A stretch of 63,903 nt of DNA, counting the filler, from Nemertoderma westbladi (taxonomy: Eukaryota > Animalia > Xenacoelomorpha), in NCBI GenBank assembly GCA_032718475.1. It is 3 parts of 3 records of this genome, joined end to end, with 100 filler letters (N's around TTAATTAATTAA, not from the genome) between each part and the next. Parts side by side here need not be neighbours in the genome. Positions count along the whole stretch, not along the records: positions 1 to 24,793 come from JAUCBJ010006057.1; 2 more parts are not named here. One strand, given 5' to 3'. How positions within the stretch are numbered: position 1 is the first letter of the stretch; each line of letters begins with the position of its first letter. A model generated the notes under the pieces. That model did not search any database and was not told the DNA's origin. It saw nothing but the letters and a program-made list of their open reading frames with translations. The translations under genes were made by a program, and so were the position numbers. Below are positions 1 through 63,903 of this stretch, one piece after another.

Positions 1-481
1 ATTATATTCATATACACCACCTGGCTTTGCATATTTAACGTGTGATTGGAAATAAGTTCGTTCTACCCTTCCGTGGGTGGTAGATGTCACGGTTATGTAT
101 TGGTGGTTGAGAAGGGTGGGGGGGGGGGGATTAAAAGGGGTGAACACGTACTGTCCCCCTTTCTTTGATTGATTGGTGGTGTGGGTAAATTTCTCAAAAC
201 CTGATTTTGTGATACAGTCGCTTAATTTTAATTTGTATCTCATAACTGGACCTCGTGCTGCGCGAAGGCCCCACGAACGTGTTTATAGACGTGTGTTGGC
301 TCATCAGGATGTAGCTGTATTTGTATCTGTACTATGTGCAGCTGTATTTGGTATGAATTTGTTGAGTATTGATATTTGTTCTGTAATACTGTAGGTGTCC
401 TATGGTCGGTCATACCTGATGCGGACAGCAGGGGATTTACCAGGCCACATATATCTTTGTATATAAGTATTATAGTATGAT

Positions 482-1620
482 CTATTGATTGTTACCTTTG
501 CTGTTTTGGCATAGCTCTGTTTCCTTGGAGACCCAGACGTTTGGCGGGCGATATCCAGTTTGCATGTAGCATAGTGTGGAAAGTGATAGTGATGAAGTAT
601 TAGGAGGCAAACCTTGGACGTATATGGTCATATGTGCATCTGAGGTGGAATTTGGATAACTTGTGGCTTTTTGTCTGCTTGAATCAGTGGTATGCTGATG
701 GTGAGGGTATGGTGGAGTGTTGTGGGGACTCAGTGATGCTAATTTAGTCTGGGGTGGTGTTGTGAGCAGTGTTTTTCTATAAGTTTTATTTATAGTGTCC
801 TTAGTCCCCTTCTGTTGCTGTTGGGAGACTAATGTGTTAAGAAGCTTTGTTTGTTCCTTTAAGATGTCAATGACAGATCGGTCATCTGGAGTCAGAACTG
901 CGTAGCGGTTGTGTGTGTCAAGTATACAGTTCCAGTCTTCTGTGTTATGTTGTTTCAGTTTGGCAGATTTTACTGGTTGTCTCCATGTTGCTGGGCTAGT
1001 CAACCTTCTTGGTCAACCTTCTAGGTCTGAGTACTGACAATGGTGGGTACGTTTCAGGTCTTGTTTGTGAGTCTATGGGTAGGCCTACCCTTTAGATTAT
1101 CCATTCTGTCTGTATTCAATTCTATGATATTTTGTGTTGTTTCCCTAATCCAATCAGTTGGATTATTGTCACAGTTCATTGTGGCATATGATTCATGTGG
1201 AGTAAGTGCAGTTGTTTCTACTTCACTGAGGTCTTCGGGTGAGTTGTTTGTACTTTTTTTTATTCTTCCTTTTCTTACTCTTTGCTCTGAAAGGACCCCC
1301 TTGGAAATAAGCTGCAAAGCTTTAGGGGTAATCCTATATGTTATGTTGGACAATACCTTTATACCGGTACATTGTTTGGTGTATTTTTATTGTTTTTTAC
1401 ATAATGTATAAATAAATCTATCTATAGCCTGTTTTTAGTATTAGTCTCCTCGAATGTACAGGGAAGTGAGGTCAGAGATATATTAGTTCGGTTTGAGAGA
1501 TTCTTTGTAGTAATAATTGGTGAATGCGAGTTTTTTTTTTTATAAACATTTAGCTGCCATTATAGTGGGTCGATTATTCCTGAAACCAAACTGATGATAC
1601 GGGAGAACATCGGACCCGTA
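482..1620 (-). mobile_element. Probable degraded retroelement-derived region
   Basis: Minus strand near 1545-1605 reads PYHQFGFRNNRPTIMAA, resembling the LINE RT QxGFR motif. It is followed by short low-complexity ORFs (1054-1353, 482-1003) with no recognisable domain. Confidence 0.35.
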
Positions 1621-2902
1621 GATTTTGATCTATTTTCATTTGGACACACTGACAGACTGAAGGCCTAGGCCTACAGTACTATAAGCATAGGTGTATTCAA
1701 TCATTCAGAGTACCAGGTTAATACACCATGAACTGGAATATAGTGTCGTTATTCAGGTACCTGGCTGGACCCCCCCAAATTTTTCTGCAAATCTTTAATG
1801 AGATTGCATGAAATTTGAAACAGATTTAGTTTTATTTTTGGTTTCAATCTTTAGCTACAAGCGTTTGAAAAAGGTGTCTCCGGTGATATTTCACCAGTTA
1901 CACTGCAGTTATCATTGAAACTTATCCTGATTTATTGGTAACAAAAAACATTTCAATTTGGTTGGGAAATAAATAGGCGAGATATGGGCATTCTAATGTT
2001 GCATGCATTTGTTTCATATATGCAGGCCATTTATTCCATTTAATAAATAATACACCATATTCTAGAACATTTCGTTTATCCCATACATAGCTGGGCAACA
2101 TAGTAGAGCAGATTCATGTGTTTTTTTAGGCAGAATCATTCAGGTTGTGATACATGCATGAAATTTGGTACGAACGTTCCTTTTGGGGCAAAACAAGTGC
2201 TAGCCACTTGGAAATCAGACATGGCGGCCTCAAGAACACGTTTCCATGGTAACCAGTACTTAATATGACATTTAAAACCCTTCAACTTTGGTAGAGGATT
2301 CCAAAAAATTATTTACATACATTATGTGCAGTATATGGAAAAATATATGTTGAATATATAATTTTCATATAATTTGTATGTTTCCATGGCAAGTTCAAAT
2401 GTTTTTACATTTCTGGAATCCTTGCATGGTCAGCTTTCTATTGGTACCAACAAACCACGATAGGGTTCAAGAATAACTGCAGTGTAACTGGTGAAACAAT
2501 AAACGGAGACACCTTTTTTAAACGCTTGTAGCTAAAGATTGAAAGCAAAAATAAAAATTCTGGCTCACCCACGGAGGAGGAGGGTGGTTAAACTAAGAAA
2601 CTAACTCTGTTTTAAATTTCATGCTATCTCATTAAGATATGTAGAAAAATTGGGGGAGGGGGGGGGGGGGGGGGGTGGTCCAGGTTCCTGAACGACACTA
2701 TATTCCAGGACATGGTGGTTTTTTATTATTGATAGTAACAATGTGTTGGCAAGCTGTATTTTTCGAGGTGTTTGTTATTATACAATTATTATAGGAAGGG
2801 ATCTAGGGGTCTTAACCTCGAATGATAAGTATATTTTACCGAAAATAACTTATCTTTTATTGGCGCAATCTTTCACCTCGAGGTCCCAGGTTCGAATCCG
2901 AC

Positions 2903-2945
2903 ACCACGCTGATGAGACCCAGTAAGGTCGAAACGCGTACGTGGT
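2903..2945 (+). ncRNA. Type I hammerhead ribozyme, copy 1 of 7
   Basis: accacg-CTGATGA-gacc(cagtaa)ggtc-GAAA-cgcg-TA-cgtggt. Stem I accacg/cgtggt, stem II gacc/ggtc, minimal stem III, GUA cleavage triplet (predicted cut after 2939). Confidence 0.93.
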
Positions 2946-3250
2946 TTGGAGAGATATGAGATATTAATTTCAAGAAAAAATACGCGATTCCTAAATTTGT
3001 ACACTACCCGGTTAAAAAGTACGCATGTGATGGGATTAGTCCTACAATTGCGCCAATAAAAGATAAGTTATTTTCGGTAAAATATACTTATCATTCGAGG
3101 TTAAGACCCCTAGATCCCTTCCTATAATAATTGTATAATAACAAACACCTCGAAAAATACAGCTTGCCAACACATTGTTACTATCAATAATAAAAAATCA
3201 GGGGCTAATAAAATGGCAGCTGGCTTTGAAATTAATACTCCATATCTCAA

Positions 3251-3316
3251 GAACCTGTGGCCTAGTGGTTGTAGTCTCGGCTTTCACCTCGAGGTCCCAG
3301 GTTCGAATCCGACACC
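3251..3316 (+). promoter_or_regulatory. tRNA-Glu(TTC)-like Pol III internal promoter of the monomer (repeats every 411 bp, 6 full copies)
   Basis: A-box TGGCCTAGTGG 3258-3268, anticodon-arm-like ctcggCTTTCACctcgag, B-box GGTTCGAATCC 3300-3310. There is no intact acceptor stem, so this is not a tRNA gene. Confidence 0.85.
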
Positions 3317-3356
3317 ACGCTGATGAGACCCAGTAAGGTCGAAACGCGTACGTGGT
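3314..3356 (+). ncRNA. Type I hammerhead ribozyme, copy 2
   Basis: Same sequence as copy 1; CTGATGA at 3320; predicted cut after 3350. Confidence 0.93.
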
Positions 3357-3724
3357 TTGGAGAGATATGAGATATTAATTTCAAGAAAAAATACGCGATT
3401 CCTAAATTTGTACACTACCCGGTTAAAAAGTACGCATGTGATGGGATTAGTCCTACAATTGCGCCAATAAAAGATAAGTTATTTTCGGTAAAATATACTT
3501 ATCATTCGAGGTTAAGACCCCTAGATCCCTTCCTATAATAATTGTATAATAACAAACACCTCGAAAAATACAGCTTGCCAACACATTGTTACTATCAATA
3601 ATAAAAAATCAGGGGCTAATAAAATGGCAGCTGGCTTTGAAATTAATACTCCATATCTCAAGAACCTGTGGCCTAGTGGTTGTAGTCTCGGCTTTCACCT
3701 CGAGGTCCCAGGTTCGAATCCGAC

Positions 3725-3767
3725 ACCACGCTGATGAGACCCAGTAAGGTCGAAACGCGTACGTGGT
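3725..3767 (+). ncRNA. Type I hammerhead ribozyme, copy 3
   Basis: Same sequence; CTGATGA at 3731. Confidence 0.93.
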
Positions 3768-4135
3768 TTGGAGAGATATGAGATATTAATTTCAAGAAAA
3801 AATACGTGATTCCTAAATTTGTACACTACCCGGTTAAAAAGTACGCATGTGATGGGATTAGTCCTACAATTGCGCCAATAAAAGATAAGTTATTTTCGGT
3901 AAAATATACTTATCATTCGAGGTTAAGACCCCTAGATCCCTTCCTATAATAATTGTATAATAACAAACACCTCGAAAAATACAGCTTGCCAACACATTGT
4001 TACTATCAATAATAAAAAATCAGGGGCTAATAAAATGGCAGCTGGCTTTGAAATTAATACTCCATATCTCAAGAACCTGTGGCCTAGTGGTTGTAGTCTC
4101 GGCTTTCACCTCGAGGTCCCAGGTTCGAATCCGAC

Positions 4136-4178
4136 ACCACGCTGATGAGACCCAGTAAGGTCGAAACGCGTACGTGGT
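4136..4178 (+). ncRNA. Type I hammerhead ribozyme, copy 4
   Basis: Same sequence; CTGATGA at 4142. Confidence 0.93.
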
Positions 4179-4546
4179 TTGGAGAGATATGAGATATTAA
4201 TTTCAAGAAAAAATACGCGATTCCTAAATTTGTACACTACCCGGTTAAAAAGTACGCATGTGATGGGATTAGTCCTACAATTGCGCCAATAAAAGATAAG
4301 TTATTTTCGGTAAAATATACTTATCATTCGAGGTTAAGACCCCTAGATCCCTTCCTATAATAATTGTATAATAACAAACACCTCGAAAAATACAGCTTGC
4401 CAACACATTGTTACTATCAATAATAAAAAATCAGGGGCTAATAAAATGGCAGCTGGCTTTGAAATTAATACTCCATATCTCAAGAACCTGTGGCCTAGTG
4501 GTTGTAGTCTCGGCTTTCACCTCGAGGTCCCAGGTTCGAATCCGAC

Positions 4547-4589
4547 ACCACGCTGATGAGACCCAGTAAGGTCGAAACGCGTACGTGGT
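4547..4589 (+). ncRNA. Type I hammerhead ribozyme, copy 5
   Basis: Same sequence; CTGATGA at 4553. Confidence 0.93.
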
Positions 4590-4957
4590 TTGGAGAGATA
4601 TGAGATATTAATTTCAAGAAAAAATACGCGATTCCTAAATTTGTACACTACCCGGTTAAAAAGTACGCATGTGATGGGATTAGTCCTACAATTGCGCCAA
4701 TAAAAGATAAGTTATTTTCGGTAAAATATACTTATCATTCGAGGTTAAGACCCCTAGATCTCTTCCTATAATAATTGTATAATAACAAACACCTCGAAAA
4801 ATACAGCTTGCCAACACATTGTTACTATCAATAATAAAAAATCAGGGGCTAATAAAATGGCAGCTGGCTTTGAAATTAATACTCCATATCTCAAGAACCT
4901 GTGGCCTAGTGGTTGTAGTCTCGGCTTTCACCTCGAGGTCCCAGGTTCGAATCCGAC

Positions 4958-5000
4958 ACCACGCTGATGAGACCCAGTAAGGTCGAAACGCGTACGTGGT
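4958..5000 (+). ncRNA. Type I hammerhead ribozyme, copy 6
   Basis: Same sequence; CTGATGA at 4964. Confidence 0.93.
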
Positions 5001-5368
5001 TTGGAGAGATATGAGATATTAATTTCAAGAAAAAATACGCGATTCCTAAATTTGTACACTACCCGGTTAAAAAGTACGCATGTGATGGGATTAGTCCTAC
5101 AATTGCGCCAATAAAAGATAAGTTATTTTCGGTAAAATATACTTATCATTCGAGGTTAAGACCCCTAGATCCCTTCCTATAATAATTGTATAATAACAAA
5201 CACCTCGAAAAATACAGCTTGCCAACACATTGTTACTATCAATAATAAAAAATCAGGGGCTAATAAAATGGCAGCTGGCTTTGAAATTAATACTCCATAT
5301 CTCAAGAACCTGTGGCCTAGTGGTTGTAGTCTCGGCTTTCACCTCGAGGTCCCAGGTTCGAATCCGAC

Positions 5369-5411
5369 ACCACGCTGATGAGACCCAGTAAGGTCGAAAC
5401 GCGTACGTGGT
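5369..5411 (+). ncRNA. Type I hammerhead ribozyme, copy 7
   Basis: Same sequence; CTGATGA at 5375. Confidence 0.93.
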
Positions 5412-6199
5412 TTGGAGAGATATGAGATATTAATTTCAAGAAAAAATACGCGATTCCTAAATTTGTACACTACCCGGTTAAAAAGTACGCATGTGATGGG
5501 ATTAGTCCTACAATTGCGCCAATAAAAGATAAGTTATTTTCGGTAAAATATACTTATCATTCGAGGTTAAGACCCCTAGATCCCTTCCTATAATAATTGT
5601 ATAAGGACATGGTGGTGGTACTCTGAATGATTGAATAGGTATTTTACAATAGGAATTAGATTTTACAATAGGAATAGGAATTTTACAGTAGGCCTAGGCC
5701 TTCAGTGTTCATTTTTTAATCTACAGTAGGCCTACTTTATACATATTGTATAAACACCCCACAGCACTGTATTGTTCAAAGAACACATAACGTCTTAATA
5801 TCCTGTTACTGTATTTGTAGTGATTATTAGCAACTCCGTACCGGTATAATTAAGGGTTGTTATTGTAAAATAATAATCTACAGTGTGAGCAAATCACACA
5901 GGAAACATTGTTAATTAGACGCCTCTTCAGCGTGTGTAGAGGTCTGATTAATTTATTATCTTTACAAGAAAGCAAAAGATGGTATCACAACAGGCTTACA
6001 TTTAATTTTAATGCATGTATGAAAAATTCTGATTAGATTCTTTGTTTGTATAATATTATACTGTACCTCCTACTCGGCTGAGTTACGTTATTTGATCCTA
6101 GCTTCTTTCTCTTCTTCTTTTGGCATGTGGATATATTATATATATTAAAAATGAAATGCCGGCTTGTCAATAAAATTGCTCCGCCATAACACCTATGGC

Positions 6200-6425
6200 T
6201 TTCTCGATATTTTTCAACACTCGATATTTTTACTCTCGATATTTTTATTCTCGATATTATTTTTCAACTCTCGATATATTTACTCTCAATATTTTTCAAC
6301 ACTCGACATTTTTACTCTCGATATTTATCAACACTCGATCTTTTTACTCTCGATATTTTTACACTCGATATTTTTTAACACTCGATCTTTTTACTCTCGA
6401 TATTTTTACTCTCGATATTCGATAT
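6200..6425. repeat. 15-16 bp tandem repeat (actctcgatattttt)
   Basis: About 14 imperfect copies are directly visible. Confidence 0.9.
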
Positions 6426-6426
6426 T

Positions 6427-7170
6427 CCTACCTTCGGGTAGCAGATAGGAGTAGCGCCCACCCCTACCCTCAGGTAGCAGATAGGAGTAGCGCCCACCCC
6501 TACCCTCGGGTAGCAGATAGGAGTAGCGCCCACCCCTACCCTCGGGTAGCAGATAGGAGTAGCGCCCACCCCTACCCTCAGTAGCAGATGGGAGTAATGC
6601 GCACTCCTACCCTCGGGTAGCAGATAGGATTAGCGCGCACTCCTACCCTCGGGTAGCAGATAGGAGTAGCGCCCATCCCTTCCCTCAGTAGCAGATGGGA
6701 GTAGCGCGCACTCCTACCCTCGGGTAGCAGATAGGAGTAGCGCGCACTCCTACCCTCGGGTAGCAGATAGGAGTAGCGCCTACCCCTACCCTCGGGTAGC
6801 AGATAGGAGTAGCGCCTACCCCTACCCTCAGTAGCAGATAGGAGTATCGCCCACCCTTACCCTCGGGTAGCAGATAGGAGTAGCGCCCACCCCTACCCTC
6901 GGGTAGCAGATAGGAGTAGCGCCCACCCCTACCCTCAGTAGCAGATGGGAGTAATGCGCACTCCTACCCTCGGGTAGCAGATAGGATTAGCGCGCACTCC
7001 TACCCTCGGGTAGCAGATAGGAGTATCGCCCACCCCTACCCTCGGGTAGCAGATAGGAGTAGCGCCCACGCCTACCCTCGGGTAGCAGATAGGAGTATCG
7101 CCCACCCCTACCTCGGTTAGCAGATATCGAAAGAGGAGCCTTCGGGTCGCCTCCGGCTTCGACCAACTGC
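6427..7170 (+). repeat. 36-bp minisatellite derived from a SINE 3' region, ending in the SINE tail
   Basis: About 19 copies of taccctcgggtagcagataggagtagcgcccacccc, then tatcgaaagaggagccttcgggtcgcctccggcttcg. Both match 55209-55291. Confidence 0.9.
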
Positions 7171-8379
7171 TCCCTTTTGCTTGCTTCAATACAACGACGC
7201 AAACACACTGTAGCCTTGCAAACTTCGTGATTTATACTTGTGTTGTTATAAATATTTATATGCTGCAATGGAATCGACGCTTACAAAATTCCCTCTTAGC
7301 GAATATAGTTTTCTACAGCTGTACGTACATCGTTTAGGGGATAATAACAATATCGATTCACTTTAAACATTAGCAGTAAATGAGTTGCTTATACCACCTA
7401 CAGTAGCACATACAGATATAAATTACCTCACTTTAAGAACATATTAAAACAATTACGTCAACTGTATCTCGAATGCCACTCTAATTGATGGGTTTCTCGG
7501 TAGAAATAATATTAAATATGACGTCTTGTTAAAATCTCAATTTCTATAAAAGCTACGTATAAATTATTCATTTGGTAATACATCAAGAGTTAGAAGCTAC
7601 AGATAGGTAAGCCTACATATTTTTTTAGCATTGATGTCAAAAACACCACATAAAGTGTTACAAACGTAAAGTTTTAAGAAGAAATAAGCTAACAGCTTAA
7701 CATAGTATTTCTAAACAAAATACGTGTTTTTCCTTTCCAGTTTTTTAATTGACGATCCTATCGGATAACAAGATAATTACGTTAAGTTTTTATTTTCCTT
7801 CTACAGTAAGTGTCAGTTGTTCAAGCGAACTATGTATTACGCCCCGGCATAAGAGCTGGCTACTTTCCTTAATTTATGAGCTAAACGTTTGCAGCTCGTT
7901 GGCCTTCGCAAACTGTTTTACTCTAGAGACCATCTCTGGAAACATTTTAGGCACCTATGGCGCCGGGTTAATTTCAATAGAACCCAGAATAACGAGCTTA
8001 GATCTGGATTTGTCCCTTGACAGTGCGCTGTTCAATTACTTTGGGTTATATCGGCTTCACAACCAAATTAAAGCTTATTTAGCTAAGAGGCTCACAATAA
8101 TATTACTGAATTAATCTAGTTTTCACACTACCATTCTACAGTAATTTAATTGTTATCAACGTTTCTGAAATATCCAGAGCGGTTAAAACAGATACAAAGT
8201 TGCAGTCTTTGAAAAAAGAAAAATTTTAGTTGGAAAATTCAATAACCAGAATAACTAACAACATTTAGGCCTACAACAGTATATGTAATATAATGTACTG
8301 TCATATACAGTATAACATTTACTGTAATAATATATCGACAAGGATAACAGATTTCTGTATTTCATTTTTGATAACTCTT

Positions 8380-8510
8380 CAATTTATCCTTCTAAGTGCC
8401 AAAATTGGCTCCATGGTTCCACTACCTTACCAAAACCCGTTTTGGTTCCCACGCAGCAGTCTCTCAACAGGATCCCTGAAGCGATTTAATGGCATTTTAT
8501 TGTATACTGT
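8380..8510 (-). mobile_element. RTE-clade LINE RT fragment
   Basis: VYNKMPLNRFRDPVERLLRGNQNGFW resembles the RTE RT region K.YNK..LNRI......LR.NQNGFR. Confidence 0.6.
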
Positions 8511-9264
8511 AGCTTTGCAGCAATCGAGATTGATGAGATTCCACGAAAAGATCAATAGAGTGTGACAATGAGACTCAGAATTTGTTACTACTATGACTCC
8601 GTCCGAGCTCGGAAAGTGGAAATAAGATCCTTCCACACTTCCCGCTTCTCCATAATTGTCGCAATTTCGTTTCTCCCAAGTCCAGTGGGCCCTATCCCTT
8701 ATGTCAAGTTGGTCATCTATGTTTTGTTATAGCCGGTCGTCCATGGCTACGCTTTCCTTGTGTTGATTGCCAGAAAAGTGGATCTGGTATGACCTCATGT
8801 TTCATTTGTTGTTATTTTGTTGTTACATGCTCCTATTTAACTGTGGAAGATCACCCATGGTGGTGAACAAGCATACCTACCTTGGCTTAACGAGCCTAAA
8901 AGATTATCCCATTCAATATGCTCGACTATTTGTTGTGGGACTCTCTTATGATGATGGACTGAGCCCCAAAATCTTTTTTTCATAAAAATGTCGGATATTA
9001 ATATAGTGGCTTAGTATAATAAAAAACACGGGCATCCCTTAAGGCCTGTAGACTGCTTATACAACTGCTGAACATCTGCTATCCGAATCGTAATTCAACA
9101 GCCATATTTGTGGAATATATATTACTTATTTAATGAAAAACAAATACATTTCTAAAAAGAAGCCAATTTATTTTCAACGGTATATATAGTTATTCAACAT
9201 TTTACGGGGTATTTATTATACACATTTCCATTTAAAGTGCGTTAAGGCTTTGTAGCTCAGGTAA

Positions 9265-9521
9265 TCGTGGGGACTTTGCGCAGCATGCAGTCGAAGTCTA
9301 GATGGGCCTTTGCGCAGCACCTGGTCATTTGTGGACCAATTCATTCTCCCCTTAGCGGCTGACAGAGGAACTGTATACGTCTGTTTGTTTGTAGAACTTC
9401 TAAACTTTTGATAGACCCCTGTGTACCAAGTTTGGTTCCATTCCATCAGATTGACCGAATTAGTAGCTTTCTAATTATGCCCCTACGATAAGGCTCACCT
9501 AGACTTCGCGGCTCGCCCCAC
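9265..9521 (+). mobile_element. Short member of a non-autonomous interspersed family (cgtgggg...gcgcagca 5' motif; ggctcgccccac 3' motif)
   Basis: Terminal motifs and the internal cttagcggctgacagaggaactg are shared with 31371-32518 (opposite strand). Confidence 0.5.
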
Positions 9522-10089
9522 ATGACATGGTTATATATTTTATTCACAGGGTTTATTTAACCTGGGCCCCTCCCAATGATGAATACATTTAGAATACGAC
9601 CATTGTAATATATTAATAATTTATATGGAAGTTTATTATATTCATCATTATCCATTAAAATTTATGGTAATATTCTCCGACCAGTCTTAATATACATTAT
9701 AAATACAATATTACTTAGTTAATGTAATATAATAATCATTGATATACAAAGAATGCCATAACACAATTGAGCGCAAACAACAACAATTGGTTGCAACTAG
9801 TATATAGGCTACAGTAGAAGTTGTGATGAATAACAGGACCATTTAAATTAACTATGATAATCACCTGACGACGGTGTGTGTAACATCGAAACACCCCCAC
9901 ACACACTCACAGCAAGCCTACTCATTCGCTAGTGGATATTACACAAAAATGGGTCATATAAAAAAATGCAGTAGAGTTGCGTAGCTGGTCGCTAATAACA
10001 TTTAACTTCAGCATTAATAAACAAAAAAAACTACATAGAGCTTATTATAATAAAACATAAATCCTTGTGATTGCGCGCTAATTGCACGT

Positions 10090-11797
10090 AAGGATCACTT
10101 CGAGGAAATATCAACTGATGATGTTGCCAAGCTTATCAAAGATTCAAAACCTAGTCCAGTCCCCGTGATCCACTCCCTACACATATTGTGAAGCAATACC
10201 TTACAACTCTCTTAAGTGTCATTACAATGATAATTAATTTATCACTCACAACTGCTACATTTCCATCATTATTTAAAGAAGCTGTGCTCAATCCCATTAT
10301 CAAGAAGCTACGCCTTGACCCCGAGATACTGAAAAACTTTAGACCTGTTTCAAACCTCTTGTTCATTTCAAAGTTAGTTGAAAAAGCTGTTGCAAACCAA
10401 CTGATGCTCCATCTGAACTTACATAATCTACACGAGCCTATGCAAAGTGCCTATAGACCATTCCACGGAACCGAAACTGCATTCCTTAGGGTCAGCGATG
10501 AGATTCTGAGGGGAATTGATGATGGTTGTGCAGTACTGTTAGTAATGCTCGATCTCAGTGCTGCATTGGATACTGTCGAACACAGTATCTTATTAAATAC
10601 TCTGGAACATGAGATCGGCATTGCAGGGACAGCACTAGATTGGTTTCGATCCTACTTGTCGGGCCGCTCACAACAAGTACGCATTAACAACTCATATTCT
10701 CAACCTCAGCAATTAAGATACGGCCTCCCACAAGGATCAGTACTTGGCCTAATACTATTTACTATTTATACACGTTCACTCGCAAATGTGATAAGGAAAT
10801 ACGGACTGTCCCTACATCTCTACGCAGATGATACTCAAATATACATAACATTTAAGAAATCTAACCTGAATGATGCAGTGGATATCACTGAAAAGTGCCT
10901 TTCCGAAGATAAAAGATGAACTCAGATAAGACTAAAGTGGTCACGCTGCAGTCGCAATTCGGTAAACAAGTTGAATCCCCGCACGTGATAATCGGTTCCG
11001 AGACTATTGGTTGTAGCGCAACTGCGCGTAATATCGGTGTTGAAATCGATTCTCATCTGACACTCCGCAAGCACATTGGAATTACTGTCAGAGAAGCATT
11101 CTATCACCCCAGGAATCTTGGAAAAATTAAGCGCTATTTATCCAAAGATAATCTTGAGATTTTGATTCATGCGCTTGTCACTAGTAAATTGGAAAACTGC
11201 ACCTCCCTTTATTACGGTCTTCCGACTGTTTCCATTAAAAAGCTACAATATGTGCAGAACTGTGCGGCGCGTCTTTTAGTTGGTCTCAAGAAAAGTGACA
11301 GGCAACGAATGACCCCTGTACTAATGCGACTACACTACGTCGGATAGACTATAAAATTGCGCTATGATTACCTACTGTACAAGTGTCTAAATGGAACAGC
11401 ACCAGTATATCTGCGAGATCTACTGTCACCCTACACGCCCTCCCGGTCACTGAGGTCATCTCACTACGAACTGCTGGTGATCCCTAGATTCAACATGGTG
11501 CACTACGGCAAGCGCGCTTTCTCAGTTGTTGCCCCGACTATTTGGAACAAACTGCCAATCAACGTTCGACAATCACCAACCATCGCGGTTGTTAAGTCGA
11601 GGCTAAAAACACACTACTTCCACCTGGAGTACGAGTAAATCTGCATAATCATATTCACACGATGTTATCAATGTCCGTTTTTAATTAAACTGTTTTTATC
11701 TAATTTTTTAGCAATCCTACATTTTAACAGTGCCATGCGCCTTGCTCTTAATTTAGGAAAGGCGCTATATAAATATTTTAATTATTATTATTATTAA
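10090..11797 (+). mobile_element. 5'-truncated L2-clade LINE, RT pseudogene with frameshifts
   Basis: NFRPVSNL, QSAYR..H.TETA, LDLSAA(L)DTV, GLPQGSVLG, YADD, KRAFSVVAPTIWN. Frame breaks near 10916 and 11347. L2-type 3' end gcgcc...ggcgctatataaat followed by (att)n. Confidence 0.92.
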
Positions 11798-12417
11798 TTA
11801 TATTAAGTGATAAGTGGGGGCATCGCCCATAAGTCAAGTAATTAGGCCTACAGAGATGAGCCTTGAGTGGAGGTACAATTAGGGGACCTACAGTAGTAAT
11901 TCGCACCCTAGAGGCCGACAGAGTAAATATATAAGTCTGCATGTGTGTAGAACTTGATTAACTACATGTATAATAGGCCTACCAAGTTTGGTATGCCTTG
12001 CATTTCATTAAAGAATGATCGACTTTTAGTGTTCGAACATTTCCAACGACAAAAACGACGAAAGACGGGTCCACTAAAAGCTCACCTGATTTACGTGGCT
12101 CGCCCCACAGAACAACACATTTTATATGACATCCGGAAACATGCCAGTTTCTAATTAATTACAGGTAAACAGACCTACTGTATTACTAACATTATCATAC
12201 ATGTATTTCTTTGAGTTAATTAACATTATTAATTTAATAATAATATATTAAACAAAAATGATATTCAGTAAATGTCGCGCATGTAGCGTTTTGTGGTTTC
12301 ATTGTTGGTCCTTTTCAGTTTCCAACATTTTAAACTGAATTTTATTGAGCCACCAAGATGTTTAATCCATTTAATGTGAACCGGGAGGCTGAATAAACAA
12401 TACGTAACTTTGGTGGG

Positions 12418-15400
12418 TTAATCTGACAGATTGTCACCGGGTCTTGGGTTAGCGATAACCCGCGACGGACCTGCCAGGCTATGGGGACCACAGCAGGTCG
12501 GATGCAGCAGTGGGTGATGGATGCTGGGTTGGATGTACCTATACCCGAGGCCACCGTAGTACGTAGCATTCCTAATAAACTTGTTGTTGATCCAGGATGC
12601 GGACTCAAAGCGATGTAATCTCTTCTGGGTACCAATCGGAAGCAACCCATAATTAATGAACCCTTCTGCTCTCGAATATGAAGGGCTTTGGGAAGGTAAA
12701 CCCGGAACGGGCAAGTTAATTCCCGACCTCAATTCAACATCAGTTGCTGGTAGCCTGTTGTTGAAGGGCTTTTCATTTTTAGCAGCGATTAAACTTAAAG
12801 CAGAGAACTTTATGCTTTTATGAGGCGGTTTAACATCATCGTCGTAGTGGCTGGTGTCTTTATATTTATCGGAATCGTCTCTTTTTAAGTTTTTCACTAA
12901 TTCTATGATGTGGGGGCCCTCGGTTGGACCTTCCTCATGGTACCGGCGTTTCACACCGCTATCCAATAAACGCATATCTCGATGCGCCAGACCTGTCTCC
13001 CTGAAGCCTTTAGCAAAGGGGTTGTAGTCGATCTTCAGTTGGGTTATCTAGAGTAGAAACAGTAAGTTGGTTGTTAGTTCATACGGTAATGTTGACAATC
13101 TGCTTTAAGTGTGATAGGCAATCTATTTAAATAAGGTTTCGGTTTGCAATCTACTTCAATGTGATTGGCAATTGACTGTATTTAGTTAAGGTTAACTATC
13201 TACTTAAATAAAGTTGGCAATCTACTTAGAGATAAAGTTGGCAATACAACGGTATATGATTGGCCATATCTACTTTAGAAATCCTTTATATACTGTATAT
13301 AATTCCAGTAGAATTTCGAACGAAAAGTGAAGGAAGACCTTGTATTCTTCACATGGGCGCCATATACTCTCGATAAAGTTAGCAAACTATTTAGATGCCG
13401 GTATGGTTGGCAATCTACTGAAATAAAGTTGACAATCTACTTTGATGTGATCAGCAATATACATAGATTCGGTTTGCAATGAACTTTGATACAGTATACA
13501 GTAATGATTATGTTTAAATTGTTATCTAATAGTTGTCTAATAGTCTATAGTTGTCTAATAGTTGTCTAATAGATTTGATATGATGATTATGATTAAGTTG
13601 GTAGTGTGAACGCGAACTTCGATTTTTTAATTAGCAATTTACTTCCATGGGTTTGCTTTAAAGGGTTAGCCTAGCCGTGAACGAAAGCAGTAGGCCTATT
13701 GAACATTCCCGGCACATCGTCGGTATCTACGTATTGGACTAAGATTACAAACCAAGATTATAATAGCAAGAACACATTGTTTGTTAAGATAACCTGTTTA
13801 AACGCCGCAGAAATATTTCTCACCAAAACTAACAGGATACAATAGATAAGTTTTTGCAACTGATATGCAGAGATTAATATCGATTCCCAACATACAGGAT
13901 TTAACAGTACCATCACCGGAAAGGTGGTGGTAGTTTCCCAACAAACAGGATTTAACAATTGACCTACCGGTAATGCGCCCGGAAAGGTGATGCCCAACTC
14001 ACTGATACGATTCTATCAAATCTGTGACCGAAATTTGTTTTATTAGGCCTATACTTTTGTTACGATAAAGAGCTACAGTTGCTGAGGAGTTTATCATTAA
14101 AGTTTAATGTATTTCCGGTGCATTGACTTATACCCCACCCAGATAATGAATGACCAACCTGTTCATTTTGGTAGGCAGTTACAGCAACGAACGAGGTTTC
14201 CGGGAACATATAGGAATGAAACGAGTCCCATTTGATTGAGTAAAGGTCGTTGGCCTCAACAATATGAAACCTAGGCTGGAATTTGTGCATTGAGTTTAAA
14301 ACAATCTAAAAATGACAGGGAAATAAAACAGGATTCGTAATTGGTAACGTAAAATGCAATACTATAAATTACCTATTATTGGCGATACCTGATGTATTAC
14401 TAACGGTATAGTACCTGTTTATTCTGGTTTTTGTGCAAATCCATTGATAATTTGCTAAACGGGATGAAAAGGATATTACTTGCCCGATCACAGAACCTGT
14501 CCACTTCTAATACACCATGATTTAGGTTTAATAGAAACTAGGTTTAGTCAGGTAGATTTATCATTTTATAGTTATAAGGTTCAAATTGAGTGGTTCGCTA
14601 TGTCTAACTATAAACTACCTATTACTAACTTACATGGCCCTGTCTATCCATGTTGTTGTTTGTCAGCTTCAATCGATTAAAAGCCACAACTTGATTCATC
14701 CAAGCCTCCCCGCTGCTGGGTGATTCGGGGTGAATGTATAATCTAAAAGAGTAAAAAAAGTCAAGTTGCCTCCGGACACTTGGCCAGGGAATGCGAAGAA
14801 ATGTGTTGAATGCGGTCCCCCTAGTACAATACTCCCTGGAGGAAATTGATTCTCATTTACTGGCCATTTAAGAATGTAATGCAAAGAGAATGAGCCCAGG
14901 CCATCCTTTTAAAGAATTCTTGCAGACATGAAAACTTCCCATAACTTTGAGCTCGTGCGGGGCTCGAACCCACGATCTTTGAAAAGAGTTGGGCTTAATT
15001 TAAATTAAGATGAAAGTTCATCGTCATGTAGTTTAGAGGGTGGGGTGGAGACAGTGATTGTGAGTTTACTTACCTGCCGATGGGCCGTGGTTCGGCCTTT
15101 CCTGACACCACCCAGTGGGAGTTATGGAATTTATATCGGCAGTCATCCATCGGCGCTAAATCCATCAACATTATGTAATTCTTGTGGGGCTCCAACCCAG
15201 TTATACTGACACGTATTGTTGGGAACATTCTTCTGCAATTACAAACTATGTTTTATTTCACTTCTGCGTATAAATCACAACTGTTATTCTCTCGAACCGT
15301 CACAGTAAAAATTATCGAAAGCAGATGTCTGGTTGTGATATTTGTGCGCAGCCTACTTTGTTTACAATTTATTGGCCATGGCCACTATTTTCGTGTGAAT

Positions 15401-16632
15401 TACGAGAACCAATGAATGAATATAGGCCTATATACTATACATTATATACTTGGACCACGTTTTTTAACTTTACATCTTAAACGCGGATACATCTTGTCCT
15501 TGTGGGATACTTCTCTCACCGCACACACTCGCTCACGCACCCACGCATACCAAAGATCAGACCGTGACGCGGTGCCAACCCATAGGCCTATATCATTTCC
15601 GATTAAGTTGAGGAGAGGCCCTGGGCCCAACACACTTATTACTAGCACTCTAGGAGCCCTTGTAGTATAGAGTTTGTGTCAATGTAGTCCACTATTGTCC
15701 TTTAAGTGATAGGTCGCGGTTTACACCACTCCTTGTCATCTCTTCACTGTGTTAATTTATTTACCAACGATTGAAGTTTTATCGACATACTACTTCTCAG
15801 ACAATGACATAGACGCTTGAAGCTTCAGATATGTCTCATACTTATGTTAACTCCCTGTTGTAATTTAACTTGTCAGATAGTGGCGTATTGACCGCTGGTG
15901 AAAATTGTGATCTTCAGCGCAAATTGACCGCAAGTGAAATAAAGTCTCGTTTATTGTTTTGGTTAGAAAACACCGCCACTGTAACCTACTCTTTTCCCTT
16001 AATCTCTTACATTCAATTAATTTTTCAAACACACTAAACACACATTTACTGTTTGCGTTTATTTTGCGTCATAGACTTGTACAACTCGATTGCGGAAGAG
16101 TAGAAAACATTTACAATGACAAAATTATAAAGTAATAAATATAGCGCACAATCTGAGGCGATCAAATAAATGGACTGCGCTGTAATCTGACCACTGGATC
16201 TCTCTTTTGCTTTTTAGTTTGTGCTTCGGTTTGTGATTGTTGCTTTTTGGTTTGTGTCTGTATTTTCAGGGGAATTGAAGAGTATGATCTGCAGAAAATT
16301 ATATCAGATTGGCTAATAAATCAAATACAATAATATTTCTGAAGTTAATTGATTATTTTGGACTGCTGTTGTATGTTTTATCGACATTTAGGCTTTCTTT
16401 ACTAACCGGCCGCTTTTTGTTATAATCATTTCGGTTCCGAGACAATAAAATTTGTCCCACAGCTCTTTGCCCTCCAGGTTTACTTGTATAACTGATTGTC
16501 GACGGGTCAGTGGTAGACTCGGTGTGTACATGTTGGTGTGGTACGGCGTCGGGTTGTTGCTATAGCGATGCCGGTTGAGTAAACCTTCCACGATCGATAG
16601 TGGAGGATGACGAGGAATGTAACAAACCTCAT
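12418..16632 (-). CDS. T-box transcription factor (Tbx2/3-like with Tbx6- and Tbx4/5-like residues). Exons 16632-16407, 15232-15074, 14742-14634, 14305-14159, 13047-12418; first coding exon not located
   Basis: GT-AG, phase-compatible splicing gives [129 protein letters not shown]...[35 protein letters not shown], a complete T-box. Confidence 0.95.
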
Positions 16633-18950
16633 CTGTAATTTGGAAATTTTAGTATTCAGTTAATGAGTGGGTTTCTTTTGATTCAATACAATTGTGAGGT
16701 TCTCTTGTGTACTGTACATTTTGTCCAGGGAGTTGGTCTTTCAATGGGAAGGCATGAGTTCGATTACTATAAAAGGAACAGCCCAATTGTCGTTAAGCTG
16801 TTCAATAAAGGTTTGGTACAATCTTCGCCCGCGTCCAACCTTTGCCCGATTGATGGAAAGGTTACAGAGAAGGCAGCTTAAAGAGATGGCTTTTTCTAAC
16901 CAAAACAATAAACGATGTTGTTAACACTCATTTTGGGGGCGAAGATAGCTCGTGTGATGTCATCCCTTCCTATATAGAAGAGGGATCCTTCGTGTTTAAC
17001 GTTCATCGATATATGAATATCTGCATGAAACACACTTAGAGCGATAGATCAATTCCGTAAATGTTTCCATCCCGTAAGCACCCCAGCTACTCACTACCCT
17101 ATATTATACTTAAATTCTTACCAGAAGAAAATCCAAATGGCGTGTACAAAGGAAAGATAGGCCTGTTGGTAAGTGGGCCATGGTGAGGAGGGATTACTTC
17201 CTCTTTTCTTAGTATATCCTCGATAGTTGCCATTTTTTTTAGTAAGTACTGTATATATTACCTTTTTTTCATTTAGTGACAGATGCGTTATTTGTAGAAA
17301 ATCGACAGAAGTACGGTAAAAAATCACCTTCTAGAGTAAAGTCATATCTTCTGTAGCGCTTTTAAAGGCACCGAATCTTACAGCTTCATTTGGTGTTACC
17401 TGAGCTGCTAACTTATTCCACAAATGCCAAACTCATTGTCCAATAGTAAAACTTTGTGGTATATTCCTTATGTGTTGGTTCTACCAATGAGGTAAAAGCT
17501 TTTTCTAACATTATTATTGTGCACTTTGATGCTTTTTCTTAACCGGTTTCACGACAAGGTTCAAGGTAAACTTAGTGTAGTTGTGAGTTAGGCTACCTTG
17601 TTTCTTGTTTTTGAATGCCTGTACGCAAACTTGTATTGGCGAGACATTCAAATTTCAGGTGATGCACTTATGCGATGGAATTACTTTAATTCGAAAGTTG
17701 GCCGAAAAAAATATAAACCTAAAGTGCATATAACTAAAGACGATGGACTATTGAAGAAATGAGACGAGGATTTCACGCAACACAAATCCACGCACAAATT
17801 AAATGAGGCCATAATCCTTGCCAAAAATTGCATAATATGGGGTAACTGCTGCGATTGATGCAATAAGTTATGATTTATATAAGTCCTACATATGTTTCCT
17901 TTATTCCTATTGCCATTGAAATTGATTATTTGGAAGAATTACGATATATGGGCATAAAATAGCAAGTTTCATAGAATTTTAGGGATCAATATCTGTTAGA
18001 AGGGCGTGTTCTATTCGATAACTAAGAATATGATTGGAGATTTTGCACTTTTGGAACACTTTAGTCGGCCTATTCGAACTCGATTATTATTCAGGATTCT
18101 AGGAATGCAAAAACTTTATACATGTTTTCCAGTTTGATTAATTCATATCGCGTGCATCCGTATGGGGGTGAATGAGCTGGTAACATATGGTGGTACGGTG
18201 TACGGCTATGAGCAACTGAAATAATAAATTAGCCCCAGATAATATGTGGGACTGATCTATTATCCATTGATTGTCGTAACTTTCCCATTGGACTCAGGTT
18301 CCAGATGGTGGATCCTGGGGACACAGTGACCGTTCTAGCTAATAACAATTACAAAGTGGTGCCTCCATTGCCAGATGGGTCTTAATAAAATAACTAGAGG
18401 AACTATACTCTATCAATCTTTAGGCATGTATCCATTGGCAGTGTTATTTAATATTGTGTAATAATCAATAATTTCGTTATATTAACACAGTTGATTACAG
18501 CACACTCTTGCCATACGATACGACTATCTAAACACTATATTTATAAGTGATTGGTCACTTATAAAGTCGTTGAAGTTTTTTTCTTCAAGGGAAACGGTTA
18601 TTAGAAAATTGAACTAATAAACTGAAAGACATTTTATTATTTAGGATATACTGATATTTATTTTCTATATTTTTTCATAAAACAGTAATATTATATTTTT
18701 TGGATGAACAAAGGTCAGCTGATCAGCTGTGCCATCCCAAACACTAAGTAGTCCACAACTATTAATTGTACACATATCTCGTGTTTCTTTTTTATATTTC
18801 TTAAATGTAAACTAGTAGCCAGTGGGCAGCCTAGGTCAGTCAGTAAATAACACATGAATCTAATGTCGACAAACTTTAGTTCTATTTTATGCATTCAATA
18901 ATATTTAGTTGAAAACTTTTCACCATCTCGGCTGTCACAGTTAATACAAG

Positions 18951-21116
18951 ATGTCGTCGGCATCCACACTCGATATAACCGTGGTTCTAAAGTACTCAAA
19001 GGAAGATGATGATGTGGATGATAACGATACGTCATTAAAACGCGCAGAGTCACTGACACAAATAACAACAACAACTATTAGAGAACGCAACTACATCTTC
19101 AGGAAACCGAATACAAGTCAACCGCCTTCACGGTTCAATTCGCTGCCCCGAAAATCTCGTGTGAAGGAAGTCGAAAAGGATACGTCTGGTGAGGACGATG
19201 TGTTTGATAAAAATAATTTCGACAAGGATGATAACGAATCATTGAAAGGTTTCGGCAAAGGGATTTCACCATCAAAGGTGTGGCGTATGAAGCGATCAGC
19301 GTCAGTGGCTGGTGACGAGAAATACGCCTTGGATAAAACTATCTATAAAAATAAGGGCGCTGAAGTGACAAACGAAAGTGTGAGTACCGAGGAATCAAAG
19401 TTCACGGATGTGCTCAAATACTACCAGGTGTGTGGATATACCTATAAGCAGTAATATTGAATACATTTTATATATTTAAGCCCAATGACAGTATGCAATA
19501 TATATTTGTTTAATTAAACATAATGTTGTTAAGTATTATATTCCGACATTTTATTTTAAGGTATCACGTTACGTAGGTGTTCGTAACGTAGGTTGTATAC
19601 GTTAAGTGTTTGTTACCTAGACTACCTTATAACCTTTTAGAGAACAAATACAGTATATAACATTAATAATTATTATAAACGCCTATTCCATAAATAAGTA
19701 TTACATACTTTTAGAGTAATGAGCAAACAATGAAACTGAAACTAAATGAATTTAAATACACTAACATTAAGCAGCTGTATCAGGATATGAAATTGCAAAG
19801 GCATTCTTCATACAACTTCATAAAGTACGTCAGGCAAATTTTCCAGATTTATGACCCCCATTCCCCCTCTGTCACAAAGTGTCACGCAAGCTGGACGCCC
19901 ACCTCCCCCCTCTGTTACATTTGTAATACCGCCCCACCCCTATTTTATGTCAATAATACAATGTTTTTATGCCAAAATAAAATATTAATCACTATCTTAA
20001 TTTTCCCAGCTTAACAGGTATTACAGTGTTGGAGTCAATGGCTACTATGTCCTCCTCAATTTATCTATTGTACTCAATGTTATTAAGTTCATTGTTTTCC
20101 ATAAAGTTACCCACTTATTTAGAAATATGTTCAGTCAAAGTCAAGCGAACATTAAAGCATAGAACATCGCCGTGACCATCACAAAAGTCGACACCACCGC
20201 CCCCCCCCCCCCCCCCCCCCCCCAGTGCGTGACTTACTTTATGATTTATTATGAATTCAAGCACCACACTTTTTATTACATTTATAATTTGACGTTATTT
20301 AAAAAGAAAGAGCCAGTTAAACAGTAATAATTTAATTTACAGTAACAACTGTAAATGTATATTATACAGTTATTATACACCCAGGACCACACCAGTAAGT
20401 AAGAATAGCCGGAAGATCTCGCAGTTATCATGTAAATTTTCCATAACTCCAGCCAGACGTCTCTTGTAATTTATTGGATGTATCCAATGATCTCGTGAAA
20501 GGAGGTTAGTTTGTTCCCACAGCATATGCAGCAACAGTTTCAATAACTTCATCACTGTCATCCATTGAAAATTAAATGGTATGTGGATGGTCAGGAAAAA
20601 ATATAATTGAATGAAATTGAAACGTAAGAAATAAATAACATATTAGCTATTAATATATAAAATAAAATACGATGCATCTTGCATCTCTAGTGTACGGTGG
20701 GCCTTAGGTGCGATTAGAAATGTGTTGAATAATTATTAGTTGTGTTTAAAGAAATATATGTTAACCAGTTGTAGATAAAAATGGGGTGATACCAAATTAT
20801 GATTATTATATTCAGTGTTTTCTGAACACTTTTTTGGTCATTATTCAATATTATGGTTAAATATATATCTGCGTATATTCCATTCCAGACTTGCGCAACG
20901 TGTAATTCCCCCATTGGGCCTTCCCAATTAAGCTTATCGTACAAGCGCTGGCGTTGGCACGCTACCACACATTGCTTCCGTTGCTCTGTGTGCATGATTC
21001 CACTGTTAGGGAGGCGTTTTAACGACGACAACCTATCCGATACCATCTACTGCTCAGCCTCTTGCAAAAATGTCACAAAGACATTGACCAGGTCTCTCAG
21101 TTGCGTTGCTCCTTGA
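18951..21116 (+). CDS. Protein with a low-complexity N-terminus and one Prickle/Testin-type LIM domain. Exons 18951-19427 and 20889-21116 (~234 aa)
   Basis: The phase-0 donor CAG|gtgtgt at 19427 joins the acceptor ttccag|ACT at 20889 in frame. CATC-x-WHATTHCFRCSVC-x-LLGRRF-x-YCSASC resembles the last LIM of Prickle/Testin. The exon join is inferred. Confidence 0.7.
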
Positions 21117-22898
21117 ACGTATTGGAGTTTGATAAAGACGTTGTAAACACCTATGACTTTGAGTTGAGTTTTGTTTGATAATTTTGAGGTTTGATAATTT
21201 TACATTACGCACAACGATCCTAACTGCATTCGAAAGATAATATTTTAAATTTTATTATAATTGTTCTTGGTGTTATTATCTATATACTTACGCTTGCTGC
21301 CTGTTATTAATACATTACTACGCGCATAAATTGTTAAGCCTATCGATATTGCATTAATCTCTTGTACCTCTATTATTAAAATAAACAATAAAACAATAAT
21401 AACAATAACTATTGGTAATTGTCCAAATATTGAGCATTTTACCGGAACAATTTCATATACAATTTCCTTATTTCTCACACCTTATACAAATTATCAGTAT
21501 CTGCGCCTGTAATTTTACACATTAAATTGGTATAAGCAAGGTACTCTCTCGGCATCGATCTACAAAATACAGGCTCTCGACAAGTTAAGCTCGTCCCGAT
21601 GTGTAGTATGAAAAATAATAAGAACCATTCATCCGTTTGTATCCTGCCTGTAATATAAGATGATCTACTTATATTTCAGCCTTTGTAAGAAACTCAACAT
21701 TGATGTAAAACATTTTCGCAGTGCATTATGTCATGTAATAAGTGGGACAAGTTAGATGGAACAAACGAACTTCAATGCTCGGTATCTCCAATAATTCTCA
21801 GTCATTTCCCATGAAATTTTTACTGGTTTGTTCGCCAATAATAGATTTTATTTTAAGGCACAGCTACGGTATTAACAACCATATGCTCGACATCAACTTT
21901 CAATGAACCGACGTGGGAGAAAAATTTCAAAAATTATCCAAACTTGTACTTTAGATGCTCTTACTCAATAAATATTACGTCGACAATATTATAAATAACT
22001 TGGTTGTTTAGGAACATTTTCCGACTTTCCAATGATATATGATATCATTATATTTGTATGAGTAGTATAAACACAGGCAAGTTTACAAGGTTTTACATTT
22101 TACACTTGAAGTTCATAAATACGCATCTTTGAGAAGATTACGTGGGTGTATTAACTTAAAACAAGCTGACCAATATATAATTTTATACCAATATACCAAT
22201 TTTACCAATATGTAATATAAAATTATCTACTTCCTGAAAAATCGTTGCATGAAAATTCGTTCACTAGATCAAATTCTGTGGATATTTGAAGCAATGTAAA
22301 ATATGATTTTCAATTTTGGCCACTTTTATTGAGAATCGCCCGATTATTGATTCGTGGCTGCACGAAAAACATTAAAGAAACATATAGTTCATAAAAACAT
22401 TTATTTACATATGTTTATCTAAATATTACAAATAAATAAAAATAATATACATTACCGTACTGTATAGTGTTTATATAGGCAGTTAATAATAACTATAACA
22501 TAAGTTGTGAAGTTGGTAGGCAGGAAGTTATACCTGTAATGTAAATAAAATCTAAAATACCTGTAGGCTGAAACATTGCGTATGAGTCATTGCTTCCGAA
22601 GGTCGGAAGGTCACAAAATCTCGGAACTGCGACCAGTTTATACGTCAAAAAAAAACACATCCAATAGCTTAAAGGATTAAGGATAACTTATACCTATAGT
22701 CTAACCCTCTTTACTGCTATGCTATGCTATATACATATATATCTGTATATAGGCAGATAAGTCCTGAAGTCTAGATGTAAAACTGTAAAAGCAGAAAAGT
22801 GATGGAAGAAATGCAGTAAGTACTGAAGTATGAAGTAGGTCACGTGGTACCTACTTATTCCAGGCTGGAGGCTGCCAGCGTGCCAGCGCCAGGTCAAC

Positions 22899-23312
22899 CT
22901 ATTTTCTCTTCATTTTCTTTAACTCATTGCACTTTTCTTCATACTCGATTGCCAGTACCTGATTAACTATTTTATTCAGGATCCTATACATCTCATTGAC
23001 AGTTAATTCACTAACGGGTCTTCCGTACTTCGCGAACAAACAGTTGGGTTGGTTGTTCCGATGTTCCTCCCACGGGTCATCATTCCGCTCCCAACCCTCC
23101 AATATGGCGTAGCAAACGAAACATTTAACTTCGCCGGGGAAATCAGCGCTCTCTGGTGCTTGATAGAAACCCGCTTTCGCCATGTTACTCGCGTTGCATT
23201 TGTTGCGGTTACCGTACTTCCAGTTCGACAAGGTTTGTAGTTTGTCCTCCAGTGATAAGTGGAGGCTCGAGAGGAATTCACGAATAGATGTTTCGATAGG
23301 ATCCGCCATCAT
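22899..23312 (-). CDS. BIRC5: Survivin-like single-BIR protein (intronless)
   Basis: MAKAGFY, VKCFVC, LEGWERNDDPWEEH, PNCLF with CCHC zinc ligands, then a C-terminal helix; 137 aa, typical survivin size. Confidence 0.88.
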   Translation of the reverse strand: MMADPIETSIREFLSSLHLSLEDKLQTLSNWKYGNRNKCNASNMAKAGFYQAPESADFPGEVKCFVCYAILEGWERNDDPWEEHRNNQPNCLFAKYGRPVSELTVNEMYRILNKIVNQVLAIEYEEKCNELKKMKRK

Positions 23313-23597
23313 TCAGTCTGCAGTCATTGGGATGCCTACCACCAGACTATAGTGTACCGCGTACCGGTACAGCAATCAGACAAGACAATACTGCAGTACT
23401 GCAATGACTATTGAAACAAAGAGAATAAAGACAGAAAGAGCACCAGATCGTGAACAGTACTGCAGTACGGTACCAGAGTACTGCAGTACAGCGTACAGTA
23501 CAGTACAGCGTTCAGCTGTCAGTTGTTCCAGTCCAGCAGTAGTCAGGTACCGGTATACGGTAAAACGAACTGTAAGGCCTGACATTGACTGATTGAT

Positions 23598-24235
23598 GAA
23601 CTTAGATCTTTGCGAAACTTAGGTCCTATACTGTATGATCCTATCTGGGTGAACTTAGATCGTAACAAGGCTGCAAGGTGCCTAACTACTGAACTAGGTG
23701 AACTTAGATAATAATAATATTGGTTATTTATATAGCGCTTTTCTACGCTCAGCATACTCAAAGCGCTTTTATTATCATTACCCCAGCAATGCCAGGTTCC
23801 CATTATACCGCTGGGTTGACGTAGGCACTAATGTCTAAAGTGTCTTGCCTAGGGACACAACAGTGCGAAATTTCTACAGCCTTTAGTCAGATTCGAACCT
23901 GCGCCACCAAACACTATTGTATAAGCATAGTTCAGGCGCCGTATCCACTCGGACACTGCGACATTATCCTAACTAGGTGAACATAGATCCTAACTAGGTG
24001 AGCTTCAGAGCTTAGATCCTAACTAGGTGAACTTAGATCCTAACTAGGTGAGCTTAGATCCTAACTATGTGAACTTAGATCCCACTCTTATGCTATTAAA
24101 ATCCTTTGTCTGTTTGTGGCTCTATCACACTACAGGAGCCACTTTTTATATGGACGTTGAGAGCAAAGCGAACTTAGATCCCAATTTTTACAAATTCCTT
24201 AGCCCACGCTAGAGGAGAGGCGAACTTAGATCCCA
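23598..24235. repeat. Degenerate 21-bp tandem repeat (gaacttagatcctaactaggt), interrupted by a SINE
   Basis: gaacttagatc recurs on both sides of the SINE; clearest copies at 23967-24083. Confidence 0.8.
23709..23962 (-). mobile_element. tRNA-derived SINE with conserved central domain and L2-type tail
   Basis: Minus strand: gtcgcagtgtccgagtgg (A-box), ggttcgaatc (B-box), gttgtgtccctaggcaagacactt (CORE/V-like), tail aagcgctttgag...aaaagcgctatataaataa+(att)n. Confidence 0.88.
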
Positions 24236-24325
24236 CTTGTATGGTGCGTTGGCCGCGTTAGGCCTATACCGATATTATAGTACAGTACTGTATTGTACTG
24301 TGTTACATTAAACATAAAAAGGCTC

Positions 24326-24659
24326 AATGCAGTTTCCGGTACCCACACTTTTTCTGTTTGTAAACCACCTTTCGTTACCGGTACACTGTCATACTGTCAT
24401 GTCATAGGCCTATCATAACCATTTATTCTTGTAAAGATGGTTAGGGTTTTTGGTCGGGCCTCAACCATTATTAAAACTGTCATGTAACCCTAACCCTAAG
24501 TCATAATCTAAGAAATTCCGCAAATTTCTTAGATTATGACTTTAGGGTTAGCGTTAGGGTTACGACAGTGTTAATTAGGGTTGAGGCCGCCACTACTGTA
24601 ACCTGCGAGTTTCATACAGTATAAAAATCCATTGGCAAGGTGGGTACCCCAAACAGCAT
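24326..24659. mobile_element. Palindromic MITE-like element with TTAGGG/CCCTAA motifs
   Basis: Outer inverted repeat atgcagtttccggtacccac / gtgggtaccccaaacagcat. Inner ~130-bp hairpin at 24457-24588. Confidence 0.65.
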
Positions 24660-24793
24660 ATTCCCCATAAAAAAGTACTTATAATGACATCTAATGCAAA
24701 TAAGTCATACACAGTATACACAATATCCACATTACCGGCCTTTCCAACCCGAGGCTCTGATACGCTCAGCTTTTGTGTCAGCTGATTAATGTA

Positions 24794-24893
24794 NNNNNNN
24801 NNNNNNNNNNNNNNNNNNNNNNNNNNNNNNNNNNNNNTTAATTAATTAANNNNNNNNNNNNNNNNNNNNNNNNNNNNNNNNNNNNNNNNNNNN
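24794..24893. other. Artificial contig-join linker
   Basis: N44-TTAATTAATTAA-N44 (stops in all six frames). Confidence 0.97.
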
Positions 24894-26242
24894 TTAATTA
24901 TTATTACTCGATAAAGTTGAATTACTCATTTAAAACAACATAATGCTATAATAATTAATAATTATTTACCCCATGTGCCCGGGTGTATAACAATGTTAGT
25001 TATATAAAATATATACTGATTTATTAAAAATAAATAAATATAATAAATAATAAGTTTTCAAATTAAATATCATAATTCCCGTATTGTATGTTGCACCATA
25101 GACAATAGCAAACGAAAAGATACCTTTGTAAACATATTATATAGTTATATACAGTAGTTATGGTGTTTCTTGTCGCCTTAACATCTCTTAACCATTTTGA
25201 ACAACATCATGATATTTTGAGAGCACTGTTAGAGGCTGTTTTAATGTCAGATAGGGGGAGGGTGTCTTATTAATTCGCCGAGATGGAATTTGCATCCAGA
25301 CCCCCCCCCCCCCCCCCTCATCTCTAAAATATAAGAATGATTAATATTTATTCTCTCCCCCGTACTCGTAAGTCAGGTATTTTGTCTTTAAAGGTTAATG
25401 GGGGACGGGGGGGGGGGGGTGAGGTTGGTCATATTTTGTAGACCAAAAACAATTTTGAAATGTTTAGTTTAAGTTGTGTTTTGGGTCGATAATTTGAAAA
25501 GGTAAAATACAATATTTTGATTTTTTGGTTAAAATTGCACTTCTGATAAAAATTTCAAAATTCTGTCTTAAAGTTTTATTGGTCAATATGTCAAGACCAT
25601 TGACTGAAAAGTGGAAATTTGAAAGAAATTTTTCAAAAATGACGGAGTAGCATTTACATTGAAAATTATAAAATTTAAATAAGATTGGCGGGAAATTCAA
25701 ATTTAAATGTTTTCCTTAAAAATTATTAGAAGAACCAACTAATTTCAATGCATATTAAGCAACAACAGAACTGTTCTCTTTTAATCCTCTAAAAACTGGA
25801 GGTGTCTCCAAAACGTGAGCCACCCCCCCCCCCCCCCCTCCCCTTAACATTATAAATTAAAAAATATTTCGTAAAATAACATATCAAATGCTATATTAAT
25901 TCGTTGTCCAATTTCAGTTGCCGGTTTGTCCGTTCTGTAATCTTTATATAAAGTAGTCCAAGTTGATATCCATATTCGGTCATTAGAAATAAACCTGAAA
26001 GTAAAAAATAGTCCATAAATATATATTTAAGATACTGTAAATTATTTCATAATCATGATTTTTCATATCATCTTCCATCTTGTCACATTCATGTTATCAC
26101 TACTTTAGTTCCTGATAATGAATTGATTTTATTAATTGTAGGCCTTAATTAAATTGGCGTGGCGGTCGTCATTTGATTATTAAACAGTTTTACTTGTATA
26201 TATTAATTTTGTTTTAATAAATATAACTATTTTGTTGGGATA

Positions 26243-26998
26243 ATGAATTTTAATAAACATTTTGACATTCAAAAGAAGCAATCTTTATCAAAGACTGATT
26301 TATCTCGTAAAGAGGCTGTTGATTTTCGGATTGTAGATTTGGTTTCTAGTATCAACTCGAGTGTGGACTACTACACGACTAGTTCTTGTTCCGGTCGAGT
26401 TTACCTATTTAATCGCAACCCTTCCGGGAAGAAAGGGACTGTCTGGGTCTACGTCACCCACGATGTAGCTGATGCTGACCATATCGTGTCTGTATGTAAT
26501 AGCGCACTCGATCAAAAGGCTACCGGGTGTAATACTACCGAAAATTCAAACGATAATAAAATCGGAACTATCGCTGAACATGATTCCAGTGGCGTTGAAG
26601 ATTGTAGTAACGGATTATGTGCGTTGTCCTCCGATACTGCCGGGGAATTAACTGACAACTTCCCGTTGACTTTTAAGTTCGAAGCGTTCGTTATCCACGT
26701 GCAGTGTCGGAACGAGCGGGCGGCGTCGCGATTACTCGCCGCCGCGAACGGGGCCGGATTCCGTAACTCGGGGATCACTATCGGACGCGGCCCCAAATAC
26801 GGCGTCGCAATACGTAGCACAGCAGTCATGGAGACGCCACTGTCAGACAGCCTGGGCAATCGATTGGTTGGCAACGAATACGTTCGATATCTCGTCGCGA
26901 TCGCCAACTCTAAAATGGAAAGCAACTGGGAATCTACGGATCGTTTTATTAAAGGAGTTCTTCCTATTTTACATTCTACTTGCGAGACCGACACATAA
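26243..26998 (+). CDS. TYW3: tRNA wybutosine-synthesizing methyltransferase TYW3 (intronless)
   Basis: DLSRKxxVD, YYTTSSCSGR, WVYVTH, FKFEAFVIHVQCR, AGFRNSGI, VAIRST, LVGNEY, ANSKMESN motifs in the expected order. Confidence 0.93.
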   Translation: MNFNKHFDIQKKQSLSKTDLSRKEAVDFRIVDLVSSINSSVDYYTTSSCSGRVYLFNRNPSGKKGTVWVYVTHDVADADHIVSVCNSALDQKATGCNTTENSNDNKIGTIAEHDSSGVEDCSNGLCALSSDTAGELTDNFPLTFKFEAFVIHVQCRNERAASRLLAAANGAGFRNSGITIGRGPKYGVAIRSTAVMETPLSDSLGNRLVGNEYVRYLVAIANSKMESNWESTDRFIKGVLPILHSTCETDT

Positions 26999-27772
26999 AT
27001 ACAGTACCGAAAGGAACATAATGTGAATTTATCTGTGAATAAATATTAAACTTAGTATTTTAGTGTTAATTTTAAGAGACAGGGGACAGGGAGGGGGTGG
27101 GGACTGCAACCTAGATATTCTATCTAATTAATATTTATTTTCAATGTTAAATATCAATTTAGGGAATGAAGGATGGGGAATGGGAATGGTTCCATGAATG
27201 GAATGGCACGTTATTCAAACCAAAACAATAAACGAAACTCAATGGTACAGGTTACAGATTCAAACTCAATTTACAACTCAATAACACTAAAACAACTAGC
27301 TACTGTAGGTATGCGACGTTCTGGTACATTTCATACATGAGCTGCTACAATAGAATCACTTTTATTTGTTATATTTTTTCATAAGAAGAAAAATGCGCGG
27401 CGCGTTAAACATTAGTTTTTTTTAAATAAACTTAGAAAATATGTCAATAAATTAAATGAGAGAGCAAATTTTCCTTTGACAATAAATCTATTAATTCAGT
27501 AGAACAATTTGGAAAATAATCACAATTACACAGTGTTATTTATGTGATTGGGAGACAGGCGTTATCGTCGGAAGATAAATTCTGCCCGTTTGTGCATAAC
27601 TCGTACCAACCTAAATCTGTCTTGGTTGTCAGTTGGGGTTGGGGGAAGGGCAGAGGGGAATTAGTCATTGGTAGATCATCCGGTAGTTACAGTTTATAGG
27701 TCCAGGGTAGAGAACAAGATAATCGGTCCAGGACGCAGGAGGGTAGATAACGGGGTAGTTTTATTGTAAGGC

Positions 27773-30715
27773 AGTCGGTTCGGGAACAAAACTGGTAGTC
27801 AGTCGGTTCGGAATTAAAACTGGTAGTCAGTCGGTTCGGGATAAAAACTGGTAGTCAGTCGGTTTGGGATAAAACTGGTAGTCAGTCGGTTCGGGAACAA
27901 AACTGGTAGTCAGTCGGTTCGGGATAAAACTGGTAGTCAGTCGGTTCGGGATAAAACTGGTAGTCAGTCGGTTCGGGATAAAACTGGTAGTCAGTCGGTT
28001 CGGGATAAAAACTGGTGTCAGTCGGTTCGGGAACAAAACTGGTAGTCAGTCGGTTCGGGATAAAACTGGTAGTCAGTCGGTTCGGGATAAAAACTGGTGT
28101 CGGTCGGTTCGGGGTAAAAACTGGTAGTCAGTCGGTTCGGGGTAAAAACTGGTAGTCAGTCGGTTCGGGATAAAACTGGTAGTCAGTCGGTTCGGGATAA
28201 AACTGGTAGTCAGTCGGTTCGGGATAAAAACTGGTGTCAGTCGGTTCGGGATAAAAACTGGTAGTCAGTCGGTTTGGGATAAAACTGGTAGTCAGTCGGT
28301 TCGGGAACAAAACTGGTAGTCAGTCGGTTTGGGACAAAAACTGGTAGTCAGTCGGTTCGCGGTAAAAACTGGTAGTCAGTCGGTTCGGGATAAAACTGGT
28401 AGTCAGTCGGTTCGGGATAAAAACTGGTGTCGGTCGGTTCGGGATAAAAACTGTTAGTCAGTCGGTTCGGGATAAAAACTGGTAGTCAGTCGGTTTGGGA
28501 CAAAAACTGGTAGTCAGTCGGTTCGCGGTAAAAACTGGTAGTCAGTCGGTTCGGGATAAAACTGGTAGTCAGTCGGTTCGGGATAAAAACTGGTGTCGGT
28601 CGGTTCGGGGTAAAAACTGGTAGTCAGTCGGTTCGGGGTAAAAACTGGTAGTCAGTCGGTTCGGGAACAAAACTGGTAGTCAGTCAGTCGGTTCGGGATA
28701 AAACTGGTAGTCAGTCGGTTCGGGATAAAACTGGTAGTCAGTCGGTTCGGGATAAAAACTGGTGTCAGTCGGTTCGGGATAAAAACTGGTAGTCAGTCGG
28801 TTTGGGATAAAACTGGTAGTCAGTCGGTTCGGGGTAAAAACTGGTGTCAGTCGGTTCGGGATAAAAACTGGTAGTCAGTCGGTTTGGGATAAAACTGGTA
28901 GTCAGTCGGTTCGGGATAAAACTGGTAGTCAGTCGGTTCGGGATAAAAACTGGTGTCAGTCGGTTCGGGATAAAAACTGGTAGTCAGTCGGTTTGGGATA
29001 AAACTGGTAGTCAGTCGGTTCGGGAACAAAACTGGTAGTCAGTCGGTTTGGGACAAAAACTGGTAGTCAGTCGGTTCGCGGTAAAAACTGGTAGTCAGTC
29101 GGTTCGGGATAAAACTGGTAGTCAGTCGGTTCGGGATAAAACTGGTAGTCAGTCGGTTCGGGATAAAACTGGTAGTCAGTCGGTTCGGGATAAAAACTGG
29201 TGTCAGTCGGTTCGGGATAAAAACTGGTAGTCAGTCGGTTCGGGAACAAAACTGGTAGTCAGTCGGTTCGGGATAAAACTGGTAGTCAGTCGGTTCGGGA
29301 TAAAACTGGTAGTCAGTCGGTTCGGGATAAAAACTGGTGTCAGTCGGTTCGGGATAAAAACTGGTAGTCAGTCGGTTTGGGATAAAACTGGTAGTCAGTC
29401 GGTTCGGGAACAAAACTGGTAGTCAGTCGGTTTGGGACAAAAACTGGTAGTCAGTCGGTTCGCGGTAAAAACTGGTAGTCAGTCGGTTCGGGATAAAACT
29501 GGTAGTCAGTCGGTTCGGGATAAAAACTGGTGTCGGTCGGTTCGGGATAAAAACTGTTAGTCAGTCGGTTCGGGATAAAAACTGGTAGTCAGTCGGTTTG
29601 GGACAAAAACTGGTAGTCAGTCGGTTCGCGGTAAAAACTGGTAGTCAGTCGGTTCGGGATAAAACTGGTAGTCAGTCGGTTCGGGATAAAAACTGGTGTC
29701 GGTCGGTTCGGGGTAAAAACTGGTAGTCAGTCGGTTCGGGGTAAAAACTGGTAGTCAGTCGGTTCGGGAACAAAACTGGTAGTCAGTCGGTTCGGGATAA
29801 AACTGGTAGTCAGTCGGTTCGGGATAAAACTGGTAGTCAGTCGGTTCGGGATAAAAACTGGTGTCAGTCGGTTCGGGATAAAAACTGGTAGTCAGTCGGT
29901 TTGGGATAAAACTGGTAGTCAGTCGGTTCGGGGTAAAAACTGGTGTCAGTCGGTTCGGGATAAAAACTGGTAGTCAGTCGGTTTGGGATAAAACTGGTAG
30001 TCAGTCGGTTCGGGGTAAAAACTGGTGTCGGTCGGTTCGGGATAAAAACTGTTAGTCAGTCGGTTCGGGACAAAAACTGGTAGTCAGTCGGTTCGGGATA
30101 AAAACTGGTGTCGGTCGGTTCGGGGTAAAAACTGGTAGTCAGTCGGTTCGGGGTAAAAACTGGTAGTCAGTCGGTTCGGGAACAAAACTGGTAGTCAGTC
30201 GGTTCGGGATAAAACTGGTAGTCAGTCGGTTCGGGAACAAAACTGGTAGTCAGTCGGTTCGGGATAAAACTGGTAGTCAGTTGGTTCGGGATAAAACCGG
30301 TAGTCAGTCGGTTCGGGATAAAAACTGGTGTCAGTCGGTTCGGGATAAAAACTGGTAGTCAGTCGGTTTGGGATAAAACTGGTAGTCAGTCGGTTCGGGG
30401 TAAAAACTGGTGTCGGTCGGTTCGGGATAAAAACTGTTAGTCAGTCGGTTCGGGATAAAAACTGGTAGTCAGTCGGTTTGGGACAAAAACTGGTAGTCAG
30501 TCGGTTCGCGGTAAAAACTGGTGGTCAGTCGGTTTGGGATAAAAACTGGTAGTCAGTCGGTTCGGGATAAAAACTGGTGTCGGTCGGTTCGGGATAAAAA
30601 CTGTTAGTCAGTCGGTTCGGGATAAAAACTGGTAGTCAGTCGGTTTGGGATAAAATTGGTAGTCAGTCGGTTCGGGGTAAAAACTAGTACCGGTCTGCCG
30701 GTAGTCTGTCGGTTC
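27773..30715. repeat. 27-28 bp minisatellite (ggtagtcagtcggttcgggataaaact), about 105 copies
   Basis: Directly visible; variant blocks recur. Confidence 0.97.
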
Positions 30716-31370
30716 ACGATAATTCGGGTTAATTCAGTTGTCAGTTTGGATTTCTTTTAGTATCAGGACGGAACTGCTGCAGTCCCATGGAACCGCCAAC
30801 CTGTTTCCCGGTTCCAGCCAACGTTACGTATACGTACGAGGGCGTGGCCCGGTGGTGCTGGCGGCCCCAAGGAATTCCCTACCGAGTCCCTAGCGCCTCC
30901 TAAGGGGCGACAGCGGAACTGCTACCGGTAGGGTACCAGGAGCCTAGGTCCCCGGAGTCGGTGGAAGACTCAGGATGAAACGAAGTAAGCACAAAGTGGC
31001 AGAGCTTTCTTGCGCAGCGATAAAGCCTGCTTCCAGTCTACAACACTGTACCGGTACATTGTACTGTAACAGCGTCGCATCACTAGAACGGCAATATCGA
31101 ATGGACCTTGCAAATGTTACCAGGGACGGCTTTTTATAGGCAGGATTGACGTCACGTTTATATTTGATTAGTTGCTAGGCAATGGAGGTGGCCTTTTCAA
31201 GATCCACCAATCACTGCACAATACGGAACTTACTGATTAAGCCAAGATAACAAATTTTACGGCTGATTGGAGAAAAGACAATTTTTTTTCAGTGTGGGAA
31301 ATTCTGTTGCAAGATAAGGTAACAATCATGTGACTCTCTGTTACAGAGCCCGTATGGGCGGGGAGTGAAT

Positions 31371-32518
31371 GTGGGGCGAGCCACGATGTTGGCGGAGCCT
31401 TAGCTTTGGGTGTGGACAAAATTTGGCAAAAAATAGTTGTTGTTACGATTTTGAGATATTAATAACTTTGTTGGATTTCAAGCTGTCGCGTTGGAAATTT
31501 GTAGGCATCAATAAGTTAAAAAGTTGAGATTTTTAGGGACTTGCAGACACCATCAATTCAACGGTCTCCCGCTAGAGAGCTACATTTCTAAACATTTAAT
31601 GTCATCACATTTCATTGCTTTTAATCCGTTCAAGCTGAAACCAGTAAAAATTAAAGATATAATAAATACAGAAATATATAGATAAAATTATTAAAACAAA
31701 TTACCTAAAACTAGTTTACTAAGACTATTGGATGTTTTATTCAAAAGCGGCTAATTCGTCTGCAGTTCTCTAGTCTGGCGCTAGGGGGCGAAATATCTGA
31801 AATTAAATGTTTGATCCATTCGCCGTTACTTATGATACGTTCAAGCAACTTGTTGAAACTTGTCAGATATGTGCTAGAACACATCCTGTGTCTTTATGGG
31901 GTCGGTAATCGGCCTGCAGTTCTTCAGTCTACCGCTAAAGGGCGAAATATATGAAAGTGATAACCTTCCCAATTTCCTTGATCTTAATTTGTTTAAGCTG
32001 AATTTTCGATTATATGTATCAGAACACAACCTGCGACATTTTTGAGGAAGGTGATTTATCTGCAGTTATCCAATCTGCCGCTAGAGTGTGCAATATCTGA
32101 AAGCTAAAACCTTCTTTCATTTTGTTATATTTTTATCCGTTCAAGCTGAAAATTGGCAAATACATGCTCAAACATAGACCATCGATAGATTGTGTCTTAG
32201 TTTTAGTTGGGACGCCGATCCCTCGACAGTTCTCCAGTCTACCGCTAGTGGGCTGAAATCACAGAAATGAAAAACTTCAGACATTTTGTATTTTATTGTT
32301 TATACTCCTTTCTTTAGTGATTGATATCTGGCACATATTCTAGACCACAGACTGAGTTTTTGTGAGGTCTTACATTGACTGCGGTTACCCAGTAGTCTGG
32401 CTCTAGGTGGTACAGTGATTAAGGGGGCATCTGCAAAGATATTGCTTATAATTATTTCGAGTTTAGACATAACTTAAGTTTATGTCACGTGTTGCGCGGA
32501 GGCCTCCACTTCGTGTAC
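31371..32518 (-). mobile_element. Non-autonomous element with internal degenerate ~150-160 bp tandem repeats (Helentron/HINE-like architecture, tentative)
   Basis: cagttctccagtctaccgctagggggc-like motif near 31568, 31777, 31931, 32077, 32241 and 32399. Terminal motifs are shared with 9265-9521. Confidence 0.55.
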
Positions 32519-32919
32519 AGTTGGGGTATATCATACCAAGGCGTAATAAAGCATACACGATCCATGTGACATGGTGTGGTTTGATAAGGATGCATTATGT
32601 TAGGAGTATATGGCATGGGTCCATGATTGCATAACTTTACATCTATTATATTTATCAATACGTGAATAATAATTACAGTATGTTAGTGCTTACGTTATCT
32701 ATGAAGGTAAATATATGTTAGGCTACGTTTACTACAGTACTTAGAGCATGTAACAGTGGATAACTGTCGAACTCACAATGCCAAACCCATTGCGTTTGCA
32801 TGGCTCATATATTTGTACGTTGAACTCTTATCTGAGAACATGTATTACACTTACAAGTACACGTTCGTGGGGCATTCGCGCAACACGAGACTGCATACGT
32901 ATCAAAGTTTGGTTTAATT

Positions 32920-35900
32920 AAAAAATTTAATCAATGTCATCAACTCTCGTATTGATCCTGTCACTAAAGCCGAGTCACTAATCGACCACATTATTAGTAA
33001 TATTAACTCACCCATGTTTTCCGCTGGTACATTTCAATCCAAAATTGGCAATTCCGATCACCAAGCTACTTTTATATAATTTTAAAGAAATTCAACTGTG
33101 CTTTTGCTGAGCCAAAAATTTCATCAGTTTTGGATTATTCTAAGTTCAACGAAGTTTCTTTCTTATCTGACATTAATGACCCTTCTTCCTGGTCTTATAT
33201 ATCCAGCTCTGTTCCTCTTCTAAACAAACCTGATTGATTCTACGATGATTTGAACAAACTGTGCCCAACTCGGTGCTTTAAGAGTGTCACTCATAAGACA
33301 CGGCCAATTAAACCCTGGATTACCCCCGCTCTTCTTAAATCCATTCGTAATATAAGGACAAGCTATATCGGCAATTCCTTATAAAACCACTCCGAAAAAA
33401 TAATAAAAAAAATTCAATAATTATTATCGGAATCAACTGAGAACTGAGCACTGAGACACGCCGAAAAAAATTATTACACCAATCGTATTCAATCCTCTTC
33501 CGCTAATATTAGAAATACCGGGTCCGTAATTAACACTGCTCTCCATAAACCAAAAAGTTTGGGTTGTCCTAAAAAATTGATTCTGAAATCTCTTTATTCA
33601 ACTGAAATAATCTCAGATCCATCTGAAATTGCCAATGTTTTCAACAAACATTTTTCTACAATAGGCTCAACCTTGCAAGCTACATACCCTCCCGCAACCG
33701 AAGCACTCTCCCATCAGATACATCAACCAGCAGAAACCTAATTCTTTTTATCTTATTGAAACCTCACCACACAAAGTTCAATACAATATCCTGCATTTAA
33801 ACCCAAATTCTGCTACGAATGATTCCTTTCCATCCAAACTCGTAATTATGGCAGCGGAAACTCTCTCTCACCATCTCAGCTAGCTTTTTAACCTTTGTAT
33901 CTCGTATGACTTTTTTCCAGACTCCCTTAAAACCGCAAAAGTTGTCCCACTTTTTAAAAAAGAAGACCCCTGTGAACCGAACAATTACCACCCTATTTCT
34001 TTATTACCAATTATTGTAAGCTTTTTGAAATAAACATAACCTCTCAACTTAAAGCATACCTAGATAAATTCTCTATCATTTCAACCTCTCAGTACGGCTT
34101 CAGACCCAAAACATCCACTCCCCAGGCTTTGCTTTCAATTACTGAACGTATATTTCCCGCTCTCGATTCTCACCAATCGCCAATCCAGTTGCGCTGTATT
34201 CATAGACCTCCAAAAAGCCTTTGACACTATAGACAACAAGATATTAATAGCCAAACTCGAATCATACGGTGCGAGAGGCCTCCCCCTTCAGCTCCTATCA
34301 AGTTTCCTTTCAAACAGATTTCAGTTCGTTTCTCTAGGCAACTCCAGATCTTCTCTCTTACCCCTCCACTACTGCGGTATCCCCCAAGGTTCAGTCCTAT
34401 TATTATTATTATTATTATTTGTTTAATTCAACCATAAAGGTCATATCTAAAATACAGGCACAAGTTAAAGTTTAAAATAATTTAAAATTATAGGCATATA
34501 CAGTAGGACGTAGGTAATTAAGGAACATAATAAAATTGTAACTAAAATTTTCACTATTTATAATAACAATTGGCACTATTTACAATAGTGACTGATTGTT
34601 ACTCGGTCAAGCACACACAGACTATTGCACACAATTGCACACTGAATTGCCGATATTCACTGATTTTAATCATATATAAAGAGAATAACAACCGACATTT
34701 GTAGGGCCTATTAAGTAGCATTGAACTCATTACAAACCACGATAATGTATGTCGCAAATTGTTATATGTAACCGGTCTCTCTAACCTTAGTGTATCAAGA
34801 AGATTGGGGTTTCTGATCGTTTATCAATATTCTCCAAATAATAATATGTAAACGAACGATACAATTAACAACACAGTAAATAGCAGTAAATAATGCGGCG
34901 AAAAGCAGTTTACGTCAGGGTGCTTAATCAGGTGCCTGACAAGCAAGAGTACTTAACCAAGATAACAGTTTGATGATCTTATAATTAAAGACGCTCTAAT
35001 GTTAGAAAACATTCCACGGCCGGTGTTCTTAGGCGTGGGGGAAACGTCAGTACTGAGTCCTGTGATTCTGCTGTACAGCTTTTACACAAAGAGGAGATCT
35101 CTCATTGGTCGAACTGGCTGAGCCGAACAAAGAACCAAATCTCCTGGCAAAAAGCTCCACGTGGACACAGCTGATAGATGTCGTCATTTGAGCTGAGCAG
35201 AACAAAGAACCAAGGCTCCGTGCAGAGGCTCCACGTGTACAGCTCAGCTATTAGCTGTCGTCATAGTAACTACACTGTTTCAAGAGTATTTCGGCTTTTG
35301 CGTCATAGAATTGCTAATTATGTCCGCTAAAGTACACATACAGAATGAATGGCCTTTTATGTCCACTAAAACACCGGTACAGTAAGGAAACGGCTTTTAT
35401 GTCCGTTAAAACACCTACAGAGTACTTTACGGGGAAAATAACCAGCTAATTCCGCAAAAGCTTTTATACCGCTCCCAGAAAATGGGATTTAATTATATAA
35501 AATATAAAAAATCACAGTTTCTAAAATATAAAAATACTCTAAACAGTTAGTCTTTCTTGCGCGGACGGCGTTTACGCAGTTTCTTGAGACTAGCAAGAGT
35601 CCTTTTCTCTTTGGGGCGAGCCACTTTACTAGGAGGGCTATAACTCCTGGGTGAAGGGTGCAATACAATTGCATCAGAAGGTTTAGGGCTACGGTCAGTG
35701 TCTCGTCCATTTCGATATGCTTCTCCTCGAGCTGATTTTCCTCCGCTTGTCGTTGGACACGCTCGTCCAAAACTCTCGCAGAGAATAGGGTTGTCTAAGC
35801 TCTATATCTTCTTAGAGATTCGAGATTTCCCAATGGAACTGAGATAAAGCCAATTCGTTTACCGCTTGGACTTGCTGTTACAGTATAACTTACGTTTATC

Positions 35901-37110
35901 TGAACAAACGCAGGTTGACAGGATTGATTGATGAATTAGCAGGATTGATTGACTGTATAAAAATGAAAATTCATATTCACAAGCAAAATCGCCGGAAAGT
36001 AGCGTATATTTCTGAGGTGGGACGGCAGTTATGCCGGACACACGCTAAAATATTATTATCAGATTTGTTTACGCGGTTATGTAGGCTATGAAGAGCTACC
36101 CGAAAAATATCTTTAAAAGATTTAATATTAAAATTCACTAACATCTGGAATGCACTATTTATTTCTTCAACTTCGCTATCATACAGCGGTATGTGAAATA
36201 GAGATCGGACGCATTTAGCACCTATCTCCACTCCTCTTCTTAAAGTTTATCAACGATCTTCCTAATGTTAATAAGTTAATAAGTACTCTGTTTGCAGATG
36301 ACACAACTTTACTTTCCACGCATCCAAACTCTTTCATAATATTTTATTTTACAAATAACGAAATATCTAAACTTTCCAATTGGCTGACTGACAACAAACT
36401 CACTACTAAATCTAAAAAACTGAATATACTATCTTTTCAAATTCATTTAGCAATCGAACTACTTTACTTGAAGTCATTAATAACAACACACCAATAGCTA
36501 CCTGTGTAAAAGCTTCTGTGGGATGTAACTGGCCCTTCGCCCCGCAACCCAGTTTTTCCCCCATACGCTAAAATACTCTGAAACCTACTGTAAAGGTTTT
36601 TCTGGGATATGACTGATTTGTTTTCTTTGCTAACCAGTTCCCCCCTCCAAGGCGTTGGAATCCTTTAGGAGGGATCTGAGCTGTTCCTGTATTACCAACT
36701 CCGCAAAATTGTTAGGCGTTTGGGTCGACTCAAAATTTAACTGGAATTTTCATATTTCATACATTCACAATAAGGTATCAAAAACCTCCGGCATTTTTTA
36801 TAAACTCCGTCACATACAGTATTTCCTTTGCATATTCTCCGATTACATCATTTTTCTCTTACCCCCCCCCCCCCCCCCCCCCGTATCTCGAATACTGTTT
36901 AATTTTGTGGGGCAGTGCTCCTCTATCATCGATTAAGCCCTTAAATACTAAGATTAATAAGCTTCTACCGTGCATCACTTTTACACACTACCGCACGTCC
37001 GCTACCCCTATATACAAACAATTAAATATTCTCCCCTTAAAACAGCTGTATGAACTTCATATAGCAACCTTTATGTATGACATCCACACCAAATACATAC
37101 ACCCCTAAAC
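32920..37110 (+). mobile_element. Degraded CR1-group LINE ORF2, split by insertions at ~34399-36228 and ~36506-36685
   Basis: ESLIDHIISN (EN), [28 protein letters not shown] and GIPQGSVL end at ~34398. PLLF..INDLP, LFADDT and KLLGVWVDSKFNWNFHI resume from ~36229. Confidence 0.88.
34399..36228. other. Unclassified ~1.8-kb insertion inside the LINE RT
   Basis: Separates PQGSVL from PLLF. Begins with (tat)n and contains short direct repeats and two short minus-strand ORFs. Confidence 0.6.
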
Positions 37111-37611
37111 ATACACCACTAAATGATTAAAATAACACCCTTTAGTTCCATGTTCTTTTTTAATATCTACCAATACGGCGCAATTTAAATGTTAAATATT
37201 TTTTAAGTTAATTAGATATGGTGAAAGTCAACAACAATAGTTTACATCGATTGCAGGCATGGCCCCTTCCTTCTTTTTTCACTCTTTCTCTTTCACCCTC
37301 ATCAAACCAACCCACCTTGCCAGCACTAACTCAGCTATTAGTCTGGGTGTGGTGGTGGATGTGGTGGTGAACATCTCACCAACAATTTTCTTGTAATTCA
37401 ATTTTAAGCTATGTGTAAGTATTTGGTTTGATGGGGGATATTAATAAATATACTCCATTCAATTCTAATTGAATTCAATTCAAATATATGTACACGTTCG
37501 TGGGGCATTCGCGCAGCGCGAGACTGAATACGTAGCAAGTTTGGTTTAATTTCATCATTGATTGACTGACTTGTTTTGTTTTTTTTATCACAAAGTCTGA
37601 ATCTACCGGCT

Positions 37612-38178
37612 ACTACTAGTACTACTACGATCAGCATGAGGTATTGCAGCTGCATTATATATATATATATATATATATTACATATATATTAAGAATGCTG
37701 TGCCGACAAAATTGTGCCTCCACAACTCCCTAGTACCCATTACATTTGCTAGATCATCCGCATCTTCAAGGCCAGTGTCCTTTAAGATACGTCTAAAGAA
37801 TGTCATGGGTTGTCCACCATTCTTATTCACTCCATGAGGCCGCCAACGCACAAGATTATGCAACGGCTGGTCCTCACGGCGAAAGCAATATCCTGCAAAG
37901 CGGAGGCGGTTCCGTTCAATTGTCAAGCTAGGGGAGACTAATGGAACACCTCCAATGTTGTATAAAGTCTGATTGGAGATGTATTCATTGTACTTGACAC
38001 AATAAACCCGGCGCAACATTCTTGTGAATGTGCCATCCAGAGATTTGGTATCCTCTGCAGTTAGAGCCCAGCATGGACTCCCATATAAGAGTACTGTTAC
38101 TACTACTGCCATAAATAATCGAACCTTAAGGTTCTGTTTTATTCTATGGGACTTCCAAATCCTGGACAGACTATTTAA
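37612..38178 (-). mobile_element. RTE-clade LINE 3' fragment
   Basis: VLLYGSPCWALT, LDGTFTRMLRR, RLRFAGYCFR; family 3' end atgcagctgcaat...tagtag. Confidence 0.9.
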
Positions 38179-39135
38179 CTCCTACAACTAAACTTATTAA
38201 CTTGTTATGTAGATTAGTTCTCATAAACTAGGGGTTGTGTGGGATCTCTATGAACCGTAGGTGTTTGTAGAGGATCAGACATGAAGTAATTCCGGGTTTT
38301 AGATAATTCTTATATCGTTTAGTAAGTTTTGAGTTTAACATGAGGAGTTTATAAGTAGTAAATATTACGAAATATTAAACATCTAAACACCCATACAATT
38401 TGATAGATTATTTAATAATATTTGTAAATTCTCTTAAGTATAGATTGTGTACACGTACCAATAATGTTGTTTTAACAGGCTCACCTTCCGGGTTTTAATC
38501 CAACTCAAACTCCCTTATACTACATATTGCATATAGGCTATATATGGTATTATTTACTATATTTTCCTACTTATTTGTGTCGACAAATAGGTAAATATGG
38601 ACGGATAAACACAACGTTATATTTATGACGAGACGGTTTATGGCGGCTTCATACCAGTTTTAAAAACTTATATACAGTAGTTCATATAACAAAACTTTCG
38701 GATTAGCACACTCACTAAAAGAGCTACATGACACACGAATTTGCCAATTGGGTTGGTGCGCGAAATTTTTTGAGCTAGAAACAATCGAATAAGGGGTAAT
38801 AAGTTGCCCTGAAGTGACGGGGTTTGTTATTTGTAAAAACACCTGGAAACGGTCGCAAGGGCGGGTTTAAGTGAGCGCGGGGAGTCAATTTTTAAAATCG
38901 GCTGTGATTGGCTGCTACATATTTGACGTCATTACGCAGTGCTCTGATAATTTTTTATCTTGGTTTCTATGGAGAGAGATTTTCGATCAAATTCAAATAC
39001 ACATTAAATCACAATTATTTCACACGTGGCTTATATCAATTGAAGCAGAGAGTCTTGTGCGTCTTTTGATACTAAAATTAATTAAATTCATGATGGGGAA
39101 GATTTAATGGGTGGTCAAAATTTATGTGAGTACCT

Positions 39136-39530
39136 TTCCTGATGACCTTTCTGGGTCACAAAGGGAGACCAGATTGTGAGGGGGAGAGGGATTCTGGAGT
39201 TGGAGACTACTCTCATGTTCCACCCCGACCCAGCAAGACATTGGTTAACCAGAGGCAAATCACTGAGTTGCATTGGTCTATTGATGAATCAAACTGCACA
39301 TGCGCAGCATTGGAGAAAATAGACCAAATCTCAAACCGCATCATTCATTACCACTTCCTGCACTGGAAGTCTGGCTAAGAAATTTCCTAAAGTGGTTCTG
39401 ATTGTGTGATGATTCAACCAATAGTGTTGCTCCATTAGCGGAAGAGGTGGAAAATCTCTACAACAATACAAGTAGATACTGATCAGTCATTCTTAATATT
39501 CCTGGGAGACCTTTATTCAAGTCTAAATCA
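39136..39530 (+). mobile_element. RTE 5'/endonuclease fragment with internal deletions
   Basis: Matches 43837-43975 and 44220-44465 (GRPDCEGERDSGVG). Confidence 0.8.
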
Positions 39531-40092
39531 GTCATTTCTATAGCGTTAGTGTTAAGGGGACCATTACCCCCAAAGGAAGTCAATTTTTTATCTGTTTTAG
39601 TAGTTTGATAGAAGGTATTTCATGTGGTGACACTGGTTTTCACCATAGAGTTATTTTATCACCACAAAACAGCACTTTTCAAAATTTAAAATTTATTAAA
39701 TTTTGTATTTTCTTTTTTATATACAAAAATTTTGAAATTTTTTGGAAAATTTTAGCAAATTTCAATATATTTCATAGTTAAAATATGAAAAATTAAAATT
39801 ACCTCATGGAACGGCAGAGTCAGAAAAGGCTCATACTATTTGCGATTTTATGTTATATTAAAGAAGATTATCCAGTTCAAAGAATTGAACTGGAAAGATA
39901 GACTCATATATTGGGGACCAAGTGGTCACAAGTTCCAGATACTACTGTACTACTGTAATCGGCCTTCCACATTGAAACTGCACATTTACATAGATGCTAT
40001 GCCAGCTTAACTAAAACATTTTGTCACCATCATGCAATCCACAATTGGCAAGCCCAATGCAACGAGCATAAATAATGCTATATCAACACAAC

Positions 40093-40210
40093 TCCCTATC
40101 CCCCATGACTGTCGCGAGATTATCCGCATCTTCAAGGCCAGTGTCCTTTGGGAGGCGTCTTACGAAAAGCGAAAAAAAGGGTTCTTGTGTCAAGCTTGGG
40201 GGAACCTACG
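40093..40210 (-). mobile_element. Short RTE 3' fragment
   Basis: ctccctatcccccatgac...atccgcatcttcaaggccagtgtcctt matches the other copies. Confidence 0.7.
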
Positions 40211-40323
40211 GATCCCGGGAAGGGACATGAAAAAAAAATTTTTCTAACACGAGGCCTAGTGTTAGCTAACACGAGCCTTCGTGGTAGCTAAAACCGTTCG
40301 GTCTATGTAGGCCTACTGTATAA

Positions 40324-41073
40324 GCGGTTGCATAGATGGGTTTTCATGGAAGATTTTGTTCTTAGAAGTTTATAAAACCAATAACAACCCAAAAATTATT
40401 GGTGGCTATTTAGTATCTCGCCTTGGTGGATGCCCTTTAATGGTCAGGGCAAACTACGGAACTGAAAATACCTACATGAGAAGCTTTCAGATGTTTTTCC
40501 GCCGCAATTAATTGCACTGATGGCTTGGTAATCCGGGCGTATACAGACGGGCGCAGTACGGCAAATCAAAGAATCGAGAGTTGGTGGGGGGTTCTTCGGA
40601 AGGAGAACGCGCAGTTGTGGATAGAATTATTTAAAGAATTGCAGGCAGAAGGTATCCTCCCCGGAGACTTTGTTTCAAAGGCTGCTGTTCAGTTATGTTT
40701 TACTTCACTAATTCAAAACGAACTAGACACATTAGCATCAGTTTGGAACCACCATCTTATTCGTCCTTCTGGAAATCCCAACGTTCCAAGCGGCCGATCT
40801 AATATTATGTATAGTTCGCCTAGCCTCTACCGTTGTGCTACCAAACAGCTCTTAACCGTAGCGCCTTCTGAAATTAATACCTGCTGCTCCAACGACTTAT
40901 TCCGCTTATCTATACCTTGTGATGCCGATCTGTGCATTCAGTTAATGCGTGAGAAGAACCTCCGACGTCCTCTATCCGTAGACGACGCCGTGGAACTTTA
41001 TCTCATCCTTCATAATGCAATTCGCGAACTTCTTGGAAACAACGTAGACGATAGGTATACTAAGTCAGATTAA
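40324..41073 (+). pseudogene. DDE integrase-core transposase remnant (IS3EU-like eukaryotic DNA transposon)
   Basis: GCIDGFSWKILFLEVYKTNNNPKII (~40325-40400), VRANYGTEN, GRSTANQRIESWW, WNHHLIRPS...PSGR; frameshifted and 5'-truncated. Confidence 0.8.
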
Positions 41074-41094
41074 CTAATTATTATAGTTGAGTAT

Positions 41095-41255
41095 GATGTA
41101 GGTGTTGAACTGCGATGTTGATCCGTATGTCAAAGCCACCTTAGCAAAGAGTCAGCGCTCTATTATGGCGCAATTCCGTTGTGGAGTACTCCCGCTTGCT
41201 GTTGAATCTGGGCGATTTAAATGTAAGCCGCTAGAGGAATGAGTATGTGAAGTGT
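41095..41255 (+). mobile_element. LINE ORF2 C-terminal fragment (pre-zinc-knuckle region)
   Basis: QRSIMAQFRCGVLPLAVESGRFKCKPLEE*VCEV resembles the R.G..PL.IE.GR...EER.C motif. Confidence 0.6.
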
Positions 41256-41409
41256 TAATTAATAATTTACATACCAACAAAGTCCTGGAGATAATCCCTC
41301 CAATAGGTTAGCATTGCGTTGCCACCGAATCGAACCTTGCTCTGACCACTGCACTTCAAATAGCTGTTCAACAATAGTGGCGTCAAGTTCACACTTTGAG
41401 TAAACGAGT

Positions 41410-43220
41410 CCCCATCCCCCATGATTTTCGCGGGATTATACGCATCTTCAAGGCCAGTGTCCTTTAGGAGGCGTCTCACAAAAGTCAACTACTAGGATCG
41501 GCATGCTGCATTGCAGCTGCATTTTTAAGAATGCTGTGCCGGCTTGTCAACAAAATTGCACCGCCACAACTCCCTATCACCCATGACATTTGCTAGATCA
41601 TCCGCATCTTTAAGGCCAGTGTCCTTTAAGATGCGTCTCAAGAAAGTCATGGGCTGTCCACCATGCTTATTCACTCCATGAGGCTGCCAAAGTACAAGAT
41701 TATGCACTGGCTGGTCCTCACGGCGAAAGCAATGTCCTGCAAAGCGGAGGCGATTTTGTTCTAGTGTCAAGCTTGGGGGAACCAATGAGACACCTCCAAT
41801 GTTATATAGTGCCTGGTTGGAGATGTGTGCATTGTACTTGACACAATGAACCCGGCGTAGCATTCTTGTGAATGTGCCATCCAGAGATTTGGTGTCCTCA
41901 GCAGTTAGAGCCCAGCATGGACTCCCGTAGAGGAGTACTGGAACTACTGCTGCTCTAAATAATCGGACCTTAAGTTTCCGATTAATTCTCGGTGACTTCC
42001 AAATCCTGGAAAGCCTATTCAAGGCTGCCCATGCCTTTCCCTTACGTATTCGAAGGTCCTCACCTGACTTCCGGATCCATGATCCCAGGTAACAGAAGTC
42101 ACGAAAGTCAAGGCTATCCACCATGCTTATTTTCTCCTTGAAGCCGTCAAAGCACAATATTGTGAACAGGCTGGTCCTCACGGAGAAAACAATGTCTTCC
42201 AAAGCGGAGGCGGCTTTGTTCTAGTTTCAAGCTTGGGGGAACCAATGAGACACCTCCAATGTTATATAGTGTCTGGTTGGAGATGTATGCATTGTACTTG
42301 ATACAGTGAACCCGGCGTAGCATTGTTGTGAATCTGCCATCCAGAGATTTGGTGTCCTCAGCAGTTAGAGCCCAACATGGATTCCCATACTAGGATCGGC
42401 ATGCTGCATTGCAGCTGCAATTTTAAGAATGCTGTGCTGGATTCCCATAGAGGAGTACTGGAACTACTGCTGTTCTAAATAATCGGACCTTAAGTTTCAG
42501 ATTAATTCTATGTGATTTCCAAGTCCTGGAAAACCCATTCAAGGCTGCCTATGCCTTTCCCTTACGTATTCGAAGGTCCTCACCAGACTTCCGGATCCAT
42601 GATCCCAGGTAACAGAAGTCGCCCACATGCTCAAGCATACCATCCTTTGAGCTTATGCTCATCCGGTCAGACACATGCTGATGACTATCAAAGTTAACTG
42701 TCGAAATTTCGTTTTTTTTTTGAGTTAACAAAAAGACCAACTCTAAAAGCAGCATGTTATATTGTGCTGTGGAGCCGTTGGACTCCCTCTAGTGATTATG
42801 AGCCTAGTGATTATTAAGTCATCAGCAAAGTCTTGATCAGTTTCTGGAGCCAGTCGTAGGTGGAGTTACCATCACCTCATCATTATTATGATCTAGATAG
42901 ACCATATGGACTATCTGTACTTGTTACCACTGGGTCCAGTATGAGTCCATAACTGACCAGTTCGCTTAAATAAAGAATATTATTATGTTTCGAAGAAAAT
43001 ACAGGAGCTCTGTTGAAGACTACTGCATTTACACATCGACCCTTCTCCATAGGGATCACCGCTCAGTGGAGTGCATTCAAATTGGAGATGTGGATTCCAC
43101 CCTAATCCTGACCAGCCATTACCACCGCCTGATCAGGCCATATACCCCTGCAGCTAAGTATATGGGTCCTTAACCCAGAACCATGAACGTCCTTATAATA
43201 GGTCAGGTAAGGTATTCTAA
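41410..43220 (-). mobile_element. Rearranged RTE LINE copies (repeated 3' ends plus a 5' UTR fragment)
   Basis: DFCYLGSWI, DLRIRKGKAWAALNRL; 3' terminus present at ~41490 and ~42390; 43104-43200 matches the 5' UTR at 43345-43441. Confidence 0.88.
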
Positions 43221-43339
43221 TTCATTGATCAAGAAAACTTGCCACCTCCATGCAGCATAAAGGTAGTGCCACCTGTATCTGCATAGACCCTCTTACTAGG
43301 GCAAATCTGGTCCTGTAACTAGGACCCCCTTCGTTCTGG

Positions 43340-45652
43340 GATAAGGACGCCATTGGTCCTGGATTAAGGACCCATATACTTGGCTGCAGGGGTATATGGC
43401 CTGGCCAGGCAGATGGTGATCTACCAATGGCTGGTCAGGAGTAGAGTGTGCTCATGTCCACTCTGAGTGTACTTCACTTCGACCTGCACCTGACAGCCGG
43501 GGTACAGGGCATGACCCAGCAGATGAGCTGCACAGCCAATGGTGGGTCATGTGATCCAGAGTAGATACTGGCTGATGGGCCTCATATCTGACTCCACTGC
43601 GACACCCACCCTGTGGAATGGCAAACCAGGGTGTGGTATTTGCCCCGAGAGCTGACTCGGCAAAAAAGCACCCCCCATCCCCCACTATGGATTACATTAG
43701 TAATGCGGAGGTCCGGCCACTAGAGGCCAGTGGAATTACCGGACACAATCGGCCTCACAGGCGTCAGTTATCTCCTGACCGGCTGCCTGTCTCACCCCCT
43801 ACTGGAGAGAGAGCAGCCAACAATTCTTTGAGTCCCTTCCCTGATGACCTTTCTGCCCCAAACCCTGGGTCACCAGGGAGGCCAGATTGTGAGGGGGAGA
43901 GGGATTCTGGAGTTGGATGCTACTCTCATGATCCACCCCGACCAACAAAGCCATTGGTGAATCTGAGGCAAGTCACTAGACTAGCCTCAGTAAACACCCT
44001 AACACTCGGGTCCCCAATGCGACAAGGTAAGTTGACTGCCTTGGCAGATAAGCTTTCTCTTAGCGCAGTGGGTGTTCAAGAGCACCGAATGCAGACTGGA
44101 CAGACTGATGAGGTTCTGAGCTTAAGGATACCTGGGGGCGGTTGGCGACTCGCCCTCGCATCAGCAGAATGTGGTAGTGGCAATGGTGTAATTGGTCTAT
44201 TCGGGGAATCTGACTGACTCGATGCAGCATTGCGACACAATAGACCAAATCTTTAACTGCATCATCCGTTGCCGACTTCTGCATGTTCTGGAAGACTCGG
44301 AAGTCTTGAGTTTCCGTAATTTTGTTCTGATTGTGTGCTACTCTGGCCAACTAGTGTTGCCCCTGTAGAGGAGGTGGAAAATTTCTACCACAATCTACAA
44401 GCAGCTACTGATGGCAGTGGCATCAGGCATGCATTCTTAACATTCTTAACTAAGGCCAACTCAGTCTAACTCGCTCACCTATCTTCAGCATACTTTCATT
44501 ACTACTGGATTCCTGCTCGAAATTATCGCACCTTAAGTTTCCGATTCAGTCTACGGTGGCTTCGACAACATCCTGGTAAGCCTACTGTCGATGGCTGACC
44601 CATGAACCTTTCCTGACGTTTTCGATGGGGCTGTCCTCCAGGGAGTCACACTTGCATCCATTCTGGTATCAGAATTGTCGTCCACTATGCTCTACGCATG
44701 TCCTTAGACCATCATAATGATGATGCGGTGATGATATCTCCACCGACTGGCTCCAGAAGTCGAGGAAATCCTGCCAAGTACCTAACTGATCTAGACTTTG
44801 CTGATGACTTTCTGGAGTTACTCTCAAGACCATCACTAGAGGCAGCCCAACGGCTCCTCAGCTCATTAGAACATGCTCCCTCTAGTGTTGGTCTGTGTAT
44901 TAACTCCAGCAAAGACCAAAGTTTTGACAGTTAGGACTTTGAAGGAGTCCTCAGCACATCTCTGATCCAGGATGGAGACATAAGCTCACAAGGATGGTAA
45001 ACATGCTTGAGCATGTGGACGACTTCTGTTACCTGGGATCATGGATCTGGAAGTCAGGTGACTCAGTCAGGTGCGGAGGACCTTCGAATACGTAAGGGAA
45101 AGGCATGGGCAGCCTTGAATCGGCTTTCCAGGTTTTGGAAGTCACCGAGAATTAATCGGAAACTTAAGGTCCGATTATTTAGAGCAGCAGTAGTTCCAGT
45201 ACTCCTCTATGGGAGTCCATGCTGGGCTCTAACTGCTGAGGACACCAAATCTCTGGATGGCACATTCACAAGAATGCTACGCCGGGTTCATTGTGTCAAG
45301 TACAATGCACACATCTCCAACCAGACACTATATAACATTGGAGGTGTCTCATTGGTTCCCCCAAGCTTGACACTAGAACAAAATCGCCCCCGCTTTGCAG
45401 GACATTGCTTTCGCCGTGAGGACCAGCCAGTGCAAAATCTTGTACTTTGGCAGCCTCATGGAGTGAATCAGCATGGTTGACAGCCCATGACTTTCTTGAG
45501 ACGCATCTTAAAGGACACTGGCCTTGAAGATGCGGATGATCTAGCAAATGTCATGGGTGATAGGGAGTTGTGGCGGCGCAATTTTGTCGACAAGCCGGCT
45601 CAGCATTCTTAAAAATGCAGCTGCAATGCAGCATGCCGACCCTAGTAGTAGT
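43340..45652 (+). mobile_element. Internally deleted RTE-clade LINE with both ends
   Basis: 5' ggaatggcaaacc...gtatttgcc (BovB/RTE-like), EN motifs LASVNTLTL and VGVQEHR, RT LTDLDFADD, C-terminal RTE motifs, tail ctagtagtagt. Confidence 0.9.
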
Positions 45653-46528
45653 TAACATAAGACGAAGGTGGTCCTAATTACAGGACCAGATATATAAATA
45701 GCCGTCAAAACGAGCCTACATGGTACATACACACTTAATGCATTATTAGCAGTAATTAATAAGTAGTCCCCCAGGTATTTTACCGCCTCTATTTACCTAG
45801 TTTCCAGTACTGGTATAAATTATATTCTAGAAGTCCATGTGTGGGTGTAGATTGGGACCACGGAAGTCTAAGACAGACTGCCTCCTCCACATCTGGCAGA
45901 ATTATATGTTGATTGTTGGCGCTCCATGAACGGGTTTTCGACTGGCTACAATAGACTAAATTTTTTAAAATAATTATTATAGATTTTAGAACATAATCAG
46001 ATTATTGACATTCACAAATTATATTGAAATTTTTTGGTAAACACTATATTATCTATATCTATGATACCAATAATGAAATTGACATAACGCAATAATGGAA
46101 CAAATAGTATTATTAATAATTATTTATTTTACATGGGAAATTTTTTCACTATTCTCGAGGCATTTTATTTACCGAGCCTCAGCGAGGTTAATAAAGGGTC
46201 GAGAACAATGTTTTTGAGTAGGCCCGAGTCTTTAATACTTTTTTATTTATTTTGTTAAGGGTCCGAAATGTCCGGGTCCGATGCGATGGTCCAATATCCA
46301 CATAAAACTACAATCTTATCATCTTATACAATATTACCTAACTTATCATATCGTAGACAACGAAACCTGCCATCTGCACTTTTATATTATCGTAGACCTA
46401 CCATCAGTTTTCCAGCTAATTTTTCAAAAATTTCCAGCGTTTTTTATTTGATATCAAGATATTTTTAAGTCTACTAGTTCCAGCTGCTGTTTGACTCTTT
46501 TTATGAATCTCCTTCAACTAACATCAAC

Positions 46529-47014
46529 ATGGCCCATGACGGTGTCTATAGAGATACCGAAATTCCAATGGATGAACTTCAATCAGGGTCCCAGGAGGAA
46601 TGCGTCTATGATGTAATTCAGGATTACGTGACTCTCCCTAATTTGTCACAGAATATTGTAGATAGCAAAGGAACATTAAAGGAGTGCCGACTGTTATCAG
46701 TTAGAAGATGGTGGGTTGGAGTTGTTGTTGGGGTAGTCTTGGTGGCATTGTTAATGGTAGTTGCCATAGTTACTACGTTTTATTCGCTTCAACACAAATT
46801 TACCGCAGAGATACAAAACGAGATTAGTGACTTAGACCACAACCTCACACTCACAAACGAAAAGCAAAGAGATGAAATAATGCGCAAATTATATGTAAGT
46901 ATTGGGGATCTAAATGAAAGAAATAATAAATTAGATTATGTAAGCGGATCCAATTTGCTGCACTACCCAGCGGAAAATGGGGAAAGTGGCTTTTTACCAA
47001 TTATAGTTGGCTAG
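46529..47014 (+). CDS. Probable first exon of a type II membrane protein (cytoplasmic Tyr motifs, TM helix, coiled-coil stalk); remainder lost at the contig end
   Basis: Good start context (aacATGg), RRWW then hydrophobic VGVVVGVVLVALLMVVAIVTTFY, heptad-like stalk; candidate donor TAT|gtaagt near 46894. Confidence 0.6.
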   Translation: MAHDGVYRDTEIPMDELQSGSQEECVYDVIQDYVTLPNLSQNIVDSKGTLKECRLLSVRRWWVGVVVGVVLVALLMVVAIVTTFYSLQHKFTAEIQNEISDLDHNLTLTNEKQRDEIMRKLYVSIGDLNERNNKLDYVSGSNLLHYPAENGESGFLPIIVG

Positions 47015-47036
47015 GTGACATTACCAATATAATGTC

Positions 47037-47136
47037 NNNNNNNNNNNNNNNNNNNNNNNNNNNNNNNNNNNNNNNNNNNNTTAATTAATTAANNNNNNNN
47101 NNNNNNNNNNNNNNNNNNNNNNNNNNNNNNNNNNNN
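47037..47136. other. Artificial contig-join linker
   Basis: N44-TTAATTAATTAA-N44. Confidence 0.97.
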
Positions 47137-49105
47137 ACACTTATACTATACCTACACTCTCTACTCCATCTATAGTACCCTTATACTATACCTGCACTCT
47201 CTACTGTATCTATAGTACCCTTATACTATACCTGCACTCTCTACTCCATCTATAGTACCCTTATACTATACCTGCACTCTCTACTCCATCTATAGTACCC
47301 TTATACTATACCTGCACTCTCTACTCCATCTATAGTACCCTTATACTATACCTACACTCTCTACTGTATCTATAGTACCCTTATACTATACCTGCACTCT
47401 CTACTGTATCTATAGTACCCTTATACTATACCTGCACTCTCTACTGTATCTATAGTAACGTTATACTATACCTGCACTCTCTACTGTATCTATAGTAACG
47501 TTATACTATACCTGCACTCTCTACTCCATCTATAGTACCCTTATACTATACCTGCACTCTCTACTGTATCTATATTACTATACCTGAACTCTCTACTGTA
47601 TCTATAGTACCCTTATACTATACCTGCACTCTCTACTGTATCTATAGTAACGTTATACTATACCTGCACTCTCTACTCCATCTATAGTACCGTTATACTA
47701 TACCTGCACTCTCTACTCCATCTATAGTACCGTTATACTATACCTGCACTCTCTATTCCATCTATAGTACCCTTATACTATACCTGCACTCTCTACTGTA
47801 TCTATATTACTATACCTGAACTCTCTACTGTATCTATAGTACCGTTATACTATACCTGCACTCTCTATTGTATCTATAGTACCCTTATACTATACCTGCA
47901 CTCTCTACTGTATCTATAGTACCCTTATACTATACCTGCACTCTCTACTGAATCTATAGTACCCTTATACTATACCTGCACTCTCTACTGTATCTATAGT
48001 ACCCTTATACTATACCTGCACTCTCTACTGAATCTATAGTACCCTTATACTATACCTGCACTCCCTACTGTATCTATAGTACCCTTATACTATACCTGCA
48101 CTCTCTACTGTATCTATAGTACCCTTATACTATACCTGCACTCTCTACTGAATCTATAGTACCCTTATACTATACCTGCACTCTCTACTGTATCTATAGT
48201 ACCCTTATACTATACCTGCACTCTCTACTGTATCTATAGTACCCTTATACTATACCTGCACTCTCTACTGTATCTATAGTACCCTTATACTATACCTGCA
48301 CTCTCTACTGAATCTATAGTACCCTTATACTATACCTGCACTCTCTACTGTATCTATAGTAACGTTATACTTTACCTGCACTCTCTACTGTATCTATAGT
48401 AACGTTATACTATACCTGCACTCTCTACTGTATCTATAGTACCCTTATACTATACCTGCACTCTCTACTGAATCTATAGTACCCTTATACTATACCTGCA
48501 CTCTCTACTGTATCTATAGTACCCTTATACTATACCTGCACTCTCTACTGAATCTATAGTAACGTTATACTATACCTGCACTCTCTACTGTATCTATAGT
48601 AACGTTATACTATACCTGCACTCTCTACTGTATCTATAGTACCCTTATACTATACCTGCACTCTCTACTGTATCTATAGTACCCTTATACTATACCTGCA
48701 CTCTCTACTGTATCTATAGTACCCTTATACTATACCTGCACTCTCTACTGTATCTATAGTACCCTTATACTATACCTGCACTCTCTACTGTATCTATAGT
48801 ACCCTTATACTATACCTGCACTCTCTACTCCATCTATAGTAACGTTATACTATACCTGCACTCTCTACTGTATCTATAGTAACGTTATACTATACCTGCA
48901 CTCTCTACTGTATCTATAGTACCCTTATACTATACCTGCACTCTCTACTGTATCTATAGTACCCTTATACTATACCTGCACTCTCTACTGTATCTATAGT
49001 ACCCTTATACTATACCTGCACTCTCTACTGTATCTATAGTACCCTTATACTATACCTGCACTCTCTACTGTATCTATAGTACCCTTATACTATACCTGCT
49101 CTCTA
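47137..49105. repeat. 40-bp satellite (acccttatactatacctgcactctctactgtatctatagt), about 49 copies
   Basis: Directly visible; starts at the contig edge. Confidence 0.97.
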
Positions 49106-50412
49106 CCGTATTTATATACCTTTGCTGTAAATCTCTTGCAAATATCGACATGAACATCCCAGAACAAATTAAGTAAATTATAGTCAATCGCAGTGCCGAA
49201 GTCATAATTCCAGGAAGTTGCTTTTAAACCTATGGATGTTTTATAGGATAAGGTAATTAATTATTAATCTTCTTGTTAATTATAATATATTAGCAGACAG
49301 TTAGTCACGGCGAAATACAGTAGATTATGCAATTTACCGTCAATTACTATCTGAAATTTATACAATGATTATTATCGTGACTTTAAGAATTTCTAAGTAC
49401 CAGCACACTCTATAATGATCAGAGATAAACATTCACTACTTTGATTTAATCCAATCTGATACTTTGGCTGCCCGACGTTATATATTTTATTCACCTACTG
49501 TAGACACATAGACTCATGACTATTTTGCACATCTGTCACATATCAGTCAGTATGAGTCACCACCAACAACTACTTTGTTCATATTCACATGGTGTGCCTC
49601 AATAAAATTCCAATTATATGTTATAATATAAATAGTACAGCGCAAGTATATGAGCTAATGTTGATCTACTTGGTCGAAATCCGTTTTGGCTCTTATGTAG
49701 CTGTTTCTATATGTGAGGCCTAATTCTAATCCATAATTTTATTGTATATTTTGGCAGCTACCACAAGCAGACAGATCACACGATAGTTTGTTGGTATACC
49801 GAAGTCTCCTTTCCTGGGGAGAGGCTTTAGTTGACTTTTATTCCGAATTGGCATCTTTGCCTACTCTATAGATACGACCCTCCAAGCTTCTGCAAAGCCC
49901 CTAAATTTAGTGGGCCAGTTATTTCTCTCAGTTAGAATCCCTGAAACAATATATATAAAGACTCGAAAGTGCTTGTCCCTAACTAAGATTTTGTCCTCGT
50001 TTCAGATGAGACAAATAAAAATTTTATAGCTCCTGTAGTTTTCGAGATATGAGATGTTCCTAGCACCCATCCATACAAGTTGTATCGTGATCAGCGACCT
50101 TGAAATCCAGTGTAGCTTCAGAAACTTTGAAACTTTGATAGTTTCTAATTATTTGCTACTTGTACTTTTCGTTGTGGAGGACCAAAATAGCACAAAAAAT
50201 GATGGTTGCATCGCCAGGAAATATTTTTAACAAGTTTTATCGTGATCAGATCTCGGACGCCCACCAGTCGCACAAACAAATCCCCAGCCGAATTTCCCAC
50301 AGTAGGACCCCTGATTCTTGGCTGATGGGATAAACGAGACCAGGGTGAGAGAACCACGTGGTAGTTGATGGAATCGAATCAGTTAGTTGTGCGGACAGAA
50401 TCCGCATTCTCC

Positions 50413-52953
50413 AATAAGAAAAGGTCCACCATAAAGCGCCACACTCTCTCATAAGAAAAGATCCACCATAAAGCGCCACACTCTCACATAAGAAAAGGTC
50501 CACAATAAAGAGCCAATCTCACATAAGAAAGATCCACCATAAAGAGGCACTCTCTCACATAAGAAATATCCACCATAAAGAGCCACTCTCTCTCATAAGA
50601 AAAGATCCACCATAAAGCGCCACACTCTCACATAAGAAAAGATCCACCATAAAGCGACACTCCCTCTCATAAGAAAATATCCACCATAAAGCGCCACTCT
50701 CTCTCTCATAAGAAAAGATCCCCCATAAAGCGCCACTCTCTCATAAGAAAAGATCCACCATAAAGAGCCACTCTCTCACATAAGAAAGATCCACCATAAA
50801 GAGCCACTCTCACATAAGAAAGATCCACCATAAAGAGCCACTCTCACATAAGAAAATCCACCATAAAGAGTCACACTCTCACACAATAAAAGATCCCCCA
50901 TAAAGCGCCACTCTCTCATAAAAAAAGATCCACCATAAAGAGCCACTCTCTCACATAAGAAAGATCCACCATAAAGAGCCACTCTCACATAAGAAAGATC
51001 CACCATAAAGAGCCACTCTCACATAAGAAAATCCACCATAAAGAGTCACACTCTCACACAATAAAAGATCCACCATAAAGCGCCACTCTCTCTCACACAA
51101 GAAAAGATCCACCATAAAGCGCCACTCTCTCTCTCATAAGAAAAGATCCCCCATAAAGCGCCACTCTCTCATAAGAAAAGATCCACCATAAAGAGCCACT
51201 CTCTCACATAAGAAAGATCCACCATAAAGAGCCACTCTCACATAAGAAAGATCCACCATAAAGAGGCACTCTCTCACATAAGAAATATCCACCATAAAGA
51301 GCCACTCTCTCTCATAAGAAAAGATCCACCATAAAGCGCCACACTCTCACATAAGAAAAGATCCACCATAAAGCGCCACTCTCTCTCATAAGAAAATATC
51401 CACCATAAAGCGCCACTCTCTCTCTCATAAGAAAAGATCCCCCATAAAGCGCCACTCTCTCATAAGAAAAGATCCACCATAAAGAGCCACTCTCTCACAT
51501 AAGAAAGATCCGCCATAAAGAGCCACTCTCACATAAGAAAGATCCAAGAATAAAGAGCCACTCTCACATAAGAAAATCCACCATAAAGAGTCACACTCTC
51601 ACACAATAAAAGATCCCCCATAAAGCGCCACTCTCTCATAAGAAAAGATCCACCATAAAGAGCCACTCTCTCACATAAGAAAGATCCACCATAAAGAGCC
51701 ACTCTCACATAAGAAAGATCCACCATAAAGAGCCACTCTCACATAAGAAAATCCACCATAAAGAGTCACACTCTCACACAATAAAAGATCCACCATAAAG
51801 CGCCACTCTCTCTCACACAAGAAAAGATCCACCATAAAGCGCCACTCTCTCTCTCATAAGAAAAGATCCCCCATAAAGCGCCACTCTCTCATAAGAAAAG
51901 ATCCACCATAAAGAGCCACTCTCTCACATAAGAAAGATCCACCATAAAGAGCCACTCTCACATAAGAAAGATCCACCATAAAGAGCCACTCTCACATAAG
52001 AAAATCCACCATAAAGAGTCACACTCTCACACAATAAAAGATCCACCATAAAGCGCCACTCTCTCTCTCATAAGAAAAGATCCTCCATAAAGCCCCACTC
52101 TCTCATAAGAAAAGATCCACCAAAAAGAGCCACTCTCTCACATAAGAAAGATCCACCATAAAGAGCCACTCTCACATAAGAAAGATCCACCATAAAGAGT
52201 CACACTCTCACATAATAAAAGATCCACCATAAAGAGCCACACTCTCACTTAAGAAAGATCCACCATAAAGAGCCACTCTCTCAAATAAGAAAAGGTCTAC
52301 CATAAAGCGCCACTCTCTCACATAAGAAAAGATCCACCATAGAGAGCCACTCTCTCTCTCATAAGAAAGATCCACCATAAAGCGCCACACTCTCACATAA
52401 GAAAAGGTCCACCATAAAGAGCCACACTCTCACATAAGAAAAGATCCACCATAAAGAGCCACACTCTTTCATAAGAAAAGGTCCACCATAAAGAGCCACT
52501 CTCTCTCATAAGAAAGATCCACCATAAAGAGCCACACTCACTCATAAGAAAAGGTCCACCATAAAGCGCCACACTCTCTCATAAGAAAAGATCCACCATA
52601 AAGCGCCGCACTCTCACATAAGAAAAGGTCCACCATAAAGAGCCACACTCTGACATAAGAAAGATCCACCATAAAGAGCCACACTCTCCCATAAGAAAGA
52701 TCCACCATAAAGAGCCACACTCTCACATAAGAAAGATCCACCATAAAGAGCCACTCTCTCTCATAAGAAAAGATCCACCATAAAGCGCCACTCACTCTCA
52801 TAAGAAAAGGTCCACCATAAAGAGCCACACTCTTTCATAAGAAAAGATCCACCATAAAGAGCCACTCTCTCTCATAAGAAAGATCCACCATAAAGCGCCA
52901 CTCTCTCTCATAAGAAAGATCCACCATAAAGAGCCACTCTCTCTCATAAGAAA
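50413..52953. repeat. ~35-41 bp minisatellite (ataagaaaagatccaccataaagagccactctctc) with a ~720-bp higher-order duplication
   Basis: Directly visible; the variant order in ~50522-51240 repeats in ~51241-51960. Confidence 0.95.
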
Positions 52954-54236
52954 GCTAAACAATTGTCTAAACTGTAAGGCGTGAGGCTAGCTGGCTTTGT
53001 GGCTCGTCCCACTTAAAAAAAACAAACTTTGCTACAACTAACAAAAATATAATATGAAGCAAATAATTTCATTATCAAGCACGTTTACAAGATATAAGAT
53101 AAGATTACCAAATATTTATAAAAAATGCCCATGATGTACAACCAGATAAATAACAACGAATAGAACCAAATAATAAATTTAGTTTCCTTATTGTAGATCT
53201 ACCCTTAGTAAGGGGGGGGGGGGGGGTAGTTGGGATATATCAATACCCACGAGCCAGGTCGGCCAGTTTCCTGTGACTTGTTTGTTAGTGTGGTTTTACG
53301 GTTACCAATTAGGTTTTGAAATAATTCCTTTTTAAATTGATAGTTAATGTTTTTTTTAATTACTTAATTTTATATTTTAATCTAATGCGTTCCATACTTT
53401 TGTACCTTGAAAGTTTAACGATTTTTGCGTCTGTACCAATCTAGTCCGAGGTAAAAAGTCGTTTTTGTTTGACGACGAACGGGAATTGTACTGTAGTTGT
53501 GTATATATTGTAGCTGTTGATTCAAAAAGTGTAGTTATGTAGGCCTAGTCTCTTTTTTTTCATTATGTATTTCCCACATCAGCTCAGCGGATTCAAGTAA
53601 ATGTATTTGTTCGATCGGTAATATATTTAGTAATTTGTAGAGTGGCGGTGCGTGTTCACGGTAGTGGCTAAAGGTAATAGCTCTTAGTAGTATATTCACT
53701 TTAGCCCATATTACCCCATATTACTATTCCGTATGAAATCTAGGCTATGGTTGAATTAGTGCGTAATATACTGTAGTAGTTTTAGTATATTTAGTCGTAA
53801 AATGTGATGTAGTTTGAAAAATATGCCTGTAAACCTAGAGGTTTTGTTTAGTATACAGTATATCCATAGTGGTTATTCCATGTAAGATTGTGTAGTCTAT
53901 CCAGATTTCTAGAATTTTGTTTGTGTTAGGCCTACTAGCTTGACGTCAGTGTTTCGGATTTTAACGGTATTAATTGTGGGTTCTTTTTTTATTTGTAAAC
54001 TTAAGTTTTTAATTAGTTTAAAATTAATTGGGTTATTTTTAATCCAGGGGAAATAAACTATTGACGTTGGTACTGTAGTTAGTTTTTTTTTTATATGATT
54101 TGCCTACATTACAAGGATATAGGAATGCTTGGTGGGATTGTCTGAACAATGAACAATCAGCTGACCAAGTCTAGAGCTTTTGCTACACATAACCAAGTCA
54201 ATAGGAAAACTCCAAATTATAACATAGCTAAAGTGG

Positions 54237-55569
54237 GTGTGTTTGAAAAAGGTGGACTGGACACAGAAAACATGGATAATGGACAGACCAATCACGGGCG
54301 ATTTGCGTCACACAGCATGTCCACCTTTTTTAGCTTTGTTGTCCACCTTTTTCAAATTTGAATAAGGTGGACTGTGTTGAGAAAGAAAAGGCAATGAATT
54401 GACCAATCAGATTGATTTGCACATTATAGCAGCTCTGTCCACGTTTTTCAAAAAAAGGGTTTTTATGGATTATTATTGATATTATTATCCCATACTTACT
54501 GTGACCAACCGAAGTTGTCGAAATAGACCTAGTTCAATAATATGTGGCGAGCCACGCGAAATCTGTGAGCTGAGCCTTACAGCCTTAGCATCAATATTGG
54601 AACGTCAATATTCTAACTCATTACAGTATAAAGTTACTTATAATAACTACCTATTGTGAGGGAAATATAATATGCTTTATTTACCGGTCATCCCGAGATC
54701 TGTTATTAAACGACCGAGCGCAACGAGGGAGGTAAATAAGTCCCCATATTTTGGGAGTGGCGGTCCGAAACCCTAATTCAAAGTGGAAATGGAGGCCCAA
54801 AGCCTTAATTAAAACTGTCATGTAACGAATTGTGACCCCTTAAATATTTACACCACTTAAATATTTTGGATCCTAAATTCCACAAAATTTCTAAGATTAG
54901 AGCATCGGGACTTTAAGGTTATAGGGTTAATGCAGTTTTAATTAGGGTTTGGGCCTGACCAACTAACCCAACCACAAAAATAAACCAATAAATCTAAGTT
55001 AAAGTGATGTACGGTACGCTAGACCTACTATTATTATACCGGTACTGTAAGTAAGGGGGCCTCAGTAAAGGCGGGGTAGCTCAGTTGGTTGAGCGCCGGG
55101 CCTGCAATCTAATGGTTGTAGGTTCAGCCCCGCCAGGGTCCACTCAGCCTTTCATCCACTGGGGTCGATAAAATGAGTACCAGTTAAATAACTGGGAGCA
55201 AATCTTGGGATAGGAGTAGCGCCCACCCCTACCCTCGGGTAGCAGCTATCGAAAGAGGAGCCTTCGGGTCGCCTCCGGCTTCGGCCGACTGTTTGCTTTT
55301 TTTTTTACTGTAAGTCTATAGGGGGGCAATCCGAGCAGGGCGTGGGGAGGGGGGGGGGGGGGGGGGGGGGTTGTAGATGCGGATAGGACACCGGCAGCAT
55401 TCTTAATACAGCTGCTTCCAGCATGCCCATTATAGATAGGTAATTGAAACCTGAAAAAGGTGGACAGTCCAATCACTAATAAGTAGCATTGCTTTAATAC
55501 GTTTCTGATTGGTCAGACTATTATCTATGTTTTTTGTGCATGTGTCCAGTCCACCTTTTTCAAACACAC
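54237..55569. mobile_element. MITE-like element with 29-bp terminal inverted repeats and nested insertions
   Basis: gtgtgtttgaaaaaggtggactggacaca (54237) versus tgtgtccagtccacctttttcaaacacac (55541-55569); internal aaaaaggtggac subrepeats. Confidence 0.7.
55053..55305 (+). mobile_element. tRNA-derived SINE with conserved central domain and 10-bp TSD
   Basis: A-box tagctcagttgg 55077, B-box-like ggttcagccc 55121, central cactcagcctttcatcc...ggtcgataaaatgagtacc; TSD tactgtaagt at 55043-55052 and 55306-55315. Confidence 0.9.
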
Positions 55570-56379
55570 ATCTTATTCCCAATTATGTAACTAAGAAAGC
55601 GAAACTTGAAAAAGGTGGACAGACCAATTGCTACAAACTGCTTTGCATAATACGTTTCTGATTGGTATGTCCGTTGTCCATGTTTTATTGCTATGCATGA
55701 GAAAGTTTCGTGCTTATGTACAGTAGTAACTAAATGGGAGAAGAGGAGGTTTTAACTTTCTGATATTTTGCCATCCTAGCGGCAAACGTTGGAATTGTTG
55801 ATATTTCGGCTTCCCCGTAAAGCAGCAAAGACTAAACAAAAGGTAAAGGCGTCAAGTTTTTGCAAAAAGAAACTGTGAATAACTTTAGTGCCAATCAAAA
55901 AACTCCCCGCTGCTTAATTTATCATTCAGTAGTGTGCAGTGAAATAGCCTACACTACAGGTACTGGAGGGAAATTCAAAGTTGTTAACGGACCACTAACT
56001 GACAAATGCAATGCTGTCAGTACTGCAGTAGGCCTACAGCAATACTGCATTATGAGTACCAACCTCTACTGCTCTACCAATAGTTTCTTTGTTCGGTCAC
56101 TCAGTTCGATGCCTACTGGCAGACTGGAATATTCTAATATTCAGAATATCGGTAAACCAAGTCAGTATAGTTCCAGTACAAAGTTCCAACATTTTGGTAT
56201 ACCGGTCCTGTCCTGTCTGGTTCTGCTGATTGTGACCATTTTCTTTTCGATTGTGCTAATTTGGTAATTTTCTAATTGTACACCTAACGCTAACAAGCAG
56301 ACAAGTGGGCCAGCTAGCCAAACAATATGAAAATTGTGCTGTACGACCTGACGACGTGATGTACTGATGTACGTATACC

Positions 56380-56513
56380 GTACTCGGCTGCTCGGGGTGT
56401 AAACGCTACGCCAACAACCGACAACCACCAGACCACTGCACTGCCGACAGCGACAACCAGACAACAGCAATAAAGGTTGTCGGCGTAGCGTTTAAACCCG
56501 TCAGCCCGTGTAC
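56380..56513. repeat. ~40-bp imperfect inverted repeat (small MITE/hairpin)
   Basis: taaacgctacgccaacaacc / ggttgtcggcgtagcgttta with extendable flanks. Confidence 0.7.
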
Positions 56514-59500
56514 TCGTCTGCTCGTGACAATTTATATATATAGGTAGTAATTCAGTAATTAAGGCTACAACCTACAAAAAGAGCCAAAGGTGCAGTTCGG
56601 ACATCGGGCAGTCGGTCTCGGACTCGGACGTACATGCACAGGCTGTCTGTTACTGTCTGACTAACTGACTGGGACTGGACTAATGTAAAACAGTTGTTTA
56701 GTACGGTACTGTAGTACAGGTAGTACATTTAGTACAACCGGAACACGGTGCTAAATGACGTCATCAAGCACCAATTGGTTTTTCCATTACTTTTTACTAA
56801 TATATAGTATTCAAACAGCTGACTCAAAATGTAGCTTAGCAACTAGAACCCGTCACCTCACCACGTGCCAGCCTGTTGCCAAGCAACACCACCAGCATGT
56901 GCCAGGTTGGCCCTTGGCCATTTATTTGATGCGATTAGTGCTATCGGTATCTACTGATCTACATTGAATTATATTAAACCGATTACCGTTATTTACCAAA
57001 TCGAGAAACCAATGTTAGGTTGCCATTAATAATGGCCCAATATTTTATGATTCCTTTAATAATAGGCTAATTAGATAACAATTAGACAACTATTTGATTA
57101 CGTAGACAAGACCCGATGATAGAACAAGACCATAAGGCGCAATTTAATTTAGAACAATTTCACTACAGTACTAATATTATTTATGTCTTATTACAGTATG
57201 ATAAAACATCCTGAAACCACCTGAAACTAGCTGTTCAAACGGTCATTGAATTCATAGGGCCGTCGCACATCAATCACGATGCTGAAACCCCTAAAAATCG
57301 TGATACATTTTATTCGCTGTTACACTCAAACTCTCAATGGCTCTTTTACTACTGTCAGACTGTACCCTGCTTTAACATTGCTGTAAACCACCTGTACACC
57401 TGACATTCTACATATCGGTACAGTTTTATATACCCCAGTATTATACACACAGTTAATGTGTAGTTGTGATGTGAGTGGTAGAACCGGTGAGTCCCATCCT
57501 CATAGGATGTGTCGGTTGGCAGGTTGATGCCTATCCTATCAGCATTGGTATTTATAATATAAAATATATAATATGATAACTTTGCCAAGGCCAACTCACT
57601 ACCAAGTCACTACAATGCAAGGATTGTATTATCATTTGCGAATCAACAAAGTGAAAAGCAATATGGCTCCAACTGACAAAATGTTGTTTACATTTTAGCA
57701 GTGGCGGTGGCTATTGGGTATTGGCTTCTTTTTGACTGCCATTACCTTTCAGTACTATACCAGGCAATAAGAAGCAGCGCAGCTGTCCTTGATGCTGTCC
57801 AATCTCCCCATTAATTACATTAATGTACAATACAGTAGTAGCGATTTTGATATCAATTATTTCGCCAAGTTATACTGTAGTTAGTTTCAATAGCTATTCC
57901 TGCAGTCCTGTCTACTAATCTAATCTATCATTGTCTGTCTCTCTCTCTCTCACTTGAGTTATTGCCTTTAGGTGTTTCTGTGTTTTGGTTTATTAGCCAG
58001 CCTAGCTGAATTGTTAGGTTTAGTACTGCTTTACCCGTTTACTGGGCAGGTTACATACTGTACAACTGATTCGTTTACGATTAAAAGATTAGTTGCTGAA
58101 GGACTTTTTCCCTTTTACCAGCTGACTTGCTGTGCCTAATGCAGTGATGCTAGAGTGTTTAATAATTATTTATCTTCGCAGCCTTAATTAAGTCTACAAT
58201 TTTGTAGACAATAAACAACAACAGGCTGACGATAGGCTTAGTTCAGTGATATTGAAAGCCAATTCTGCAATACCGGCAACACCGGTAGTGTAATTATTAT
58301 TGATTCCTGAATACAGTCAGACAGTTCTTCAACTGATTTAAGTGATATTGCTATATTGGGATTAACAATCGTAATATGAGAGGGACGGAAGAATTAAAGT
58401 TTATATGATTATAATTACATTTCACTTTTAAAGGTTAGTTTAACTGTAAAGTAAACATTTTCCATATTACTAAGTGTAGGCCTACTATTATACATAATTT
58501 TTCAATCGTTCAACTTTGGCGTACATTCGGGTAAATTCGGGTAAATTTACTTTGAATTTGTATTTAGTTCAATAAGTATTTGTTTTTAGTTCATTATTAT
58601 GTATGATGCACGTGCACGATGCAAGAGGCAAAATGTTTTTAGAATACATTATTTCCTATCAGACCACCACACTAGAGATGCAAGATGAAAGATGCAAAAA
58701 ATGACATCCTCGATGTTCTATTTTTTGCATCTCGAATTGTAGAATACATGGTAGACTATGGGAGGCCGTACACTAGAGATGCAAGATAAATTCTTTAAAA
58801 TATACATTAATATAATCAAAGTAATATACGCGTGTGTTCAGTGTTGCCACCCAATATTATATTATACTGCACCGCAGTGTGACTAACAGTTTTTCCTTCG
58901 CTCCAATCGCTTTTCTAAACTTGGTGCTTGACGCGAATATATTGTGTCTCAATGTTAAATTATATATTTTGGGAGAGGAACAATTTATAGTAACAGGTTA
59001 TTCTAACCAAAAAAATTAACGAAAATCAATGAAACAGGTCACAGTTTTATTTTTGGGAGTAAGCAGCTGTTATCTACGTGGAAAGTGCCCCCATATCTGG
59101 GGGAACGACTTCTAGACTCAGCAACATTATGTGGTACTATATACCAGAACACTGTTAAATTATGCGTTGATATGGTAACACCATATTGTGAATGGATTAA
59201 TTGTTTATATTAATGGCTTTGGTTTGTAAACAACTTATATTAATTGATTATTATTTGGGAATTATTATATTGTTACTTCTTACTTTACATCAAAACTAAA
59301 TCATGTGTAGTGTACTGACGACATGTTTCTTTCTTTATGGAATACAATTAACTCCGGAGAACTATATGTCGGACCCGGTTTTGCTAGTCTAGTCTAAACG
59401 CCTACTGTCTGAAGAAAGGAATATAATATAGTAGTCTTTTTAAACTCTAGGAAATGTTTAATCAACTCGAGATACCAAACTATTTACGATATGTCGACGA

Positions 59501-60278
59501 TTCGATTCGATCGGACAGCCATTGTAGATCGTGAGGGTCCAATGTTTACGTAAAAGTGCCGAGATAGTGGTGGAGATTCAGTATGGCGAGGAGATGGTGT
59601 CTAGATGATTTGGGTGAGTAACAGAAGGATTAATCCGCGTGTTATTGGAATTATGGGAATTATTTGGGTTTAATTAGTAAGTTAGCTGTCTCTAATATTG
59701 GGATTGGCCCCTGTAAACCGGACCGTACTGTATATCCTATGAAGCAATACCTTTTACTTACAATATTCCAACTATGTATTACCTCTACTGCAACAATTTC
59801 AGCAAAAATAAAGTAAGTTGATAATCAGCAGTCTATGACTATTCAACCAAAACTGGCAAATCTAGACAATTAAATTGTAATGTAATATCATTCTACTGAA
59901 AAACGTAACCATTTTGTTTCTAGTTGAATTTCTCGAGGAACAGAAACATGAGGGTAACGAGTACTTCGACAGGGGCTGTTACAGGGAGGCCCAGAAGTGT
60001 TACAGAGGCGCTATCGATCTACTTTATAAAGAAAATGACGATCATATTAGTGAGTACAAGTTTTAGGTCCGCGAAGCGAGACCTCTATCTAGTATTCACT
60101 CCGTTGTTGTTGTTTTCTGTTGTTGTTAATTTCAAGTTTGGTTCTAGTTTTATAATATCTAGTTCAATCCCACTTTCCGGTGAATTTTTTGGTAGTAAGC
60201 CATTCAAGGAGACCGTTCATGCGTTAGTAGACGCTGACCTTTGCGCGATTTGGCGCTTATTTTAAATAAATCCTCTAC

Positions 60279-61115
60279 ATTAAGGGGTAGCGCATTTTCT
60301 GACCAAAAATACGAATTTTTGAAACATATCCTATCTGATGCAGAATTTCATGGTAAATCCAAATATGGAAACCGTTTTCCCATATCTTGCTTAGTTTTCG
60401 AGATATCTGGGATAGAAGATACTGGCTCCGATATATTGCGATATCGGTAAAGGCGATGAGGTTTGGAGTTTGCATTCAATTTCTGCAAATTTCTGTGCCC
60501 AGTGGTGCCAATTGGATGTCTCCACGAGAAAGAGCACAAAATTTTATTTGAGAAGGTATTTTTTTATGATTATTGGACCTACTGATCAGTTTATAAGACA
60601 ACTTCAAGTCTCCGGAATGAAGACGGGACTTGAATAAGCGACTCTGCGGTCTTTGCGGGATTACATGGAATAGACTTATCGGTCATCGGAGATCTTTAAA
60701 ATGTATAATCTCCAGTTCTAGTGGTCGTACGAAGTTCGTTTTAGGCTCATTCGAAAGCTCTTTTCTTAGAGAACAAAGTTACCATTTGATTAAAGACAAA
60801 ATGGTTGTAAAGCAACATAACATGAATTTGGGTATAATATGCCTTGCAAATTTTGTTCAAGTTATGATTGCTCAGGCAGCTTTAAAGAGTTTGCCAAACC
60901 AAATGGTAACTTTGGTCTCTGAGAAAAGAGCTTTCGAATGAGCCCAAAACGAACTCCGTACGACCACTAGAACTGGAGATTATACATTTTGAAGATCTGC
61001 GATGACCGATAAGTCTATTCCGTGTAATCCAGCAAATACCGCAGAGTCGCTTATTCGAGTCCCGTCTTCATTCCGGAGACTTGAAGTTGTCTTATAAACT
61101 GATCAGTAGGTCCAA
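60279..61115. mobile_element. Palindromic non-autonomous DNA element with ~200-bp inverted arms; right side cut off by the LINE
   Basis: 60573-60772 is the reverse complement of 60916-61115 with few mismatches. A possible left end TTAA|GGGG lies near 60280. Confidence 0.8.
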
Positions 61116-63762
61116 CCAAGATTTAGAGACTTGTGACGAAGTTTTACTGGTGGAACTTTTACTTCCTAAAACTAAACCTATTTTAATCGGTACTTTATAT
61201 CGGCCCCCTAAACAATCAGATTTTTTGCAAAATTTTGAAAATACAATTTTATGTAATCTTAGGTCAGACTGTGAAATATATTTCTTAGGTGATTTTAATA
61301 TCTGTTACCATCACAAAGCATCCCCCATCTGTAAACAGTACCAAAGTATTTTAAATTTGTTTGGTTTAAAACAAATTATTCGAGATTCTACCAGAATTAC
61401 CAGTAAAACTTCTTCTACTTTACTAGATCACATCCTTTGTAATAATACCGATATTATTTCTCAATCTGGGGTTTTACCTATAGGTCTAAGCGATCATTTT
61501 ATAGTTTTTTGCACAAGAAAGACACAAAAATCTTTTTTCGGGGATCATAAAACAGTAACAGTTAGGTCTATGAAAAATTACAGCAAGGAACGCTTTTTAA
61601 GTTTGTTAGTTAATTCTGACTGGGAACCCTGTTTTAAGGCCGCTGACATTAACCTTGCGTACACTGTTTTTAAAGATATATTTTTAAAGGCACTTAATAC
61701 TGTAGCACCAATTAAAGAAATTAGTCTTAAACAACGCACTGAGCCCTGGATGACCTCGGGTATTCTTAGTAATATCAGAGAAAGAGATAACTATTTGTAT
61801 AAATTTAGGAAATACCGTGTTTTAGCTGATTATAATAATTACTGCAAATATAGAAACCTTGTCCAACGGGAAATAAAAAAAGCTAAATCTGAATATTTGT
61901 ACAACAAAATAAGTGAGAATAAAGATAATCCAAAAAGTCTATGGTCTACCCTAAAATCTTTAGGTTATAAAAACCTTAAATCTAAATCGAATATTGTTCT
62001 GCAAGATAACGGTGAGCTGATTCATGATCATACTCTAGTTAGTAATTTATTTAATAATTATTTTACTAATGTTGCCTCTAATTTAGTTAAGAAATTACCG
62101 TTATCAAGTAATAAATATAGTATAGGGTCCGAAACTCTAAATAATTTTTATTTAGAAAAGTTACAAAATTCAGAAAAGTTATTTTTAAAACCCGTTTCTG
62201 AGGATTTCGTTTTTAAAAATCTACTTAGCCTATCAGCCTCAAAAAGTACCGGTCTAGACCTAATACCTGCCCGTTTTCTTAAGGATGGTGCTGAAGTACT
62301 TAAAGTGCCTATTACTTTTATTATTAATTACTCTATCGTAGATAATGTAGTACCAGACGAACTGAAATTAGCTAAGGTTGTTCCTCTGTATAAAAAGAAT
62401 AGTAAAGTAGAACCCTGTAATTACAGACCTGTTAGTATCTTAAGTATTGTATCTAAAATTCTAGAACGTTCTGTTTTTCTACAGCTGGAGGCACATCTTA
62501 GTAGGCTAAATCTGATCTATGAACTTCAGTCCGGTTTTCGTAAATCATATTCTACAGACACCTGCCTTATTAACTTAACTGATACAATTAGATGTAATAA
62601 CGCAAAGGGTTTATATACTGGTATGGTAATGTTGGACCTACAAAAGGCTTTCGATACTGTAGATCACGAAATTCTGCTTGGTAAGTTAGGCCTGATGGGT
62701 GTAGGTTCTATAGACTGGTTCAAGTCCTACCTGTCAGACAGAGGTCAAACTGTAGTCATTAGCAAATCGCTGTCTACTGTACAAGAGATTACCTGTGGTG
62801 TACCGCAAGGTAGTATATTAGGTCCTCTGCTTTTTGTATGCTATGTAAATGATATGATAAGTAGTATAGATCCCGATTTTAAACTCATTTTATATGCCGA
62901 CGACAGTGCTCTTATTTTCTCTCATAAAGATCCTATCCATATTTCCCAAAAGTTAAGTGCAGTTCTAGAATCCTGTAATGAGTGGTTGGTTGATAATAAG
63001 CTATCCATTCACTACGGTAAAACTGAAAGTATTTTGTTTGGTTCCAAAAGAAAGTTAAAGAAGGTAACTAAGTTTGAAGTCACTAGTAATGGACATAAGA
63101 TTGAAAATAAAAAGGAAGTTAAATATTTAGGCGCCACATTGGATAACTGCTTATCAGGAGAAAGTACAGTGAAAAATATTTTCTCGAAAGTTAACAGTAG
63201 GCTTAGGTTTCTATACAGAAATAAAAATAGTTTAAACACCGACTCCCGCAAGTTACTTTGCTCTTCTTTAATACAGTGCCACATGGACTATGCGTGCTCT
63301 TCTTGGTATGAAGGCTTAACCAAACAGCTTAAATGTAAATTACAAGTAGCTCAGAATAAAGTAGTACGATTTATTAAAGACTATAGACCTAGGCACCACC
63401 TAACTCCAGATGACTTTTCTGAATCTGGACTACTTAACTTAGATAGTAGAGTTAAGCAGCTACGCCTTAACCATGTGCATAAAGTGTATAATGGTAAATG
63501 TCCCAATTACCTAAAACAAAAATTCAACAGAGTACGCGATACACACTCTTACAGTACCAGAGCTAGTGCTTCAAACTTCTACCTCCCGAATTGTAAATCC
63601 TTCGAATCTGATACTTTCTTTTTTAACGGCATTAAAAATTGGAACGATCTGCCTAATGAAATTAAAAACCTAGATAATCCACATTCTTTTAAATCTGCAG
63701 TTAAATCTCATCTCCGTGTGCAATGTAAAAATAGGTACAATAGTCCTACAGTAAGTTATTAG
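61116..63762 (+). mobile_element. CR1-group (Crack-like) LINE ORF2, 5'-truncated but uninterrupted (partial APE endonuclease + RT)
   Basis: LYRPP, LGDFN, LLDHIL, SDH (EN); [46 protein letters not shown] (RT); ~880 codons without a stop. Confidence 0.95.
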
Positions 63763-63903
63763 TTTATTAATTATTTACTATTTATACTGTAATTACGTTT
63801 TATAATAAATTGTTCTGTACATTACATCTTTATCGTTGAGTCGGACATTGTCACGCTCTCGGTAAAGTTGTACATGTACATAGTGTAATTACGTTTTATA
63901 TTG

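Follow-up and report, generated by a model that had tools for sequence, protein, structure and literature searches.

A tandem hammerhead insertion in Nemertoderma westbladi, probably a young retrozyme with a tRNA-like head

What kind of element is a tandem array of hammerhead ribozyme motifs in the genome of Nemertoderma westbladi (Xenacoelomorpha), and by which enzyme and template did it come to lie there? We address this in a window of 63,903 nucleotides (assembly GCA_032718475.1), by which we mean the whole stretch of DNA that was analysed. For animal retrozymes, the inserting enzyme and the role of RNA circles as templates have been proposed and are called unresolved in the available part of a recent study (10.64898/2026.07.22.740005). 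The best-supported reading here is a young non-LTR retrozyme family with a tRNA-like head, and we regard it as nearly certain that the element is a retrozyme. Coordinates are given in Table 1; papers available in part are cited for those parts.

Hammerhead units of the array

TRF reports a tandem array with a period of 411 bp, 6.7 copies, 99% matches and 0 indels, which direct comparison of the units resolves into six full 411-bp units plus 269 bp. Both agree with an earlier note on this DNA, which had described seven hammerheads at an exact 411-bp period. The two substitutions that it had reported among the monomers are indeed the only ones: a C>T at 3807 and a C>T at 4761, both outside the ribozyme and each found in a single unit. 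With a unit GC of 0.38-0.40, the array consists of tandem non-coding units within the range of retrozymes (about 150-450 bp, GC below 50%), and it holds no ORF of note, as had been claimed, since no stop-free stretch in any of the six frames exceeds 69 codons. An endless frame round a 411-nt circle, conceivable given that 411 is a multiple of 3, was ruled out by the 5-11 stops per unit in every frame. No ORF with a reverse transcriptase and a GIY-YIG endonuclease, as in an autonomous Penelope element, was found in the element. Elsewhere in the window, TRF finds several unrelated tandem arrays, and a TYW3-like ORF shows 35-37% identity, along most of its length, to proteins of molluscs, echinoderms and chordates equally.

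Table 1. Features of the element and its flanks (positions count along the window)
Feature	Position	Strand	Remarks
Left arm of older inverted-repeat host element	1650..1944	.	partner arm 2441-2717 resuming 5608-5711, split by the insertion
Whole element	2707-5616		from TSD to TSD
Left TSD copy	2707..2719	.	13 bp (11-13: one base per junction also fits the element)
Inverted 5'-truncated partial unit	2720..2869	-	150 bp; reverse complement of unit positions 3047-3197
Tandem arm	2870..5604	+	6.65 units; start within tRNA-like head (3281 equivalent); end at site A (3138 equivalent)
Type I hammerhead motif, copy 1	2903..2945	+	predicted cut after 2939
Type I hammerhead motif, copy 2	3314..3356	+	predicted cut after 3350; helix I 6 bp; helix II 4 bp with 6-nt loop; palindromic hexamer 3344-3349
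Hammerhead motif, copy 3	3725..3767	+	predicted cut after 3761
Hammerhead motif, copy 4	4136..4178	+	
Hammerhead motif, copy 5	4547..4589	+	
Hammerhead motif, copy 6	4958..5000	+	
Hammerhead motif, copy 7	5369..5411	+	
Segment between end sites A and B	3139..3197	+	59 nt, A/C-rich: 29 A, 13 C, 13 T, 4 G
tRNA-like head	3251..3313	+	A box 3258-3268, B box 3301-3309
Predicted self-cleaved monomer	3351..3761	+	six such between seven cut sites
Only T4 run per unit	3482..3485	+	possible leaky Pol III stop
Right TSD copy	5604..5616	.	same 13-mer

Seven identical type I cores (CTGATGA...GAAA), all on the plus strand, start at 2909, 3320, 3731, 4142, 4553, 4964 and 5375, so that, as in retrozymes, at least two consecutive units bear a complete hammerhead. 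The cut is predicted after GUA at 2939+411k, and the site expected at 3350 is borne out by the motif coordinates. The Rfam check that had been proposed gave a divided answer: the motif matches Hammerhead_HH9 at the level of E-value (26.6 bits, E 1.7e-4) and falls below its gathering score of 52, and the Rfam scan of the window reached no gathering score. At 9865, 42678 and 58226 the window contains further hammerhead-like strings, all three dropped for lack of a regular helix II by strict count.

Helix III of the motif is one base pair with a palindromic loop, a type described for newt and axolotl (PMC7229834, in part; PMC4209133). The unconstrained minimum free energy (MFE) fold of a two-copy transcript (3305-3776) is a double hammerhead at -132.6 kcal/mol, the two single hammerhead folds lying at -126.0 and -115.6 kcal/mol, and the ribozyme is predicted to need the dimer fold, in the manner of the single-pair helix III of newt and axolotl. 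Of nine predicted dimers of Xenopus retrozymes, eight failed to cleave in vitro, according to the available part of 10.64898/2026.07.22.740005. The monomer is strongly self-paired (fold z -4.43, with 0 of 100 shuffles equally stable; circular fold z -5.0 on the plus and -3.7 on the minus strand) and would be closed by helix I together with a 23-bp long-range stem (3362-3384 with 3637-3659). In unrelated contigs with the hammerhead core, a helix II pair is retained while varying freely in 6 of 6 loci, and helix I is fully paired (6 of 6) with a different sequence in 5 of 6, the sixth being a type III motif; these figures come from an anchored count, as the MAFFT alignment misplaces helix I of loci L001 and L002.

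Insertion and family

The array is one dispersed insertion, bounded by a target-site duplication (TSD) and carrying an inverted arm. The coordinates 2870..5604 given by the earlier note fit the array and are too narrow for the element, both ends of which bear an identical 13-mer. Among 198,732 random pairs of boundaries, 226 match at 12 or more bases, and the arrays present in the window inflate this figure. The TSD exceeds 4 bp, as in retrozymes, and no LTR organisation is seen, the direct terminal repeats being units only. Further, the other arm of the interrupted host repeat can be aligned with the two flanks, and in it the TSD core occurs once.

Within this single TSD the tandem units stand next to an inverted truncated copy, an arrangement known from Penelope elements. 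The inverted arm, an exact match over 151 nt if base 2719 is included, has its outer end at a second internal end site, B (3197 equivalent), which places the outer ends of the two arms 59 nt apart. At the element termini the intervening segment occurs on the inverted arm only and would be the counterpart of the Penelope 'tail'. The two arms are joined head to head without shared bases, the left junction has a microhomology of 3/4 bases, and no tail is added at the right end. The point at which the long arm stops lies 83 nt downstream of site B (3281 versus 3197 equivalents).

In public contigs of a single organism the family is plentiful, independent samples yielding thousands of family contigs. 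Family copies end near both internal points at which the arms of this insertion end, a pattern only partly reproduced across likeness levels. At 80% likeness, contigs exit the unit into unlike flanks at 3127-3130 (at least 25+11 in dataset X1 and at least 26+7 in X3; agreement 0.38-0.46) and at 3191 (at least 9 in X3), and at 90% likeness at least 6 in X3 exit at 2718 (the 3198 equivalent). Among the matches listed, the site A cluster at 90% likeness is absent from X1 and X3 and represented by 2 contigs in X5, and at 80% likeness no comparable cluster of 5'-side ends was found. Both end clusters, A and B, lie within TAA-rich tracts. X5 also contains long and deep contigs that match parts of the unit, one of 1831 nt at 3275-3383 and one of 600 nt at 3058-3182, which are candidates for a Penelope partner element. 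Three letters present in all array units (3085, 3131 and 3284) can be carried by less than 0.5% of family depth in X1 and X3, and the letter at 2980, likewise in all units, is a minority letter of the family; the inverted arm shares the rare letters at the 3085 and 3131 equivalents.

None of the public datasets with the family is on record as RNA. A dataset that is RNA only by guess and bears another organism label, X4, includes a single contig of 441 nt that can be closed into a ring of 411 nt; it was not counted as an RNA circle, since a piece of the flanking host repeat is also present in X4 (depth about 3), so that a DNA source is possible. No contig bridging this insertion was found in X1, X3 or X5 among the matches listed, where 2300-2324 is without cover. 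Viral contigs gave 0 matches and metagenome contigs no family members, 6 metagenome loci sharing only the 29-31-nt core.

It would still be conceivable that the locus is an ordinary satellite, or a repeat inflated in assembly, with a chance or dead hammerhead-like motif, given the ribozyme's score under the Rfam threshold and the other tandem arrays of the window. However, this reading has against it the TSD, the inverted arm and the interrupted host repeat, the two unit-specific substitutions, the covarying helices of unrelated relatives, the double hammerhead as MFE fold and the thousands of contigs in independent samples. We find this explanation barely credible; the TSD-bounded insertion and the abundant family support the young retrozyme family that had been proposed, and it is very probable that a single retrotransposition event produced the locus.

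tRNA-like head, enzyme and template

Directly 5' of the ribozyme, each full unit carries A and B boxes of tRNA type, and by its letters the unit has a tRNA-like Pol III promoter motif. The head recurs at +411 steps to 5306-5368, giving six full copies; of the two boxes, the first unit retains B alone (2889-2899). At 123 of 125 public loci this pair of boxes goes with a tRNA called by ARAGORN, the gap between the boxes being 31-33 nt there and 30 nt in the window element, and outside the array 1 of 1352 tiles contains an A+B pair. In its unselected middle part the head resembles real tRNAs only marginally, 26 of 500 shuffles doing as well, and neither ARAGORN at default settings nor Rfam calls a tRNA on the head; relaxed ARAGORN makes 254 calls across the window and is uninformative for it. 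Each unit has seven runs of four or more A, which are T-runs on the minus strand, versus one T-run on the plus strand, a bias compatible with Pol III transcription of the plus strand. For this family, the boxes would explain transcription at any site of insertion, in a kind of element supposed to lack a promoter.

A single insertion with a TSD and an inverted arm points to the class of the mobilising enzyme. Penelope-like elements are described as forming tandem copies next to an inverted, 5'-truncated one, with the tail confined to one end (PMC8557442, in part), and as having an inverted terminal copy and a TSD of 8-10 bp (PMC3846280, in part). Their enzyme cuts and extends both strands, with two internal starts that bracket the tail in an AC-rich region, in the available part of PMC11167929. 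We found no literature report of Penelope-type junctions on a retrozyme, although the supplements of PMC7229834 and 10.64898/2026.07.22.740005, outside the search, may show TSDs or inverted ends; nor did the search find a paper combining 'retrozyme' and 'twin priming'. An endonuclease motif scan of the window and loci revealed no Penelope protein, and no Penelope terminal-repeat homology to the unit was found within the window. The window encodes two reverse transcriptases, both of which resemble LINE proteins, which we take to be of clade L2/CR1-type; that at 10155-11638, considered as a Penelope partner, looks like a LINE with an ATT-repeat tail.

Given a tRNA-like head in SINE fashion and LINE reverse transcriptases in the same window, the element might instead be a SINE-like passenger of a LINE enzyme (L2/CR1/RTE-type), with the TAA-rich tract as pseudo-tail and the inversion as ordinary twin priming. 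L1 twin priming yields a median 13-bp TSD, 5' inversion and breakpoint peaks (PMC12016303, in part), and the microhomology at the left junction would suit it. However, the head lies mid-unit, the right end lacks an added tail, blastn of the unit (word 7, E 0.01) finds nothing similar elsewhere in the window, not even at LINE 3' ends, other copies share the inverted arm's end point among the matches listed, and inversions of Alu SINEs are very rare at 0.02% (same source). A LINE enzyme is therefore improbable in our judgement, and integration by a Penelope-type enzyme likely.

For such an enzyme, the following course may be proposed. Pol III would start at the A/B boxes of one unit and read through its T4 run into the next units. 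Neighbouring hammerheads are predicted to pair their palindromic helices III, to fold as a double hammerhead and to cut after GUA, which would set free monomers of 411 nt. A single monomer, without a stable helix III, would persist, and a host ligase may close it into a circle, by analogy with other retrozymes. The junctions suggest that a Penelope-type enzyme then nicked both strands 11-13 bp apart and that reverse transcription was primed at two internal RNA sites. The cDNA from site A would have run for 6.65 rounds and that from site B for 150 nt before the two were joined.

The same element and enzyme could also do without a circle, either on a linear uncleaved multimer or through an insertion of about 1.65 units later expanded by unequal crossing-over. 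In vitro the anole Penelope enzyme works mainly on unprocessed RNA and does not need ribozyme cleavage (PMC11167929, in part), local tandem amplification is favoured in the available part of 10.64898/2026.07.22.740005, the stop of the long arm downstream of site B is as expected for two primers on one linear RNA, and a linear multimer or later local expansion would also give shared rare letters. However, the near absence of the three all-unit letters from the family makes a separate source array hard to accommodate, the unit-specific changes are unshared and so give no trace of stepwise duplication, and a seven-unit transcript must escape seven predicted cleavages. A route without a circle seems unlikely to us, and we favour circular RNA as the template with reasonable but not strong confidence. 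Taken as a whole, one recent TSD-bounded insertion by a Penelope-type reverse transcriptase/endonuclease, probably copying one circle from both nicked strands, has in our estimate a slightly better than even chance of being correct.

Tentatively, and with real doubt, the element may further be a self-promoting, SINE-like passenger of Penelope: Pol III would make its multimers, the hammerhead would be gated by dimer formation, the circle would be safe from its own ribozyme, a Penelope enzyme would copy one such circle at two fixed sites, using both strands of a DNA break, and RNA-level changes in that circle (the three near-private letters) would have been written into all units. The pairing of tRNA boxes with a hammerhead is also found in unrelated 1-kb units (L002 and L005); the class may thus be widespread, have evolved repeatedly and extend beyond schistosomes.

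Comparison with known systems

The class of element is already known, and the gain is a clean test case for the proposed life cycle: a readable footprint made up of a TSD, letters common to both arms and a pair of predicted priming sites separated by 59 nt. Like the metazoan non-LTR retrozymes of coral, Mytilus, axolotl (HHR_Amex1) and newt (satellite 2), as described in the available parts of PMC7229834, 10.64898/2026.07.22.740005 and PMC7761336, it has a non-coding tandem unit of 150-450 bp with GC below 50%, one type I hammerhead per unit, a TSD longer than 4 bp, a strongly self-paired monomer and an Amex1-type helix III that needs the dimer; 75% of metazoan retrozyme families have at most 7 units. 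RNA forms have been shown for other metazoan retrozymes; the 411-nt linear and circular RNAs of this family are predicted ones. Their link to Penelope rests on co-occurrence and terminal-repeat similarity, that proposed here on junction anatomy.

With endonuclease-bearing Penelope elements it shares tandem copies, an inverted truncated copy, a one-end extension and a TSD, and perhaps also a pair of internal start sites, which would lie 3' of the hammerhead in A/C-rich sequence. Unlike them it has no ORF, a canonical rather than a minimal hammerhead and a tRNA-like head; its extension is 59 nt versus 30-40 nt, its TSD 11-13 bp versus the 8-10 bp cited, and its target, unlike the one in reports on the anole enzyme, is not AT-rich. 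A/B boxes, a TSD of about 13 bp and a 5' inversion are also features of LINE-mobilised tRNA SINEs and L1 twin priming (PMC12016303, in part); the element differs from such SINEs in its mid-unit promoter, its lack of a terminal tail, its concatemer copies and the ribozyme in the unit.

Of the retrozymes named for comparison in the earlier note, Sm-alpha comes closest, ahead of the coral and mussel elements: metazoan retrozymes, these included, are described as without promoters (PMC7761336, in part), whereas this unit carries a promoter motif. Schistosoma Sm-alpha and Sj-alpha are tandem units in which a tRNA-related Pol III promoter precedes a type I hammerhead (PMC6765202 and PMC2770079, in part), with the promoter, as would be the case here, at the 3' end of the cleaved monomer and tandem copies needed for propagation. 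For Sm-alpha, the available parts of these papers describe no TSD, no inverted arm and no pair of internal end sites such as this insertion shows. The 411-bp unit, the other animal lineage and the single-pair palindromic helix III set our element apart; the likeness is one of design, and the A/B boxes extend the Sm-alpha design to another animal lineage.

The retrozyme insertion

The array is genuine: a young insertion of a non-LTR retrozyme that follows the Sm-alpha design and bears a Penelope-like footprint. Self-cleavage, transcription, circular RNA and a partner enzyme are predicted for it. The earlier note had described seven identical hammerhead motifs at an exact 411-bp period, two substitutions near 3807 and 4761 and no notable ORF. 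All of this was borne out: tandem-repeat analysis gave zero indels, the only between-unit differences are C>T at 3807 and C>T at 4761, and no open frame in the array exceeds 69 codons. Its proposal of a young retrozyme family also stands, with many related contigs in public runs.

An older inverted-repeat element hosts the insertion in one of its two arms. Its second arm (1650-1944) matches the sequence left of the insertion as far as 2717, resumes on the right flank at 5608 and has the duplicated core once, and it is a stand-in for the empty site. Matches of at least 12 bases occurred in 226 of 198,732 random boundary pairs, many of them from the window's own arrays. The right end carries no added tail, the inner junction between inverted arm and array has zero shared bases, and three of four bases match at the left junction. 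Because the long (tandem) arm ends at the 3138 equivalent within the unit (site A) and the outer end of the inverted arm lies at the 3197 equivalent (site B), 59 A/C-rich bases are found at one terminus only. Parts of the older element are highly repeated in two public sequencing runs, X1 and X3.

Features of the window, with positions along the whole stretch
Feature	Position	Strand	Description
Target-site duplication (TSD)	2707-2719 and 5604-5616		13 bp, identical copies
Inverted copy	2720-2869		150 bp, of unit positions 3047-3197; between left TSD copy and array
Tandem array	2870-5604		period 411; six full units + 269 bp, as assembled
Hammerhead cores	starts 2909+411k	+	seven, identical
A box; B box	3258+411k; 3301+411k	+	in each of six full units
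Older element	1650-1944 and 2441-2717/5608-5711		non-coding, long imperfect inverted arms, MITE-like
Minisatellite, unrelated	6202-7126		periods 15 and 36 bp
Hammerhead-core-like string	9865-9893	+	upstream of truncated LINE; helix II irregular, so probably chance
LINE-type retrotransposon	10155-11800	+	truncated broken RT, ATT-repeat tail
BIR (inhibitor of apoptosis) domain	22899-23312	-	exon or ORF
TYW3 (wybutosine methyltransferase)	26243-26998	+	intronless ORF, 251 aa, 35-37% identity to animal homologues
Minisatellite, unrelated	27772-30689		period 27 bp
Repeat cluster	37689-45650		500-800-bp repeats, direct and inverted, with DUF6451 and integrase-like (rva_4) fragments
Minisatellite, unrelated	47140-49120		period 40 bp
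Minisatellite, unrelated	50414-52953		period 37 bp
LINE-type retrotransposon	61081-63762	+	893-aa endonuclease-RT ORF

Ribozyme and tRNA-like head

In the Rfam check proposed earlier, the window gave zero matches at gathering level, and a 501-base test gave one sub-threshold match to Hammerhead_HH9 (26.6 bits, E 1.7e-4). Six base pairs form helix I and four form helix II, which carries a 6-nt loop; helix III consists of one A-U pair that closes a palindromic tetraloop and is of the same type as in ribozymes described as weak singly and efficient as dimers (PMC7229834, PMC4209133). The unconstrained minimum-energy fold of the contiguous two-copy segment 3305-3776 is a double hammerhead whose helix III spans 6 bp (-132.6 kcal/mol); as two single folds the segment reaches -126.0 (helix III open) or -115.6 kcal/mol. 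The monomer between predicted cut sites has a fold z of -4.43 (0 of 100 shuffles as stable), and as a circle it reaches -5.0 on the + strand and -3.7 on the - strand (60 shuffles each). Ribozyme activity is predicted from these models; eight of nine predicted dimers failed to cut in a 2026 preprint (10.64898/2026.07.22.740005).

The end of the tRNA-like head directly abuts helix I. On the window's + strand the only A/B pairs are those of the array, two occur elsewhere on the - strand, and outside the array a pair was found in 1 of 1352 tiles. The exact box pair matched at least 125 loci in public data, 2 of them viral and 123 prokaryotic, with ARAGORN tRNA calls at 123 of the 125 listed; the A-B gap is 30 nt in the unit versus 31-33 nt in the tRNA loci listed. 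Neither ARAGORN nor Rfam called a tRNA in the head, and its middle, outside the search pattern, has marginal tRNA likeness (26 of 500 shuffles equally good). The head is a decayed tRNA copy. Each unit has one T4 run on the + strand and seven runs of four or more T on the - strand. A review describes metazoan retrozymes as seemingly promoterless (PMC7761336). The Sm-alpha design places a tRNA-related Pol III promoter before the hammerhead in tandem units (PMC6765202, PMC2770079). The unit matches Sm-alpha in this arrangement, and Pol III use here is predicted.

The hammerhead core pattern also recovered 6 distinct metagenome loci whose resemblance to the window is restricted to the core. At all six the free helix II pair remains complementary. 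Helix I forms all 6 of its pairs, in differing sequences, at five of the loci; L004, which has a type III motif, is the exception. Of the five unrelated type I loci, two have an A/B box pair (spacing 32-33) upstream of their ribozyme: L005 (890-1010, + strand; unit about 1012 nt) and L002 (- strand; hammerhead at 1012-1040, with the boxes about 130 and 87 nt before it; unit about 980 nt). The tRNA-box-plus-hammerhead design is recurrent. L003 (1406 nt), L006 (1539 nt) and L002 (1111 nt) have terminal repeats of 50, 123 and about 130 nt and one hammerhead per unit with no long ORF; they may be either circular RNAs or tandem units, 1.0-1.4 kb in size.

Related contigs and their ends

Part of the unit is present in 7 of the 12 public runs listed, and contigs from four were aligned to one unit, giving 3709 (X1), 1498 (X3), 84 (X5) and 1 (X4) matches. 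Contig depth does not give copy number, but the unlike flanks imply dozens, at least, of separate insertions. Exits into unlike sequence cluster at 3127-3130 (at least 36 contigs in X1 and 33 in X3) and at 3191 (at least 9 in X3), and 5'-side exits, among the rows listed, number at most 5 contigs each, at the edge of the reference. The window and the family have different bases at 3131, so the true ends probably lie a few bases right of 3127-3130; in X1 the loose letters open with the three bases that come next in the family. With 90% likeness required, at least 6 X3 contigs end at 2718 (3198 equivalent), and a site A cluster is absent among the X1 and X3 matches listed. These data moderately, not firmly, suggest fixed internal ends of family copies, as the counts cover the matches listed and both sites are TAA-rich.

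The letters of all units at 3085, 3131 and 3284 are possible in at most 0.03%, 0.44% and 0.17% of depth in X1 and 0.04%, 0.33% and 0.05% in X3; at 2980, too, all units have a letter that is in the minority, at 5-7% in X1 and X3. The inverted arm has both of the rare letters within its span. Both arms therefore derive from a single template molecule or a single source locus.

Two X5 contigs are possibly a longer relative or autonomous partner: one of 600 nt (depth 512) matches the end-site region 3058-3182 with 13 differences, mostly T>C, making the TAA tract richer in C, and one of 1831 nt (depth 401) matches the ribozyme region 3275-3383 with 10 differences.

Integration and known systems

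The retrozyme class, its circles and a proposed Penelope mobilisation are already published (PMC7229834, 10.64898/2026.07.22.740005, PMC11722881); in our literature search, mostly of listings and the openings of abstracts, none described a retrozyme with Penelope-type junctions. Penelope-like elements typically show tandem copies, an adjoining inverted 5'-truncated copy and a tail confined to one end (PMC8557442). In purified form, the anole enzyme cleaves both strands and extends each of them, with two internal starts bracketing the tail (PMC11167929). From this layout and these two starts we infer that both arms are likely first-strand cDNAs primed from two nicks, one of which would run 6.65 times round an RNA circle. 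No Penelope protein was found in the window.

L1 twin priming produces TSDs of comparable length, inversions and, in part, peaks in breakpoint position (PMC12016303), but the insertion has no added tail, the unit does not match the window's LINEs, and other copies also terminate at site B. Letters common to all units would also arise from a linear multimer template or later local expansion rather than a circle; against these, the unit differences are singletons and the shared letters are rare in the family, so one-step copying is favoured, though not proven, by the sequence comparison. The insertion resembles Penelope-like elements in its tandem copies, inverted 5'-truncated neighbour and one-sided tail. 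Rotifer examples have TSDs of 8-10 bp (PMC3846280), and the insertion departs from the published Penelope pattern in its 59-nt tail, its TSD of 11-13 bp and the lack of AT-richness at its target.

Follow-up and report, generated by a model that had tools for sequence, protein, structure and literature searches.

A young 411-bp hammerhead repeat array in Nemertoderma westbladi with a PLE insertion signature, possibly copied from an RNA circle

Here, we describe a recently inserted 411-bp tandem repeat with a hammerhead motif in a 63,903-nucleotide stretch of Nemertoderma westbladi DNA, called the window below. The element, an animal non-LTR retrozyme, bears the marks typical of a Penelope-like element (PLE) insertion, i.e., tandem and inverted copies, a target site duplication (TSD) and a one-sided tail. 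That it arose through a PLE-type single event is, taken alone, quite likely, and a circular RNA template is slightly favoured; for the complete reading, in which a single PLE-type step copied a 411-nt RNA circle, we consider the case evenly balanced. The hypothesis that animal retrozymes move in the form of RNA circles, with PLE enzymes doing the copying, dates back to 2014-2020; a 2026 preprint backs it with co-occurrence and similar pLTRs and regards the mechanism as unresolved (10.64898/2026.07.22.740005). The element class and the circle model are already known, the latter published as a hypothesis; what this locus adds is a retrozyme whose junctions bear the signature of a PLE. If the insertion is circle-templated, it offers genomic support, of a rare kind, for a mechanism that has been no more than a proposal until now.

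The forward array occupies positions 2870-5604 (plus strand) and consists of 6.65 units of 411 bp, namely 70 nt, six whole units from predicted cut to predicted cut, and a final 198 or 199 nt, depending on the assignment of base 5604, which is compatible with both the unit and the TSD. The units follow a period of 411 and are nearly identical, with merely two substitutions (3807 and 4761). The array starts in the predicted anticodon loop of a tRNA-like head, so that the B box is included and the A box absent, and it ends 198-199 nt past the last predicted cut site (after 5405) without poly(A). The preliminary description, which had reported about 6.65 permuted monomers starting in the middle of the tRNA head and ending some 200 nt past the cleavage site with no poly(A), is borne out in these respects. 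It presented the insertion as a forward multimer, however, and thereby left out a 150-bp inverted piece at 2720-2869 (minus strand). This 5'-truncated unit copy matches 3047-3196 (nt 108-257 from the cut site) at 150 of 150 positions, extends about 59 nt (the tail) past the 3' end of the forward array, and is joined to it head-to-head through the two 5' ends, at a junction that shows neither shared letters nor a palindrome or overlap. Since the piece is inverted, both ends adjacent to the TSD are 3' ends of the RNA-sense strand. Measured within one unit, 84 nt separate its 3' end from the forward 5' end, which lies further downstream. Inside the TSD-bounded insertion there are no repeats other than the tandem and the inverted one; there is no LTR, and neither end carries a poly(A) or simple-repeat tail.

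The insertion is flanked by an exact 13-bp direct repeat, as had been claimed, at 2707-2719 and 5604-5616 (plus strand), the last base of the left copy fitting the inverted piece as well and the first base of the right copy fitting the unit. In the 63.9-kb window this 13-mer occurs exactly twice, at 2707 and 5604, and the match extends on neither side; the chance of a given 13-mer repeat is about 1e-8, or about 1e-6 if 100 boundary offsets are allowed. The surrounding DNA is an older foldback-like element (1656-5706, no strand assigned) with arms at about 1656-1950 and at 2441-2717 plus 5616-5706, the right arm being interrupted by the retrozyme. The opposite arm holds the TSD site in a single copy, therefore the 13-bp repeat is a real duplication. 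The overlap between unit and target is 1 nt on the right and 1 nt on the left (4 nt with a G-U pair). The read check of the insertion structure concerned the right junction, which one contig spans, without other letters, in each of three DNA runs (X1-X3) from two samples, one of which may be the source of the window. No empty allele was found among the contig rows listed from the runs, which is not evidence of fixation.

Could the array have spread as DNA, by excision, amplification and reinsertion of a DNA circle, or be partly an artefact of assembly? DNA circles have been proposed in satellite reinsertion (PMC8490949), and the read support concerns the right junction alone. However, that junction was found in three runs, and the clustered 3' ends of one sense (see below), the head-to-head truncated inverted copy and the clean TSD all fit reverse transcription, hence we regard both possibilities as very improbable.

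The architecture of the insertion is that described for PLEs, whose insertions combine a direct tandem with an adjacent inverted 5'-truncated copy, a one-sided tail and a TSD of 8-10 bp (PMC3846280; PMC8557442). One PLE protein has been found to cut both target strands, to extend each of them and to initiate at two internal positions of the RNA that lack homology to the target (PMC11167929). Tandem and head-to-head inverted 5'-truncated copies, one-sided tail, TSD, internal start of reverse transcription and priming of both strands are all shared with endonuclease-bearing PLEs such as Pen2a_Av and anole Poseidon (PAc). The idea of a single target-primed event, put forward in the preliminary description, is accordingly supported by the TSD, the head-to-head inverted copy and the near-identity of the units. 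Two features speak against the PLE reading: the tail of 59 nt is longer than the 30-40 nt described, and the target is not AT-rich, both nicks at this one site lying at T/GG, whereas anole Poseidon, the one PLE tested, prefers an AT-rich ATT site (PMC11167929), a preference known for one PLE clade. In further contrast to these PLEs, the insertion has no ORF, an inverted junction free of palindrome or overlap, and a canonical, not minimal, hammerhead. Among animal retrozymes, the descriptions available to us in part (Cervera and de la Pena 2020, PMC7229834; Li et al. 2026, 10.64898/2026.07.22.740005) match the element in the non-coding tandem unit of about 400 bp with GC below 50% and a type I hammerhead in each, the TSD longer than 4 bp (here 13 bp), the arrays of up to about seven units and the proposed circle-templated PLE insertion; within those portions we came across no retrozyme described with the complete set of PLE marks, namely an inverted copy, a tail and two clusters of ends.

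Two cDNAs made from two target ends and lying head-to-head in one TSD are also known from L1 twin-priming inversions (PMC2912911), and a LINE insertion of this type, or end-to-end jumps of the reverse transcriptase between cleaved linear monomers, would be an alternative, since both processes are described for non-LTR elements (PMC2912911). Unlike in L1 twin priming, both primings here are internal and poly(A) is lacking; the unit shows no similarity to the rest of the window, LINE ends included; and trans-mobilised SINEs are rarely inverted (PMC2912911). Template jumping, in turn, is at odds with cut-site junctions that are seamless in 7/7 cases, no base being added or lost, and switching between molecules would likely import the letters of the family majority. 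We therefore consider this pair of explanations quite improbable, even though the window does contain LINE reverse transcriptase fragments. These fragments we take to be L2/CR1- or RTE-like, and the insertion presumably has no L1-type T-rich nick. A further point against the PLE reading is that no PLE was found among the 10 long ORFs of the 64-kb window covered by the Pfam scan (45 shorter ORFs lay outside it), and no GIY-YIG-like motif in its six frames. A weak T-box match (E 0.003) points to a probable animal host.

Each unit carries a type I hammerhead motif (3304-3371, plus strand, and every 411 bp), and cuts are predicted after 2939, 3350, 3761, 4172, 4583, 4994 and 5405 on the plus strand. 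The core motif is present in 7/7 consecutive units and scores 26.6 bits against Rfam Hammerhead_HH9 (E 2e-4), short of the gathering score of 52; at gathering level no match was obtained. In the folded motif, helix I has 6+4 bp, helix II 4 bp, and helix III 2 bp and is palindromic. The stretch between two predicted cuts, e.g., 2940-3350 (plus strand), corresponds to the predicted 411-nt monomer or circle. It is non-coding with 39% GC, within the retrozyme range (about 150-1000 bp, below 50%), and its fold beats 100 of 100 dinucleotide shuffles (z -4.4; folded as a circle, z -3.9). Hammerheads with a palindromic 2-bp helix III cut poorly by themselves (PMC4209133), and 8/9 frog retrozyme dimers stayed uncut in vitro (10.64898/2026.07.22.740005); both points count against the circle.

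The tRNA-like head lies at 3255-3321 (plus strand), with an A box at 3258-3268 and a B box at 3301-3309 that overlaps the 5' arm of the hammerhead. The boxes were located with the A/B box consensus, and such a pair appears in 1 of 200000 shuffles. ARAGORN found the head only at a relaxed threshold (ps80), not with default settings, no Rfam tRNA match was obtained in the unit, and the head is too decayed for assignment to a tRNA. The sense strand holds a single T4 run, versus seven on the opposite strand; selection against Pol III terminators was rejected as an explanation, as few T4 runs being present in 51% of 2000 shuffles (P 0.51). The two boxes of the head make the unit resemble tRNA-derived SINEs, but it is a permuted multimer with two end clusters instead of a single unit with a fixed 3' end and a poly(A) or LINE-like tail. 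The head also sets it apart from retrozymes, which are said to seem promoterless (PMC7761336). A similar combination is described for the Schistosoma Sm-alpha / Sj-alpha SINE-like repeats, which are tRNA-derived, bear a hammerhead and occur in thousands of copies, the Sm-alpha-like elements being reported as tRNA-Gln-derived where the head here is too decayed to assign (PMC2770079). Sm-alpha itself is reportedly transcribed by Pol III. In the present element, the A/B-box head would explain how a working source is rebuilt by a permuted insertion of at least two units. No sequence relative of the unit was found outside the coded runs: an exact 26-nt pattern had 0 matches in metagenome and prokaryote collections, and a B-box-plus-hammerhead pattern had 0 viral matches and four metagenome matches, near a rough chance estimate, none of them tandem or like the unit beyond one 24-nt match.

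The unit family is dispersed, with many distinct flanks in X1-X3 and a summed contig depth thousands of times that of the flank, a figure that is not the true copy number. Its 3' ends are not random. In the best 18 of 629 rows, loose 3' ends fall at 5593-5596 (24 and 7 contigs in X1, 12 in X2, 23 in X3) and at 5246-5247 (9 contigs in X1, 16 and 7 in X2), where a uniform expectation gives less than one contig per place. Loose ends at 5604 (13, 13 and 17 contigs) were excluded, being mostly the unit continuing past the edge of the mapped stretch, and joints from 5604 to 5194 represent unit-to-unit continuity, nothing more. In unit coordinates the clusters lie at nt 188-191 and 252-253, about 60 nt apart and inside the unit, each after a CTAT(C)AATAA motif; these sites are preferred, not fixed, in the same 18 of 629 rows. 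The corresponding zone, 3127-3197 (plus strand), likely contains the start sites of reverse transcription. The present insertion ends at nt 198/199 and 257/258, 4-11 nt from the clusters, and thus uses one site near each, the two nearby internal 3' ends being another PLE trait. Random end phases had been proposed as support for a circle, and this test came out against the proposal, because the ends cluster at two internal sites.

A different kind of evidence comes from three positions, 5339, 5446 and 5551 (plus strand; contig depth per letter), at which the array does not have the letter most common in the family; each difference recurs upstream in steps of 411 bp. The letters of the array at 5339 and 5551 make up 0.03-0.21% of the family depth, yet are present in 7/7 units, and the 5551 letter recurs in the inverted piece (2831), hence it was in the template. 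The 5446 letter is a minority variant (4-7% of family depth) confounded by an indel allele. Changes specific to single units number two in 2735 nt, both singletons, and 0/2 are common to a subset of units; under gradual growth two singletons would have a chance of about 0.17, a rough coalescent figure. Rare letters in all seven units together with only two unit-specific changes indicate that the array passed through a single unit very recently. One way to achieve this is that a short insertion grew in place through slippage or unequal crossing-over, which is how satellites expand in the standard model (10.64898/2026.07.22.740005), and it would explain the array-wide letters without 6.65 turns. 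Post-insertion crossing-over had already been named as a source of copy number, but it does not account for everything: at least 1.65 units are needed at the start, and as that piece would already span two cut sites, it too calls for a circular or an uncut multimeric template. In addition, neither of the two changes groups some of the units together (an argument of low power) and the insertion is very young, with a perfect TSD, which makes in-place expansion improbable.

Whatever its original size, the insertion spans the cut site, which points to a template that was circular or an uncut linear multimer. The preliminary description had taken a 3' end unrelated to the cut site, together with a copy number that is not an integer, as evidence of a circle; a circle is plausible, but neither argument needs one, because a PLE enzyme primes internally on linear RNA (PMC11167929). 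Better evidence is given by the rare letters common to all seven units, one of them also in the inverted piece, and by the seamless cut-site junctions. The same PLE-type insertion from an uncut transcript of at least seven units, made by a young uniform parent array, is nevertheless the most serious alternative, although we think it unlikely. Uncut RNA was the main in vitro substrate of the tested PLE (PMC11167929), helix III is weak, retrozyme dimer and trimer RNAs are known in axolotl, and the 84-nt offset is what twin priming on one linear molecule predicts; a long linear RNA may also give a second primer better access than a circle wrapped in cDNA. On the other hand, a linear template would have to pass seven hammerheads uncut and seven T4 runs, and the parent array would have to be fixed for the same rare letters, so that the single-unit bottleneck is merely shifted one step back. 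The depth of these letters, 2.8 to 25 times the flank where this locus alone should give 7-8, leaves room for a parent array, but for a few arrays at most. A 441-nt contig of run X4 (organism B, presumably RNA), which wraps round the unit, has the letters of the family majority and reaches no flank, was not counted, as a DNA tandem or trace carry-over would give the same.

In the preferred circle-templated reading, RNA polymerase III would initiate on one unit's A/B-box head and continue through the single T4 run into the following unit. Two successive hammerheads would then release the 411-nt monomer, to be closed by a host ligase, as suggested by the motif and by related retrozymes. A PLE protein may cut the target strands 11-13 nt apart, each target 3' end priming reverse transcription at one of the two preferred internal RNA sites. 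The product seen is a 6.65-unit cDNA and a 150-nt cDNA, joined 5' to 5' within the 13-bp TSD. We tentatively propose a self-promoting 411-nt retrozyme circle, its tRNA-derived promoter overlapping its ribozyme, which is copied by PLE rolling reverse transcription from two target ends and leaves arrays fixed for the mutations of one RNA. If this is true, private letters and PLE-type ends would form a genome-wide record of circle-templated retrotransposition that names its helper. The locus thereby leads to a directly testable question, namely whether every TSD-flanked array has its own set of private letters in all of its units. In other copies of the family, strand-switch joints account for 2 of the 15 rows listed, of 46, and one inverted loose end was observed at 5526 in X1 and X2.

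The 13-bp direct repeat that the preliminary description had placed around the insertion is present at 2707-2719 and 5604-5616, and no further copy of it was found on either strand of the window. Between the left repeat and the forward array lie 150 bp (2720-2869) that match the opposite strand of 3047-3196 at every base. The array itself spans 2870-5604 with a period of 411 and 6.65 copies. The insertion is real and lies where it was described earlier. Counted from the predicted cut site, the forward piece comprises unit nt 342-411, six whole units and nt 1-198/199; the inverted piece comprises nt 108-257/258. Only the bases at 3807 (a CpG change) and 4761 are substituted in the forward array. 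The two pieces are joined 5' end to 5' end with zero shared letters, and the 3' end of each adjoins a target site duplication (TSD). An older foldback-like element hosts the insertion, which interrupts its right arm. The element's left arm can be aligned to the sequence on either flank of the insertion, has a single target site and serves as a stand-in for an empty site. This element (1656-5706, ~1.15 kb without the insertion) has no second copy in the window; its inverted arms are long and imperfect, matching at 73-96% across aligned blocks. The target (2702-2719 / 5617-5621) is roughly symmetric, with T/GG(T or A)A at both inferred nicks, which may reflect a dimeric-nuclease cut or, at a single site, chance.

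A hammerhead motif of type I recurs in every unit; its Rfam HH9 match (26.6 bits, E 2e-4) is below the gathering score of 52, and at gathering level the unit has no Rfam match. Cuts are predicted after 2939 + 411n, with helix I of 6+4 pairs, helix II of 4, and helix III of 2 inside a palindrome, through which two hammerhead copies co-fold. Palindrome-mediated pairing is the arrangement of dimer-dependent animal hammerheads (PMC4209133), which the array's motif resembles, as a prediction, in this co-fold. Just upstream of the hammerhead are two boxes, A at 3258-3268 and B at 3301-3309, a pair of a kind found in 1 of 200000 shuffles; ARAGORN calls a tRNA on this head at relaxed threshold only. 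The cut-to-cut unit fold beats 100 of 100 shuffles (z -4.4). The combination of tRNA-like head and hammerhead is shared with schistosome Sm-alpha, whose head is tRNA-derived (PMC2770079). Non-LTR retrozymes, their circles, RtcB ligation and TSDs of >4 bp are described in PMC7229834, PMC7761336 and PMC4209133, together with a model of tandem cDNA made from a circle by a Penelope-like element (PLE), and by every sequence test run the array is a member of this known class. A 2026 preprint links retrozymes to PLE pLTRs (10.64898/2026.07.22.740005), and PMC8490949 mentions a single W-element TSD. Literature searches among openly accessible papers showed none that maps the ends of retrozyme insertions to a PLE signature, or that uses array-private letters. 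New here are the predicted promoter-bearing head overlapping the ribozyme motif, a PLE-type footprint in full and a way to test the circle model genetically.

Of the 8 listed runs, 4 supplied contigs for comparison with the stretch 5194-6150, among them X1, X2 and X3, of which the last two are one sample and X1 is possibly the window's source. Contigs of all three span the right junction. Summed over contigs, depth on the unit exceeded flank depth by a factor of thousands (about 6,300, 7,300 and 10,300 at 5339), which shows abundance and is no copy number. The preliminary description had proposed mapping other copies for random end phases; instead, 3' ends pile up at two sites. Among the best 18 of 629 loose-end rows (12 on the 3' side, 6 on the 5' side), clusters with long, mixed flanks make up 7 of the 12; the remaining five, of which three are at 5604 and two are short, were left out as unit continuations. 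One cluster lies at 5593-5596 (7 + 24 contigs in X1, 12 in X2, 23 in X3) and the other at 5246-5247 (9 in X1, 16 + 7 in X2), from 340, 355 and 332 partly matching contigs; uniform ends would give ~0.8 contigs per place (Poisson 1e-12 or less). In the six 5'-side rows, loose ends are scattered, with 1-2 contigs each. The clusters correspond to unit nt 188-191 and 252-253, each directly after a CTAT(C)AATAA motif; this insertion ends 7-11 nt past the first and 4-6 nt past the second. Strand-switching joints number 2 of the 15 listed (of 46), with phases unlike this insertion's, and a loose end consisting of an inverted piece of the unit was seen in both X1 and X2. A joint skipping 5515-5598 (unit nt 110-193; 84 nt) in X2 (depth 3761) and X3 (1721) is likely a 327-bp unit variant devoid of the first cluster. 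A run labelled as a different organism (X4) holds one wrap-around unit contig (5194-5604; 4 differences, no flank) and a sediment metagenome (X7) 5% of unit words; these may point to a related host, or to carry-over or DNA from the environment.

PLE insertions consist of partial tandems adjoined by a 5'-truncated copy in inverted orientation; one end has a tail of 30-40 bp, and the TSDs measure 8-10 bp (PMC8557442, PMC3846280; see also PMC8969392 on PLE curation and PMC2912911 on twin priming). With the anole PLE protein, both strands are cut and extended, and synthesis begins at two positions inside the RNA that share no homology with the target; the protein favours ATT targets and works on uncut RNA (PMC11167929). 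We consider it probable that the insertion is a single PLE-type event, in which a PLE-type protein would have primed two cDNAs from both target ends, near two family start sites, their offset yielding a 59-nt one-sided tail. This tail is longer than those of the cited PLE insertions.

The family majority differs from the window at 5339, 5446 and 5551. At 5339 and 5551 the window letter accounts for no more than 0.03-0.21% of depth; at 5446 its share is 4-7%, a figure confounded by an indel allele. Since these private letters all occur in 7 of 7 units, with only two unit-specific changes, the array descends recently from one unit. The inverted piece carries the 5551 letter, the only private position it covers, thus the variant was already in the template when the inversion formed. 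Private-letter depth was 2.8, 13.9 and 14.9x flank at 5339 and 6.8, 25.2 and 5.2x at 5551, compared with 7-8x expected from the insertion locus alone; this excludes a large private subfamily, but one parent array is possible. The private letter at 5339 maps to the anticodon loop predicted for the tRNA-like head, at a distance of 3 nt from the phase where the forward array begins.

As to the template, a circle had earlier been argued from a 3' end unrelated to the cut site and a non-integer copy number. However, any template copied from a fixed internal start to a random 5' stop gives an array that is permuted and non-integer in copy number, so these arguments fall. What remains is geometric and genetic: cut-site crossing, seamless cut-site junctions throughout the array, a 1.65-unit minimum, and a single-unit bottleneck such as a circle produces. 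A forward piece as short as can be conceived (70+198 nt) still spans the cut site, which excludes cut linear monomers unless the RT jumped, and expansion of a shorter insertion in place needs 1.65 units to begin with; the preprint 10.64898/2026.07.22.740005 ascribes tandems by preference to local amplification. Several points weigh against a circle: predicted helix III is weak, tested frog dimers mostly cleave poorly (1 of 9 cut; same preprint), multimeric RNAs occur in axolotl (PMC7229834), and twin priming would be easy on a long linear RNA, the inverted piece ending 84 nt upstream of the forward start. We lean slightly towards an RNA circle as the template.

Other satellites in the window have units of 36 bp (6427-7126), 40 bp (47140-49120) and 37 bp (50414-52953), and no hammerhead core was seen in these three. 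LINE RT fragments lie at 10155-10919, 61006-63762 and 37678-45480, one LINE frame of 918 aa combining RT with a weak endonuclease match. Several near-identical LINE RT pieces at 37.7-45.5 kb, in both orientations, are presumably RTE-like, and an integrase-core fragment lies at 40480-41073. TYW3 methyltransferase is encoded in one uninterrupted frame (26207-26998, + strand; Pfam E 2e-48), adjoined by a 27-bp satellite (27772-30689). The first part of an open frame at 12418-13047 (- strand) is the tail end of a T-box-like domain (TBX3 as best PDB match, E 0.003); the frame, ~7 kb from the insertion, is probably a last exon.
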